Shown here: positions 1-64,000 of the stretch, one piece after another
Position numbering within the stretch: the stretch's first letter is position 1
How the letters are laid out: every line of letters starts with the position of its first letter
DNA from: Blasia pusilla
Lineage: Eukaryota
Length of the DNA stretch: 64,000 bases
Assembly (NCBI GenBank): GCA_050084515.1
Contig: CM114271.1
Location: forward strand, 16,368,001 to 16,432,000
Reading direction: 5' to 3'
Notes under the pieces: model-generated
The model's database searches: none
Told to the model about the DNA's origin: nothing
Seen by the model: the letters and a program-made list of their open reading frames with translations, nothing else
Translations under genes and position numbers: made by a program

Positions 1-905
1 CCCCAGCACGTGTCTTCGTGATGCCTCAGTCATCCCTGGCACCGCCGTAGTACCGGTAGTGAACCCCATGGCGCGCTCGCGCTCATCTGCTGTAGGCTCC
101 TCCAATACTCTGGTCACCTCATCCCAAATCATGCTTGGCCCTCCCTGACGAAAGGCATGGGATGATGGGAAGCTCACCAACGCAGGTAAGGCTGCCCTCA
201 ACTCCCCCACCCTATTGGCCGTGGCCAACGGTGGTCTATCATCCCGTGTCACCACGTGAGATCTAAGCCCTGAGCCCGAAAAAGCATACATTGTGAAATG
301 TGGTGCTCTCTGGACTCCACTGTATGCTCGACTCAGTACCTTTGGTTGTATCAGGCTCGTCCACCACAGTCGTGGACGATGGGCACGTGACCCAACTCTC
401 GCTGCATCTAACAACACAGAAGGTCCCAACCAGGACCTCACCTGATGTACACTCGTCATCACATGTGCACGAGTATCTCCCAACAATGGCACGTTCTCCA
501 AAATGTACGCTGGAGAACATATCTGACCCTCCTACAAGTGTCGTACTTCTCGCAGCATCTCCCAAAACATCCCTGACCTCGGATCCTGCAATCCAAATCC
601 TCGGCCAGCTCATGAATGACCCTGACATGGCCATCCAACAATCACCAAATGAATCGTGCCAACTCTATCCAGATCCTGCGCCCCCACCAAAGATATGTCG
701 GCGGGTAGCGTATGTTGGTATCCCCGTACTACAGATACCGACAACAACTCAGGATACCTCTGGACCAATCTCGCCACGTGACGTAATGATACTCGCCGCG
801 CGGTCTCATCTCTCTCCACATAAAGGTACTGATGCACCCGTATGCCCGCCTGCAATACTACAGCCAATCCGGTGCTAATCCCTCCGAAGAGATCTAACAC
901 CCTAA
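1..905 (-). pseudogene. C5 cytosine DNA methyltransferase domain of copy 1
   Basis: Motif I VLDLFGGIS, motif II YVERD, motif IV GWPCQGHS, motif VI YILENV, motif VIII RAHRPRLWW, motif IX-like EPTADERERAMGF. Interrupted by in-frame TGA/TAG codons. Confidence 0.9.
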
Positions 906-1272
906 CACCCTCCTCTCGGCACTGCCACACAACAGGTCTGGTATCTAGTGGGGTCATCGTCTCCACTCCAAGAGCCCGATCGCCATGTGACTCTCGCTGC
1001 TCTGGGATAAAAACATGACTCCACGCCTGCCTCACGAGGTCGTCGGCACTCCTCTGTAGCTCTCGAGTCGTACCCCATAATGGTGAAGAGGCATCGCTAA
1101 CATGGGAAGAGACACCCGCCATGGCCTGTCTCTCCGTGGGACTATCCGCTACTGGGACATCCTCCGCATGTGCGTTCCCCTCCAACAACTCTCCTGGCCA
1201 GCTAACACTACTTGTGAAAGCGGCCAACATGGTCACAGACTCGCCTCGTGATCGACCACCTCGTCCCGCAAA

Positions 1273-2037
1273 CTACACGGGTAACTCACTCATCCGACCG
1301 TCACCTGACCGCCATCCTGGCTGATAAGCAACGGTCTCCTCCCAGAAGTCAAGGATGAATCCAAGGGGATATAACACTATACTCCCCACCAACACATCAT
1401 ACGACTCAGCTGGTGTCGTAATCGCACGTGTGAGCACCATAGCACTATCCGTCGCATGCTCTGGCTGGACTCTGACAACAATCTCCTGTCGAGTCATATA
1501 CTGAGTGGGTGATACGCCCCCAATCGAGGTCTGTATCTCGAAGGGACAAGGCTCAATGTCGGCCTTCCGTAACCCCAACGCTAAACACGCCGCCTTCCCT
1601 AACATCAAGGGTTGCGCTCCCGAATCAAGTAGGACGCGCTGCGGGTGGTATACTGTCCCCGTCGGACTAACCAAGCAAAATACTCCATCCCGGTTATCTA
1701 GTAACACTACTCCATGTGTCACCACTGTTCGCTCTATGGCCGGTCGAGCTTGCATATCTACCAACTTTGCCGCCGCCGCATGCCATGACTCTGTGGGAAA
1801 CGTCCCAAGCACCGGCTCTGAGGGCAAGTCCACCACCTCCTCAACTACCTCTGAACAAGAAGCAGTCACCTCTCCACGCTCACACAACGTGGCGGCCAAC
1901 CGAAACACCTCAGCTGGTCCATCTCCCAACGTCGCCAACTCTATGGCGGAAAATAGTGGAGTCTGACTCACTCTGGTGGCCACCTCCAACACTATGGTCG
2001 ACGTTGACTCCACTCGAGCCGGCATAGGAGTTGTCAC
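1273..2037 (-). pseudogene. Retroviral-type aspartic protease region of copy 1
   Basis: VLLDSGAQPL active-site motif and downstream YDVLVGS. In frame with the MTase-containing ORF 610..1236 apart from one TAG, which is CAA (Gln) in copy 2. Confidence 0.85.
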
Positions 2038-3533
2038 TCCAACTCCTCGTGACGTCGACTACACATGAATCCCATACTAGAGAGATCCTCACCCGGGTCA
2101 GGGTAAGAGGTAGAGAGTGGAGTCACACTAGCTGCTCGCAGCTCCGTGCCTTCCCCAAGTTGCATCATTGTCATGGCAGCAATCCTCTGCTCCAACTGAT
2201 CGATGCGTGAGAGAAGCGCCGGCTCTGGTGCTCCTACTCCATCTCCTCTGGCTGGTGATGGTCCTCTACCACCTCGTCCAGGAAGAACTCCTCGACCTCC
2301 TCCAGGACGACCGCCCCCAGGCCCTCGGCCTACCTCTGGACGTGCCCCTCGTCGAAGGTCAAAACATCTATCCCTAGTGTGACCATATCTGTGGCAATGG
2401 TCACACTGGTGCTGTGGTGGGGCCATCCTTTGTGGCTCCTGAGCAATTGGAGGCGCTGGTGGTCCTCTCCCATGCTGTTGGCAGTCTCTTTGCCTATGGG
2501 CCCCTCCACACGTCCAACAAGACCACATCGGTCCCTGTTGGGCAACATATGTAGGTGCGGGTCGTTGCCTCATAGGCTCACGGTACCCGCCCTGCTCTCT
2601 AGGCACATTGGCCCGCTCCCGTGGTACTCGTGCTCGTTGTGGCACCTGTGGGGTCACCGCCGCTCGTGCACCCGTCGACTCTCGAGAAAATCCAGCGGTC
2701 ACTACCTGCTCCTCACTCATGTTGAGCTCAATACGCTCAGACAACTCAAAGACCACCTTCAATGTGGGCTTCGCTGTGTGAATCAGCACTGCATCTCGGA
2801 CTCTCCTCCGTAGTTCTCGGTCCAGAACCCTGTACCAATACTGGACTGACTGGGCCTCAGTCACTCCAAACAAAGCAATGATCAGCCTCCTCATGCGTGT
2901 GAATGCCTCTCTTAGACTCTCACCCGATCGTCGCTGAAAATCCTGTAGACTCTTCAGCTTGTCGGTGCGTACGCCCTGGTAGCTCTTCCCCAACTGTCGG
3001 AAGAACTCCATTTTGGGGTTGAAGCTGGGTGGCCCTCTACCACCAGAGGTCTTTGCCATATTGCCTCTCTCACTGCCCTCCTCTCCATATAGTCTCCGGG
3101 CTGATGGTGTGGGTCTCTCTCCTCTCACAATCCCATCATATGCCTCGCGACCACTAGTGGACACATACCCTGGAGCCCAATACATCCTCCAGGCATCGAT
3201 CTTTACTGAATATAGTGATCAAAAATTCATGTAGTCATCCATCGGGTGACCCTCTAAGTGCTGGAACAACCCCTTCCATGCCATGAAAGGGTTGAACCGT
3301 GTCGAGGTCCGTATCTCTTGGATGAAATCATCTAAGTCGATGGTGCCCACTGCACCCAAGAAACGATGCATGCCCCGATGGCCCATGTCGTTTGTCTCCT
3401 GCCAAGTACTACTGTCTCTATCGGTGATCTCGTCACCACACCCAGTGTCCAGTGATGACGATCCAGTCACAGATGGATGTCGAGGGAGCTCCTCACTAGT
3501 AACCCCTCGGTATCTCACTCCACTCCGTGTCAC
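2034..3533 (-). pseudogene. Gag of copy 1 with two zinc knuckles
   Basis: Retrotransposon-gag-like FQRRSGESLREAFTRM segment; knuckles CWTCGGAHRQRDC and CDHCHRYGHTRDRC; RGG-rich tail. Confidence 0.85.
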
Positions 3534-4279
3534 ACCACTACCACTGCTCGCACTACCCGGTTCTTCCGAACCCTGGAAGAACGCCGTGATGACAAACCCT
3601 GTCTCACCCGCTCAAGCACTCAGACTCACCAAGAGTCTCCCACACGCCTCACTAGCTCACCTATGCTAACGTCAATCCCGTGATGACATACCCGGCCTCA
3701 CGCACGCTCCACACTCGGGCTCACGATGAGCCTCCCAACTGACTCACCTAACCTAGCGACACTATCTCGGGTCATGCACGCGACCCCTACTCGGAAACCG
3801 CCATATATCCACCAACATGCTACACATGAAAAGAATCTACACTCGTCACCATCACTACACCCATCTAGCACCAGCTACTACCCGATACCCAGCACTCTCA
3901 ATCACACACGACAAGTGCGGGAAAAGGGACTCGAATGGGTAACCTGATCACGCCCTCCAACCTGGTGCATCGTTAATATGCACTCCTCCTCATGAGATGA
4001 CAATCTCCACAACATAACACTCCCCTCGACCAACATGTTGATCCTCCCGTCAACAGATGCGGACAACCCGTCAGCATCATGCACACTGCCCGTTCGGCCC
4101 GTGGCCTCCCTACGGGAGGAGAGGGGAGAAAGGGGGTTGCGTCCGCCCATGGCCTTCCGAACAGAAAAATGACACAAAAAACGTCACACACACGTCTCCA
4201 GGGGCTCCTGACCAAGGCAACTCGCTTGCCTACCTGCAAACAACAAATTCCCACCAGCCCCCTGACATCTTTCTCATGT

Positions 4280-4870
4280 AAAAATAAAGAGTAGTAAAAA
4301 TGGCACACCCGGCCTTAAACTCCACTCCTCAATCTACATCGGCATATCGAGCCTCGTCCACCCTGTGCTATCAAGGAATCCGGACGCTAGCACCCTAGTC
4401 CTAGCTCACACACATACAAGGGAGGTGCTCCAACGGCCCAACATGAGAAAGATGGCTTAGGAAAGCCATCTTCCTCTCTTATATAGCCCTTCCCTTGGTA
4501 ACCTGCGCGCACAAGTTACCAGGGGCAGGTGACCTGGTCAACAAGTCACCCGGCTGTAAAAGACCTCAACATGAAAGTTGTCAGAAACAACGTTCCTGAC
4601 ACAATGGACCTATCCTCAACCTCATCCGACACTATGGGACAAAGTTACACTCGAGATAGTCCATTGGCTCCTACGCCCTATCCACGATAGATCTCGGCCT
4701 ATCGGCTACTCAGATGTGACAGTTGTCATGTGCATACATATCGCTACACAACATACATCGCTTGTCACATTTACACCACACAACACCGATCTTCCCCACA
4801 CACGGGTCAATCCACACATGTACAAAAATCAACTCATAGATCTCGGCCTATCGGCTACTCAGATGTGAGA
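4280..4870 (-). repeat. Terminal repeat block of copy 1: A fragment (4836-4870), B fragment (4724-4838), 2-bp spacer, full A (4280-4721)
   Basis: Direct match to the A and B segments of copy 2. Junction TGACA-GT-TGTCA at 4717-4728. Confidence 0.88.
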
Positions 4871-6275
4871 GAGAAGAAGATTCGCCCCTCACCACTTTCA
4901 CCACGGACTGGGGAACTTTCGCATATCGCGTGATGCCCTTTGGGTTGTGCAATGCCCCAGCTACCTTCCAACGAATGATGATCTCCATCTTCCAAGAGTA
5001 TCTGCGGAAGTTTGTTGAAATTTTCTTGGATGATTTTTGTATCTTTAGTACAGAGGCCGAACACCTGGAAAAATTAGAATTAACCCTCGCTCGTTGTCGA
5101 GAAGTGCACTTGTCCCTCCATCCAGAAAAATCGTATATTGCTATGAAACAAGGGATCTTGTTGGGACACAGAGTGTCGGCTCAAGGAATTGAAGTCGACA
5201 GGGCTAAGGTGGATATTATCGTCGCATTGGAACCACCCACCAATCTCCGAGAATTGAGAGGATTCTTGGGACACGTCGGATACTATCGAAGGTTTATTTA
5301 AGATTATGCGGTAAAAGCAAGAGCTCTTACTGCATTACTTAAAAAATCTACAGAATGGGAGTGGACTCCACCTTGCCAAGCGGCATTTGACACTTTAAAA
5401 AGGGCATTGCAAACAGCTCTTGTACTCCGGTCCCCTGATTGGACCAAACCCCTCCACGTATATGTGGACACATCCTCGTTTGCCATTGGAGTGGTGCTCA
5501 GCCAACTAGATGACAACAAACATGACTTTCCGGTTTACTACGCCTGACGGCAACTCTCTTCGGCGGAACAGAAATATACAACCACTGAACGAGAGGCACG
5601 AGGCATGGTCTTCTCGTGTAAAAAGTTTCGACACTATTTATTAGGTTACGAATTTTTCTTCCACGTCGACCATTTCGCGCTCAGACCATTAATGGTGAAG
5701 GCAGACTTGTCCGGTCGCATTGCGCGATGGATCCTTCTGCTCCAAGAATTCACATTCGATGTGGTTACCCGTGCCGGCAAGGTGCATACCAATGCGGATT
5801 TTCTTTCCAGGTTGAGGATGACGAACGCGGACCTCACCCAATCCGTCGATGATACCTTTCCCGACGAAGACCTGTTCCAGATTACGGAGGACCGGTTGTG
5901 CCAATCCTTTTATTAGGATATTTTGCGTTTTTAAATTACTCTGCCACTTCCTGGCCCTATGACAGCGGACGAACGTGTTGTTTTCTTACATAAGATAGGA
6001 CCATATGAGATATGTCAAGGGATCCTATTCAAATTAGGTGTGGATGAAGAGTATCGACGACGCTTGGAAGCATAAGAAATCCCCCAAGTCATCAGAGCCA
6101 TGCATACGGCTGATTCTGGTGGACATTATGCGATAAAAAACACCGTCAAGAAAATCTTGGCCGCACGTTATTGGTGGCCAACTATGTACAAAGATGTAGG
6201 TCACTCTATCCAGAGTTGTGATGCCTGTCAAAGAGCAGGTCGACCCACGGCAACCTCGCGATGACCTTTGGTACC
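4871..6275 (+). pseudogene. Decayed Ty3/Gypsy pol fragment of a different, non-MTase family (RT C-half, RNase H, integrase zinc-binding domain)
   Basis: FAYRVMPFGLCNAPATFQRMM, FLDDF, FLGHVGYYRRFI, VDTSSFAIG, NADFLSR, H..GGHY...CDACQR. Several stop codons. Confidence 0.9.
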
Positions 6276-8133
6276 TAATAGTAAAGATGAGATGGGGGAA
6301 GTGCATGGGGAGAGGTTTTGTAAAGTGGAAGTTTGGAAAATGGAATGAAAGGTGACACATAGGTGGACACTAATAGGACCTAATCGTAGTATCCACTATA
6401 TTATAAAAACCAACTTTTTCGGTTCGACATATCAATGCCAATGCTTGCCCCTTCTCCTAGTGCAAACACTTGAGCTTCTGACACATGGCATTTTGGGCCA
6501 ATCATAGAGCAGCATTTTTTGCTGGTTTGACACGTGATTTCCATGACTCTATAGCCATTGGATGGAGCTCTTTCTAGCCATTTAATGGGTCTGCTTAGGG
6601 TTTTGGTGCATTTTTTGTAATAGCCTATAATGTTTTTTTTTTGACCGATTCAAAATTTATGTTCTTAAGACACTTGACGTCTGTTCAACGAGGTAGGCCA
6701 ATCGATGAAACAACCCTCTCGCTTCTCAAAGAGTTGTTAGGGCTTACAACATTTGAGGACCTTGCAGCGTAGAACGTATGTATTTGTTATACCCAAAATT
6801 GAAACTCCCAAACCGATACACTTCAGGCTCTGCTCAGGTAACATCATGTCCTTCATTCCATTTTCTCATGCAACCAAATAACAGAAGCCATTGAAGCTTG
6901 ATTTGGAGTTTCTGAGGTTTATATATATACAATTACACGTGTCTTCTCTAACATAGGTTGAATAAGAGTCTCTGAGCTCTACCTTAGGGCCTTTATGCAA
7001 GATACTAATGTGGTGTTTTAGAGACTAGCTCTAATGTTACAAGATGCTAATATTCATGCATTCTAGGTACTCCGCAAAGTGTTTGGCAGCTCCCATTCTT
7101 GGTTCAGCTCCTTCAACAAGTCCCGGTTCGAAAGCGCCTCTTGATTCAACAAGTGTTGCATCACCTCCCGTCTCCGAAAACTCCCGGTTTGAAGTGCTCC
7201 TCTAGGTTCAACTGCAACTCCAAGACCTTCTAAACCATCTCCCCTCCCTTGCTCTTGATACAACTACTATCTCTGCAACCGACTTCTCAACAAAGGTGTA
7301 GAACAGATCGAAGCTACAAAAAAGACCAGGATGACATCGAGAATAATAGCGAAGAAGTCCACACAAGGAAAGGGAAAGAGTATATCCAAGGTGACTTAAT
7401 CGAAAAAGCATTGCGGTGTAAAGGAGTAAAGGAGTCGTAAGAAAATTTTACCACAACAAACAAACATTGACATTCTAATTCTCCAATGGCCACAAATAAA
7501 ATGATTGGACGACCCCCTCATAAAAGTCCGGTCTACCAATTGGCAACACCACACACACAACACAAGCACCATAATCCTGCCCTCTCCTCGGATTATAGTG
7601 CCATCTCTTCGTCTACATGACCCATTTAAGCCAAAGATCCCCCCGACACCGAGTTGTATTTCCACAACCTTTAGCAACTTACCAAGAATATTGGTCTTCT
7701 CCACTTGTCCCCACCCCTTTTATGCTTTAAGAAAAAACGATTTTCTTAAAGCATAAAAGAAAAATCGTTAGATAATAATGTTTCCTCATAATGGCTACCA
7801 AATAGCCATAAGAATTCGTTCCTCAGTTGTAGAGGAACGAGGGCCACAGGAAATGTGCACCCTCCAAAGGAGAGAGAGATGGGGAGGAGGAGAGACGAAG
7901 TGAAATGGATCCGCCCATGGCGGAGGATGAGACGATGGCAGGACAGAGCTCCAGGGTCGGTGGGCTGTGCACTGCAGGCTGTGGCGAAATTGGGAGCTGG
8001 GTAGTAGCAGCAGCAGAAGGAGAAGTGCCGTTGGTTGCAGCGCCTCATGCCCGAGTAGGCCTCCAACAGTTGTGGGCTGCTTTAGCTGCGAGGAAGTGGA
8101 GTCCCAGTTCGTGAGTGACTGTGTGCCATCAAT

Positions 8134-8160
<27 letters not shown>
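8134..8160. repeat. (AGC)n microsatellite upstream of the CLPF start codon
   Basis: Visible agcagcagc run. Confidence 0.8.
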
Positions 8161-8165
<5 letters not shown>

Positions 8166-8245
8166 TCGGTTTTTCGGGTGGGTGAATCAATCGGCAGGGC
8201 CCCTGTCGGTGGAGTGGATTTTAGAGCGCGACTGAGTTGAATTCA

Positions 8246-11200
8246 ATGGCAGCTGCCGGGGCTTGGGCTGGAGCCAGTGGAGGCGGAATTCGGGCAGTGG
8301 ATCGGCCCAGCTCCTCAGGGGCATCGTGTGGGAGGAATTTGAGCAGAAGCGTTAGCTGTGGAAGGAGGAGTGGAGTTGTGAGGGTGGTTGCATCCGGAGC
8401 TCTTTCTTCTTGTTCTTGCTCTTCCAGGGAATGGTGGAGAGCCGCTGGTGCACGAATTGGGAAGGTTTCTGCCGCTGCTCGAGGTGACAGTGAAGCGGAG
8501 CGGAGAACTCAAAGGAGGGCAGCGTCCGAGCGAAGCGAGAGGTGCAATGAGGAGCTGCTGATGTTCCTGTTTCAGTTGGATCTCTCTACTCGACTCCAGG
8601 TGAGTGGCTGTTTCGCTCTTGGATCCTAAGATGATACGGGACTGTAATTGTGAATCATTTGCATCACAATTGGTCTGATTCTGTCTTCGTCATTCCCCTT
8701 ACTGACCAGACTTTCAAGCATGGACATGGATGGGTCCAGGTTTTCTGCAAGCAGATGTGGCAGAGTATGCATAACGTAGTTATAGTCTGAGACATTGTAA
8801 TGTTGAGAATGGTAGGATGGGGACGATTCGCGAGTGAATATGAAATGGGATTGGTGGCTCCGTTTGTGTTCTGGTGCGTATGAATTATGAATAAGATGTG
8901 AACCATCAGAAGAGCAGCTGCTGAAGTAATCGTCGAGAGAGTTCAGATTAGGATTTCACGAATTCTGAATTGTAGTGTGGAATGTGATACGATGTTCTAG
9001 AAATTGCTGATGAGAATCAAGTGATTGTTCCTGTGCATCCATGAGACCTACGGGACTGGGAATTACAATGCGTGGAGTGCTCGGGTAGGCAAGATGAAGG
9101 CAATACAAACCATAGTGTCGAGAGAAGCTGAATGTATTAGCTATTCTTCTCTAGAACAATTTCTATAGATACTACAAGTTTAACCCAAACGTTAAAAGAT
9201 GATTAAGTTGAGCGTGATTCCCTCTGGACGTGAAAGCACTCACAGTTATGGATGGCCCTAGAACTATCTTCTAATTGTTGGTTCTTCATCGTTAATTGCA
9301 TCCAAAATGCAGTGTTATCATACTTTGCTTTTCATTTCTATATGTGAACGCTTTGATCTAATTAGCCTCATCTGAATCTGGACAGGGATTGATGGTACTG
9401 AGTAGACTTCGCAGCTGAAAAGTTGAAAGAAATGTCGATGAGTGATACTTAGTGTCTCTCAAGGACATTAAAACTAGGTTTATCATAATATCTGAATTGC
9501 ACTTGAGAATGCGAAACTTGTAGTATCTATAGGAATTGGTCTAGATGTTTTGTTGAACAGATGTTTTGTTTCAGGTGGTTGATTGAAAAGACTGATTTGT
9601 GACCTGAATTTTGATTCGGAGAGGTTTCTCGTACTTTTGGCTTTGATACTGATGAAATCATTATCTTAAAGTCTGACTACCTGTTCATCAGCACAACACT
9701 GTTGCTGAATACAAATCTACTTGAATGTCGCACATGCTGCCCACGGAGTGATAGGAAGCTGAACGAAAGTAGAGTGTCAAGGCCTATCCTGCCCTGTTCT
9801 GCTTTCTTGAGCTGGCCTCTCACCCTGTCAATAAATTAATTCTACATGCCCCATGGACTTTCCATTTGACATCGCTCTCGTCATTATCTTTTTTATGACC
9901 TTGGCCTGTTTCATCTATTGCTAACTAAATATCTTTGGGTTGCCGTTGAAATTTTCCATCTGAACGACAGCGTGCATTGAACAGTGAGCAGTATGAAGCA
10001 GCCAAGCAGCTCCGTGAAAAAATAGCAGAGGTACTGGTTCTTTGGGTTCTACTGTGAATTTCTGTCACTAGGATGTGCAAATGCTTTACTCAATTGGATT
10101 AACCGAAGGCCTAGTAGTTCTCATCCTGCAGCGTCGGCTATGCAGGATTCTTTACAATCTGGAAGAATTTGATGTATGGAATTTAGTCCTGTGATCTTGG
10201 GTAGTGCCTTGAACAAGTCTCTACAAATCTCTAGTTCATCAATTTGGTTTTGTATCATAAAAAATGTGCTGAGGACCTCAGCTGGATGAACTGAGGTTTT
10301 CTGGTGACTGGTCCCAGGTAGACCAGGAAGTGGCACGGCAAAGAGAAGGAAAGATGGGGTCTATCTCATCTAAAGATGAAGCTCAAGATAAAGCTCTCAC
10401 AGTTCTGCGCCTCAAGTATAGCATCTCCTCCTCTTTAAGTACCTGGGCCTAAATAGACAAAAGATTATGCCAGTTTGTAAATTTCTTGTGAAGTTTCCTG
10501 GGCAATCAGTCGTCTTGAAAGGAGCAGGAAGCTTGATGAATGGCATGTTGACTTAGGGTTTGGACGACACTTCATCCAAGAAAGTAGTTGGGCAGTTTCA
10601 TGACACTCAAATTCTCGTCTTTTTTAGCAAGGGTGGGTCAGTGGTGTGAGAGCCTTTTTGATCGTGCAGTTACTCCCACACAATAATATTCCATAAAGTG
10701 TTTGATAGAATACCACTGCCCAACTCTCACGTCATCATGTGCACTTACCATAGCATGCCTCTAGGCATGAGGCAGCAGAAGCACAATTCACCTCCCCACC
10801 TAATACTTTCCCTCACCTCCAATTGCTTCAGGGCTGAGCTGCAGAGGGCAATAGAAACAGAAGATTACCCAGGTGCAGCCCGGATTCGAGACAGTATCTC
10901 CAAGGTTGAGGTATGTTCAGAAACTGTTTTTATCTCTGTAACGTGGGGCTTCTAACAGTGCTTCCTCAATTGACTTTCAAACGCTTGCAATTTTCTATGA
11001 AGTTTACCCAGCACAGGTGATGGAATGTGGAATTGCAACTTGGTCTTGTTTTGGGAGTTGTCTTCTTGATATTATTATTGTCGTACTTGTCCAGGCTGAC
11101 TCACTAGCAGCATCCGCAAAGGCGCTAGTGTCTCAAAATCTGAAGTATACATTCCGACTAGGTCAACGTGTAAAGCACAAAATTCATGGTAAGAAGCAAG

Positions 11201-12346
11201 CCACGAGTAGAGAAAAGATATCTAATTCTTGTATATTCTGCTTGTGCTCTTGACACCCTCAGAAGTTTATCTTCTATCGTGGGCATTGTTGACCATAGGC
11301 ACTTAAATCTTACTGAACTTTTGCTCAAGGTTTCTTCATTCACTGTCTTTCAGATACTGTTGTCTGCTTGAATCCTGTTCAGGTTATCAAGGTGTGATCG
11401 GTGGGATGGACCCACAATGCTGTGAGTCCGAAGACTGGGTTGAAGCAGCTGGTATCAACCAGCTATCTGGAGGAAAGAATCAGCCCTTTTATCATGTACG
11501 ATTGCAGAACCCAATGGTTCTCTTTCTAGACCTCAGCACATGGGTTTAGGAGCAAGTATGACCAGTACTCATGAATGTAATGATGTGAGGCAAGTGGCTC
11601 AGCTGGCCTATATTTTGCTCCCAACAAGCGTATCCTTGTGTTCAGGTTTTGGTGAGAATACAAGAAGATCCTAGTGAGCCACCATTTTTGGTGGCTTATG
11701 GTAAGTAAGGCAGGCCTTCCCTGTATGTAGAAATTTCTGTTGAGCAGTATCGATTTCCAGGTTTATGTGTTGACTTCAGAGCTTCTGGGCTTTACTACAA
11801 TTCCGATATGCTTCAGAGGACATGCTCAAGTTCTGAGTAACGGCCTTTTCTGCTCAGTCAGACTTAGCCCAAGTTTTCGAGATGGATAGATTTCATTCCA
11901 CTCTGTCTGTGCCCCTGATGTGACTCTCACAGCATCTTCCGTAGCTTATCTTATGTTTGTGTTCGTGTGTTGCAGTGGCCGAAGAGAACCTCATCATTCC
12001 AGATGAGCAAGATATAGTAAGTATTTGTCCACTGGTCTCCAAGATGATTGAATACTACGTTGCGAGTGAAGTTGGAACTTAGTTCAAGTATGTAGTTATG
12101 GGATCACCAAAGACTTCTTAGACAGAGTAGGGCCAACACTTCACCATGGAAACAGGTATTTTCTAACTAGTCACTGTATTTCAGGGGCGCTTTGATCATC
12201 CATACACGTACTTTCTTTTCTATGGGATGGATGGCGCGGGGGATTTCATTCCATCGAAGCAGTTACGGGAGAAATACAACGCACCTCGACACGAGCTTCC
12301 TTATGAGGAAGATGATGGCTCTTCCAGTAGTGAGGGACCGTCATGA
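8246..12346 (+). CDS. CLPF: Chloroplast Clp protease adaptor ClpF (UVR + YccV-like domains). Exons 8246-8599, 9971-10030, 10318-10415, 10832-10910, 11095-11188, 11383-11495, 11646-11700, 11976-12016, 12185-12346
   Basis: Ser/Arg-rich transit peptide, NEELLMFLFQLDLSTRLQRALNSEQYEAA, UVR motif LQRAIETEDYPGAARIRD, FRLGQRVKHK, NQPFYHVLV, YVAEENL, RFDHPYTYFLFYGMDGAGDFIP. GT-AG introns give a continuous frame. Confidence 0.9.
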
Positions 12347-15300
12347 TGAAATGTTTCAATTGTTCTGTGTCTGCTGTCTAAGATGGTCCGGAGTGTCAGA
12401 CCTTCACTGTCAGGTGTTGTGGTAAACCTGCCACTTTTTTGCCAATATATATGTGCTGGATGTGAGTGAGGATAGTCCTTCTAAAGACAGTTAGATGCAT
12501 CATCGATTCATGCACTCTAGGTTCTTGCGACTAAGTTCCCCCTACTCTTTGGGAGATTATAAGCTCTTCCTAGTATCTGGAGTTTCTGAGAAAATGGTGC
12601 CACTTGCATCATCTGCGGGCCGCCTCGATTTCTTGGCTTCATATGATGACGAATTAAGTTCCACATATTTTGTCCTGCAACTTAGTTTTTTGCCTCGTCA
12701 TGAGGTCAATTGATTGTCAGGCTCCCCCATGGCAAGTTTCCCTTTGATTTCTTCAAAGGGCCCATTTTGCGCATTTCATTTGGTAAACTGACAGCAAAAT
12801 GGAGATTCAAACTGTTCTTGTACATCATAATATGACATGGCGACCATCTTTCCACCGAACTCTGCAATTGATCAAAAGATCTCGCGTGTGTGTATGTCCC
12901 ATCGACGAAGTTCCCCTAGGAAAGCAGAGTACTATGAGTGAGATGCGCTGTCATGGAAGCCCCTACCACCATAGCTAAATAAGTGATTGCTGTAGCTAAA
13001 AGTGCTCACTTTCAAGTCCAGGTCAAACACTCATGTACTCTACCATTGGTAGGTGGTTTTCATGTGTGAAGTCCTCTCTAGGTACGTATACTACAGAAGT
13101 AGGTGGATCAACAGAGGTGGAAGGTGGGTCCTCTCTATCTGTGTTCACCCCTGTGTTTGGAAGCAGTTGGACAACAAAGCACTCTAGGAACTCAAATTCT
13201 AAATGTAGGCTCTCCTGTCTCCATGGAAGAGACAGACGATGAGGCAGTAGTGTCAAAATTGTTCGATGGGGAGACTCCTGTCTGAAACTGGATGAATCAC
13301 AAGGACCATCTCTCCATTTGGGCACTCCAGCGTGGAAGTATATGCAGACGCATGAAGGCTGCAGTCCCAGCTTCTGCAAGCGGAAGTGGATGATGAGCAC
13401 TGGCGCAAGGTGCTCATCTCTCTAGAGAGACTAGGGCCTGGACGCGGATGGATCCGAGCAGTATTCGGAGGTGGTGGTTGTTGTCTCCATGTGAGCAGTC
13501 GACTGGTAGAGAGGACGAGGGTGAAGGAAGGTGGTTGTCTGCGTGTGGCGCACTCTGGCCTGAGATTGGATGATTCAGGGTACTGTTGGAAGTAGTGGGC
13601 TCAATGTGGGCACCACGGTCTGGGAGTGGATGGATTCAGGTCCAGGTTCCAGAAGCGTACAGGCGGAGTGGTCCCATGCTCCACACCACAGAGCAGAGGG
13701 CGTCACAGGGCAGGAAAAGGAGGGAGAGTGGATTGGACGAGCAGATCCGAAGCTCAGAGCGTGCGAGGTTCGTTTCCTCATAACACTGTCGGCACTGGAA
13801 GGGATCGCCATGGCAATGCCGCAGCGGAGGCTACGAATATCTCGTTCCTCTAAGAGATCATGGAGTAGAATACTGTGGGAAATGCGAAAGGAGCTCTAAA
13901 GGAATGTGGTCCCATCGTCTGTCCCCTCGGCTATGGACATCACGCCATAAAGGCGAGGCTCTGTGGTCCCCACGCTTGGGAGCCGGCGGAATGGGGTTCA
14001 ATGGACGCGCACACATGTTGGGGAGGCCGTTTCTGTTGCAATGTGTGATCCCATAGTCATTGATATGCGCACAACAAACCCTGCAACAACTTTCTTCTTC
14101 TCGCTCTGTTCCGAGTCAGACATCTGAGCTGATCGAGGTGCTGGCTGTCTGGTCTCTTCTTCTCAACAACTTTCTCTTCTGTATCTGTTCCGAGTCAGAG
14201 ACGACTCAAACCCCAAAGGAGACATGGCTACTAGGGCACGGGCGTTTGGATCCCTAGCCTATGTCACAGGATCGGGGGAAGTTTAATTGCCACAGTCTCT
14301 CACGTGTGTTCCCAATTCGGAATCCCTAGGGCAGAACTGGAATGGAATGATGAGAGGGCCGATACGATAAAGGATTGAGACGCTTCTTGCAATTTCGGGA
14401 GCACACTCTGAAGCCTTCCAATGAGGTTGGGTTGCTCGCGCTCGAGTTACAGAGGCTGTAGACAAGATGATCATGAGTGCAGGAATGATGGATGTTTTCG
14501 TAAGCCTCTTGACAACGTGTCGAGAAGCTGATCCTCAGCACTGTCCATAATAATTGAACATCGTGAAAGTACCGAAAGATTCGCATGAGGTCTGCAATCA
14601 GACCTTGAACAGCTCACTTCCAAGGTCACTGCCAACCCCATTGATCCCTTACGGAAGCTAGAAATTCACCGAACTTGTCAAGCTGAACTTTGCTTCATGT
14701 TTTGATTACATGATCGACTTCCTCGCCTGGGATAGAGAACATTGGTACACCAAAACCTCCTCTTTGTGAACTCCACTTCCACCGTCCATGGCACGCATGA
14801 TTGAAGCCCAGGGTCCCACTAGTAGGTTTAAGAGAAACGTCTATTGCTCGACCTGAAAAGTTGAAGGAACACTTGAAAGTGAAGTGAATCCGAAGTGAAA
14901 AAACTGGAAGATGGCTCTCTCCATTGTCAGCAGACAAAACTGCGGGAGGATACACTGTGAATCGTCTATTTCACAGGCTCTCGACATTGTGCAAGTATTG
15001 CTCGCAATGATGATGTTCATGAACTCACACCCGAACTCAAACCCGAACTCAAGTTCTCGCAGAGGAGTAGAGCATTCAATGAGATCACGAGATCAAGCTC
15101 GGAGACAATACGTCCGAAAACTTTCAATTCCCTGGATGGGTGCGAGATTCTTTACGACCCCAAGAATCAGGTACCGGGATTGCATGCGAAAATTATCCAT
15201 ACCCCACAAAGACTGGCTCCGAAGACATAACCCGGTGCGATAATTCCTTCATGCAAGTAAACGAGGCGCCTCATTCGGATCCCAACAAGAGAACTTACAA

Positions 15301-15901
15301 TATGAGGTGCCTTCAAGTTGCAACTTCCACACTCCATGCTGCCGATGGATATAACCCAGGCAGAGTGAATATCAACAAGAGCGTAAATACTTTCTCGTAG
15401 AATACAAATCTGGGCTTCGTTCCAATTTCAGGTCAGAACGGAGCCACGACTGAGCAAAACCTGACCCTGCCATGTTCTGAAACTCTGACACGCAAGACCT
15501 AAATTCCCCCGTGAGTAGTAGGGCTCCGGAGAGGAATGCCTTGTTGCCTAAAATCTGAAGCAAATCACGAATTCTGAACCGCTGCACAAAGATTGACCTT
15601 AAAGAAAATTGGTATCCGTGTGCGATACGCACTTCAGAATCGGCGCTTCATGTGCTCCCAACTGAATCTGTGGACCGATAATGTACATTCCTAAACCTAC
15701 CCGGATCCCGAGAAAGAAGGCCGATTCTCATGCGGATGTCCATCGGTAGAACGAGTTTGAGGCAACTCGAGAGTCTTGTGCTGACATGCTTCCATCGAAG
15801 GATGGTGTAGATCCGAAGAAACTCTACGAGTCTAAGTACCAACACGCTAGTGGATCTGGGAGATCTCTGCAGACTTGTATGAGATAAGGCATAGTTACAA
15901 T

Positions 15902-16780
15902 TCACTTCCAATCTAGCTCCTGTAGGGTCAAAAGAACTCTATCAATCGGCGGCGTACACTTCTCATCCCTTTTCCATACTCCTAGTTGGAGCTCTACCAG
16001 CTCAAAACGCATCGGATCACTGAGGCTATCTCCCCACAGTGGCCGGCAGTCGAGGCATGCAAAAGTTAGAAGTGGAGGCTGGCGAATCGATCCTGTCGAG
16101 AGAATACCATCGCAGACCAACTCCGCTTGGAAAAGGAGGGGGAGTGCGAATTCGTCGCCCCCATCTTCTCCTTCTTCTTCTTCCCAAGGAAGAACGCCAT
16201 CCGGAACAGGAGCACTATGAAGTAAGCAAGCCATTTTGTGGTCCGTGCTGCGCACCACACTCCAATTGAGCCAGTATTTCGAACTGTGCACCGTTTGGAA
16301 GGGCTTTTCGTAGTACAGCTGACCTTGATAAAACAATGGCGTAAGGGCATGCCTAGGAAGTATTGAATCCGTCATTACCGAGGGGTCGATCTGCAGTCCC
16401 ATACTGAAGGCCTGGCCAATTAAACTCCCCGGTAATACCTCGGAGATGACAGGAACGTCATTGTAGGTTAAATCCACGAAGAAGGTGAGATGTTCCAACC
16501 GGAGCCAGGGACGAGGAGGAAGCTGCTTGGGAGGCCGACTCATCGCCAGAGCACGCCTGGAAAAGAACACCCGAAATCCTCCCATGGCCTCTATAACCTT
16601 CCGGGCATCCTTCCTCAGACACCCTGGCCATCTATCAGTGCAGAGAGTCCTCCATAAATGCTCCCCTTGACCGACCTCGCGCCACAAACGGCAGACGCAA
16701 CAGGAAACCCCGAGCTCTTTGTCAGGGAGCCGAGCAAAGACCAAATGCAGGACCTCCACGACTTCCATTCCTGCATACAT
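15902..16780 (-). CDS. Single-exon F-box protein (292 aa)
   Basis: N-terminal F-box-like motif VLHLVFARLPDKELGVSCCVCRLWREVGQGEHLWRTLC..RWP in a long intact ORF. Confidence 0.8.
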   Translation of the reverse strand: MYAGMEVVEVLHLVFARLPDKELGVSCCVCRLWREVGQGEHLWRTLCTDRWPGCLRKDARKVIEAMGGFRVFFSRRALAMSRPPKQLPPRPWLRLEHLTFFVDLTYNDVPVISEVLPGSLIGQAFSMGLQIDPSVMTDSILPRHALTPLFYQGQLYYEKPFQTVHSSKYWLNWSVVRSTDHKMACLLHSAPVPDGVLPWEEEEGEDGGDEFALPLLFQAELVCDGILSTGSIRQPPLLTFACLDCRPLWGDSLSDPMRFELVELQLGVWKRDEKCTPPIDRVLLTLQELDWK

Positions 16781-18828
16781 ATCAAGCCCCTGGCAGCAAA
16801 CTAACTGAACCGAGTCGTTTCAAATTAGATTCCACTCCCTCGCCCCGAGTGCTCAGCGATGAGACCTCCCAATTCACACCATCCGCGCGGCCGTTCCACA
16901 TCTGCCGATCGCACTGGACAGATGTTCTCGCAGATCCTTCAGTCGCAGTCGCAACGCATATAACGAGACCCTACACCCTCCCACAAGCAGACATTCCTAT
17001 CTGAGCTAATTAGGTTCGCGGCTGGCGTATTGCCCTGAGGACCCACCACACGATGATCCGCACATAATTACGAGCCCGACTCCTTCACCATGAAGAGCTG
17101 CTCCCCGGTGCTCTTTCCTGCCTGTCAAAACATCCGCTCCGCAGAAGAGCCCGAGGCTTCGGCGCTATGCCTGCGGGCAAGCAAACAGTGCGATCACTGC
17201 ACCATACCCTGATCTGAACATCGGGTCTGCGGCACTACGGATGCAACTCCCTTCAGCACGACGCCTAGCGCGGGGCATTATCTGCCTGCTGCAACAGGAA
17301 GCCAGCTGCGTCCGGCGCGATGGCCTCCGAGACCTGTGAAATGAATGGGAGGGCAGCAATAGCACCCCTATCTCTTCTCCGAGCTCCCAGGCGCGTCACG
17401 TGAAAGATTCCTTTGGCGCAAATTCATGTACAATCGTCGCTGCGATCATTGCACACGAATTCTATCACATCCTCTCCTCGGCGAAATGGACGATCCTGTG
17501 GCAGCATCAGTGCTCCTGCACTTATCTGCTCACCATCACGCACGCAATCCACACCAAAAATCGCGCCAAGAAACTTCCGCAGCGGCTAAAAATTTCCTCC
17601 TCGAATTTCCAAGACTCCACGTTCCGGCGCTGCAGGTTTCTTCTGCTCGTTGAGCTCTCGTAATGCGAGCGAGTGCAGAGATCTAGTCGGGAAATGCGCG
17701 CACACCGGTTTTTCAAGGGTCTCTCTCTGCCATCGCTGGACACCAAAAAGGAGGAGCGCTGGATCCTCTCCCTCCTCCCCCTCCTCCCCGTTCGTACGTG
17801 AGGACGGATGTTCACATTTGCCGTTACATGGACGGATAGTTTCTTCTTTCCGTGGACATTAGCATTGATGATTGTTCAGTCCGGATCCGCGAGTAATTAG
17901 TCAAAGCAGGACGTTAAGCAAATCGTCACCGTCTCCTTTTGGATCCGACCGTCCCTCATCGTAGGATTCCCTACAGCTGCTTCAATTAGCCACGTGGGAT
18001 TTCTCCAAAGTGGACTAATTCGCTCGCTGCCTTGGGCTCCATCATCGCCCTCTGTCCGTCGGATTTCACAGGATGGGATCCATCCAGACCGTCCCTGCTT
18101 ATGACGGGCTGCGGCGAGTTAAGTGTCGGGCAGATTTTTTTTTTCTTCTTATTAGCGGCCAAAATAATCTCGTTCCAATTAACGATCCTTTCGCTACACG
18201 TTTAAAAACTATTTTTACAAAAATAATAAAAATTTATTTGTTCTTGTAGGTATAATAAAATTATGATAAAATTAATAACGTGGCATTAGAAGACAGAGTC
18301 TACATCATTATTTGAGTGCTTTTTTATTTGCAAACACTTCTTTGTTTAACCCGTGGCAATCGGACATTAAGAATATGGTTTCCCCTCTACGGATAGTAAG
18401 AAAAAGTAAGTGAAGGGACTAATCATGTTGTGTGTAACATGATTAGTCCCTTCACTCCCGTCCCGTGCATGGCAATGGCTGCCCACTAGTTTGAATTATC
18501 CATCATTGACCTCCTCAACTCAACCGATTTCAATGCACTTCCTTATCACTCGTAATCCCATGCTCTTTCTTGATGGACTTCAAAACTAACTCTAAATTAT
18601 AAAACATACATATCAAGATGCAAGTAACAACGAAATGCCTCATATAAATAGGAGGAGTTTGAAAATGAAAGGACCACTATCAATTAATAATATAGATTGC
18701 GTTTCCCCATTTTTTATGAATAAAATAGAAGGCAAATGAATAATTGCATAATTATCCTTCCTTATTGGTATAAATATGTTGCCGATAAATGCACTTGATC
18801 ATATGGAGAGAAATGAAAACACCCAACA

Positions 18829-19019
18829 TCTATACTATTAACAAAGGAGTGGTTTTCAAATGGCGACATAGGAGAATTCACCATGTGTCCTTTTAATCTA
18901 AAATGTATGGCATGGGCATTCATGTAGGGGGGCATTCAAGTAACAGGACGGGGCATTTAGGGTTAGGCACCGTGAAGTGGACCATGCATCGCATTGTCCA
19001 CTCCACGAGTCCTTACTAG
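18829..19019 (+). mobile_element. Non-autonomous mini-Helitron (191 bp)
   Basis: 5' TCTATACTATTA preceded by A; 3' hairpin (18971-19007) followed by CTAG and then T (A|T target, no TSD). Confidence 0.75.
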
Positions 19020-19479
19020 TATGAAGAATGCTATGTGAACCAATTAGACAAACAACTAAGACTTCAATTGGAAAAAAGTTTTACTAGTTTTTCTAAAAAT
19101 TTCTTAGATTTAATAATTTTCTTAAGTGATTTTATTTTTTTCAATCTTGGTTGGAAGGAAAATTTAAACTATATTTTGGGAAAAGACATTGAATTAAAGC
19201 GAGTGAGTTTCTTTTTTATTATATATTTCATTTTAATTCATTCATTTTGGAAAAAAGAATTTATTGCTTCTTTTTCCAATCCCCATCTCTCAATTCAAAA
19301 AATTAACTCACTTACTTTGATTCAATTTCTTTTTCCAAAATATAGTTTAAGTTTTCGTCCCGACCAAGCTTGAAAATTTAAAAAAAATTTAAAATAAAAT
19401 CACTTAGGAAACGGGTATGGAAAATCAGTCGCAAACTTGAGTTTTTTTGGCATCTGGATCGACCGTGTGGGCTTCATCC

Positions 19480-20420
19480 GTGGGAACAGGTGCGGGCTTG
19501 AATGAAGGATGCGAGCTAAGGGCGAGCCACATGCGCGACGATGGGTGAGAGCGGGCTAAGGGTTAAGGGCGGGCCTATCGCCGACCTCAAACTTGGTGGG
19601 CTGAGGGTGGATCACGCGGGCCTTTTGCAGGCGTGATGTGGGCTGAGGGCGGGCATGGTGCCGATTGAGGGCGGGCCTGGCACAAGCTCCCGCGCGGGCT
19701 TGCGGGTTAAGGGTGGGCTAGGCGGGTTGGGGGCGGGCCAGTTGTGGGCCTAGTGCGGGCTACTGCGCGGGCTAAGGGCGGGGCTGACGTGCAACACGGG
19801 ATAGGGCCATCTAGTTGCAGGCCTAGCGAGCCAAGGGCAGGCGAGGCGTGTTGGATTCTCAACATCCACTTCTCCAAGCACCATTAATCTGATCGGCCCC
19901 CTTGTATGAGGAGAAGCCTAGATTGATGGTTCCGACTTAGACGTCGAAGGAGTCATAGTAATATGACGTAGGTGGTTTACGGAGTAGCATTACTAGATTT
20001 ATCTAACCCTATATTGCATCAGGGTGCGGGGCACCCTGATGCAATATAGTGTTAGATAATAGAAACGAAGAAAAATAGGTAAAAACCCTAGTTTTCCCAA
20101 GTAGTCAAATAGTCGGGAGCCGCAGCGGTAGCGTATTCTCGTATGTCGAGTTATCTCCCAGTTTAGGTTCCATTGAAGCTCTTCTGTGAGCGCACGGATG
20201 GACTAGGCCACTTTGTATCTCTAAGTTTTGTAAAGATTTCAGTGATTTTGTCACTTTCTGCTTTTTCACAAGGCGGGTTGGTGGCGGGTGGCTGGCATGT
20301 TGTGGGCCTAGTGCGAGTGCGGGGCTGAGGGGGGGCTTACAAACAGGACTATCGCAAGCTTGGTAGGCTGGGGGCGGGCCAGGTGCAGGATCCCCCACGG
20401 GCTTGTGGACTGAGGGTGAG
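19480..20420. repeat. GC-rich degenerate short repeats (GGGCTGAGGGCGGGC-like), probably DNA-transposon subterminal repeats
   Basis: Many variants of gggct(a/g)agggcggg at 19480-19850 and 20280-20420. Confidence 0.55.
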
Positions 20421-20838
20421 TGTCGCGACCCTCATGACCAAACGAGTGCCAAAGCGGAACATCGGAACATTACCGGGCTCACGCTAAGATGGTTCGCGCG
20501 TTGGAGTGGTCTCGAAGAAGAGACAAGATAAGGGACGCAAGCAAGGCTTCGCGTTTCAGATGTTGTGGTCGCGAGGGAGAAACCTGGACCAAACGCGGAA
20601 CAAGACTTGAAAGGAGTTGAGTCTAGAAAGTGGGTTGCCAAAGGAAGAATCCGGATTTGGGACGACACTAGCGTTTGAGAGTTTGCGACTGTATTTATGG
20701 CCATAACTTTTAGCGCCAAGATGCGTTGGAAGACTTATGGAAAGACGGTTCAAACGCACTAAATATCTCTGCAAACCCATGAGCATCGGCTGAGAAACAA
20801 TCCGGAAACGATTGTAAGTAGAGTCGGGTTGAGGGCCA
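20421..20838 (+). repeat. 5' part of an LTR of the solo-LTR family at 58107
   Basis: Starts TGTCGCGACCCTCAT and is collinear with 58107-58558. Confidence 0.8.
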
Positions 20839-21259
20839 CAATGAAGGGCCCTCCTTTTCCAAAAGGGGGGGGGTAGGGTGTTATTGGAGAACCCCAGAAG
20901 TACTTCCATCCTCTCCTATTTAAACTTGCTCATTTTAGTATACCCTCTCAATCTCATTCCTCCCTTTCTCTCTACTCTTTTGTGGAAGTTTTTTTCTCCA
21001 TAGATAGCTGAACTTGATATGTGAGAATATGTTTTGGCATTGGATAACCCTGATAATTGAAGGTATCTCGATTATCTAGGTTAGCATGTTAATCTTTTTT
21101 GTTCATAGTGAGTGGTTCAAGTTTGTTATTGGAGCATTCACAAACAATATTTGGTATCATTTGCTTACATTTTACCAGTCGATATATCCTACTATTGACA
21201 TTGTAAAATTTTTGCAAATTATCCAAATATTGTTGGGTGGGGTTAGTGTCTGCCTTTAG

Positions 21260-21800
21260 TCATGACCAAAGCCAGATAACATTGGGAAGTACATATGGAA
21301 GGTACAACATCAAGCAAATAGCAGTATAAGTATTTTTCCTTTTCTATGAAATCTTATCATAGCACGAGGATGGTAGATCATTTTACACAAGTGAGATGAA
21401 AGAAAAAGGATGGGAGTCATGATACCCATCATGCCAAATTATGTGTGAAGGTCCCTCCTAGTGTGCAACGGGATCTCCAAAATAGGATACTTGTGGAAAT
21501 GGACAAAGAAGGGAAGGAAGAACCTTGAGTGAAGTGGAGGAGATGAGGCTTTTACAAATAGGTTCATAACAGACAAGAAATTATGTTTATGTTGTGTCAA
21601 ATGTTGATGGGGGTGCGAACATGCTGCCGTGTGACAATCTCGAGGAATGCAGAGGAGTTGTTGGGCCGATTCGAGGGACTAGTAGTACTAGGAAGAAGTA
21701 AGTCGATCTGAGGGATTCTTTCAACATCCAAGCAAAAGAAGTTGCAAATGACATGTGGGCGAAGCGTTTCTACCAATGTGGAATACCATTCAACGTTCCA
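21260..21800 (+). pseudogene. hAT-like transposase remnant
   Basis: Translates in part as FNIQAKEVANDMWAKRFYQCGIPFNV, resembling the plant hAT/DUF659 FFY..GIPFN motif. Heavily decayed. Confidence 0.55.
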
Positions 21801-22588
21801 TTTTATAATTTTCTCAATTATAAGATGTGAGAAAATTATAAGATCTAAGAAATTTTAGAAAAATTAGTAAAACCTTTTTCCCCATGGAATTCTTAGTTTA
21901 GCATAGAATAAAATTAAAACCAAAATTCAAGAGTCTTCAAGGGCTTCATAGAAGATGCTTATTTAAGGCCTTTCAATGTGAGCTAATGCAAATAAGGGTA
22001 TGAGTATGGATAAATAAGCATGAAACACAACTTGTAAAAATTTCATTTTTCATAAGGATATAAAAGTTATGTTTTATTTAAAAATCATGATAAATAGCAA
22101 CAAGCTTTATCTTGCACAAGGCAAGAGTGTGCTTTTTTACATATTCCATTCCTTGTATAAATATTTTTTTCGTCATCATGCATATCGCTTTCAATCACAA
22201 TACACATAAACTCTTAGGGACCATCTTAAATAAAGTCACATTTCATGATTCTTGAGAAAATATTGATGTCGACGAGTTTATATAAATCTTTTTTTAAGGT
22301 TTAACTTTGAGAAATTGAGATGTATTGATAGTCATAGAAAAAACAAGTCGTGTATGGAACTAATATATCCACAAAAGAACAGATAAGTCTGAGTTGAATC
22401 CAATCAATGAAATAAATGGAATAAAAATATTGATATTTCTCTATGTAATGATTTCCACATCGAAGATATGTTATTTAAACCCATGAACTACATGTCATGT
22501 CTTATTCACTTGTTGTATTGATCTATTCATATTTCTTAGAATTATGATTGATGCACCAATCTTGAGAGAAAATTTATGTAGAGATAAT

Positions 22589-23068
22589 TGTCACATCTGA
22601 GTCGCCGATAGGCCGAGATCTATCGTGGATAGGGCGTAGGAGCCAACAGACTATCTTGAGTGTAACTTTGTCCCACGGTGTCGGTTGAGGTTGAGGATAG
22701 GTCCATTATATCAAGAACGTCGTTCTTGACAACTTTCATGTTGAGGTCTTTTACAGCCGGGTGACTTGTTGACCAGGTCATCCGCCCCTGGTAACATGTG
22801 CGCGCAGGTTACCAAGGGAAGGGCTATTTTTAGGGGAAGAGCCTTTTGGCTCTTCCCAACCCTATATAAGAGAGGAAGATGGCTTTCCTAAGCCATCTTT
22901 CTCATATTGGGCCGTTGGAGCACCTCCCTTGTATGTGTGTGAGCTAGGACTAGGGTGCTAGCGTCCGGATTCCTTGATAGCACAGGGTGGACGAGACTTG
23001 ATATGCCGATGTAGATTGAGGAGTGGAATTTTAGGCTGGGTGTGCCGTTTTTACTACTCTTTATTTTT
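22589..23068 (+). repeat. Repeat A1 (contains TATA box and predicted R-U5)
   Basis: Direct repeat of 32011-32489. Confidence 0.92.
22863..22907 (+). promoter_or_regulatory. TATA box and predicted transcription start (~22894) of the retrotransposon
   Basis: TATATAA at 22863, 31 nt upstream of CATCTTTCTCAT. The arrangement is conserved in all A copies. Confidence 0.6.
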
Positions 23069-23082
23069 ACATGAGAAAGATG
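23069..23082 (+). promoter_or_regulatory. Putative self-priming primer-binding site ACATGAGAAAGATG
   Basis: Immediately follows A1. Reverse complement of CATCTTTCTCATGT inside A. Lacks the TGG start of a tRNA PBS. Confidence 0.7.
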
Positions 23083-24733
23083 TCGGGGGGATGGTGGGAA
23101 GTCGTTGTGAGCAGGTAGGCAAGCGAGTTACCTCGGTTGGGGAGCCCATGGAGACGTGTGTGACATTTTGTGTCATTTTTCTGTTCGGAAGGCCGTGGGC
23201 GGAAGCGCTGTCCATTTTTCTCAGATTTTGCTGCTGTGGGTCATGGAGGACATCAGCGGAGTGTCTCACAACGGGTGTTCATGGGCGAGTGTGTCAAGAG
23301 AGAGAGAAGAGTAGCTTTGAGAGCTACAACCGCCAAGAGGATCGTAGATCATAGCCGCCTAGGTCAGAGTTAGGTCACGGTTTTTGTGGCGGCAGTCGTT
23401 TAGGTCTAAACGGACACGAGGGGCGGGCGGAAGCGAAACGGGGAGAGAGACTCGCCCACGTCCGAGGCAGGGAGTCAAAATTGGGTGTGGGGGTGTGAAG
23501 GCTCCTGGGGGATCGGGTGGGGCTGCATAGGGCCGCGGGCCCGTGGAGAGTACTTGTAGAGGCCGGAAGGGTCCAAGATAATTGGAGGAACCCGAAACTC
23601 CAGGAACCCGGAAGGTGCATAAGGCACCGTGCCGTACACAGAGGGTTGGAGGAAGAAGGAGGTAAGTTCGCAGGACTGGGTCAAGGCCGCAGCTAGGAAA
23701 GGGAGCAAGGGCTGACCACATAGGGCGGCGTGCCCGGAGCTCTAAGGACACAAGAAGCTCCATAGGGAGCCGCACAGGTGTAGTTAAGAGGTAGAAGGGC
23801 CGTAAGGAGGCTCAGGGCATGGGCGGGCTCAAGTGTAGGGAGCCACGCATTGGATTGGGCACTTTGCACCGCGCATGGCCCAAGGAGCCATGCGCGGTGC
23901 ATAGGGACTGCGTCGGCAGGAGTGGCCACATAAGCCCACGTGCCTTACGCGGTTTAGAGTTGAACGCAACGTCGGGTTAGGGATACGGGGTTGGGGGCTT
24001 TTGAGGAATGTGGGAAAATAGATGTTGTGGTAAGCTGGAGTAGACATGGTTGGACGGACGTGGTAGGCATGCTACCTAGTTGAGCGTCCGTTCTGGGCTA
24101 AGTTTGACTACGAGTGAGATGAGGTATTCGCACCGACCATTCTCGATGGAGAGTTGACGATGGAGTGTCAATGCGCTGATGTCGATGTATGGGTTGTCTG
24201 CATCTGTTGACGCGAGGATCGACGTGTTGGTCGAGGGGAGTGTTGTGTTGCGGAGATTGTCATCTCATGTGGAGGAGTGCATGTTGACGGTGCAGCAGGT
24301 TGGAGGGCGTGATCAGGTTACCCATTCGAGTCCCTTTTCCCGCACTTGTCGTGTGTGATTGAGAGTGTTGGATATCGGGTAGTAGCTGGTGCTAGATGGG
24401 TGTAGTGATGGTGATGAGTGTAGATTCTTTCATGTGTAGCATGTTGGTGGATATACGGCGGTTGCCGAGTAGGGGTCGCGTGTATGACCCGAGAGAGTGT
24501 CGCTAGGTTAGGTGAGTCAGTAGGGAGGCTCATGGTGAGCCCGAGTGTTGAGCGTGCGTGAGGCCGGGTATGTCATCACGGGATTGATGTTAGCATAGGT
24601 GAGCTAGTGAGGCGTGTGGGAGACTCTCGGTGAGTCTGAGTGCTTGAGCGGGTGAGACAGGTTTTGTCATCACGGCAAAACCTCGTTCTTCCAGGGTTCG
24701 GAAGAACGAGGTAGTGCGAGCAGTGGTAGTGGT

Positions 24734-27230
24734 GTGACACAGAGTGGAGTGAGATACCGAGGGGTTACCGGTGAGGAGCTCCCGACATCTATCCGTGGAT
24801 CGGATCATCATCGACCGGGCGAGCGTGAGCGAGATCGCGAAGAGAGTAGTACTTGGCAGGAGATGGACGACATGGGCCATCGGGGCATGCGTTGTTTCTC
24901 GAGTGCAGTGGGCACCATCGACTTAGATGATTTTATCCAGGAGTTCAACACATGGTGCGACATCCAGGAGATACGGACGCCGACACGGTTCAACCCTTTC
25001 ATGGCATGGAAGGGGTTGTTCTAGCACTTAGAGGGTCCCCCGATGGATGACTACATGGAGTTTCGATCACTATATTCAGTAGAGATCGATGCCTGGAGGA
25101 TGTATTGGGCTCCAGGGTATGTGCCCACTAGTGGTCGTGAGGCATATGATGGGATTGTGAGAGGAGAGAGACCCACACCATCAGCCCGGAGACTAGATGG
25201 AGAGGAGGGCAGTGAGACAGGCGATATGGCAGAGACCTCTGGTGGTAGAGGGCCACCTAGCTCCAGCCCCACGGTGGAGTTCTTCCGGCAGTTGGGGAAG
25301 AGCTACGGGCGTCGCCGACAAGTGAAGAGTCTACATGATTTTCAGCGGCGATCGGGTGAGAGTTTGAGAGATGCATTCACACGCATGAGGAGGCTGATCA
25401 TTGCTACGTTTGGAGTGATTGAGGCGCGATCAGTCCGATTGAGTGCGGGGTTTTGGACCGAGAACTACGGAGGAGAGTCCGAGATGCGGTCTTGATTCAC
25501 AGCCAAGCCCACATTGAAGGTGGTCTTTGAGTTGTCCGAGCGTTGAGCTCAACATGAGTGAGGAGCGGTAGTGACGCTGGATTTTCTCGAGAGTCGCGGG
25601 TCCCCGGCGGTGACCCCACGGTGCCCAATCTGCGGGAGTGGGCGGTGTGCCTAGAGAGGCGGGTACCGTGAGCCTATGAGGCAACGACCCGCACCTACAT
25701 ATGTTGCTCAGCAGGGATCAATGTGGTCTTGTTGGACGTGTGGAGGGGCCCATAGGCAGAGAGACTACCCACACCATGGGAGAGGACCACCAACGCCTCC
25801 GATTGCTCAGGAGCCACAGAGGATGGACCCACCATAGCACTAGTGTGACCATTGCCACGGATATGATCACACTAGGGATAGATGTTTTGACCTTCGTCGA
25901 GGGGCACGTCCTGAGGTAGGCCGAGGGCCTGGGGGCGGTCTTCCTAGAGGAGGTCGGGAGTTCTTCCTGGACGTGGTGGTAGAGGACCACCACTAGCCAG
26001 AGGAGATGGAGCAGGAGCACCAGAGCGAGAACTTCTCTCACGCATCGATCAGTTGGAGTAGAGGATTGCTGCCATAACGATGATGCAGCTTAGGGAAGGC
26101 ACGGAGCTGCGAGCAACTAGTGTGACTCCAGCTTCTACCTCTTACCTTGACCCGGGTGAAGATCTCGCGAGTATGGGATTTATGTGTAGTGCAGCCCAGG
26201 TTGAGGGAGTTGCAATGGTGACTCGGTGTGCTGCGAGAGGCACCGAGCCATCGAGAGGTGGAGTTGAGATTGACCCACAGAGGGAACCGATGGGCGGCAG
26301 GCCAGGGTTCCATAGTCGTTCACATTGTCGGAGGCACTACACACACCATCGATGGTGCCTCGACAACCAGGGGTGCCTACAGTTCAGGCACCTACGTCGA
26401 TGTCACGAGGAGTTGGAGTGACAACTCCTATGCCGGCTCGAGTGGAGTCAATGTCGACCATAGTGTTGGAGGTGGCCACCAGAGTGAGTCAGACTCCGCT
26501 ATTTTTCGGCTATAGAGTTGGCGACGTTGGGAGTTGGACCAGCTGAGGTGTTCCGGTTGGCCGCCACGTTGTGTGAGCGTGGAGAGATGACTGCTTCTTG
26601 TTCAGAGGTAGTTGAGGAGGTGGTGGACTTGCCCTAAGAGCGGTCCTTGGGACATTCCCAAAGAGTCGTGGCATTGGCGGCGGTTGGTAGATATGCGGCT
26701 CGACCGCCATAGAGCGGTGTGGTGACACTGGAGTAGTGTTCTTTGGATATGCGAGCTGGAGTATTTCGCTTGGTTAGTCCGGCGGGGCGGTATGGCGCGT
26801 CCTACTTGATTTGGGGCGCAACCCTTGATGTTAGGGAAGGCGGCGTGTTTAGCGTTGGGGTTCGGAAGGCCGACATTGAGCCTTGTCCCTTCAGATCTGA
26901 GACCTCGATTAAGGCGTATCACCCCTCGATATATGACTCGACAGAGATTGTTGTCGAGTCGGCGAGCATCGGACGGATAGTGCTATGGTGCGCACAAGTG
27001 CGATTACGACACCAGCTAAGTCGTACGATGTGTTGGTGGGGAGTACAGTGGTATATCCCCTAGGATTCATCCTTGACTTCTGGGAGGAGACCGTTGCTTA
27101 TCGGCCAGGATGGCGGTCAGGTGACGGCCGCATGAGTCAGTTACCCGTGCAATTTGCCGGACGAGGTGGTCGATCACGAGGTGAGTCTGTGACCATGTTG
27201 GCAGCTTTCACAGGTAGTGTTAGCTAGCAG
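24734..27230 (+). pseudogene. gag and protease of copy 2 (frameshifted)
   Basis: Collinear with copy 1 gag/PR (FNPFMAWKGLF, FQRRSGESLR, YDVLVGS, WRSGDGRMSQLPVQ). Confidence 0.85.
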
Positions 27231-27504
27231 GAGAGTTGTTGGAGGGGAACACACATGCGGAGGATGTCCCAGTAGCGGATAGTCCAACGGAGAGACAGGC
27301 CATGGCGGGTGTCTCTTCCCATGTTGGCGAGGCCTCTTCACCATTGTGGGGTACAACTTGGGAGCTACAGAGGAGTGTCGAAGACCTCGTGAGGCACGCG
27401 TGGAGTCATGTTTTATTGCCCGCGAGAGTCACGTGGCGTCGGGCTCTTGGAGTGATACGATGACCCCACTAGATACCACACTGTTGTGTGGCGGTGCCGA
27501 AGGA

Positions 27505-28475
27505 GGGTGTTAGGGTGTTAGATCTCTTCGGAGGGATTAGCACCGGATTGGCTGCACTATTGCAGGCGGGCATACGGGTGCATCAGTACCTTTATGTGGA
27601 GAGAGATGAGACGGCGCTGCGAGTATCATTACGTCACGTGGCGAGATTGGTCCAGAGGTATCCTGAGTTGTTGTCAGACTGTCATACGGGGATACCGGAT
27701 ACGCTACCCGCCGACATCTCTTTGGTGGGGGCATAGGATCTTGATAGAGTTGGCACCATTCATTTGGTGATTGCTGGATGGCCATGTCAGGGTCATTCAT
27801 CAGCTGGCCAAGGATTTGGATTGCATATCCGAGGTCAGGGATGTTTTGGGAGATGCTGCGAGTAGTACGACACTTGCAGGAGAGTCAGATATGTTCTCCA
27901 GCGTACATTTTGGAGAACGTGCCGTTGTTGGGAGACACTCGTGCACGTGTGATGACGAGTGTACATCAGGTGAGGTCCTGGTTGGGACCTTCTGTGTTGT
28001 TAGATGCAACAAGAGTTGGGTCACGTGCCCATCGTCCACTACTGTGGTGGACGAACCTGATACCATCAGAGGTACTGAGTCGAGCATACAGTGGAGTCCA
28101 GAGAGCACCACATCTCACAATGGATGCTATTTTGGGCTCAGGGCGTCGATCTCAGGTGGTGACATGAGATGATAGACCACCGTTGGCCATGGCCAATAGG
28201 GTGGGGGAGTTGAGGGCAGCCTTACCTATGTTGGTGAGCTTCCCAGCATCCCATGCCTTTCGTCAAGGAGGGCCAGGCATGATTTGGGATGAGGTGACCG
28301 GAGCATTGGAGGAACCTATAGTAGATGAGCGCAAGCGCGCCATGGGGTTCACTACCGGTACAACGGCGGTGCCAGGGATGATTGAGGCTTCCTGGAGACA
28401 GGTGTTGGGGCAGGCGATGGACCTCAACTGTCTCACATGGATAGTCAGCCTAGGTATGGCTGAGCAGAGACGAAT
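27505..28475 (+). pseudogene. C5 cytosine DNA methyltransferase domain of copy 2
   Basis: VLDLFGGIS, IAGWPCQGHS, YILENV, RAHRP, ERKRAMGF, RQVLGQAM. The C-terminal part is in frame with the RT N-terminal ORF at 28741. Confidence 0.9.
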
Positions 28476-28740
28476 GTGAGTGTCATCCATGCCGTCACGT
28501 CCACGAGTTGGACCATTTCCTACAAGGTCTGTACAGGCATTGGCTGGGGGCGAGACGAGGAGAGATAGGCACCCATGGACTTCCTGGGATGTTGTTTGAG
28601 CAGAGAGTGCGAAGGCGGCTAGAGTAGCACATGTTCATTTTTCGGATGTGGAGCATGGTGTAGGAGGTCAGAGTGGAGTGGTTGTTGCGGAGGTGGCTAG
28701 GGTTGCTACATAGCAACCAAAGCCAGAGGTTGGGTCCTCT

Positions 28741-30135
28741 TTGAGTGAGGTCACGATGGAGACTTCGGAGCTTGTGATAGGTCTCAAGTTGATAGGAGGA
28801 GAGCGACGGCGAGTTCATAGGTTTCTGAGAGGGCATGTCAATTGTTTTGCCTTCAGTATGAGAGACTTGGGTACGCTGAAGGGTCTCGGGATGCGGATTG
28901 AGTTGGCTAGTGATACGCCGATCTTTCGTCGACCCTACAAGTATTATGATATGGAGCGAGCCTTTATTCAGAGCAGGAGTCAGGACTTGTGGAGTTATGA
29001 CATGGGGAGTATGCATCTGCCACAGTCATGCCGGCGAAGAAGGATATGTATGGCAATTGGACGGATAGGCGGATGTGTGGAGATTACCATCCTATCAACC
29101 GAGGCAGTGGATCGACACGCCATGCCTACTCTGAGGAGATCTTTGATGCGATAGGGCATGCAAAGATCTTGACTTTAGATCTCCATCTTTGGCTATCATC
29201 GACTTCCTATCACGTTGGAGGAGAGGAGAAGACGACGATGCAGGGGATAGATTGGTTCGGGAGAGATTTCTTGTATCGTGGCGGTTCTTACCATTTGGAT
29301 TGAAGAATGCGCTCATGAGTTTCAGAGAGAGTGATGGATAGGATTCAGGCTGGCTTGGATTTTGTACGATGTTACATAGATGATATTCTTATCTTCAGTT
29401 CCACGGTTGAGGAGCATGAGCGACACTTGGAGGAGGTGTTTTGGCGATTGTAGTTACATGGACTGAAGTTACATCCACGCAAGTGCAGATTCTTTCAGGA
29501 GCAAATTGAGTACTTGGGACACACCATATATCCGAGTGGGTTAGGCGTTCAGCAGACAAAGGTAGAGGCTATTGCGCAGATTCCACGCCCTACAGATGTG
29601 AGTCAAGTCCGAGCATTTCTTAGACTGGCGAACTTCTATCGACGGTATGTCAAGGGTTTTAGTGCGATCGCAAAGTCTTTGACCTTGTTGACGAGACTTG
29701 ATCAGGTGTGGTTGTGCAACCTGTCCTCACCCATTTTACAGAGACCGGTTAGGGGTGGCCCATTCCAGTTACATACGGATTGGAGCATGTTGGGTCTAGG
29801 AGCAGTGCTTACTTAGAGGGATGACGAGGAGAGGGAGTTCGTTGTGGCTTACGCGAGCCGATCGAACAACATTGCAGAGGCAAAATCTGACGGCTCCTAC
29901 GAGGGAGAGTGTTTGGCTGCAGTGTGGGCCGTGGCACATTTTAGGTGCTATTTATTCGACAACCCTTTCACACTTATCACTGATCATCAGCCGTTGAGGT
30001 GGTTGATGGAGTCCGACAAGCTTACGGGCAAGCTTGCCAGGTGGGATCTATTACTACAGGAGTATGAGTTTGAGGTGGTTCATAGGCCAGGTCGGCTGAA
30101 CCAGGATGCGGATGGGTTGAGTCGTAACCCATGTC
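28741..30135 (+). pseudogene. Reverse transcriptase and RNase H of copy 2
   Basis: RMCGDY, YIDD (29373), FLRLANFYRRYV, LHTDWSMLGLGAVL, YEGECLA, TDHQPL, DADGLSR. Confidence 0.92.
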
Positions 30136-30359
30136 CGAGTCAGAGAGACGACACAGGAGCTCGATGGCACAGAGAGAGTGATGAGGAGATGGTGCCCGGT
30201 TGGCATGCATCTGCCTATCTTTGTTGGTTGACTATGGCAGGTCAGCCACAGGTGATGACTCCAGAGGTTAGTGAGAAGTCCAGTGGTGGACTTCTCACTA
30301 ACCTCCGGATCCAAAGACTCCAGTGAGTCTTTGGATCCGGAGGTTAGTGAGAAGGCGAC

Positions 30360-31811
30360 AGGTGGTCGTGATATCCATGACGACGTGGAGGTTGTGGAGT
30401 TCTTGCGCACTGGCGTCATTGGGAGTACAGTGAGTGCTAGGGAGCGGGATCGGATCCTACAGAGAGCCAAGAGGTTCAGGTGGGAGGGGACTCACATTTT
30501 TCGGGTATGGGGAGATGGTAGGATACGAGTGGTACCTCATCCTTCCCAGCGAGCACGTGTAGTGCGACATGCCCATGAGGAGTTGGGACATTTCAGAATA
30601 AAGCGTACTCACAGCTTACTCCATGTTCAGTATTGGTGGCGCGGCATGCATGTTGGGGTACAGTAGTTTGTGGCCAGATGTATGGTATGTGACAGAGTGC
30701 GAGCATCCTTCAATGCTCCCACTCCGCAGTTACATCCTTTGCCGATTATGGGTTTAGGTTATCGGTGGAGTTTAGACTTTGCAGGACCTTTGCCATTGAC
30801 AGGGCGTCATCATAGGTACGTGTTGGTCATGGTGGAGCATTTCTCCAAGTGGATAGAGTTGGTGGCACTACCAAACAAGGCGAGCGAGGGAACAGCTTAT
30901 GCGTTTCTAGATCTTGTGCTTAGTCACTTTGGTGCACCGGCGGAGGTGTTGACGGACCAGGGTACCGAGTTCAGGGGAGAGTTTCAGGCCTTGTGTGATC
31001 AGGCGCTGATAGATCACCGCACCACGTCGAAGATCATCGAGGCGGATGGGTTGGCGGAGAGAGTTGTGCAGAGCGGTGAAGAGAGGATTGCGCAAGTATG
31101 GCTTGCAGCGGGGGCTTTGAGATTGAGTGGGACCTACAGTTGCCATGGTTGGCTATGGGTTATCGCTTTAGTCGGCAGGCATCCTTGGCGTCATTTTCAC
31201 CGTACTTTTTTCTCTTTGGGAGAGAGCCAGATTTACCTGCAGCGATTCAACGAGACATGGCGGAGGTGTTAGATCTTGATGATCCAGATGTGTGGGTACA
31301 AGCATGTTCTCAGAGGGCAGAATTTTTTCGTAGAGTTATGCCTATGGCCTTTGAGAACTTAGCTATTGCCCAGCATAGAGATACATTGAGGTACGCGACC
31401 ATTCGTGGAGTAGGTTATCATCCAGGGATTATGAGGTTTCATCCTGGAGATTACGTGTATTTACAGCAGGCGGCACCCACGACGCTAGATGTCACTGCAG
31501 GGCGCACGATCCTACGTGTGCGTGAGGTATTACCGACCGGAGTTCTCATGTTGGAGGGACGGGATGGTATGGTTTGGAAGGATCATGTGCGCAATTGTGT
31601 GCCATGTCATCTTCCGAACGTAGATGGGACGGTGGATCCGAGCTTGGCAGTGGTACCTGCAGGCTTGAGGTGTATGTTGTGCGGATCTGCGAGGGGTGCA
31701 GCCACCATGTTGGTATGTGATGGTTGTTCTCGAGGGTGGCATATGTCATGTCTGACCCCCCCTCTTGATGTGGTTTCCACGGGACAATGGATGTGTCTGA
31801 GATGTGTATAG
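30360..31811 (+). pseudogene. DDE integrase with C-terminal PHD finger, copy 2
   Basis: HEELGH...CMVC zinc-binding domain, WSLDFAGP, LTDQGTEF, GLAER; C4HC3 PHD at 31671-31808. Confidence 0.92.
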
Positions 31812-31878
31812 GGTAGTAGGTCATGTCAGATAGATGTGATATTTTCTATCTGGAGTTGGGGGGATCCATTTGTCAGCT

Positions 31879-31887
31879 AGGGGGGCA
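31879..31887 (+). promoter_or_regulatory. Polypurine tract
   Basis: AGGGGGGCA immediately before repeat B1. Confidence 0.7.
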
Positions 31888-32627
31888 GTTGTGTGATCTC
31901 CATGTATATGTATGATTTGATTTTTGTACATGTGTGGGGAAGATCGGTTTTGTGTGTGTAGATGTGACGAGCGATGTATGTTGTGTAGCGATATGTATGC
32001 GCACGACAGCTATCACATCTGAGTCGCCGATAGGCCGAGATCTATCGTGGATAGGGCATAGGAGCCAGCGGACTATCTTGAGTGTAACTTTGTCCCACGG
32101 TGTCAGATGAGGTTGAGGATAGGTCCATTGTGTCAGGAACGTCGTTCCTGACAACTTTCATGTTGAGGTCTTTTACAACCGGGTGACTTGTTGACTAGGT
32201 CACCCGCCCCTGGTAACTGTGTGCGCAGCAGTTACCAAGGAAGGGCTATTTTAGGGAAGAGCCTTTTGGCTCTTTCCCAACCCTATATAAGAGAGGAAGA
32301 TGGCTTTCCTAAGCCATCTTTCTCATGTTGGGCCGTTGGAGCACCTCCCTTGTATGTGTGTGAGCTAGGACTAGGGTGCTAGCGTCCGGATTCCTTGATA
32401 GCACAGGGTGGACGAGGCTCGATATGCCGATGTAGATTGAGGAATGGAGTTTTAGGCCGGGTGTGCCGTTTTTACTACTCTTTATTTTTGTTGCGTGATC
32501 TCCATGTATATGTATGAGTTGATTTTTGTACATGTGTGGATCGACCCGTGTGTGGGAAAGATCGGTATTGTGTGGTGTAGATATGACGAGCGATGTATGT
32601 TGTGTAGCGATATGCATGCTTACGACA
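31888..32627 (+). repeat. 3' repeat block B1 (31888-32008), GC spacer, A2 (32011-32489), B2 (32490-32627)
   Basis: B1 and B2 are direct repeats (B1 has a ~17-bp deletion). A2 matches A1. Confidence 0.92.
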
Positions 32628-34098
32628 TAATTCTAAAGGTAAATAGGTACTCAAGAACTTTATTAGATACATATGATTCATCCCCTCATCCAAAATAGAA
32701 TTAACACTTAAGTATATACTCTCCTACAAACATCTCATAGAAAAATGTTTTTTTAGGAAAAATTCTTTTGATGTTATCTTTTATTCTAGATGAATAAAAA
32801 ATAAAAAATAAATCACATTCTTATTGAATCTTAATATAACTTCTAAACTTATATCATCAATGTTCTTAAATTATGTCATGTCGAAATAGCAATATCCCGA
32901 AGATTTTGAATTTTAGAGAACTTTTAAGGATCTTCCCCATGGATAATAGTAATGATATCATTTTGTGATCATTTTAGTGAGGAGCTTAGATGGTAACTTA
33001 GGAAGATCGTCGTCTAACTCCAAGACGACGATACAAAAAATACAAAAAATATTCTTGTTGAAGATATGCATGTTGACTTTCCAAATTTTAGAATCTCATA
33101 TGGATTACAATCTCCACGAAGAGCAAGACAAAGGACTTCATGAAAATCTCCACCAAAAATGAGAAGCTTTACCCCAAATGGCAAGTCTCTCAAATTTTTG
33201 GAGACCGTCCTCAATGAGACTTTCTAGGGTATGATCAATGACCTCAAAGGACAATATTGATAAATTATAGGAGACTCATCCCATGTAATGAGCAAGGGAT
33301 TTCTAAGTATATATGTCGAATCACGATCACCTTATGGCTTACATGAGGAACTCTCATCAAGATTTATAAAAATCTTGAATGAGCTATAAGTCCTCCATCC
33401 AATAAAAATGTAATTATCTTAATGACGTAACACCTAAAATTATACAGTGCGCACTATTGTCTAACTTTGTCTTTCTAGTTCCAATTGGACCATTAACAAC
33501 AAAGGATTTTGGTGAAAGCATCATAACCTGTACAATCCTTTCTAATTAATTATGTACATGATTCCAAAAATCATTTTTTTATCACTCAAATATTTGTTAT
33601 CTTCAACTACTCAACTGACTCCTATGATATATATATATATATTCATAATTTTCTTGGACATAAATATGTATGTCTTCTCATTATGCTTTACTTTACCTTA
33701 CTATGGCCTCCTTATTTAACTCATGTAACATATTTTTTAACTCCATCTATACACAATACACTTCTTGTCAATAATCCCTTCACTGTGGGATCCAAAAATC
33801 TCTTGATAGGTAGTCCAGGATGCTATCCTTCTTTTGCGTAAGGAGATAATAAAAAATACGTAATGTAGTTTTCTCCTCATTTAGATTTTACATGCGATTT
33901 TAAGTCATGTTCTCCCCCTCAACACACACATCAATAGGTGGGATATGTTCAAATGGTGAATACCATGACTTTAATCAAAGGACCTTTAGTACCCCAATGC
34001 CCCAATATTTTATTCAGATGCAAAGCAAACCAAGTGCAAAAGCGAAAGAAGAAAACCAAGTTTCTTCTCAGCCCGATGAAGTGCTGACAGCACAGAGG

Positions 34099-34212
34099 GA
34101 AACTATTCGATGGCTTCCGTATTCAAATACCTATTTTGATATAGGTGTAAATGGTATCTCCTTATTCTTTATGATCTTGATCACGTTCTTAACTCCTATT
34201 TGCATTCTCTCT
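34099..34212 (+). pseudogene. nad4: Mitochondrial nad4 fragment (NUMT)
   Basis: ETIRWLPYSNTYFDIGVNGISLFFMILITFLTPICIL resembles plant Nad4 RWLPY.NI.F..GIDGISLFF.ILTTFL.PICIL. Confidence 0.75.
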
Positions 34213-37200
34213 AGTCGTTCTTATTTTTCTTTTATTCAATTTTTTGTTTGAATGCCAATCATCCCATCTCTAGGGAAAAAAACAATAATACTCAATTTTT
34301 TTCTAACATATATTTTGTAAAGGATAAACATGGACGAACCCATGTGCAAAAGAACTCATTCATGTGTGCAAGACAAAGGGAAACATACAATATACTTTAT
34401 ATTATTATTGGAGAGTGCCTCTTCAATTTTCAAACTCCTCACCTTTGACACTTGGTACATTCAACCAACAAGATCGCTCACCTTGTGAGCCAATAGGATT
34501 GCTTGAAATTTATTTTAAACGGCTCTTGAGAATTTTGAGAGTTAATTATCATTTTGGGTGGTAATTTAAACTCGTGCCTCACACATGCTTACACTAATAT
34601 TAAGTATATCATATGCACATAAGTACCATATATGAGTATGAGGTTTTAATCTGTTTGAAATGGAGGGATAGCTATATATGGTTTCAAATCTATGATTATA
34701 ATGGGGAACAAATATTGAAAAAATGCAAACCCCTTATTTCAAGTAAGAGAAACTTAGACCCTATCTTAACATATCTGAGAAGTCATATTTTCTCTTAAAT
34801 AATCACTATTGTAGGCCCGTGCGATGCACAAGTTTAAATTACCTCTCAAAATGATAATGAACTTTCTAAATTATTAAGGGTCATTTTAAATCAATGTTGA
34901 GCGATCCTACTAGCTCAAAAGGCTAGTAATCCTATTGGCTGAAAATGCCAAGTGTCAAGAGGAGAGTTTGCAAAATGAAGGAGCACTCCCCAATAATAAT
35001 ACAATATCAAAGAGTGTAGGTACCATTTGTATATCAATCATGGTAGAAAAAAAAAATTCTTGAAGGTAAGGATGAAGAAGCCTACAACATATAGAGAAGG
35101 CTATCAAAATAATAATTTATGATACATCAAAATCAATGGATGTTTTGCACATGTAGTTTCCACTTTTGTTATGATGATGTTCCACAAACTTAGGGAACAT
35201 CACCACTTAGTAATGTTCATATACGTCCCAAAATTTTATTTTCCTTCTTTCGCAAAATTTTCCCAAAATATTACTTAATTTTTCCTCCAAAATAAACTTG
35301 AAAAATAGAAAATTGAGCTAGGATTTTCTACTAAGCCTTTACAAAATTTAAATTTAAATGGGAAAAGATAATGAACATGAGGAGACTAAAGACATTTTAT
35401 GAAGAAGGAAAATTTTAAAAATCTAAATTTATTTTTGATATTAAAAATTAATCCTATTATCAAAACCTTCCGCTTATTCTACTCTTTAGCTTAGTGTGGG
35501 ATAAAATTCAAAAGCAATTCACAAGACTTGACGGGCATTGCAGTTGGTGTTCATTTGTAGGATCTCAACATGAGCTAACGCAAATAATTGTGTGATGCTT
35601 CCCATAATTTTCTTTTAAATCTTCCTGCCCTCTCTTATGAAAAAGATTTTCTAGCTGCCCTACAATCATGTTGTGTGTCACGCCAATATGTGTTTCCAAA
35701 TCATGAAGCCACTCTCCAATAAAGGTATAGATGAGTAATTGATTTTTTAGCTTTTTCCAGATCTAAGATTATATGTTCATGCCCTTTTTATCACTAAATT
35801 TATTCATACCTTCTCCTCATTTCCAAAAACATTATGTGGATACATTTTATATGAAAGGCTATTAAAAATTACAATTTTCCCTTACCAAGAATTTTCTATT
35901 TACTTTCTTCCAATAAATTTTTTCCTTCCGATGCATTGACTCTTTAAACTAGTCAAGAGACTTTCAAATACATAATATATTGACAATGGTGATTTTATCT
36001 ATCTCACCATAAGGAAGATGATTGAGTAACATGCGATACATTTTAGAGATCATTCAAAAGTGAGGAAGACTAGATGGAGTTTGAACTTTAACATTATGAG
36101 ATTTCGTAAGGTGATGATTATTTATGACTTTCATTGTTTCCTCAAAACACATATTCATAGTTTTTGAATAATCATCAAGTCGTCCCTTTTCATGATGCAT
36201 CTTTAATGGTTGTCAAAGCTTATTATCGACGACAAGTATTGGTGAAGTTATAGTGGGTACAAGAATTCGCTTCGATATTTTGAGTAGTTGGAGATCACTC
36301 ATCATGAAATTATTTCATAAGTGATCAGATTTTAGTGTTCATGTTTGGTTTATGTAAAGAGTTGAATTCATCGTTTTGCTCCTTGAATTTGCTTCATTTT
36401 TTCTTCTAAAATACTATTTCCAAATCAACTTGTAATCACCTTACTTTTGTATCTCTTTTCAGAATCCCATCCTCCTTCCCTTCATTTTTTTAAAAAAATC
36501 CTCTCATAAGGTTGGATTTTATCCTCATTCTCCTCTTAGGTTTCTTTCGAAAAAAAATTTGAGGATTCTCCTCTTAGTTTTCTTTCTCTTAGTACGCATG
36601 TACTAAGAGAATGTACATGTGCAAATCTCCTGAATAATCTTTGGATATAAAAAATTATAAAAAAGAAAGAAAACACTCAACTCTTTTTAATTATAAAACC
36701 TTCAAATAGAGAGTAAAGAGATATTTCCTCTTATTATGGCTCCAACTATAGTCCATAGGGGTCCTTTGTACCCATAGCTCTCTCCTTTGGAAAGTATATG
36801 TGGAAAAAAAGTCACCTTCAAATCCGTCTTCTTTTTTCAATTTTTTTCCTCAAAGTGATTTAGAGATTCAGAAATTTTTGGTTCTCCATCTTTATTGATT
36901 CATCTCCCATGGACGCCACACCCTCTTATGGCTGCCCCCTAGTTACATCCCCAAGTAGAAGGACCCCTTTTCCCCCCATAGGTTTACATTTGTCCACCTA
37001 TGATACAAATATTTGTACGTAGAACCCCCTTCAAATATTTTCCTCTAAGAAAAAAAAATTAGAGATCAACAATGGCTTGGATCTCCATGTTTATCAACTC
37101 TTCTCCTTTCATTAATCCACGCCTCCCCACCTTCTCAAGGCTGCCACACTAGTTAGGCTCCAACTACATGAACCAATTTTGCAAAGAGCTTTTCCCTTGT

Positions 37201-39983
37201 CCATTTCATCCTAGATGAAAATATAGGTTAAGGAAAATACACTTTTAGATATAATGCCTTTCTAAAAGTACAACTTTAGAGATTCTTGTAGCTCTTTTTT
37301 ATAAATCCATTCCCTCTCATGAGAGTGACTGCACACCTATCCTTTAGGCCAGGCTATAGTAAATATTAAGATGAGTAGGTTCATTTTTGTAGGTCAATTT
37401 GTAACTTATGGATGGATAAGAGAATTTGTGAGGTTCTAACTATGTATGGGATTGGCTAATAGTTATGGTAGAGCACGATCATATGGTGTTCTGCATAGAC
37501 CATTTCTCAAAAGTAGTGATTATTTGAATTGTGTTTGTCTACTTCGACGTTGAGTGTTGAAATTAAAAAATAATTTAGCGGAGGAAAAAGAGGTCTAGCC
37601 ATGAATGTTACTGATTAGAATTCTCGGAAACTATACAAGATGGCGATGCCAACACGACAAAGATGTGTCAAATCATAGTATGATATGCACTTGACATGCG
37701 AAGCTCAAGAATTTTGGCACTTTGACAAAGGAGCCTTCACTTTTCATGTTTTCATTTGTTGAGCTTATCGAAAACGTCGAGCGAACAAATTTCTAGGTCA
37801 ATTTTCCATCTCCCAAAATACATATCCTGACACATCCAACGCGAAATTATTTTAGGTTAGATTTGAATTTCCAAAACTTTCTCACCAAAAGTATCCACCA
37901 GGGAATTTTTTTAGTTCATATTTCCATCCATGGAAATTCTCTACCAAATAAATTTTCATACGAGATTGCTGTCATAAAAACATTCCCACCAAAATTGTAT
38001 TTTTGGAAAAAATGAAAAAAACTAAAATTGGTGGATATTTTCACTACCATTTTCATCTCCATCCTTCCAACCATCTCATCTCAAGGATATCACAATATTA
38101 AATACCTGTTATTTGTATTTGATAGATTTAGCACCACAGGAAATATGATTTCATCCCCAACTATAATATTATTGGAAAATGTTTTCTTAATTTGCAAACA
38201 CATGACAATCATACAACAAAAAAATATTACACATATGAGGGACAGAGTTCTTAAGAAAAAAATTTGACTACAACACGATTAATCAATGCATGGCACCGGC
38301 TCTGTACTAGTATGCTTAACCCTCCAACTAACTAAGGCAAGTAAGTGCAAGAAATCTGTTTGCTACGGGAGCCTGAGAATAAACTACAAATCGCTCCAAA
38401 CTTTGGGACGGGAACCGGTACGCAGAAATGCCGTAAAGTCTCCCCGCTTCGGCAATACGGCAGCGGGGAATCGGCTTTCACCATAGCCGTAAAACAAATG
38501 AAGCACCCTTCACCCGATAAAGTAAAGAGGGCTATCTCATGGCACACTTTGGAAAATAAGGTGTAAGACGACAAACGCGAGATTTGTCGCTTCTTTCAGC
38601 TTTAAGGGCGAAGAGTATCTTTACGAGCAACTGCTCCACTCATCCACTTGACGTCGCAAGCAGGCGCTCTTGGGGTGTTTGAGGTGGACAAGAATCATAA
38701 GATCTTGGCGTTGGTGGCTGGTGAAGAGCTTGCCCATTGGGAGAATTGGTTCTTCAGAGTATGGTAGTTTAATTTAAGAATAGTTGGATAACCCTTTTAG
38801 TTTCCTACTACTCCTCATAATGGCCCCCTCTCTCTGCAGTTCTACAAATGGAAGATAAGTTAGTTGATAAACTTGCTTCTATATGGTCATGAGATGAGAG
38901 AAAGTAAATTTGATGACAGAATGCTTCTGATGGCATATGCACTTTGGATCAATAGAATAGATGGTGCAATCACAACCGTGAGGGGTGATGGCATGACGAC
39001 AAGTTGGGAATTCTTGCTGATGAGTACATTACTGATCCATGTTCCTTGCGGTGAGCACTTGGGATTATGCCCAGTGTATGAGAAGGCAGGTAATGGGAAT
39101 AGTCCATGAACTGCTGCATGTACCGTGACTCCAGAATTCACAGAAACGGCGATTATGGGGTGGAACTCTCAAGTTTAACACTAGAACTTTGGGTCTGCAG
39201 TGGCACTCAAGTTGAAAACTACCCACCCTTGGCAGAGTGGCAGAGAGAATGCCAAACAGAAGAGTCTCAACATCACAATGATGACAAATAATTGCGGACA
39301 GGCCCTGTGTCACCATATAACAATTCTACAGACAGTCATAAAAAAAAGTGACAGATTATCACAACTCCCCGGCAATTTCATAAACTTGCTCGCAACAGTG
39401 GTCCAGAGTAGATAAGAGTTACTAGATTTGGACCCAGTCCAATAAGACCACACTGCTGTCCGTCTTAACGGCAACCGAGTGCTCATCGTGCTCTACCCTA
39501 TATATTAACATACATGCAGTAAGCGAAATAATTAAGTTTAGGTCAGGATGGTAAATGCAAAAGAATATGTGATGAAAACTAGCTAGAGTCCTTAAACCAA
39601 GAGGCATCTTTCGGAATATCTTGGAAGGAGCCGGTCTTGTTAAGGCTAAACAAAAGACATTTAGTAATACCTAGGCTGATCTTTTCCAAGAAAAGACAAA
39701 TGTGGAAGTTTTGTGACCATTCCTACTGCAATGTCGAACGTTTGGGTGAGATCAGTGCCTTAAATCATGAACATTGGACACAGTATTACAGTGAAGACTT
39801 TGAATGATATAATACACCCTTCCATGAGGCGAATAAACATCTTCAGGTTACTTCATGATATTGATGGGACACGAGTCTTCACCATACTATACACATCTCT
39901 TTGCTTCATCGTGCCCAAGGTTTCTCTCAACTCAATACACACGAGGTGTGACTAGTAAATTGCTAAGATAATGGATGAGAGCT

Positions 39984-42467
39984 TTAATTATCCTCAACTT
40001 GGACAAAAAGACTGGCATTTGGGTGAAGCCCTGCATCTATAAGAGACAAGTTGAGTTTATCTGGACCATAGACTGTTCGAGGGAAGTTAGATACCAAACT
40101 ATATTTGACCGCATCGCAGGCACCAAGTGAGTCCACATAATCATAAATCTTCCGAACGCTGTCAGTAGAATAAAATCTCCTGTCTTTTCGCTCTCCATTT
40201 GGTAACCGTACAAGTACCTACATGTAACACAGCATTTTTCATCCTTAGATATCATAGAATCATATGCCCAAGCTATGGAAAGTCGGGCCTTTTGACAATG
40301 CAGTTGAGTAACTAAAGGTTGTAAAGGAAAGTCCAGTGATTACTTGAGTGACATTGGAGGCCTTTGCAGGCTCCAACCCCAAAGACATTGCCTTCTCCTG
40401 CCTGCGACGCTCCAAAGCCAATTCCTTCTCTGCAGCTTCTCTGGCTGCTCGTTCCACAGCCTGTTCTTCTTCTCTTTTCTTCCTCTGTGCTTCCTCTTGC
40501 TCTTGTGCTGCCCGCTCAGCTTCTTCTTGGCGTCTTCTCTCTCTCTCCTATTCAAGGGTCAGCACGGGAATTCAGAGTCTCCATCCACTTGACAATTTAT
40601 TCTCACAACTGGATGGCTACAATCTGAGGTCAGGGGCACCTGATCACATGGCTCTTTGTGCACTAACTCTGATCACCTATGATATCAAACTTGCAATCTG
40701 ATGAAGCAACAAACAGACTCAGGTGTCTAATGTTTAGAGATAGTAAGCATTTGAGATCCGATTAGTCGGGCAGATTACGAAGGTGCAGCCATGTCAAAAT
40801 CGCAAACAAAAAAGTATCTGCATGCCCTCCCTTGCATGAACAATCTTTTGTACATTGGTTGAAAAGTCAGACCTGATCCGCTTGAAGAGCTGCTTGATAT
40901 GCGGCATCTTGCTCTTCCCTCAAGCGCCTGTTGAGCTGACGTTCTTCCTCTTCAACACGGGCAGCAACAAGCACTGCTCCTTGCTCCTCCACTACTCGCT
41001 GCAGAATGCTTAAAAGCTCACTAGCGGTCCTGGGTCCCTCTATCTGTTGCATCCATTTGGTTCAATTGTCATGACACGTTCAAGTGACGCAAACAAAGCC
41101 CAAAAAAATCCCTTCGCTAAGAATTTTGCACGTAAATTTAGGTGAACGGGAAGGGGGGGTAGCTCCTGCTTTACCAAATCAGTCGTACAGTGAACAGCTT
41201 CTTAAAATGAAAAATAAAAACGCCATCACGACCTAGTGTGAGGAAGAACTGCATGCATACCAGGGTGCTGATCCGCATGAAAATACGGAATGGATCCGAC
41301 GAAAAGTGTGAGGGCAAGAAAACTATCGGCAATCTCACACAGCTGGGACCCTGGGGGAGGTAGAAACTATGAACTGACAAAACGGCTACGTGGAGTAAAG
41401 ATTTGGAGTGTTACTATCAAAAGGGAGCACAAGTACCCAACAATCAGATGCAGACGAAAAAAGTTGGGGACCTGCTGTAAGAGAGCGATACGCTGGTTCG
41501 AAGAAGCTGTAACGATGGCACAAAATGGGAAGGTTGATGCTTTGAGGCTATTGCTCATTTGGAAGCCCTCGCTGGTCCGCACGTCTCCACCCCAAACCAC
41601 AAAATGTTCGTTGATGAACTCTACCACAGTCTCTGAGCACAGACTGCTCTCGCAAAACGATGGGGTGTTCGCGTGCTCTGGGGAGTGTAAATACACAAAT
41701 AAGAACTTATATTGCTGTCCTGCACTCCGCAGAGCCTCCATGAAGCTCATGATCTGAAACGATGGGTGATTCTCCCCATACTCCCTCTCAAAATTCCTCA
41801 TAAAGAGGGTCGCCTCTGACGCTCCGGTGGGCAATGGCAGAAGCGCTCGGCTATTTCTCCTATCACCTATACCTCCGCCCAAACCTAGAGCTCCCAAAGA
41901 AAACGAAACCATCCCTCCAGCCGCCCACATTCCAAGCCCTACCGCCCCATACATGAGGTTGTAGCTTCCCCGGATCATAGAAAACGGCAAGGTTACCAAC
42001 CTCCAAGCGATCCCTGGCGCCTGCAGATTCTGTTGCCCTCGGTATGGATCGTCGAAATCCCTGTACCGATCGTAGTTCAACAAAGTCCTTTCGGGGCTGC
42101 TCGGAAAACCATTATAATTCCCTGCATCAGAATTTCGCCGTCCATGAGAGGCACCATGCTCCTCCTGATCCCGATTGCCTGGAAGCCCGGAATCCCGCTC
42201 AGCTGCAGAGGCCCAGCGACTGGAATCGGCACCCTGCTCCGTCCTCATCGCACTTCTGCCCTCAATTGCAGTGGAAGTCCCTCCTCCCCCCACAAAAGAA
42301 TTCACAGCTGCGTCCAAATCCCATCCGTGCGCCTCCAGAATCTGCGAGGAAAGAGATACATCCCCCACCCCTGTTACATCCTGGAAGTACGCCACCTTCG
42401 CATCATTTTCTCGCGATTCACTCGCCATCGCTACCACTCCCTCCTCTCTTCCGTCTGCACCATCCAT
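39984..42467 (-). CDS. PUX10: Plant UBX-domain protein (UBA-like, UAS, coiled coil, UBX). Exons 42467-41472, 41043-40873, 40547-40344, 40217-39984
   Basis: FQDVTG...ILEAHGWDLDAAV; KFLFVYLHSPEH; LREEQDAAYQAALQADQ; VRLPNGERKDRRF...NFPR...AGLHPNASLFV. All introns are GT-AG, phase 0. The start could be the later ATG at 42428. Confidence 0.88.
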
Positions 42468-43652
42468 CAATTCATGCCCTCGCTAAACCCTAATTCATCG
42501 CCGATCCCTCTCCCCGATCCATCCTGCACCGTTTCCACTCGCGTCTACATCCACCGCATCCAACGCGACCCCGTGAACTCCCTCAATCGCTCTCCGCGTC
42601 ATGAATCTTCAGCGCTTCCTCGCACTTCGCTCCAGAATCTGGGGCTCCGCAGCATTCGTCGCCTCATCTCTCATCATCGAGGAAGAAGAGAGGAGGCGAA
42701 GAATGCACATACGCGGAAGAACCGCAGCTCCTGCCAACTCCAACACGTCCGTCCGTCGGTCCTCGGCCGGCGCCCTCTGACCGGTCCATCCGCGGATTCC
42801 CCAATACCAGATGGGCCGTTTCTGCCCGTGAGATGGAAGTGAAGATCGTACCGCCGAAATTCTGCCACGTTTCGGAGCCGCATAATTTCCCCGATCAATG
42901 AATGCATGTCGTTCTTTTGGGGTCACTAATGGGCGTACTGCGAACCCAGAATGAGCTTTTTCCAAGCCCAGTTCGACAAAGGCACTTACCGAAGGAAGAA
43001 AGTTATTACGGCCACTCCATCGTTTTAGGCGCCTCCATTTCGGGCTACTTAGGTCTGTCTATGATAATACTAGTCTGCTCTCTTTGGATGCTCCCTTTGG
43101 ATGCGCCAATGTCTACCATGTTACCGTGCTTGTAGTTGTTCCTAAGGGTTCGGCAATAAACCCATAACATTCCGCAATAAAATATGTAGGGTGGGAGGGG
43201 TTGGTAGAGTAGATGCTTTTATAAACTCCAAGTGAGTCGGATATTGTGGAAAGATGGTTAGTCTAACCAGCGTGCGGCCCAAGGTAGTTATGTGGTGGGG
43301 TTGATGTAAGTAAATTGAATATTAAGTGTGGGTTTAAGGAGAGTGACTAGTATATGGGCTGGAATTTGGTTGAATTTGGTTGGTTTATGAAATAACAATC
43401 CTTTGTAATTGTGAATGAAGCTTCATTGAGGATTATAACTGAAGAATCAATATGGATCAAGGAGATCATGTGTCTATAACATCTGATATCCTGAATGTAA
43501 AATGAAACTAGTTAGCAAGTCTTGAAATCATCTTATAGCTTGTGGGAGTTGATGATGAGCTTGTGCGATAGCAAGAGTATCCCTCCAGCTTTTGTACAAT
43601 GTTGAGCAGATCTACTGAGTAGCTTCTTGAAGCTCAGTAGATAGAGTAGTGG

Positions 43653-43657
<5 letters not shown>

Positions 43658-43713
<56 letters not shown>
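43658..43713. repeat. (CT)n microsatellite
   Basis: Uninterrupted ct run. Confidence 0.95.
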
Positions 43714-43716
<3 letters not shown>

Positions 43717-45495
43717 GCGATGGTATAATTGATTGATGCAGCTTGAGAGGGAGTGTATGATATTCACTAAGTCTGTTCTGATGTGGAACTGAAGGAAGGA
43801 ATAATCCGAACACTTGCATATGGTTGCATTGCTTATAGTGAGGGAGATATCTAAAGGTGCCTCTCTTGATGGTGCTCTTATTCCGATCTTATCATAAGCC
43901 ATGCAACAGTGATGTCAAGTCAAAAATAATATGACGGATAGGAGATAATAAAATAACATGACCAGAACATTTGTGCATTAGTTATGTTGTAGGTATCTGA
44001 AGGAGAAAAAAAAAGGCTTGAATAGGGCAGATATGAGATAGCACAAGACTCGTTGTGATGAGACGATACAAAGGTTGATTACTAGAAGTCATGGCTATTC
44101 ATAATAAGTAGAGAATGCAAGTGGCAAAATGATAGAAGTCATGAATCAGATTGAAACAGCAGCAGAGCTGATGTAAGTAGAAAGCAAAACCTAAACAATT
44201 GCACATATGCTAGTTTAGTTGTCTATAGGATAAAACCTCAAAATGACTAAGTAGAGCTTCATTAGAGCAGAAAGAATAGGACACAAGACTACAAAATGTA
44301 GAACTGTGTCGATTCATCCGCTAAAGTAGTAGATGAGTTAACGAACTAATATATAATTGCTGCCTATTGAGGTTGAAGGAGCTCTAGCAACTATAATTTA
44401 ATTGCATATGTCTGTACAATTTGCAATAGACACAAGAGCAGCTTAGCATCTTAACTAGTAATAAGGAAGAATCAGTAATATATAAATGGAGAAAAGAACA
44501 CAAAATTGGAATGCAACATACCTAAGAGGTGCATTTGGGCTTGCTTGGTGACTGTAAGATATTGCTGAAATCACAATTGTTGTTGGAACCACATGCATGA
44601 TCAAGTGGGAAAGATGTGTGAACATCAGGCTTAAAATCACCAATAGCATCTGAACCAGGTGTATGGGATAGTATCACAACTTCATCAAATTCGGGTAAAG
44701 CACGGAAGTGGTCAGGATTATCAACATCTATAGGTAAAGGCTCAAAATCAGGGAGCTGCCCATTATCATTAGCTAGCTTCATCTTTCCATGAGGTGGCTG
44801 GCTTTGGCAGGGGGCAGATCCAACAACATTTCCATGGGAAGATGCATGTCGTGCCTAAGAACCCGAAGCTGAACTAGGCGTATTCCTCTTGAGACTACAT
44901 TGAACAATTTGGCTGCATCTTTTCTAGAGAGAGTTGTTTCCTTGAAATCAACTTTCTTGAAGCGCAGAGCTTCCTTCTGGATCCCTGCATAGAGCAACAA
45001 TGAAAATATAGAAGTAAGCAAAAGAACATGCATGTCAAGGAGCAATCCGAATGGAGATAAAAACACAATGTTAGGGTAGTAATGAATTGCATATACATGA
45101 TGCAGGGGCATTCTTATTCAAACATCGAAACTTAGAGTCCCAAATCTGGCCCTGATTTATAAGTGATTGATTTGTCTCCCAATCACTCCATACTCCCAGA
45201 AAGCTGAGACCAGGCCTAAGTTATCCATGTACTTAATCTGGTTTTTGGTGGGGAAAATGTAACGTGGCTTGTACTCCTCAGGTTCAGCCTTGATGTCATT
45301 GAGAATCATGCTTTCAAAATCAAGGTAGCTTGAGGGCACTTGCTGAGAGTATGTTAGATCCAATAATAAAAATTTTAAATGAAGACAAGAATGCCATGTA
45401 GGATTGCCAAAGGAATACCTTATTTGAAGTTTTCTCCTGGTGATTGATGTCATTGTTGGAGAGTATTGATGGTGGTGGGAAGAACACTTACAACT

Positions 45496-46135
45496 AGCAA
45501 CCCATCGGCTCACACGGGTTGGAAGAAGACAAACAAAACAAAAATTGTTTGCAACCCGTCGGAGTCCGAAGGGTTGCTCCAAAAGATTCCTTGGTGCAAT
45601 CCGTTGGAAACCAAAGGGTTGCATCCAGGTGCATCGAGGTATGGTAGCAACCCGTCAGAGTCCGACAAGTTGCACCTCCAGTCCACTATATTAGAAAATT
45701 CAATCCATCGAAACCCAACAGGTTGCAAAGCCACCCACACCGGGTATTATGTTTGCATCCGGGTTGAGGATTCCGAGGCAATTTTTTTCTCTTGCAACCC
45801 GTCGGAGTCCGACGGGTTGCACAAACTGTAGTTCCGGCAGCCGAGTTTGATTGGCCTTGCAACCCGTTGGAGTCCGACGGGTTGCATGTTCCTTACAGAA
45901 GGTCTGGCTTTGCATGCCTTTGCAACCCGTCGGAGTCCAACGGGTTGCATATGCTGTAGGAAAGGCCTGTTTTGAGTGGTTGCAACCGTCGGAGTCCGAC
46001 GAGTTGCATATGCGGTAGGAAAGGCCCTGGTTTGAGTGGTTTGCAACCTGTCGGAGTTCGATGGGTTGCATGTTCTTTACGGAAGGTCTGGCTTTGCATG
46101 CCTTTGCAACTCGTCGGACTCCGGCGGGTTGCAAA
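45496..46135. repeat. Array of ~11 palindromic units TGCAACCCGTCGGAGTCCGACGGGTTGCA
   Basis: Copies near 45496, 45550, 45595, 45647, 45700, 45793, 45858, 45921, 45981, 46042 and 46105. Confidence 0.9.
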
Positions 46136-46377
46136 GGCATGCAAAGTTGGATTAATGTCATGCTCAAACAATGGAAGCTACATGCTTTGGAGAGGCTGAG
46201 ATGAAGTTCTTGCACTTCGGCTACGGGTTGTGTTACTTCTTGTAGACATAGCTCCAAATAGCTGAAGGCAAGACAAGACAACCTTAGTGTGCTCAAGTCT
46301 GCTGACCAAAAACAGCAAAATCAGAGGGAACGAGTGCACCCAATATTCGCAACTGAGTTCTCCTCCTCGCACAAAAC

Positions 46378-46590
46378 AACATGACATATGGTAGACCTAA
46401 CGCCAAGACTGATTTAATTACCAATAGGCATGGACCATCAATTGTTGAACCTTAGCTTTTGTGAGGTGTCATTGCATAGCCCAACATGACATATGGTAGA
46501 CCTAACGCCAAGACTGATTTAATTACCAATAGGCATGGACCATCAATTGTTGAACCTTAGCTTTTGTGAGGTGTCATTGCATAGCCCAAC
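46378..46590. repeat. ~105-bp tandem duplication at the helicase C-terminal end
   Basis: aacatgacatatggtagacc...gcatagcccaac is present twice, head to tail. Confidence 0.9.
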
Positions 46591-49500
46591 ACCAACGGAA
46601 AGGTTCTTTTAGTATATTTATGAGTGGAGTCATACCTCAACGTTGATAATTTGGTCTTAGTGATTGCTATGTAGTTATCATTGGAGCAAAGCTTCACCAT
46701 GATCTTCACTAACTCGTTATTCATGTAAAAGAGATCAGAAACATATCCAAGAGAGCCATTAGTTGTTGGAACCTTTAAGTTAATGTTTGATGTAAGCATA
46801 ACTCTGCAATGCTTAGCTACAAATGGCAACTGATGGAATGTAGAATCATTTACCCATGAGATGAATTGAGTGGATGCAGGGGCATCAGTAAGTACATTAA
46901 CTTGGACAATGGAAGCATCACCAAAGCATCGCCTCAACGCAAGCAAATTAAATAATGAAACATCTTCATAATGTGTGCATATGATTGTGGTATGTGAAGA
47001 TGTGTAATTAATTGCCGCATCCTCAAACACAAAGCAATCTCCTAAGCACTTGTGTATTTTAGATTCTGAAGGTAATCTGATCGTGATGAAGTTAAGGAAC
47101 TCATTGTAGTAAGTATCTTCTGATTGTCGCATAGGCATGATCGTTGTATGTATCCCAGCATTAGTAAATAAGGGTGAGGAGGTAATATGGCACTTGCGAA
47201 AATAAGATGAAGTCTTATAATTGCACACATGGGGAAGTTGGCAGAGGTCACCAACAAGAATAACTAACTTTTCACCAAAGTGCTGGTTTAATCTCATTGG
47301 TGAAACTTCGTTAACACGCATCGCTACAATCTGGAGCAGCTTAGATGTTAGCATAGAGCACTCATCTATGAAAAAAACTTGGGTAGATCTCAACTTTGCA
47401 TAGGAGTCAGATGTAGTGTGCGTATGTGAAAAATCACCAGGAATAGGAATACCAAATGCAGAGTGCACTGTAGGACAACGACAATTCTTGTCGTGGCAGT
47501 AAGAAGTGGATACATTTTCCTAGATGACCAGAATTTGTACATTAATGATATAAAAAAGGATTTACCATAACCTGGAGGTCCAGAAAGGAGAATCAGCAGA
47601 TCTTATATTCCTTATTGTACTAAAGAGGCTTCTTTGTTCATCATTCAATAAACTAATGTTAGGATCAATGTTGTACTCTGGCATCAACTGTTGAGTATCC
47701 TGATCAGGTTGAGTTGAGTTAACAGTGGCAAGCATTGTGGCTAAGTCCATGGATAGTTCAAGCTGGAGTACTACGGTTGCTTTTGCTATGATTTCATATT
47801 CGTGAACTTGGTTCCATAGGTTTTGGACTACATGGGACTTAATAAAAGCATGTATATCATCCATAGACTTCACAATGTCTCTATAAATGCATTCATGCAA
47901 ATATGTCCAACGTTTAGACTTTGATGATAGAATGCTCTCTTCAGCGCAAAATGTGATTGCCCCAATAAAACAACATAGAAAAACTCATTCCACTGATGTT
48001 GAGGATGAAACTCTGTAAACCATACAACACAAATGGACTTAGCGACAATATTACTTAGCGTATCTAGTCCAATGATATCCTTGTTTTGCTTATTTGCTGT
48101 AGGTTTGATTATTTCATGGTTAGACCAATAGTGGATGAAATATGATCTTCAGCAACTACAAGTCTGTTACAATGTATGGTTACAGGATGAATGCACACAT
48201 TATATGCATTTTTGTAAAGGTTAGTCTTTCTGTTTGGTGGGTTACAATCAACATAGTGGAAAGCACGAGAACAGTAGATCATGGGGATTTGTAGAGAAGT
48301 CAAGGCAACTTTTGTTGAAGAAATTTTCCGATTGAGTATAACCCCTGAGACTAGTTGGAGCTTCACCTCGTCCAAACCTTCAAGACCAAGACACTTTGTT
48401 GATTACGTGTCTATATCTAGGAAACTTGTTGGTTCAGATTTCAAGGCATATTTGAGCAAGTAGTAAGACCCATCTGCATTGGTAACTCTTTGGATGTTCA
48501 TATGAGCTCCCCATAAAATTAGAAGGAGAGGGTGATAAAGGATGACATTTCGGTGTTCTAGAGAGGGTCTATAATAATTCCATTTCATACTGGTAGGATC
48601 AATGAATGGATCAGGGTTAAGGTTGACGCTACTGGGGAAGTCGAGGCGACAATAAGGCTTGGATGATCTTGTCCTAATGATGCAAACTCCCTCCTTGCAC
48701 CTATGAAGTTGATTATGCAAGACTAAGTCTAGAAGAACATGAGAGGGCCGTGCTTTCTTTTGCATATCAGCAAGAAGATAATTCCTCGTGTCAAGAGTGT
48801 AAGCACAACTCTCTGTTGTTACGCGATCCAGGTGAGTTGCATCTATCCACAATATCATGTGGCATTGGAGGCTCCCTCTTCCTTGAAGTTCATAGCGTGG
48901 GAGATAGTCGTGCACTTTACCAAGTAATTTTGGACCTGAGAAAATGATACGTGAAAGGAATGAATGAAGTCTAACATCGAAAAGTTGCGCGCACTCAGCT
49001 GGAGCATCACGCTATGTGAAGGTTGGGTAAATTTGGTAACAATTGATTCTAAATCATTAAATTCAGACGAGCAAGTGGCAGAGACCTCATCAGATGTAAG
49101 TGTCAGGAATAGGTGGGGCATACCCCAAGCGTGAACCATTGCTTTCAAATCCTTAAGTTGACGTCTATACCAGGCTGTTTAGAAAGATGTGGTTTTTCTT
49201 TTCTGAGCTTATCCAACTCTTTATTGAGTACAAATGTACGTGAATTTGAGCAAAGTGCAATAGACTGACGTAGTTGATACATGAGCAATGGGTATGGCAT
49301 ATACCACGAGAAATGGGCTAAATATTTGACACGATCTATTCCTTATATACTCTAAGAATATGGTGAGACCAGAAAAAAAAGCCACGATGAAATGGAAATA
49401 GAAATGGGAAAGACGCGGTCTCTATTGTTAGTTTTGGATCAAGTGACGTACCACATGCATCTGTCAATAAGGCTTCCCGTGAAGATACACTTGCATGGAG

Positions 49501-50300
49501 GGAAATACTTCCATTTTCATAAATATTTGTTGATGTTCTTCTTTGAACATGCAAAGAATAGGTTACATCATGTAGAATGTTTAGCTCGGGGTGATAGGGG
49601 TCGTGATGCATGTTGTGGGTGACCTGACCCTTCTCCTGAGATGCTCTAATTATGGTATGGAGAGAAGATGCAGGGAGAATAACTAGACATGATGAAGGAC
49701 TTGGCAACTCTAATAGAGTCTTGTAATCTTTCAATAACGGGTTAACTTGCAAGTTCATTGATAGAATTTGTCTCAAGGCAGGTGGGATAGGGGAGCTACT
49801 AGGAACAAAATGGTCTTTGAGGTTAAAACCAATCAAAGGTGAATCCAACAAGGAGGTCATGGAAAAGAAAGCCTTGTGGAAACCATTGAATTTCCTCTCT
49901 ACACCAATTCTAGTGTCTACTAAAGATAAAAGTTGTCCTTGGAGAGGATCCATGGTGAGGATTGATCTAAGATGGAGTCATGTACACATTGAAGTGTGTA
50001 CGTGGCTTATCTGCAATGCAGGTGTCACACACATAGAATTTACCAGGTCATGGTGTTATGTGGTCTTTCAAAAAACCATTGCATAAAGCATATGGTGGAT
50101 TTGAATCACATTCAAGTAAGCACATTTGTGAACGAGGACTACAATACAGGACATATCCACAATACCCACAACATTGTATCTGTTATATTGATAGTGAGCA
50201 TAATGAATCCCATTGTCTCATGTACAAGTCTGCGGATGACCATGTGTGGCATTGTGGCCTATATTGCATTATTCTCAAAAGAGCAACTCTGCTTCTTGTG
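46480..50300 (-). mobile_element. Decayed Helitron Rep/Helicase gene
   Basis: Rep motifs HLFLTLT, RYELQGRGSLQCHMILW (degenerate HUH), YLLKYALK. Pif1-type helicase motifs IDECSM, LVGDLCQLP, MRQ, NGSLG, FPLVLGYAMTPHKS. Frameshifted; element ends not located. Confidence 0.85.
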
Positions 50301-51599
50301 GATGCTCAGAACATGCTTAACCTATTTTTGTTAAAAAGTATGAGCCTTCTCGTAGATTTTTTCTTGGAGATATTATGTAGACTTGATTGGTTTTTGCGCC
50401 CCATCTCACTAGTTCTATGATTGTAAAATCACGATGTATTGTATTGGCAGCGGTTTGGAGCACTTGCAAGAGTTTCTTTAACTTAGCTAAGTAATTATAT
50501 AAGTAGAGGTCATATGGAGCAAATTTTTTGATGATTATGAAATCAACATGCACCGTAATAGTGGTTATGAGTAGCACTATAATTATTCTTATGGTCTGGT
50601 ATGGGTTCGAGATATATTCAGATCTGGATGTAGAATTGCAATTATGAACCTTAGCAAGGTACACCCGAGCACTAGTGGAGTTGCTCCATTGGAGAAACAA
50701 CACTTGTTTGTTAAAAGTACATTACCACAGGCCGAGCACATAACAAGGTTCAAAGCTAAGTTCTTTGAACTAATACATGGCACAAAATACTCACAAAGCA
50801 CAAATTGCATTGCTCATAGCATCTAATGATGGTTTGAGTCTCTCCCAGGCAATTGCTAATCTTGATGAATGGTTTAGAGGTATTGATCTAACAAATGGCA
50901 GCTGATATTGATTTTGTACTATGGATGGATCAAGGAAATATTGGAGAATATGCTATGTTGTGCATTTTTGCACAAGAAAGTTCATGAACGACATGGAGTC
51001 ATGCTGACTTAAGCATTAAGTGCAAGTTTTGGGAATCTCCTGAAGTAGATGGTGTGCTTAGCTTTAATATGGCAATTGGACTTAACAATTCATATAGGTA
51101 AAAATAACAATTAGCTTAAAGTTCGTTGTACTTTGCAAAGATGCAGGCAGATGGAATGACTCAACATCTCAATAAAATCATAGAGCAGCCCTTGATGCAG
51201 CGCATTGCCATGAGCCTAAGCATGAGAGGCATTGGTTTTATTTTGGCCTAAAGGGATCATCTACTGGAAAAACAAGCTTCTCCTCAACTAGGTGGAAGTG
51301 TGGTGCAACCAAAAATTAATCAAACCACAAAACTGAAGAGTTGCACTTATTGTGGTAAATTAACATAAGTTCTGTGTATGCCAAGGGTTGGTTTATCTTT
51401 GTTTAAGGAAAGTATCTGCTTGAAATAGATTTTCCTTTCAAGTATGGTGGTACTGTTGTAGAGTCAGTGATGAAGCTAATATTGAAGTAGGTAAGTAAGA
51501 AAATAATGAAGGAATGGGATGTTTATTATAGGATTAGAGAAAGATTTTTCCAGAAAAAGTGAAGCCCAAAAATACCATGCGTGAAACTAGAATAAGTTA

Positions 51600-51982
51600 T
51601 ATTGTGTGTATACATATTGCTACACAAACCACATCGCTGGTCACATCTACACACCACACAACACCGATCTTTCCCAACATACAGGTAGACCGACACATAA
51701 ATGAAACATACTCATGCATATACACTGGGACCCCACAACAAAATCAAGAGTATTGAAAACGACTCACCCAGCCTGAAACTCCACTCATGAATCTACATCG
51801 ACATATCAAACAAAATCCACCCTCTGCTATGAGGAAATCCGGACGCTAGCACCCTAACTCCTACACAACCACACACGTCCATGCAAGAGAGGCGCTCCTA
51901 AGGCTCAACATGAGAAAGATGGCTTGAGAAAGCCATCTCTCTCACTCTTATATCCTTGGAAAGAGCCAAAAAGCTCTTCCCA
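51600..51982 (-). repeat. 3' end (partial A, then B) of a diverged third copy of the MTase retrotransposon
   Basis: Homologous to A2-B2 of copy 2, with the same A|B junction at 51739/51740. Homology stops at the B terminus. Confidence 0.8.
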
Positions 51983-52065
51983 AGCCATGCAATCGGGTTG
52001 AGGGCCAGTTGGAGAGGCCCGGGTGTCTTTCCCTAAATGTAGGGAACCCCGAAGATCCCTAGAAA

Positions 52066-53653
52066 TCTGGCTCTCCATAGCCAACAAGCCCAAATAGGCT
52101 GACGTATGCCATCCTGGCACCAACTCCTCATCACTCTCACCATGCCAACGAGCTCCAGTCACATCTCGCTAACTTGGGCATGGGTTAACGCTCAAACCAT
52201 CTGCATCTTGGTTGAGCTTCCCAGGTCTATGAAACACTTGGAAGTCATACTCTTGCAACAAAAGAGCCCACCTCGCAAGCTTTCGTATAAGCTTGTCGGA
52301 CTCCATCGAACACTTAAGTGGCTGATGATCACTAATGATGGTAAAGGGATTTCCGAATAGATAACATCTAAAATGTGCAACAACCCACACTGCAGCCAAG
52401 CACTCACTCTCATACGAGCTATACTTCACCTCTGCACCTTTGTTCGAGCAACTAGCGTAAGCCACCACGAACTCTCTACCATCATAGTCATGTTGGGTGA
52501 GCACGGCTCCAAGCCCCAACATGCTCCAATCGGTATGAAACTAGAAAGAACGCCCCCTGATCGGTCTCCTCAATATGGGCGCGGACGTCAATCTTTCCTT
52601 GAGCATCTGAAATGCTCTCTCTTGCTCATCCCCCCAATGCCACTCCTGATCCACCTTGGTCATCAAGGTTAGTGGCTTTGCAATTGAATTGAAAGTAACA
52701 TTGATAGAAGTTCGCCAATCTTATGAATGCATGAACTCAACTCATATTTGTAGGGCGTGGAATGCGTGAAATAGCCTCTACCTTTGTCTGTTGCATACCA
52801 AGGCCCCCTGGGTATATCGTATGACCCAAGTACTAAATTTGGCCATAGAAGAACTTCCACTTGCCTGGATGTAGCTTTAGCCCATGTAACTGCAATTGTC
52901 GAAACACCTCCTCTAGTTGTTGCTCATGCTTCTCAACCGTGGTGGTCGATCAATGCTTGATCACACAAGATCTGAAACTCCCTACGGAACTCTGTACCCT
53001 GGTTTTTCAACACCTCAGTCGGTGCGCCGTAATGACTCAACACTCGATCTAGGAAGGCATACGCTACTCCCTCACTTGTTTTTTCAGGCAATGCAACCAA
53101 CTCTATCCACTTTGAGAAGTGCTTGACCATCACCAATACATAACGACTATGGCGCTCTGTCAAAGGCAAAGGTCATGCAAAATCCAAACTCCATCTATAA
53201 CCTAAACCCATGATTGGAAGCGGATGCAACTGTGGAGTTGGAGCATTGAACGATGCTCGAACTCAATCACACACCATGCATTTGGCAACAAACTGCTGAA
53301 CGTCAGTCTGCATGCCTCGCCACCAATACTGAATCTGGAGCAAGCTATATGTCCGCTTCACTCCAAAATGACCCAACTCCTCATGGGCATGACGCACCAA
53401 ACGTGCTCTCTGCAAAGGATGAGGCACTACACGCACTCTGCCATCCTCCCACACTCGCAACACATGTGTGCCCTCCCATCAGAACACTCTAGCTCATTGT
53501 AGGATCAGATCCCACTCTCTAGCACCCACTGTACTCGCGACGCTGCTAGTACGCAAGTACTCCAAGACCACTCCATCGTCGTGAATGTCTCGGCCACCTG
53601 TCCTCTCCTCACCGACCTCTGGATCTAACGACTCTCCATCAGACCTCGCCATC
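52066..53653 (-). pseudogene. Rearranged RT/RNase H/integrase fragment of the same family
   Basis: HAHEELGHFG, CMVCD, LGLGAVLT, DADGLS and GWHTSAYL all match copy 2, but the integrase part lies upstream of the RT/RH part. Confidence 0.85.
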
Positions 53654-53654
53654 G

Positions 53655-54095
53655 AAGTAAGGGAGGAGTCTCTCCAAGATGTCTTGGAACACGAATCCCC
53701 ACTTTGAGCACCAAACGGCATCTTAGAGGCAAGGGATGGAATGGGAGTTTGGCGTTGGAACTCGAAACCCAAACTTGATCCAAGGGAGTGGACTTTGTAT
53801 GCCACACTTGGATTCCAACCTGAGATTCACTTTGTATGAGTCTCGGTTAGGGACTCAGTGGATGTCCATCGAACAGTTGGAACTGCCAGGCGTGAAACGC
53901 GGTTTGAGGTTCCTGAACCGACCAAAAAGTATGTCCCAAGTCTTGTGAGATTTGCCTGTGTTGTAAACCGTGAAACCAGGAAGGTTGAGCTTGATGAGAG
54001 ACCGAGATGAGAACTCGGAAAGTTAGCCCGCTGATTGATCCAAGACCCGACTAACCTAAGCGTGTGTTCAGATACAGATCAGCATTGTTAGTGTA
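53655..54095 (+). repeat. 3' part of an LTR of the solo-LTR family (its preceding part is at 51989-52065)
   Basis: Collinear with 58620-59060. Confidence 0.85.
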
Positions 54096-55964
54096 ACCCA
54101 AGCCTCTCATTAGGAGAGTGGGTTTGGTTTGACATTGAGAGAGACATGTGAGAGTGCACATATGTAAGAACTATGGTGTTGTGAGAGAGATTGGATCATA
54201 TTTTACAAAGAGAGATTAAGTGAGTGAGAGAGCTTCATGGGGGAGCTTGCTGGTTGCTTGAGATTTGGTGCAAGTTGGGGGACCGTGTTCCCCGCTTCAT
54301 GGCTCATGGGAGTGCTCACCGGAGTAAGAGCCATGCGAGTTTGCTATTTTTCTTTGGTGATTTTTTGTACGGGAGAGTCGCACTCGGAAGCGTTATCCAA
54401 TTTTTGATAGGAATTGAGAATGGGGGCATATTGCTCCTTGTCGATGCTCTCAAGAGCACCATGTAGCTTGTTGATTTGTGTTCTCACAGGTTATACGTTT
54501 TTGTTGGGAGAAATTAGCGCGGAAGCGCTGCTGAATTTTGTGTAGGAGAAAGAGACATTGAGCTTTACAACAGTCCCTATCAACTTTTACTGGAATGTTC
54601 AATTCAAAATATGTTTTAATGCGGTCTTAGATTGTAAAGCTATGCATGCTATGCAATAAATGGTGTGTAATTTGGAGTTGCGAGCAAAAAGTTATGTTCA
54701 ATCTTGCAAAATTGCCATTGCAAGGCAATTTTAAGGGTTAAATTGTTCAAACCCTAAATCAGCCGCCGCGCCGGCGGCGGCCGTCGCCGTCATAGTCACC
54801 ATCAATGGTCTGCCATCAACGGTCAACCATCACCGTCAATGGTCTACCATCCATCAACGGTCGTTTCCGCCTAGGATTGCTCAAAGCCGCGTTCGGCCGT
54901 TGTCCACCCTTGGTTGCCATTGCCGCCATTACGGAATGGAGGGTCTTCCACGATGACCGTTGATTCTCTTACTTGCGCCGCCACCACGTATTTTGTTTTG
55001 TCACCATCATCACAGTTTTTTCATCAACCAATGATGGTAGATGACCTTGGGTTATGGTATTTGAGTTTTCATTTCATGTTGTTATGTTGTGATTGATAGC
55101 CGCTCGACGACGATCGAGTACCATGTCGTGACGCCCGTAGTCGCTGATTTCCGCGCCGTGCCGCTCGTGGCCACACCGTACCATCTCGATCGTGGAGCCG
55201 CTCTTTCACTAAGGAACAAAGCTTATGAATTGTTGATTGAGGAGGGTATGCTGCCAAGTGCCATGCCGTTTGTAGCCGTTCGGTGCCGCAAGTGCCGCAT
55301 CGGACCATTGGACATGCACCACACATCGAGGAGGTTTGAGCAGCGTCAGTATAAGAGGAGTACGACTTGCTGATTGGAGGAGTTGTCTTCACGACCAATT
55401 TGGGGTTGAGATTTGTAGTTTCCGAGGAGAGACATCAACATTATTGTCAGGTTACCCATTCTGGTCTCTTACCCTGCACGTGTGAAGGATTTTTGGGTAT
55501 TGGGAAGTTATTTGGGATATTAGGTTTCGTTCTGATGTTGAGAACATTGATGATGTATGGGTTTAGGGGACATAGACCTGTGTGGGATGTCCATAGTTGA
55601 GGATGGTTTGTCGATGAGATAATAGATCAGTTGATTTGCCGGACCGCGCCGCTTGTTGCCGCACAACACACGTCTCAGTGAGATAATGTAGATTGAGTGC
55701 CGCATGTTTAGTTTTAGTGATTGAGGGAGTACTCGCAAGATTGAGAGTGATCGTGTAAGAGGGGCACAAGGGCTATCTCGGCGTCCTTTTGGGATTTTGA
55801 GAGGTGAGGTAGTGGACCTAAGAGTAGCTCTGGAGGGTTTACCCGGAGTGGTGCGAGGTTTCGAGGGTCTCCACGTGAGAGACCACCTCGATCTCCTTTT
55901 GTGTCATTTTCAGACAAGGGAGAGCGTGTAGAGGAGTGTGTTAGTGATCCACCATACACATTGA

Positions 55965-58900
55965 GTGGTCCTACTAGTTGGGCGTACAAGATACCAGGGT
56001 AGAGGACCGAGTAGGTTTTTGGGTGCTGTAAGCACTATAGAACTACACGACTTCATTGTGGAGTTTAGGAGTTGGTGTAACTCACAACGGGCTAGGAACT
56101 TTAGAGAGTTCAATAGGTTTACATCATGGAATGGTATGTTCCAGCATTTAGAGGGGGCGCCCATGGACGATTACCGTGAGTTCTCCCACAGATATGCCCA
56201 AGAGATTGAGGCATAGTGATTATACTATGATCCACACTAGGTGTCATGGACGGAGCCGTTCCCAGAGGAGGAGGAGGAGTTAGCAGAGGTTAATTCCTCT
56301 TCCATTAGTGATGTTTTAGGAGGGATGACTCGTATTGGAGCAGTTGCATCGTCTAGTCGGGTTCATCCCACGTTCAATCCCGTGGTCGAGTTCTTCGCTC
56401 AGTTGAGGGTGAGCTACCATGGGGTACGGACGGAGAAATTGCGGAGCATCCATGAATTCCAGAGGCACCTGGGTGAGAGTTTGTGTGAGGCTTACACTCG
56501 CTTGCACCGGTTGATCAACGTCATTCAGGGGGTGAGAGAGGCTCATGCTATCCAGTTATGGTACGCGATGTTGAATAGGACCCTGCGGACACGGGTGCGG
56601 GAGGGGGTGCTTCTTATGAACACCTCCTCTATGTTGAGAGTTGTTTTTAGGACCGCCAAGAATATTGAGCGCAACATGGCGGAGGAGAGCGTCCCCACCA
56701 TGGGTTTTGGGGGAGAGCAGTCACGATTTTCTACACCGCCAATGCAGCAACGTGGACTCCGAGATAGGTCGGCTGTGGCACCACGAGCTCAAGGAGGATA
56801 CGGAAAGGCCATGCCACATAGACCTGCGCCTTCATATGCGGCTCAGCAATAGCCATCTATGATTACTTGTTGGTCATATGGTGGATCCCATCATCAACGC
56901 GATTGCATTGGTCAGGGTCATGGACGTGTGCCTCAGCATGAAGGAGGAGATGATGCTGCCCCAGGAGGTTATCAGTGTGACTATTGTGAGAGGTATGGTC
57001 ACACACGCGCCCGGTGTTTGAGTTTACATCCTGAGTTACTTCCGGACCGAGGGCCAGAGAGGGCACCAGAGCGAGTAGTCGGACTGGGTGGGCCTAGAGA
57101 ACGTCCACGTGGTGGTCCTATTGGGGGACGAGGAGCTAGAGTTGCCCGACATGATGGTGGAGCTGCCCATGGAGGAGGTAGAGTCCCACCACCTAGATGT
57201 GTCAAGAGAGATGCCATGCGTGAGGCTGGGATGGCTGCTTAGATACAATATCTATAAGACCAGATTACCGCGATGACATTAAGGTTACCCGATGCCGAAT
57301 CCATGGCATCGACATCATATGGAGCAGCCAACAATATGGAGGATCCTGGATGGATATGCGGGTATGCGTAGATGGAGGCCACCGCAATTGTGACGCCTAG
57401 AGCAGCTGTAGAGTTGGATCCACAGCCACGGGAAGCCACGAAACAGACCAGGCTTCCTTAGTCTTTCACGTTGACCGAGGCGATGAGGACCCCATCGATG
57501 GGTTCTGATCAGAGTTCCTGGAGAGTTTGTGATGTTGTTGGTATGCAAGCACGGAGGGCGATGGGAGAAGCGAGTGCGACGACTCCTATTGTGCATGCTG
57601 ATGCTCAATAGGGGCATGTGTTGAGCACGTTGTTGGGGGCGGCCACCATTGTGTATCGCGCTCCTTTATTTTCTGTTTCCGATGTTATGATGTTGGGAGG
57701 TACGCCTGCCGAGGTTTTCCTGCTGGCCACTATGCTATGTGAGCGTGGAGTTGGAGTTCCTGCATCACGTTCAGAGGTGATTGGAGAGGAGATGATGGAC
57801 CTGCCCTTGGAGCTGATGCTCAGGCCCTCCACATCAGATTCTTGGCAGGGTGCGACTGCTAGGATGGCGGAGATGCCTGCTAGACCCGCGATAGAGCATG
57901 CCATGGCTTCTCATGGTGTTTTTTTGCTGAATAATTGGAGAGAGGTCTTCCACTTGGTGAGCCCAAGAGGTAGAGCTTTTAGTCCGCAACGCGTCTTGTT
58001 GGATTCAACAGCGCAACCCCTGATGTTGGAGAGAGCGTCATTTAGAGGATTGATCTTGACAAGAGCCGATGTGGAGCATTGTCCATTCCAGATACAAAAA
58101 TCCTTGTGTCGCGACCCTCATAACCAAACAACACCAAATAGGTGCCAAACGAAACATCAGAACTCAAGTGAACTCACGTTGCGAGGTTTGCGCTTTGGAG
58201 AGGCGTTTGGAAAAGTCCAAGAGACGAAACGCGGAACAGAGTTGTGTGTTTCATGCGTTAGTGGTCGCAACTAGGAAACCTAGACCGAACGCGAGCCAAG
58301 ACTTGAGATGAGTTGAGTCTTGGGAGGTTGGTTGCAAAAGAGGTGAGAACCAGTTTGAAACACGATTAGCGTTTGGGATAATCTGACTGTGTTTAGGACC
58401 ATAACGTTAAGCTCCAAGATGCGTTCGGGAAAAATAAGGACGTGTTGGAAAGCTTATCCCAAGACACTTACAACGAACCAAAGATATTAGAAAATGCATA
58501 AGTACAGATTGAGATATTGGCCGAAAATGACTGTGAGAGCAATCGGGTTGAGGGCCAATTGGAGAGGCCGGATGTCTTTCCCTTAATGTAGGAGGCCCCT
58601 GGAGATCCCCAAAAGTACTAGTAAGGGAGGAGTGTCTCCGAGATATCTCAGAATATAAATTCCCACTTTGGGCGCCAAACGGCGTTTCAGAGGCACGGGA
58701 TGGAACGGGAGTTTGGCGTTGGAACTTGAAACTCAAACCTGATCAAAGGGAGTGGACTTTGTATGCCACACTTGGATTCCAACCCGAGATTCACTTTGTG
58801 CGAGTCTTTGGGGGAACTCATTGGATGTCCATCGGACAGTTGGAACCGCTAGGCGCAAAACATTGTTTCAGGTTCTTGAACCGACCAGAAAGTCTATCCC

Positions 58901-59820
58901 AAGTCTTTCGAGACTTGCCCGTGTTGTAAACTGCGAAACTATGAAGGTTGAGCTTGATGAGAGTCCGAGACGAGAACTCAGAAAGTTAGCCCGCTGATTG
59001 ATCCAAGACCGGACTAACTAGAGTGCGTGTTTGGATGCAGATCAGCGTTGAGAGCGTGACCTACTAAACGCACGCTTGCGCAACAAACAAGATTAACGTT
59101 TAAGGAGAGTAGGCGCATGACACCTTGGGTGGAGCGAGTACCACACAATATATCACCCGACAAGAGGTCCTTATGAGGATTCGCCCGGGACATCCTACAT
59201 ATGAATCTCTGGTGCGAGCCAAGGCGATAGTGACTAATGTAGAGTCCTACGATGTCTTGGTTGGTGGAGCATGGTTATACCCGATGGGGTTTTCCCTGGA
59301 TTACTAGGAGGATTTAACTTCCTACACACTAGGATGGCAGTCGGGTGATGGGCGCCTTAGCTCATTACCCGTTCAATTCAGAGTTGCTCTGATCGAGCGA
59401 CGGCCAGGAGAGATGGCGACCTTAGCAGCATTTAGCAGTGCCATCACTTGGCCTAGTGATTTGATTGAGGGATATGTCCATGCAAATTATATTTCCGTTC
59501 TTGATATTTGTATGGAGAGGAGTTTCATGGTAGCCGCATCAGTTCGTGGAGGAGAGGTGCTGCCTTAGGGCTTGACTAAGGAGCTTCGACGCTTAGCCAT
59601 TGACCATATGCAGACCGTGTGGAGCGAGACGCTTGCACTAGAGTGTGACAGGTCAGAGGAACTCCACGTAGGCAGGAGTGCTGCTATGACCCCTTTGGAC
59701 ACCACCCCTATTGTGTGGTGCATCCCAAAGGAAGGTTTTCGGGTGTTGGATCTCTTTGAAGGGATCAACACTGGGTTAGTTGTTGTTTTGCACGCTGGAG
59801 TGCCCGTGCAGCAATTATTC
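55965..59820 (+). mobile_element. Diverged fourth copy (subfamily) of the MTase retrotransposon: gag, protease, MTase N-terminus; 3'-truncated
   Basis: FQHLEGAPMDDY, CDYCERYGHTRARC, RVLLDSTAQPL, YDVLVGG, PKEGFRVLDLFEGINTGL. Confidence 0.85.
58107..59122 (+). mobile_element. Solo LTR (1016 bp) of an unrelated family, inserted in the protease of copy 4
   Basis: TGTCGCG...CATGACA termini with a perfect 5-bp TSD CCTTG (58102-58106, 59123-59127). The protease sequence resumes after it. Confidence 0.9.
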
Positions 59821-62346
59821 TCCTCACCTTAAATACCCCTTGGAAAATCTAAAAGAGACCCCCATCCCAAAAGACTAACCAAATTAGTAACATACACACA
59901 AATGTCACAAGTTAAGCATTGGCCCAATAAATCGTTTGCTGTGAAATACAAAAGTAGAGAATTGGTAGAAAAGATCAATCTCAATGCAATAGCGCTGATC
60001 TCAAATGTCATGTGACCACACATGAAAAAAAATACAACCAAACATCACGCTAACTCTCTACCTCGCTGACATGGTAGAACTCCAAAAACTCCAACAATCT
60101 CCTCAATTATGATGTAACAATTCTTAAGAAATGATTATTTTCATTCACTCATCACTAAATTTGCTTGCTTGTCCATCTATTTTCCCATAATCTAGGTCTT
60201 CTATTTTGTTGTTTCATTTTCCCATGGAATACAAATCTAACTAAATTTCAGCCTTCTACTATATTATTAAAGAAATGCCTCAAATTAAAAAAAAAGAAAC
60301 TTTTTTTAATCCCTTCAAAAGATCAATTTTTGGTGTCTAATGGGGAAGAAAAAACCATGATGGAATGCAAAAGTTGAATCAAACACATGGAACTTATACA
60401 TAATTTCCTATGCAAATAAATCTAGTTAGGGACCCTATTAAAATGCAATTTTTGATAATCCTCATATTATGCCATAAGGTTTATAGCACTAGTAAGGAAT
60501 CTTATTGGGTTGTGCCACGCATGGATACTTGTTTAGTAATTCAGATTTCAATTTCGTTCTCCTGACCAATCTCTTTGGATGACCCCAAAAGTATTTTAGG
60601 AAGTAGTGACACGTGTCAGACACAAGAGCTAAAAAAAAAAACTACATCCTCCAATTAATTTGTAGAATATAAAGTTGGGATATGATAAGAATAGAATCCA
60701 TGAATAGTGGGTTTTTTTTCTTCATTTCTGCTAAAGACTTCCTAATAATTATGAGTCTCCTCTTACCTTTTTCATTGATATTAAGGATGGAATATAGTTG
60801 TAATATAGAAAAGTATTACTTACCTATGCAATGCACTTGGCTGCAATTTCCTATATTGCATCTCTTTGTTTGCGGAATTGTTATGCAAGAGTATTCCGGT
60901 TTATACCATTTTAAGTGAATACATTGCACTTGGTGTGGCCATCACACTTGGTACAAATATAGTAGATCAAATTAGTTTGATAACATAGCTATTTTGAAAT
61001 ATTTAAGTTCAAAATATTATGGTAATGAAAAAAATAGGAAATAATTCTTGGATAAAAAATAAAAAATTGATAACGAAAAAGAAATGGAAATGGAAAATCT
61101 TGGAAAAAAAAGAAGATGAAATTCCAACAAGATAAAACAAACCCAAATAAAATCTCAACGGAGTCTAACTTCCATGGAATTTCATGGGGGAAACTCCAAC
61201 AACTAAAAAACATAACAAGGTTTGGAAAACCTTCCAACAAAGGTAATCCAATGATGGAAATCTCATTGGAAAAGTCTTTCGAGAGAAATTTCAACGACTA
61301 TTTCCATTGAAAAAAATCTCACCAAAAAAATCTTATGCAAGCACAATTCTTACATCACTCCCAAAAATATGGAGCCGTTTGAAACATTTGAACACATCAC
61401 AACAATAAAATTAAACATGAAAAAAACCATTTGCATTACATGTAAACCTCAAGAATTTATCCCAATAGGAAAGGATGCAAACAATATGAAAGCTTTTGTG
61501 AACCTTCATGACAACATAGTCTTCCATGTATTCTCAATCCAAACATCCACACTATCTTCTCGCGGGTCACATGTTCATTAATTCCAAAAGTCGCATCATA
61601 TTGCTTTCAATACTAAGACTTGAACTTTTCTCATCATGTGACTAGTGTATATACATGATGCACATGGAGGTTATATGTGGATGGTTCAAATAGAACTGTC
61701 AATTGGCAGCGTCTAAAACTAAGTAGGAGGGCTCACAATAACACTTTCTCATGTTTCTTACATTCTAGTGGCAACGCTCGAAGGCCATAAAGGTATTTAT
61801 TGCCTACAAGGGCAGCTTGAGCAAGGGCAACCTAGCCCACCAAAAGATTGAACCAGGAGAATTCAAACCCAATCCATCCATTCACATCTACAAATGGGAT
61901 TTGATATTTATTTATGAAAATCACTTTTTCTAACCTGCCCAAGCCTTTTCGTCCATAATAACAGGGCCTTGAGGCCCTGGTATTATGGACGAAAAGGCAT
62001 GCAATTGGATGTTCATGTGTTTCCACACAAATAAATAATTATTATAATGAAGAATTTCCACCCAAGACCATCCTAAATAGCAAAAGAAAACCTGAGTGCC
62101 ATTTGGAAGAATATACTTCGGCCAAAGTAGCTCAAAATCGTAGGAGTAGAGAGATGCTCGTGAAAACGAAGATGAATAGCCATTTAAAATTTATTCTCAA
62201 AGTGGGGCCTACTTTCTTAATTTGGCTTGTTTTCCTATGTATGGTTGATCACAAATACGGATACAATTTACTAGAACTAATAGACTTGGAGCTCCAGATG
62301 AAATTTTGATTACCCGTTAAGGCTCCATCCAAGAATGACCACAACG

Positions 62347-62465
62347 AGTGTGACTTAAATGATAAAAACACCAAACAACTTTACCGTGTATGGTCGGACA
62401 GTAGAGTGTAGCTTAAATGATGGAAAAATCAAATAACTTTACGAGTGTATGGTCCAACAGTAGTC
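62347..62465. repeat. Degenerate ~58-bp tandem duplication
   Basis: gagtgt..cttaaatgat...actttac..gtgtatggtc..acagta occurs twice. Confidence 0.6.
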
Positions 62466-64000
62466 TGTGCACCTATAGATGGTAAGTCACTTTTCTTTGA
62501 GGAAGTGTTACATGTATTGCAATTGTGAATAATTTTCTCATCAACCTTCACATGATTCAGATAAATGTATTGCAAGGTTAGAGACAATGGGAACTGCAGT
62601 TCCTACACGACTTTTCTTGAATCCTGATCTGTCCAATCATACTAGGAGGGTATTCACCCGTGATACAATTGTCCATCACACCTCCTCCATGTTTCACATG
62701 TGCAAGAATTCACCTCCATTGACACCAGAAACTTCATGGAGTGTGGCTTGTTATCTTGCAAGCATGTAAAAGAGGACGGATCAAGTCTAAATTTCAAATT
62801 AAGTAAGCAAGATGCCAATTTCCTCATTATCATGAAAAAGGTGATGGCTTGTGCCAACTTCCACACACTATCAAAAGAGATGACAGAACTCCCTTTGAGT
62901 TGTGTTGTTTTAGTGCTGAACTCAGATTGTCTTCTATTGCCTTTTTCCTTCCTTGGTTGACCAGTATAAACCCTCTCCATCACTTGCAGCATGAGAATAT
63001 CCTTTTTCATCGCCCTTGACCAACGACCCTATCTCACACACAATCGTATTAAAAAGTTAAGTAAAAGGTTAAGGCACCCCTCCAATGCTCCTTATCCCAA
63101 CCTCAGATGGAAGCTCCGAACTGATAACTTGACCTCGCAGAATAGGGAAGGACAGGCTAAAACCATTCAGCGGATTAACCTAATTGATCGACTGAATTCA
63201 CCTTCCGGTACTATAAACCCCAACTGCTGACCCCACCCTAACATGATGCATTAAGTCCGAGTAAGGAAGGCTTAGATAGACCATTCAGCTGATTCACTTC
63301 GTCTAAAATCCAGTGATATAAACCCAACTCATGATCTCATAATAAGATGAGACACTCCGTCTAATTTAGAGAGGCAGACGATCAACTCTGGACTCCCCAT
63401 TCTCTAGACATGGCATCTTTATCCTAGGCAGGATGAGGACTGTCACAGGACAATTGTAAGCCCAAAGCAACATGAAATACCTGGTGAAGCATGATCATGA
63501 TGCAACTGATGCTGCTGCACATTTCAAGTAACATGACCCTTCATCAGAATCACAAACACAGAAAACTTTGAAATCAATTCACTCTAATGTCTACAAGCCT
63601 TCTTGTTGGTGGACCCTACCTCGTTCATGAGCAAGGAGATACTACTGGATCACAAGCTTCCGAGAACGGAAATTCCATCTCAATTTTCTGTTTTCCATTA
63701 TGCATTCTTTCTCCATGAACAATTCTCTCTGGTACCACCCTGCCTCACTATTGGATACTAGAAGGAAGATCGACATGAAGGGATATATTTGGCAAATGAG
63801 GGAAGGACTTCCTAATTATCCATTCCTTTCGCAGCTTTGTGAGGCCTTCCTTAATTGCTGAGATCCCAAGCCCTTGGCATGCGGTCATGATACCAGTGAG
63901 GAAAAAGTTTCTAGGATCCTTGCAAGGTGTAGAACATCTGCTAGGTCAACACATGACTTTGGAGCAACTCATCACACTATGGTTGAGACATAATTGGACT

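Follow-up and report, generated by a model that had tools for sequence, protein, structure and literature searches.

Split A-int-B-A-B repeats in a decayed Gypsy-DNMT3 retrotransposon with a DDE integrase, and their reading as the product of joined cDNA ends

Introduction

In textbook LTR retrotransposons and retroviruses, linear cDNA is integrated by its ends and circles are by-products. The locus described here, part of a 64,000-nucleotide stretch of Blasia pusilla DNA (the window), raises the question of how an element encoding a DDE integrase can carry repeats arranged as A-int-B-A-B, a layout otherwise associated with tyrosine recombinases. A sequence-only reading had interpreted it as integration from a 2-LTR circle opened at an internal attachment site and had considered this undescribed for a DDE element; that interpretation as a whole is partly supported by the analysis below, in which the window was compared with 80 related metagenome loci, belonging to families other than that of the window and analysed by self-comparison.

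Repeat structure and termini

Self-comparison and direct reading of the window resolved positions 22589-32627 as A1-int-B1-GC-A2-B2, with TG...CA ends and TAAT on each flank, so that the layout proposed from the sequence is real, and it recurs in independent loci. The repeat features, which for B1 and A2 come from repeat comparison and direct reading, are as follows.

22585-22588, no strand: left target-site duplication TAAT, read directly and the same as 32628-32631
22589-23068, plus strand: A1, 480 bp, promoter, R and U5, its TGTCAC start being the left attachment end
31888-32008, plus strand: B1, start of U3, with ACGACA at its end
32009-32010, plus strand: spacer of two bases, GC, separating CA from T(G/A) at the internal attachment junction (direct reading)
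32011-32489, plus strand: A2
32490-32627, plus strand: B2, its ACGACA end being the right attachment end; fused to the end of A2 with zero extra bases
32628-32631, no strand: right target-site duplication TAAT (direct reading)

The two A copies are 94% identical, and the B copies are 82% identical with one indel, their gapless blocks reaching 92-96%. A1 begins with TGTCAC right after TAAT and B2 stops at ACGACA right before it, a 4-bp flank match with a chance of about 0.0055 at the flank composition of this window. The element was tested for two identical direct LTRs bounded by a primer binding site (PBS) and a polypurine tract (PPT) and lacks them, since its 5' end consists of A only and the element runs from the start of A to the end of B; its split direct repeats, A1 ... 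B1-A2-B2, are instead those used to recognize DIRS, PAT and Ngaro elements. The A2|B2 junction reads TTTATTTTT|GTTGCG and the B1|A2 junction CGACA-GC-TATCA (32004-32015). The suggestion that TG and CA ends face each other inside the LTR thus holds for the CA-GC-T(G/A) junction, but A2 itself starts with TA rather than TG, a difference of one transition.

Two further copies lie inside the window.

1-4870, minus strand: copy 1, a member of the same family truncated at the window start (repeat comparison)
51597-51981, minus strand: relic of a related family, about 78% identical, the 3' half of A fused to B, with the self-primer sequence kept

From its 5' end, copy 1 consists of A(1-33), a deletion, B(27-end), AC, a full A (4721-4280), the PBS and the internal region, and its internal junction reads TGACA-AC-TGTCA on its own (minus) strand.

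Regarding the reliability of the assembly, the joint of the A end to the B start (from 23068 to 31888) was found in at least 12 contigs of DNA run X1, in 3 contigs of X2, 1 contig of X3 and 5 RNA reads, plus near variants, and the joint of the B end to the A start was likewise found in run contigs. Since both joints occur in three DNA runs and RNA reads, the layout is not an assembly artefact. Read depth, which sums many copies, was about 0-5 over 23336-24003, inside the leader segment listed below, in all runs; RNA run X20 covered the window at low depth, mostly with reads under 95% alike, and had no pile-ups of transcript starts or ends.

Coding content and classification

The element encodes a reverse transcriptase, an RNase H, a DDE integrase, a PHD finger and a DNMT3-like domain.

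23207-24190, plus strand: leader segment particular to this element, replaced by about 70 bp in copy 1 (repeat comparison)
24656-26020, plus strand: Gag-like region broken by stops, with two CCHC-like knuckles (translation, motifs by eye)
27473-28476, plus strand: DNMT3-like cytosine-5 methyltransferase domain interrupted by one frameshift and by stops (LDLFGG, GWPCQG and ENVP by eye)
29328-30065, plus strand: C-terminal part of reverse transcriptase and Ty3-type RNase H (RVT_1 E 2e-14, RT_RNaseH E 3e-28)
30541-31029, plus strand: integrase with an H2C2 zinc domain and a DDE core (Integrase_H2C2 E 3e-13, rve E 8e-14)
31671-31805, plus strand: C-terminal PHD finger (PF00628 E 4e-10)

The Gag-like region of the window copy had no Pfam match, and zf-CCHC was matched only at E 0.28 in the related locus L028. 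The DNMT3-like domain of the window matched PF00145 at E 0.005, below the cut-off; its homologue in L028 matches DNMT3A chains (E 7e-9), and Marchantia relatives carry precomputed PF00145 annotations. The pol order RVT_1, RT_RNaseH, Integrase_H2C2, rve is that of Ty3/gypsy, as are the perfect 4-bp target-site duplications found in the window element and in L028, L049, L006 and L007. No Phage_integrase match was obtained in six frames of the window element or in read-throughs of L028 and L027, which together with the domain matches confirms the claim of a DDE-integrase element without a tyrosine recombinase. A chromodomain at the C-terminus of the integrase, as in Tf1/Sushi elements, is absent and a PHD finger stands there instead. 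The Gypsy-DNMT3 lineage has the components gag, protease, DNMT3-like domain, reverse transcriptase, RNase H, DDE integrase, PHD finger, and is recognized by a DNMT3-type domain within a Gypsy polyprotein, seen clearly in the L028 homologue and weakly in the window copy, and by DIRS-like A-int-B-A-B repeats, which the window element has. Among named proteins, the nearest come from Marchantia and Sphagnum. By domain content and repeat layout, the window element is a decayed plant-lineage Ty3/gypsy element of the Gypsy-DNMT3 lineage; 'DIRS-like' repeats alone are insufficient to classify an element.

Primer, PBS and PPT

22863-22869, plus strand: TATATAA box within A1, 31 nt upstream of the self-primer (direct reading)
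22894-22905, plus strand: predicted transcript 5' end and self-primer CATCTTTCTCAT, reverse complement of the 12-14 nt after A1
23069-23082, plus strand: primer binding site ACATGAGAAAGATG, of self-priming type, immediately 3' of A1 (direct reading and complement match)
31877-31887, plus strand: polypurine tract ctaggggggca, immediately 5' of B1 (direct reading)

The 14 nt following A1 match, as a reverse complement, a stretch within A that lies 31 nt downstream of the TATA box and for which A2 and copy 1 carry the variant CATCTTTCTCATGT. Both window copies have a perfect complement of 12-14 nt, starting at the first or third base after A, and in the best-sampled related family (L028-type) a complement of 9-11 nt at offset 0-1 is present in 7 of 12 unique 5' ends. 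The primer and PBS sequences differ between these two families and the pairing is kept in both, with the primer downstream of a TATA box in each (31 nt apart in both copies measured, window A1 and L006). Judged from this complementarity to the predicted start of the element's own RNA, the PBS after A1 is a predicted self-primer site of Tf1 type, an identification that is new in this analysis. The PPT is kept as (a)gctaggggggcga ahead of B1 in most related loci.

As had been proposed, the PBS abuts A1 and the PPT abuts B1, so the LTR made by reverse transcription would be B+A, with predicted ends GTTGTG... and ...TTATTTTT; A2|B2 is the join of these two predicted cDNA ends. Two other candidates were rejected. 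A tRNA-type PBS would require TGG at the boundary of A and int, which is lacking, and TGGTGGGAAG, found 27 nt past that boundary, is not kept from one family to another. An LTR of A+B with B lost from the 5' LTR is ruled out by the identical A-to-int junction in both window copies and across families.

Related loci

Used as nucleotide queries, A and B of the window had no match in the 80 metagenome loci, and the same repeat design was found among these loci in three further families, giving at least four with the window included. In the L028-type family (12 unique 5' ends, 28 classifiable 3' ends), the full layout A-int-B-NN-A|B (form F1), with A1 and the 3' block in one locus, is present in L028, L029, L049 and L058, and B-NN-A|B 3' blocks are present in 9 unique loci; two more families, L030/L044/L045/L047 and L067/L069, have the same layout. 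Every copy examined, in the window and among the metagenome loci, is decayed.

No base is inserted or lost at the A|B joint in any F1 copy of the L028-type family (9 of 9), in the second window copy or in the relic, in agreement with the invariant junction expected from the sequence-only reading. The spacer between CA and T(G/A) is GC, AC, AT or GT, and neither the A-to-int nor the PPT-to-B junction differs between copies or families. Perfect 4-bp duplications flank 4 of 7 elements with both ends visible in the L028-type family, so that proviruses ending at the internal CA-NN-TG site with target duplications are documented by several independent insertions.

L028, F1: CATA/CATA
L049, F1: AATC/AATC
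L058, F1: AACA/AATA (3 of 4 bases)
L006, A-int-B: TGTT/TGTT
L007, A-int-B: ACTA/ACTA
L033, A-int-B: GGTA/AGTA (3 of 4 bases)
L042, A-int-B: none

The two permuted forms expected from an opened circle were not equally represented: A-int-B-A-B was found, but none of the 12 unique 5' ends of the L028-type family is A-B-A, and the sole fit to A-B-A-int-B is window copy 1, which requires an internal deletion of about 470 bp. The same 5' ends include none with B upstream of A. The commonest 3' end of this family is bare B, as in A-int-B (17 of the 28), which the earlier interpretation had not foreseen. L001 and L013/L015, which have different flanks, both terminate in an inverted A(1-178) that starts exactly at the primer site and finishes in ...GTCATGACA; these ends fit priming at the self-primer site together with an integrase cut at the attachment sequence and not at a DNA end.

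Proposed mechanism and alternatives

The ends made by reverse transcription and those used by integrase do not coincide in this lineage of at least four families. Given this mismatch and the target duplications of independent insertions, the replicating provirus can probably be explained only by an intermediate with joined cDNA ends. Reverse transcription would be primed by the 5' end of the element's own RNA, as in Tf1, and would yield an LTR reading B-NN-A, the ends of which integrase would ignore. Its attachment sites would be TGTCA..., where A starts, and ...GACA, where B ends, which face each other inside the LTR with two bases between them. A provirus able to make RNA with R at both ends would have to read A-PBS-int-PPT-B-NN-A followed by B, with the putative U5 end fused to the U3 start at its A|B joint; because the joint has this composition, the integration substrate would have had both cDNA ends joined. 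Joining before integration, followed by a cut of the joined-end substrate at the internal CA-NN-TG with a 4-bp target duplication, is on balance the best reading of the locus.

As to the route of joining, a ligated 2-LTR circle is plausible and the likeliest of the routes considered, though less likely than not; opened freely, such a circle should give A-B-A-int-B as often as A-int-B-A-B, and the 5' ends of the L028-type family do not follow this expectation. Head-to-tail concatemers would be a decidedly unlikely route. Error-prone end joining by itself would not be expected to leave a joint as perfectly clean as this. An unlikely route that needs no circle and uses the same attachment sites is a jump of the plus strand, which on reaching the minus-strand 5' end, at the end of A, would pass to the 3' end of the same minus strand, at the B start, and recopy B, giving a linear ...B-NN-A|B that integrase trims on both sides at internal sites. 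It predicts A-int-B-A-B only and never A-B-A-int-B, matching the nine F1 3' ends and the lack of A-B-A 5' ends, as well as a clean joint, and the inverted-A ends of L001 and L013/L015 suggest copying past the U5 end into attached sequence. End-to-end jumps of reverse transcriptase often add untemplated bases, however, of which the joints have none, and window copy 1 resembles the form that a jump would not produce.

The repeat layout, typical of DIRS elements, and the description of KnitGypsy-Dnmt3 repeats as DIRS-like would also suit replication of the DIRS/PAT/Ngaro kind, in which the internal B-A junction is a bridging template that rebuilds the ends and a DDE integrase replaces the tyrosine recombinase at the last step only. 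We regard this as improbable: the PPT exactly before B1 and the self-primer/PBS pair exactly after A1, which co-varies between families, are the marks of strand transfers of the LTR type, in which B2 is never copied, the reverse transcriptase and RNase H are of Ty3 type, and target duplications are present. That A-int-B-A-B is secondary, derived from ordinary LTRs or an A-B-A-int-B-A-B ancestor by recombination, a nested solo LTR or misassembly, is very improbable and largely refuted. Recombination of A with A or B with B can drop parts while keeping ends and duplication, and many copies are A-int-B, but no B precedes A in the 12 unique 5' ends of the L028-type family, the A-to-int and PPT-to-B junctions do not vary, and the A|B joint occurs in all three DNA runs, with perfect 4-bp duplications around A...B ends.

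The bare-B 3' ends, which weigh against the joined-end reading, are explicable without joining; such A-int-B copies could derive from linear cDNA or 1-LTR circles, or B1 x B2 or A x A recombination could have produced them later.

The lineage offers a natural system for asking if a DDE integrase can use a junction as substrate. We hold as tentative, a little short of evenly balanced, the wider proposal of a whole DDE-integrase lineage in streptophytes with an obligatory joined-end intermediate (a 2-LTR circle or equivalent), in which integrase would be a site-specific cutter of an internal palindromic CA-NN-TG and the DIRS-like layout would be convergent without a tyrosine recombinase; under this proposal the 'dead-end' circle of retrovirology would be the productive substrate. 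Programs that search for LTRs as two identical copies will annotate such elements wrongly.

Comparison with known elements

Contrary to the suggestion of novelty, the layout had appeared in the Fig. 4c legend of de Mendoza et al. (2018), where the repeats of KnitGypsy-Dnmt3 from Klebsormidium nitens are called 'the same as that of a DIRS retrotransposon' and its domains Gypsy (PMC5890265). Like the window element, KnitGypsy-Dnmt3 has a Gypsy-type polyprotein, a DNMT3-type methyltransferase inside pol and DIRS-like repeats (PMC5890265); it comes from a different host lineage, whereas the closest named proteins of the window element are those of Marchantia and Sphagnum. The text of that paper, supplements aside, gives no PBS, PPT, ends, target duplication or mechanism, and its main text has no mention of a PHD finger. 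The literature found on the subject consisted of this paper and one 2026 preprint mentioning 'Gypsy-DNMT3', and held no published mechanism for this layout, which supplements could contain; the joined-end reading would account for an arrangement printed once before without comment.

PAT, Ngaro, TOC1, termed a non-autonomous DIRS element in the text of PMC9940879, and SymbioDIRS share the A-coding-B-A-B arrangement; DIRS-like elements encode a tyrosine recombinase, whereas the window element has a DDE integrase and 4-bp target duplications. Self-priming in Tf1/Sushi and plant Tcn1 is covered by the review text of PMC6317226. In these, as in the window element, the PBS complements the predicted first bases of the element's own transcript and not a tRNA, but they have ordinary LTRs and a chromodomain in place of permuted repeats and a PHD finger.

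The retroviral 2-LTR junction is a join of LTR ends, the provirus is not permuted, and integration by this route is minor or debated. Foamy virus and HIV-1 integrases are described as cleaving the palindromic 2-LTR circle junction (PMC1180852, PMC1905944), a CA...TG junction cut away from a DNA end as proposed here, which makes the circle a possible integration substrate. In the window lineage, in contrast, the junction is internal to the LTR, and the form in which the family replicates is the permuted provirus. Chlamydomonas REM1 and Gypsy-7a_cRei also have a Ty3/gypsy polyprotein with a PHD finger, and Gypsy-7a_cRei is drawn with LTR 'subparts', its left LTR missing the final 8 bp present in the right one (PMC9940879); the text of that paper reports no DNMT and describes no A-int-B-A-B layout for these elements, whereas the window element has both.

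Repeat Layout of the Window Element

The window element (copy 2), a decayed Ty3/gypsy retrotransposon with split end repeats A and B, was mapped by repeat finding, by a BLAST search of the window with the element's own sequence and by direct reading.

Features of the window element
22585-22588: left duplication, TAAT
22589-23068: A1, begins TGTCAC
Between A1 and the PPT: internal region, 8.8 kb
31877-31887: PPT, ctaggggggca, G-run directly before B1
31888-32008: B1, final bases ACGACA
32009-32010: spacer GC between B1 and A2
32011-32489: A2, begins TATCAC
32490-32627: B2, final bases ACGACA
32628-32631: right duplication, TAAT

A1 and A2 are 94% identical and B1 and B2 82% identical with one indel; the A2/B2 joint reads TTTATTTTT|GTTGCG. 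All details of the layout listed in the sequence-only reading were found, except that A2 starts with TA and not TG. Copy 1 (1-4870, reverse strand, cut by the window start) has the layout A(1-33)-deletion-B(27-end)-AC-A-PBS-internal region. A G-rich leader of about 1 kb occupies 23207-24190 in copy 2, where about 70 bp stands in copy 1; read depth is near zero over 23336-24003, and the leader is therefore specific to copy 2 or to a small subfamily.

Predicted Self-Priming and the LTR Made by Reverse Transcription

No tRNA-type TGG is present at the boundary between A and the internal region of the window element. The 14 nt directly 3' of A1, ACATGAGAAAGATG, match the reverse complement of CATCTTTCTCATGT within A exactly; the match extends over all 14 nt in copy 1, and a single change in A1 reduces it to 12 nt in copy 2. 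The primer word starts 31 nt after TATATAA in A1, the position expected, from the sequence, of the transcript start. In the L028-type family, the best-sampled of the related metagenome loci, the primer and PBS words are very different (CTCAAAGAACT, AGTTCTTTGAG) and the pairing is still kept; this primer also lies downstream of a TATA box, at 31 nt in L006, the only member in which the distance was measured. Of the 12 5' ends of this family, seven have an exact 9-11 nt complement with an offset of 0-1, the chance expectation for a 9-nt match being about 0.03 per element by our own arithmetic, while no complement of 8 nt or more was found in the remaining five, all of them decayed. The PBS was correctly read as abutting A1, and is identified as a predicted self-primer site rather than one of the tRNA type. 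In pairing with the element's own predicted RNA start it resembles the self-priming sites of Tf1/Sushi and those predicted for the Tcn1 elements of plants (PMC6317226).

Because the self-primer PBS directly follows A, U5 would end at the final base of A; U3 would begin, by the position of the PPT, where B begins, and the resulting LTR would be B-NN-A (NN, the two bases between B and A), with predicted cDNA ends GTTGTG... and ...TTATTTTT. The positions of PBS and PPT thereby bear out the earlier proposal that reverse transcription yields an LTR of B+A. In both families a near copy of the PBS precedes the primer word inside A (window 22863-22910; L006 about 2377-2420), so that the DNA can form a hairpin, e.g., CTCAAAGAAC-AT-AGTTCTTTGAG, which may bear on how the primer is selected or on strand transfer.

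Coding Content

The internal region of the window element is riddled with stops and frameshifts. With stops read as X, domains for RVT_1, Ty3-type RNase H, Integrase_H2C2, the rve DDE core and a C-terminal PHD finger were detected. Tyrosine recombinase families gave zero scoring matches in six frames of the element, in agreement with the expected absence of such an ORF. Between the protease region and the RT lies a cytosine-5 methyltransferase-like domain (27473-28476), in which the motifs LDLFGG, GWPCQG and ENVP were recognized by eye and which matches PF00145 at an E-value of only 0.005; the better preserved homolog in L028 (6302-7321) has the catalytic domains of DNMT3A and DNMT3B as its best solved-structure matches (E 7e-9). 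Among named proteins, the nearest are those of Marchantia polymorpha and Sphagnum fallax. Annotated relatives from Marchantia and Sphagnum combine PF00145 with RT and integrase domains, so that genomes of the bryophyte type contain Gypsy-DNMT3 elements. The coding strand is G-rich, C-poor and slightly T-rich, with a GC skew of +0.20 to +0.26 (window 23069-31887; internal regions of L006, L027, L028, L049, and L058), and this skew, seen in every family examined, could originate from strand mutational bias or coding constraints.

Related Loci and Target Duplications

Searching metagenome contigs with the integrase-PHD ORF gave 80 loci of 40-78% amino-acid identity, which were analyzed by self-comparison and mapping of the L028 A and B repeats, with identical-flank loci merged. 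The complete arrangement A-int-B-NN-A|B, holding both A1 and the 3' block, was found in L028, L029 (A1 without its first 9 bases), L049 and L058. Among 30 unique 3' ends, nine have B-NN-A|B, 17 a bare B after the PPT, two B-NN-A followed by an inverted A(1-178), and two are unclassifiable. All 12 unique 5' ends read flank|TGTCATGACC...A-PBS, and B was found upstream of A in none of the 12.

BLAST with the window A or B gave no match in the 80 loci. The PPT (ctagggggg), the start (GTTGTG) and end (...GCACGACA) of B and the start of A (TGTCA) are recognizably alike in the window and L028-type families, and the B repeats agree in 83 of 138 aligned columns over their whole length. The block PPT|B...CA-NN-TG...A|B...CA also occurs in two more distant families, one comprising L030, L044, L045, and L047 (60-66% identity) and the other L067 and L069 (about 40% identity). 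It is confirmed that the layout generalizes from one copy to a lineage.

Flanking 4-bp sequences (left/right) of elements with both ends visible
Window copy, A-int-B-A-B: TAAT/TAAT
L028, A-int-B-A-B: CATA/CATA
L049, A-int-B-A-B: AATC/AATC
L058, A-int-B-A-B: AACA/AATA
L006, A-int-B: TGTT/TGTT
L007, A-int-B: ACTA/ACTA
L033, A-int-B: GGTA/AGTA
L042, A-int-B: ATCA/AACC

The TG...CA ends were proposed to be flanked by 4-bp duplications, and these are perfect in five of the eight elements, window copy included (chance of one such match about 0.0055 at the window's flank composition), imperfect in L058 and L033, with three of four bases matching, and absent in L042.

Joints in Independent Sequencing Data

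Logan contigs of three DNA runs of the organism (X1-X3) and raw reads of one RNA run were mapped to window 22000-32010, a reference holding one A, one internal region and one B. The family is highly repeated in the organism. The joint from A end to B start (23068 to 31888) was found in at least 12 X1, three X2 and one X3 contigs and at least five RNA reads, alongside variants shifted by a few bases; the joint from B end to A start (32010 to 22589 and 32009 to 22588) was found in at least one X1, four X2 and two X3 contigs and at least five RNA reads. These counts are lower bounds and unfit for ratios of forms. An artifact of this single copy is ruled out, as both joints are present in DNA runs and RNA reads. 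In all four runs, the differences seen most often between the window copy and the reads of other copies are C>T and G>A, as expected from deamination of methylated cytosines in silenced repeats.

A Proposed Joined-End Integration Substrate

Judging from TG...CA, the short terminal inverted repeat and the 4-bp duplication, the provirus ends are the real integrase ends; within the LTR that reverse transcription would produce, these ends face each other with two bases between them. The predicted cDNA ends are joined directly as A|B, without insertion or loss of bases, in nine of nine L028-type copies, in window copy 2 and in a relic at 51597-51981; the joint is clean in all copies examined for it, as an invariant A|B join of these ends had been predicted to be. 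Since standard strand transfers cannot copy B2 and the promoter half of A1 from the RNA, both must be regenerated in each cycle, and A-int-B-NN-A|B is, from its sequence, the shortest provirus with attachment sites at its ends and R at both RNA ends. Taken together, the best reading of these two arguments is that the cDNA ends are joined in the productive substrate: reverse transcription would yield the LTR B-NN-A, the two cDNA ends would become joined as A|B, and integrase would cut the joined-end DNA at the internal CA-NN-TG. By the same shortest-provirus logic, A-int-B copies should be unable to replicate; they may be direct products of linear cDNA or of 1-LTR circles cut at internal sites, or later deletions.

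In L001 (1283-1798) and L013 (3361-3878, same as L015), two insertions whose flanks differ end in A followed by the inverted A(1-178); the start of this inverted copy coincides exactly with the self-primer word, and its last bases, ...GTCATGACA, are complementary to the left end. The inverted A appears to be a by-product that recurs when a longer RNA acts as primer: such an RNA would prime at the PBS, the plus strand would copy it, and integrase would then cut an attachment sequence not at a DNA end. These insertions add support for cutting away from DNA ends.

The permuted provirus with internal attachment sites proposed in the sequence-only reading is solid, while the ligated 2-LTR circle on which that proposal relied is plausible as one among two or three routes to joined ends. 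Because the same internal site occurs twice in such a circle, A-int-B-A-B and A-B-A-int-B are expected to be equally common, and both had been predicted; the latter form occurs in none of the 12 L028-type 5' ends, where about three are expected at equal frequency (probability of none roughly 0.03, by our arithmetic). Copy 1 is most simply an A-B-A-int-B form with a 470-bp deletion, a single ambiguous case. The A-B-A-int-B form may collapse rapidly through recombination between its two long A repeats, which would also supply the large A-int-B class, or its absence may be an accident of sampling. The A|B joint may instead be made directionally, by a plus-strand end-to-end jump without ligation, which we consider less likely than a ligated circle. 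The question of the joining mechanism is now sharply posed and testable.

Relation to Known Systems

The layout was thought to be undescribed for a DDE element, but that of KnitGypsy-Dnmt3 is already noted in the legend of Fig. 4c of an earlier study, which likens its repeats to those of DIRS elements (De Mendoza et al., 2018; PMC5890265). The DNMT3 domain is common to the window element and KnitGypsy-Dnmt3, and the window element is therefore placed in that lineage; a 2026 preprint also mentions "streptophytes (Gypsy-DNMT3)." In the article texts searched, no account was found for Gypsy-DNMT3 elements of a self-primer, of target duplications, of the discrepancy between the ends left by reverse transcription and those used by integrase, of the range of forms or of any mechanism. 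Foamy virus and HIV-1 integrases offer precedents for circle-junction cutting (PMC1180852, PMC1905944). In retroviruses the circle junction is formed by the two LTR ends themselves, and no permuted provirus results.

Other Elements in the Window

The window is a transposon nest within AT-rich unique DNA. Copy 1 abuts or is inserted into another decayed retroelement on the opposite strand (4880-5600). Direct repeats of about 440 bp (53656-54098 and 58620-59061), 4.96 kb apart and 84-88% identical, resemble the LTRs of another, smaller element, and are adjoined by rearranged RT and integrase remnants (52075-53634, reverse strand) of a relative of the window element.

Follow-up and report, generated by a model that had tools for sequence, protein, structure and literature searches.

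What is a cytosine-5 DNA methyltransferase (MTase) doing inside the coding region of a retrotransposon, and does its presence in this genome carry such elements into land plants? The question arises at positions 27505-28475 (+) of the window (the whole stretch of DNA that was analyzed, 64,000 nucleotides), where a sequence-only reading had placed an MTase in the Pol polyprotein between protease and reverse transcriptase (RT), in three copies. The literature links retrotransposons carrying DNA methyltransferases (DNMTs) to dinoflagellates and a single charophyte alga, and a retrotransposon bearing the enzyme that normally silences it is an unusual twist in the contest between transposon and host. 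The best explanation, to which we give a probability of roughly 0.8, is that the domain is the MTase of a decayed Ty3/Gypsy-DNMT3 element (22591-32627, +), residing in a liverwort-like host and belonging to the published Gypsy-DNMT3 class.

A broken methyltransferase in a decayed Gypsy element

We examined the translation of 27300-28700 in three frames, together with tblastn matches, and observed a Dnmt3-type C5-MTase domain that is broken (27505-28475, +; hereafter part of copy B). Motifs I (VLDLFGGISTG), the acidic II (YVERDE) and IV (GWPCQGHS) are read in the frame of 27302, and motifs VI (ILENV), VIII (RAHRPLLWWT), IX (RAMGFTTGTT) and X (GQAMD) in that of 27301; motif VIII has another residue in place of its second Arg. 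The domain is interrupted by stops at 27734 and 28165 and by a frame break near 27826-27829. Its C-terminal part and the start of RT (28774) are read in one frame, interrupted between them by stops at 28477 and 28597, and the pieces of the domain are 67.5%-70.3% identical to the Marchantia protein P0003.

The window holds a second element, copy A (1-4871, -), which is 89%-91% identical to copy B at the nucleotide level and of which only the 5' part is present, since the window start cuts it inside the MTase. From its 5' end it comprises a 32-nt start of repeat A (4871-4836), repeat B (4841-4724), the LTR A (4718 to approximately 4280), gag (3377-2172) and a protease-linker-MTase stretch (2058-1). 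This last stretch is a single frame of 686 codons without frameshift, with stops at 1275-1273, 612-610, and 534-532, and its Dnmt3-type MTase (1-906, -) extends from motif I to motif IX, includes the latter two stops, and has its motif X beyond the window. The claim that the MTase is in frame with the protease (copy A) and with the start of RT (copy B) therefore holds, apart from the stops.

With X placed at its three stops, the copy A frame matches the Pfam family PF00145 with 33.5 bits (E 4.1e-8), above the gathering cut-off of 22 bits, and six of seven intact relatives pass as well (31.9-51.3 bits). The three-frame translation bears out the motif order that had been proposed for copy B, and the Pfam match takes the resemblance beyond chance. 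Raw ORF pieces, in contrast, gave no PF00145 match, either at E ≤ 0.01 (zero of 51 from copies A and B, zero of 59 from 51.5-60 kb) or at E ≤ 10 (zero of seven); the breaks fall in the core spanning motifs IV to VI, the sole part of the intact relatives that is matched by Pfam.

Around the domain, self-BLAST, Pfam domains and tblastn with Marchantia and Sphagnum relatives delimit copy B as a whole, decayed element with the layout A1-coding-B1-A2-B2. Repeat A1, the 5' LTR (22591-23068, +), is 94.4% identical over 481 columns to A2, the 3' LTR found by self-BLAST (32013-32489, +), so that the direct LTRs are 5.6% diverged. An extra repeat pair is also present, B1 immediately 5' of A2 (31888-32008, +) and B2 immediately 3' of it (32490-32627, +), with 81.9% identity over 138 columns in the repeat comparison. 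The coding region begins with remnants of gag (24863-25894, +; tblastn with P0003 residues 1-350, 42.8% identity) and of an aspartic protease (26503-26910, +; tblastn with residues 43-185 of the relative P0019), whose DSGAQ motif is visible in the translated copy A homolog. Downstream from the MTase lie RT and RNase H (28774-30323, +; tblastn with P0019 residues 699-1133; Pfam RT_RNaseH 2e-21, RVT_1 weak), then the integrase (30541-31029, +), composed of an Integrase_H2C2 zinc domain (30541-30651; Pfam 7e-8) and the rve core (30760-31029; 3.7e-14), and finally, 3' of the integrase, a PHD finger (31671-31805, +; Pfam PHD 4.1e-10, 39.9 bits versus a cut-off of 24). The order protease-RT-RNase H-integrase and the DDE (rve) integrase, as seen by Pfam and tblastn, are those of Ty3/Gypsy elements. 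At the ends of copy B, which the B repeats complicate, no target-site duplication, primer-binding site or polypurine tract was recognized by eye. The ratio of observed to expected CpG is 0.62-0.77 in the element and 0.38-0.67 in the flanks, two regions whose GC content differs too much for comparison.

The sequence-only reading had placed the domain at the same position in three copies, which is true of copies A and B but not of the third. Copy C (56001-59820, +; tblastn and translations) consists of a divergent gag-protease (56001-58190), an insert of ∼0.9 kb (58191-59121) and a linker with motif I (59221-59820), the only MTase motif that it keeps before passing into unrelated AT-rich DNA. 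Copies A and B are thus the only ones in the window whose MTase domain extends beyond motif I. A further fragment, D (51597-53634, -; 71%-78% to copy B by self-BLAST), contains rearranged integrase, RT/RNase H, the end of A, and B of a related element (Pfam RT_RNaseH 1e-30, rve 7e-8, Integrase_H2C2 8.8e-18), and it retains the A-B junction (32254-32630 versus 51981-51597, 77.6% identity by self-BLAST).

Positions 27505-28475 are a C5-MTase domain within a Gypsy Pol, between protease and RT. No copy in the window is intact, and none of them does anything here; the locus is an ordinary stretch of decayed repeats.

Host, relatives, and conservation across the family

The host can be judged from a PUX10-type exon (41370-42482, -), which is closest to liverwort proteins, with 63%-68% identity (Marchantia paleacea 68%, Riccia 68% and 65%, Calypogeia 63%), followed by Sphagnum with 55%; it points to a liverwort-like land plant. 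Three RNA-seq runs that bear the species label of the best-matching DNA source yielded 858, 903, and 1007 reads with a likeness to copy B of at least 90%, nearly all of them in one orientation, with a coverage of 1-6× in the MTase bins and 6-22× in the RT-integrase bins. About three quarters of these reads (637/858, 677/903, and 717/1007) are only 90%-95% alike copy B, and 58%-67% of the aligned reads continue into unlike sequence. We therefore attribute the RNA reads to sibling or related families.

The family search returned 27 matches, including 14 proteins of Marchantia polymorpha, two of Calypogeia and two of Sphagnum. Marchantia, Calypogeia, and Sphagnum have relatives with the same domain order and 45%-67% identity, whose annotation reads hypothetical protein; those of Closterium are more distant. 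The polyprotein of the intact relatives comprises gag (CCHC), aspartic protease, a linker of ∼120 residues, MTase, RT, RNase H, integrase, and PHD finger; a PHD finger after the integrase is also found by Pfam in 13 of 22 long relatives. The recurrence of this order in contiguous ORFs, in many bryophyte and charophyte proteins, supports the earlier reading of the MTase as a Pol domain of the element, as against a stray host fragment. The proposed extension of the class into embryophytes stands insofar as the land-plant host, judged from the PUX10-type exon, and the bryophyte relatives are concerned, but the embryophyte occurrence was already visible in public annotation, in the form of those hypothetical proteins.

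The MTase domain is carried by 197 of the 209 proteins that we gathered. It does not always occupy the same place: among the 68 proteins with both MTase and RT, it precedes RT in 15 and follows it in 53. The larger branch of the family, which includes a Scenedesmus pol protein, has the MTase between RNase H and integrase.

Loss of the catalytic residues from a family consensus would have counted against the sequence-only reading, but in an alignment of 42 rows the Cys of motif IV and the Glu of ENV are invariant. At least 90% of the rows also keep four further residues of motif IV (Q, S, A, and G), the N of ENV, and the two arginines of motif VIII. Over 302 residues, the MTase of copy A is 66.2% identical to Marchantia P0003, and the corresponding values between window and Marchantia are 55.8% for gag, 59.4% for the protease, 41.0% for the linker, and 62%-74% for pieces of RT/RNase H. 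Family-wide, the MTase is as well conserved as RT. Neutral evolution, which the sequence-only reading had named as a refuting result, is what we observed between copies A and B: over 271 codons of the MTase, dN/dS is 0.57, which is not below the wrong-frame controls (0.49 and 0.70), so that the window alone shows no selection. This value reflects decay after insertion and says little about selection in the family as a whole, whose catalytic residues are invariant and whose MTase is conserved like RT.

In the MTase tree, the two window copies pair with each other (SH-aLRT 100), and the clade around them (15 rows, support 100) includes Marchantia and Calypogeia sequences. The 39 rows that represent bryophyte-type sequences, Closterium or the window's domain order all lie on one side of a branch with SH-aLRT 83 in a quick search, and all 22 rows with the order RT-RNase H-MTase-integrase-PHD lie on one side of a branch with support 74. 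No Klebsormidium relative is among the named matches of the protein searches, and Prorocentrum is the sole name among 15 profile matches to longer proteins.

The type of methyltransferase and its possible role

We searched the PDB with a profile of the 42-member family. DNMT3A/B/C fill the first 29 of the 57 rows (best E 1.8e-24), followed by DRM (1.4e-13 to 1.3e-9), M.HhaI (1.2e-8), and DNMT2 (about 1e-4), and no row named DNMT1 or chromomethylase appears at E ≤ 1. The profile aligns to DNMT3A in three collinear stretches (motifs I, IV-VIII, and IX-X); the motif order is thus not rearranged, unlike that of plant DRM. From the window itself, the N-terminal piece of the copy A MTase has 29 PDB matches, every one of them DNMT3A/B/C (best E 1.1e-3), and the C-terminal MTase piece alone has none (phmmer). 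An AlphaFold model of the relative P0014, built on the 42-row alignment (pLDDT 84.2, pTM 0.83; a model from a 12-row alignment, with pLDDT 43.8, was discarded), retrieved only DNMT3A/B/C chains among the matches listed in a fold search (best E 2.7e-18), and its target-normalized TM scores against isolated DNMT3 catalytic domains are 0.77-0.83. Profile and model together indicate an MTase of DNMT3 type, an assignment by ranking against solved structures only.

The closest published system is KnitGypsy-Dnmt3 of the alga Klebsormidium nitens (de Mendoza et al. 2018, PMC5890265), a Gypsy element whose Pol ORF includes a DNMT3-type MTase of non-rearranged motifs. Following the domain order and the proposal of those authors, we suggest that in live copies the protease would release the MTase from the polyprotein, that the MTase would then travel with RT and integrase, and that it would methylate new element DNA or the DNA of the insertion site, perhaps keeping the element DNA from being treated as foreign. 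We advance this course of release, travel, and methylation tentatively, at clearly less than even odds.

Alternatively, the MTase of a live copy may not act on its own cDNA at all, but on host chromatin at the insertion site, with the integrase and the PHD finger, or on RNA, or it may serve as a DNA-binding module. In favor of this, the domain of KnitGypsy-Dnmt3 gave no detectable methylation in yeast, although its authors call the result inconclusive (PMC5890265), and the family's larger branch has the MTase beside integrase and PHD finger. Across 42 diverse members, however, conservation extends to the Cys of the catalytic motif, the Glu of ENV, and the arginines of motif VIII, which argues for catalysis, and the profile puts DNMT3 ∼20 orders of magnitude before the tRNA methylase DNMT2. 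We give such other roles well under even odds, but they are worth keeping in view.

A different objection concerns ancestry rather than activity: the bryophyte and Closterium elements might have gained DNMT3 independently of KnitGypsy-Dnmt3, by convergence. DNMTs have entered retrotransposons repeatedly, according to the accessible parts of two studies (PMC5890265; bioRxiv 10.64898/2026.05.21.726589), and the two MTase positions described above, before RT in 15 and after it in 53 of 68 proteins, occur within this very family. Yet the two kinds of element have in common the DNMT3 type, the motif order, a Gypsy Pol with DDE integrase, and a host among the streptophytes, as well as the A-coding-B-A-B repeats, which are rare, and the 39 rows mentioned above fall on one side of a branch in the MTase tree (SH-aLRT 83, quick search). 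On this balance, convergence seems to us unlikely. Least credible of all, and largely refuted, is the notion that the MTase is a piece of a host DNMT3 gene, recently captured by or merely adjoining the element in few copies: DNMT3 is indeed a host gene family in bryophytes, from what is accessible of PMC5890265 and PMC12344493, and only two window copies keep the domain, but two copies with a divergence of ∼10% have it at an identical position and in the protease frame, it recurs in contiguous polyproteins of several bryophyte genera (Marchantia, Calypogeia, Sphagnum) and Closterium and in 197 of 209 gathered proteins, and one DNA run covers all four MTase bins, with 136,469 contig records on the 10-kb element stretch.

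Returning to the Gypsy-DNMT3 reading, we can extend it into a bolder hypothesis, which we regard as a long shot. The lineage would have passed by inheritance from streptophyte algae (Klebsormidium, Closterium) to liverworts and mosses, where it would still be active, the MTase and the PHD finger of the integrase forming a writer-plus-reader module that marks its own new DNA or its insertion sites. If this hypothesis is true, transposons and not the host would encode part of bryophyte de novo methylation. Marchantia offers genetics, methylomes, and DNMT mutants, and the benefit that a transposon draws from its own DNMT is thus testable in a tractable land plant.

Comparison with known systems

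The element appears, by its shared features, to belong to the published streptophyte Gypsy-DNMT3 kind, of which it would be a new member in a land plant. In the literature accessible to us, no paper was found describing Gypsy-DNMT3 elements in land plants, and no mention of transposon-borne DNMTs was found in the available portions of the review literature (PMC9033089, PMC11982613). The type extends to liverworts, including the model Marchantia polymorpha, and to Sphagnum mosses.

Like KnitGypsy-Dnmt3, in what is accessible of its description, the window element has a DNMT3-type MTase with non-rearranged motifs in a Pol ORF of Gypsy domain composition, a streptophyte host, and the repeat arrangement that the text and the legend of Figure 4c of PMC5890265 give for K. 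nitens as "A-coding region-B-A-B," as in DIRS. It differs in its land-plant host and in that all its copies are broken, and the kinship is one of shared features, not of a tree. The substitution ratios also differ, with a dN/dS of 0.57 between two dead window copies versus Ka/Ks below 0.2 on the DNMT among Klebsormidium copies (PMC5890265, available text).

Two other systems resemble it in part, again by their accessible descriptions. SymbioDIRS-Dnmt3 of Symbiodinium (PMC5890265) likewise has a DNMT3-type domain in Pol and A-coding-B-A-B repeats, but as a DIRS element it has a tyrosine recombinase, in contrast to the DDE integrase found here, and it resides in a dinoflagellate; its domain performs de novo CG methylation in yeast, whereas the Gypsy class has no known activity. 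The EpiLTRs of Cymbomonas and Euglena (bioRxiv 10.64898/2026.05.21.726589) are also LTR elements that combine a cytosine DNMT with a chromatin reader. In the preprint's account, however, their DNMT groups as the sister of DNMT4, and the elements also have a Dam-like adenine methylase and a chromodomain, whereas the window element has a DNMT3-type MTase, no Dam, and a PHD finger.

With respect to host enzymes, the catalytic domain of DNMT3A/3B/3C (6w89, 2qrv, 6u8p) is the best match by both profile and fold, with the same motif order. Identity is nevertheless only ∼20%, motif IV reads PCQ in the element and PCN in DNMT3A in the alignment, no PWWP or ADD domain was found beside the MTase in the relatives scanned with Pfam, and the MTase is translated inside a retrotransposon polyprotein. 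The order RT-RNase H-MTase-integrase-PHD is exemplified by a pol protein from Scenedesmus sp. PABB004 (KAF8056149.1), whose MTase is of the same family (E below 1e-60 to the profile). Such elements share with the window element the Gypsy RT, RNase H, and integrase followed by a PHD finger, but place the MTase after RNase H, whereas the window element has it before RT. The Gypsy-DNMT3 elements thus fall within a far larger family of the green lineage, in which two domain arrangements and a PHD finger occur.

The methyltransferase domain and its class

Three-frame translation of positions 27300-28700 revealed the motifs of a C5 cytosine DNA methyltransferase (MTase) in order, spread over a region of many short frames. 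In copy B, a decayed Ty3/Gypsy element on the forward strand (22591-32627; MTase domain 27505-28475), one frame holds motif I (VLDLFGGISTG), the acidic motif II and motif IV (GWPCQGHS), and a second frame holds motifs VI (ILENV), VIII, IX and X (GQAMD); two stops (27734 and 28165) and a frame break near 27826-27829 interrupt the domain. Copy A (1-4871, reverse strand) is 89-91% identical to copy B and is cut inside the MTase by the window start. Its protease, linker and MTase share a single 686-codon frame (2058 to 1), interrupted by three stops but by no frameshift. The sequence-only reading had placed an MTase inside Gypsy Pol, in frame with its neighbors, and this is correct: its motifs, coordinates and frame statements hold in the three-frame translation and in the single frame of copy A, stops apart, and the domain is real by motifs, Pfam and solved-structure matches. 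Its count of three copies stands for the gag, protease and linker of copy C (56001-59820, forward strand), but the MTase past motif I is kept by copies A and B only. Copy C is more divergent, retaining gag and protease, with an MTase region reduced to the linker and motif I, after which unrelated AT-rich DNA starts. It also carries an insertion of ~0.9 kb (58191-59121) between protease and linker, which shares repeats with 20420-20727 (70%) and 53656-54098 (84.7%) and belongs to another repeat family.

Raw ORF pieces matched the Pfam models RT_RNaseH, Integrase_H2C2, rve and PHD finger, with no DNA_methylase among 51 pieces from copies A and B or 59 pieces from 51.5-60 kb at E ≤ 0.01, nor among seven raw pieces even at E ≤ 10. 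This is because the Pfam match of intact relatives is confined to the motif IV-VI core (profile positions about 49-155), where both window copies are broken. The expected DNA_methylase (PF00145) match, failed by the raw pieces, was obtained from copy A when X was written at its three stops (33.5 bits, E 4.1e-8, cut-off 22). Searched against solved structures, the N-terminal piece of copy A alone gave 29 matches, all of them DNMT3A/B/C (best E 1.1e-3), and the C-terminal piece alone gave none.

We assigned the domain to a class with a 42-row family alignment in which the most distant rows share about 26% identity with the first. Every row has the Cys of motif IV and the Glu of ENV, and each of the following is present in at least 90% of rows: Q, S, A and G in motif IV, N in ENV and the two arginines of motif VIII. 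The catalytic residues read from the window are thus kept family-wide, but the window copies themselves have decayed. When the 42-row profile was compared with all PDB sequences, the first 29 of 57 rows were DNMT3A, 3C and 3B (best E 1.8e-24), matched in three collinear stretches (motifs I, IV-VIII and IX-X); tobacco and Arabidopsis DRM came next (1.4e-13 to 1.3e-9), followed by M.HhaI (1.2e-8) and DNMT2 (about 1e-4), and no row at E ≤ 1 was named DNMT1 or chromomethylase. The AlphaFold model of a family relative, P0014, built from the same alignment was confident (pLDDT 84.2, pTM 0.83; an earlier model from 12 rows, at 43.8, was not), and among the matches listed Foldseek returned only DNMT3A/B/C chains (best E 2.7e-18), with about 330 aligned columns and target-normalized TM of 0.77-0.83 for isolated catalytic domains. 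Profile ranking and fold matches together argue for a DNMT3-type domain with non-rearranged motif order, the class being assigned by ranking against solved structures.

Decay at this locus and transcription of the family

Self-BLAST of the window defined copy B as a forward-strand element with direct repeats at 22591-23068 and 32013-32489, 94.4% identical. None of the copies in the window is intact, and the element is dead at this locus. Selection on the MTase was not borne out among the window copies: dN/dS between copies A and B is 0.57 (271 codons), no lower than the wrong-frame controls (the same columns gave 0.49 and 0.70), with 0.45 for gag and 0.65 for protease. The two copies show no sign of selection, as expected for decay after insertion. 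At larger distances, copy A and the Marchantia polyprotein P0003 are 55.8% identical in gag, 59.4% in protease, 41.0% in the linker and 66.2% in the MTase, and the RT and RNase H pieces of copy B are 62-74% identical to another relative, P0019. These identities indicate that, at the family level, the MTase is kept about as well as RT, its catalytic residues being invariant.

Three raw-read RNA-seq runs, carrying the same species label as the best-matching DNA run, gave 858, 903 and 1007 reads on copy B at ≥90% likeness. Nearly all have the first mate on the reverse strand, which means sense RNA in most stranded libraries. About three quarters of these reads are only 90-95% alike, and 58-67% of everything aligned runs on into unlike sequence; the reads therefore come from sibling or related families. 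Depth was 1-6x in the MTase bins and 6-22x in the RT-integrase bins. These reads are evidence of weak transcription from the family and not from the locus itself. In the DNA run X1, 136,469 contig records fell on the 10-kb stretch of the element, covering 29 of 30 bins, all four MTase bins among them. A one-base length difference at the copy B frame break (27826-27829) was seen in 16 X1 contigs (about a quarter of depth) and in two of five reads of the RNA run X22; the break is therefore private to a subset of family copies. Separately, many RNA reads are confined to ~45 nt (31972-32016) at the junction of the second repeat with the 3′ LTR and continue into unlike sequence at either end (in each of the three runs the loose ends fall at 31970-31972 and 32008-32020), which suggests a short motif common to other transcribed repeat families.

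Around these copies lie three host genes: a UVR plus YccV-like gene (10662-11546, forward), an F-box gene (15905-16819, reverse) and a FAF1/UBA/UBX gene of PUX10 type (39987-42482, reverse). Comparison of the long exon of the last gene put liverworts first (Marchantia paleacea 68%, Riccia fluitans 68%, R. sorocarpa 65%, Calypogeia fissa 63%), ahead of Sphagnum (55%), Physcomitrium (54%) and lycophytes. The host belongs to the land plants and is most likely a liverwort at some distance from Marchantia. Other repeats were also observed. Fragment D, a piece of a related element (51597-53634, reverse), has its integrase part (53634-52941) before its RT/RNase H part (52942-52075), the reverse of the order in copy B, so that it has been rearranged or else consists of two fragments, one nested in the other. 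A remnant of an unrelated Gypsy RT/RNase H (4840-5913, forward; RVT_1 4e-16, RT_RNaseH 5.6e-17; 32% identical to P0019) adjoins copy A in opposite orientation. A Helitron remnant lies at 46560-49011 (reverse; PIF1-like helicase 7.7e-10, Helitron_like_N 4.3e-7), and self-BLAST located a short array of tandem units of about 64 bp at 45791-46133.

Relatives and domain arrangements

When the N-terminal piece of copy A was searched against a large protein collection, 27 proteins matched at 34-67% identity, among them 14 from Marchantia polymorpha, two each from Calypogeia fissa and Sphagnum, and metagenome proteins. Most have a precomputed PF00145 match, and six of the seven relatives rescanned pass this model (31.9-51.3 bits). 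Their order is gag with CCHC knuckles, protease (DSGAQ), linker, MTase, RT, RNase H and integrase. Among 1.84 billion cluster representatives, a profile search retrieved 6055 at E ≤ 1e-3, 1577 at E ≤ 1e-10 and 457 at E ≤ 1e-30, counts whose weak end may include ordinary DNMTs, the profile having partly covered protease and linker. Domain HMMs found the MTase in 197 of 209 gathered proteins. Of the 68 proteins that also have an RT, 15 show the window's arrangement, MTase before RT, and in 53 the MTase follows RT/RNase H; these counts include near-identical cluster members (family proteins P0028-P0195 and P0316-P0329). Pfam confirmed both architectures on 22 long representatives; 13 of them have a PHD finger after the integrase, and a G-patch was also seen in three. 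In two "pol" proteins of Scenedesmus sp. PABB004 the MTase comes behind RNase H, and two of seven named Closterium proteins have the window's domain order.

A quick maximum-likelihood tree built from 63 MTase rows groups copies A and B as a pair (SH-aLRT 100) within a clade of 15 rows (100) that also holds the Marchantia and Calypogeia sequences and further close ones; Closterium stands in a clade of its own (97-99). A branch of weak support (74) has all 22 MTase-after-RT rows on the same side; the root is unsure because the two outgroup rows are long branches.

Element ends and known systems

In Klebsormidium nitens, a DNMT3 within the Pol of a Gypsy element has Ka/Ks below 0.2 (de Mendoza et al. 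2018, PMC5890265), and later work names "streptophytes (Gypsy-DNMT3)" (bioRxiv 10.64898/2026.05.21.726589). Our element belongs to this kind, which is already known. In the literature searched, we found no account of these elements in land plants, liverworts and mosses included, a provisional result since subscription journals and supplementary files were outside the search. The proposed extension to embryophytes stands in that the element is present in a land plant, but it was already visible, unremarked, in public bryophyte annotations. Retrotransposon DNMTs have been proposed to methylate retrotranscribed DNA; in the yeast assay of the same study, SymbioDIRS-Dnmt3 domains methylated CG, and the KnitGypsy-Dnmt3 domain of Klebsormidium gave no methylation, a result its authors call inconclusive (PMC5890265). 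In live copies, the protease would release the MTase from the polyprotein, and the released enzyme would methylate the element's own new DNA or its insertion site, a mechanism to which we give about one chance in three. The interest lies in the family, which is widespread in the green lineage, with two domain arrangements and a PHD finger; it is present in a model liverwort, so its function is testable there.

The PHD finger of copy B (31671-31805, forward; Pfam 4.1e-10) follows the integrase. Chromoviruses have a chromodomain at this position. PHD fingers are described as a common accessory domain of Chlamydomonas transposons (PMC8557442). Further downstream, a second repeat pair of about 130 bp flanks the 3′ LTR, with B1 just upstream (31888-32008, forward) and B2 just downstream (32490-32627, forward; 81.9% identical to B1). 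With the LTRs as A1 and A2, copy B reads A1-coding-B1-A2-B2, that is, A-coding-B-A-B. Fragment D retains an A-B junction (51597-51981), and in copy A a B repeat, led by the initial 32 nt of A (4724-4871), lies upstream of the 5′ LTR. No target-site duplication, primer-binding site or polypurine tract was recognized by eye at the ends of the element. The layout is DIRS-like with a DDE integrase, and ordinary LTR replication does not explain it. "A-coding region-B-A-B" is the repeat layout of DIRS elements in de Mendoza et al. (2018, PMC5890265), whose Fig. 4c legend ascribes this repeat structure, combined with a Gypsy set of domains, to the Klebsormidium Gypsy-DNMT3 element; as described there, that element and copy B share the A-coding-B-A-B repeats.
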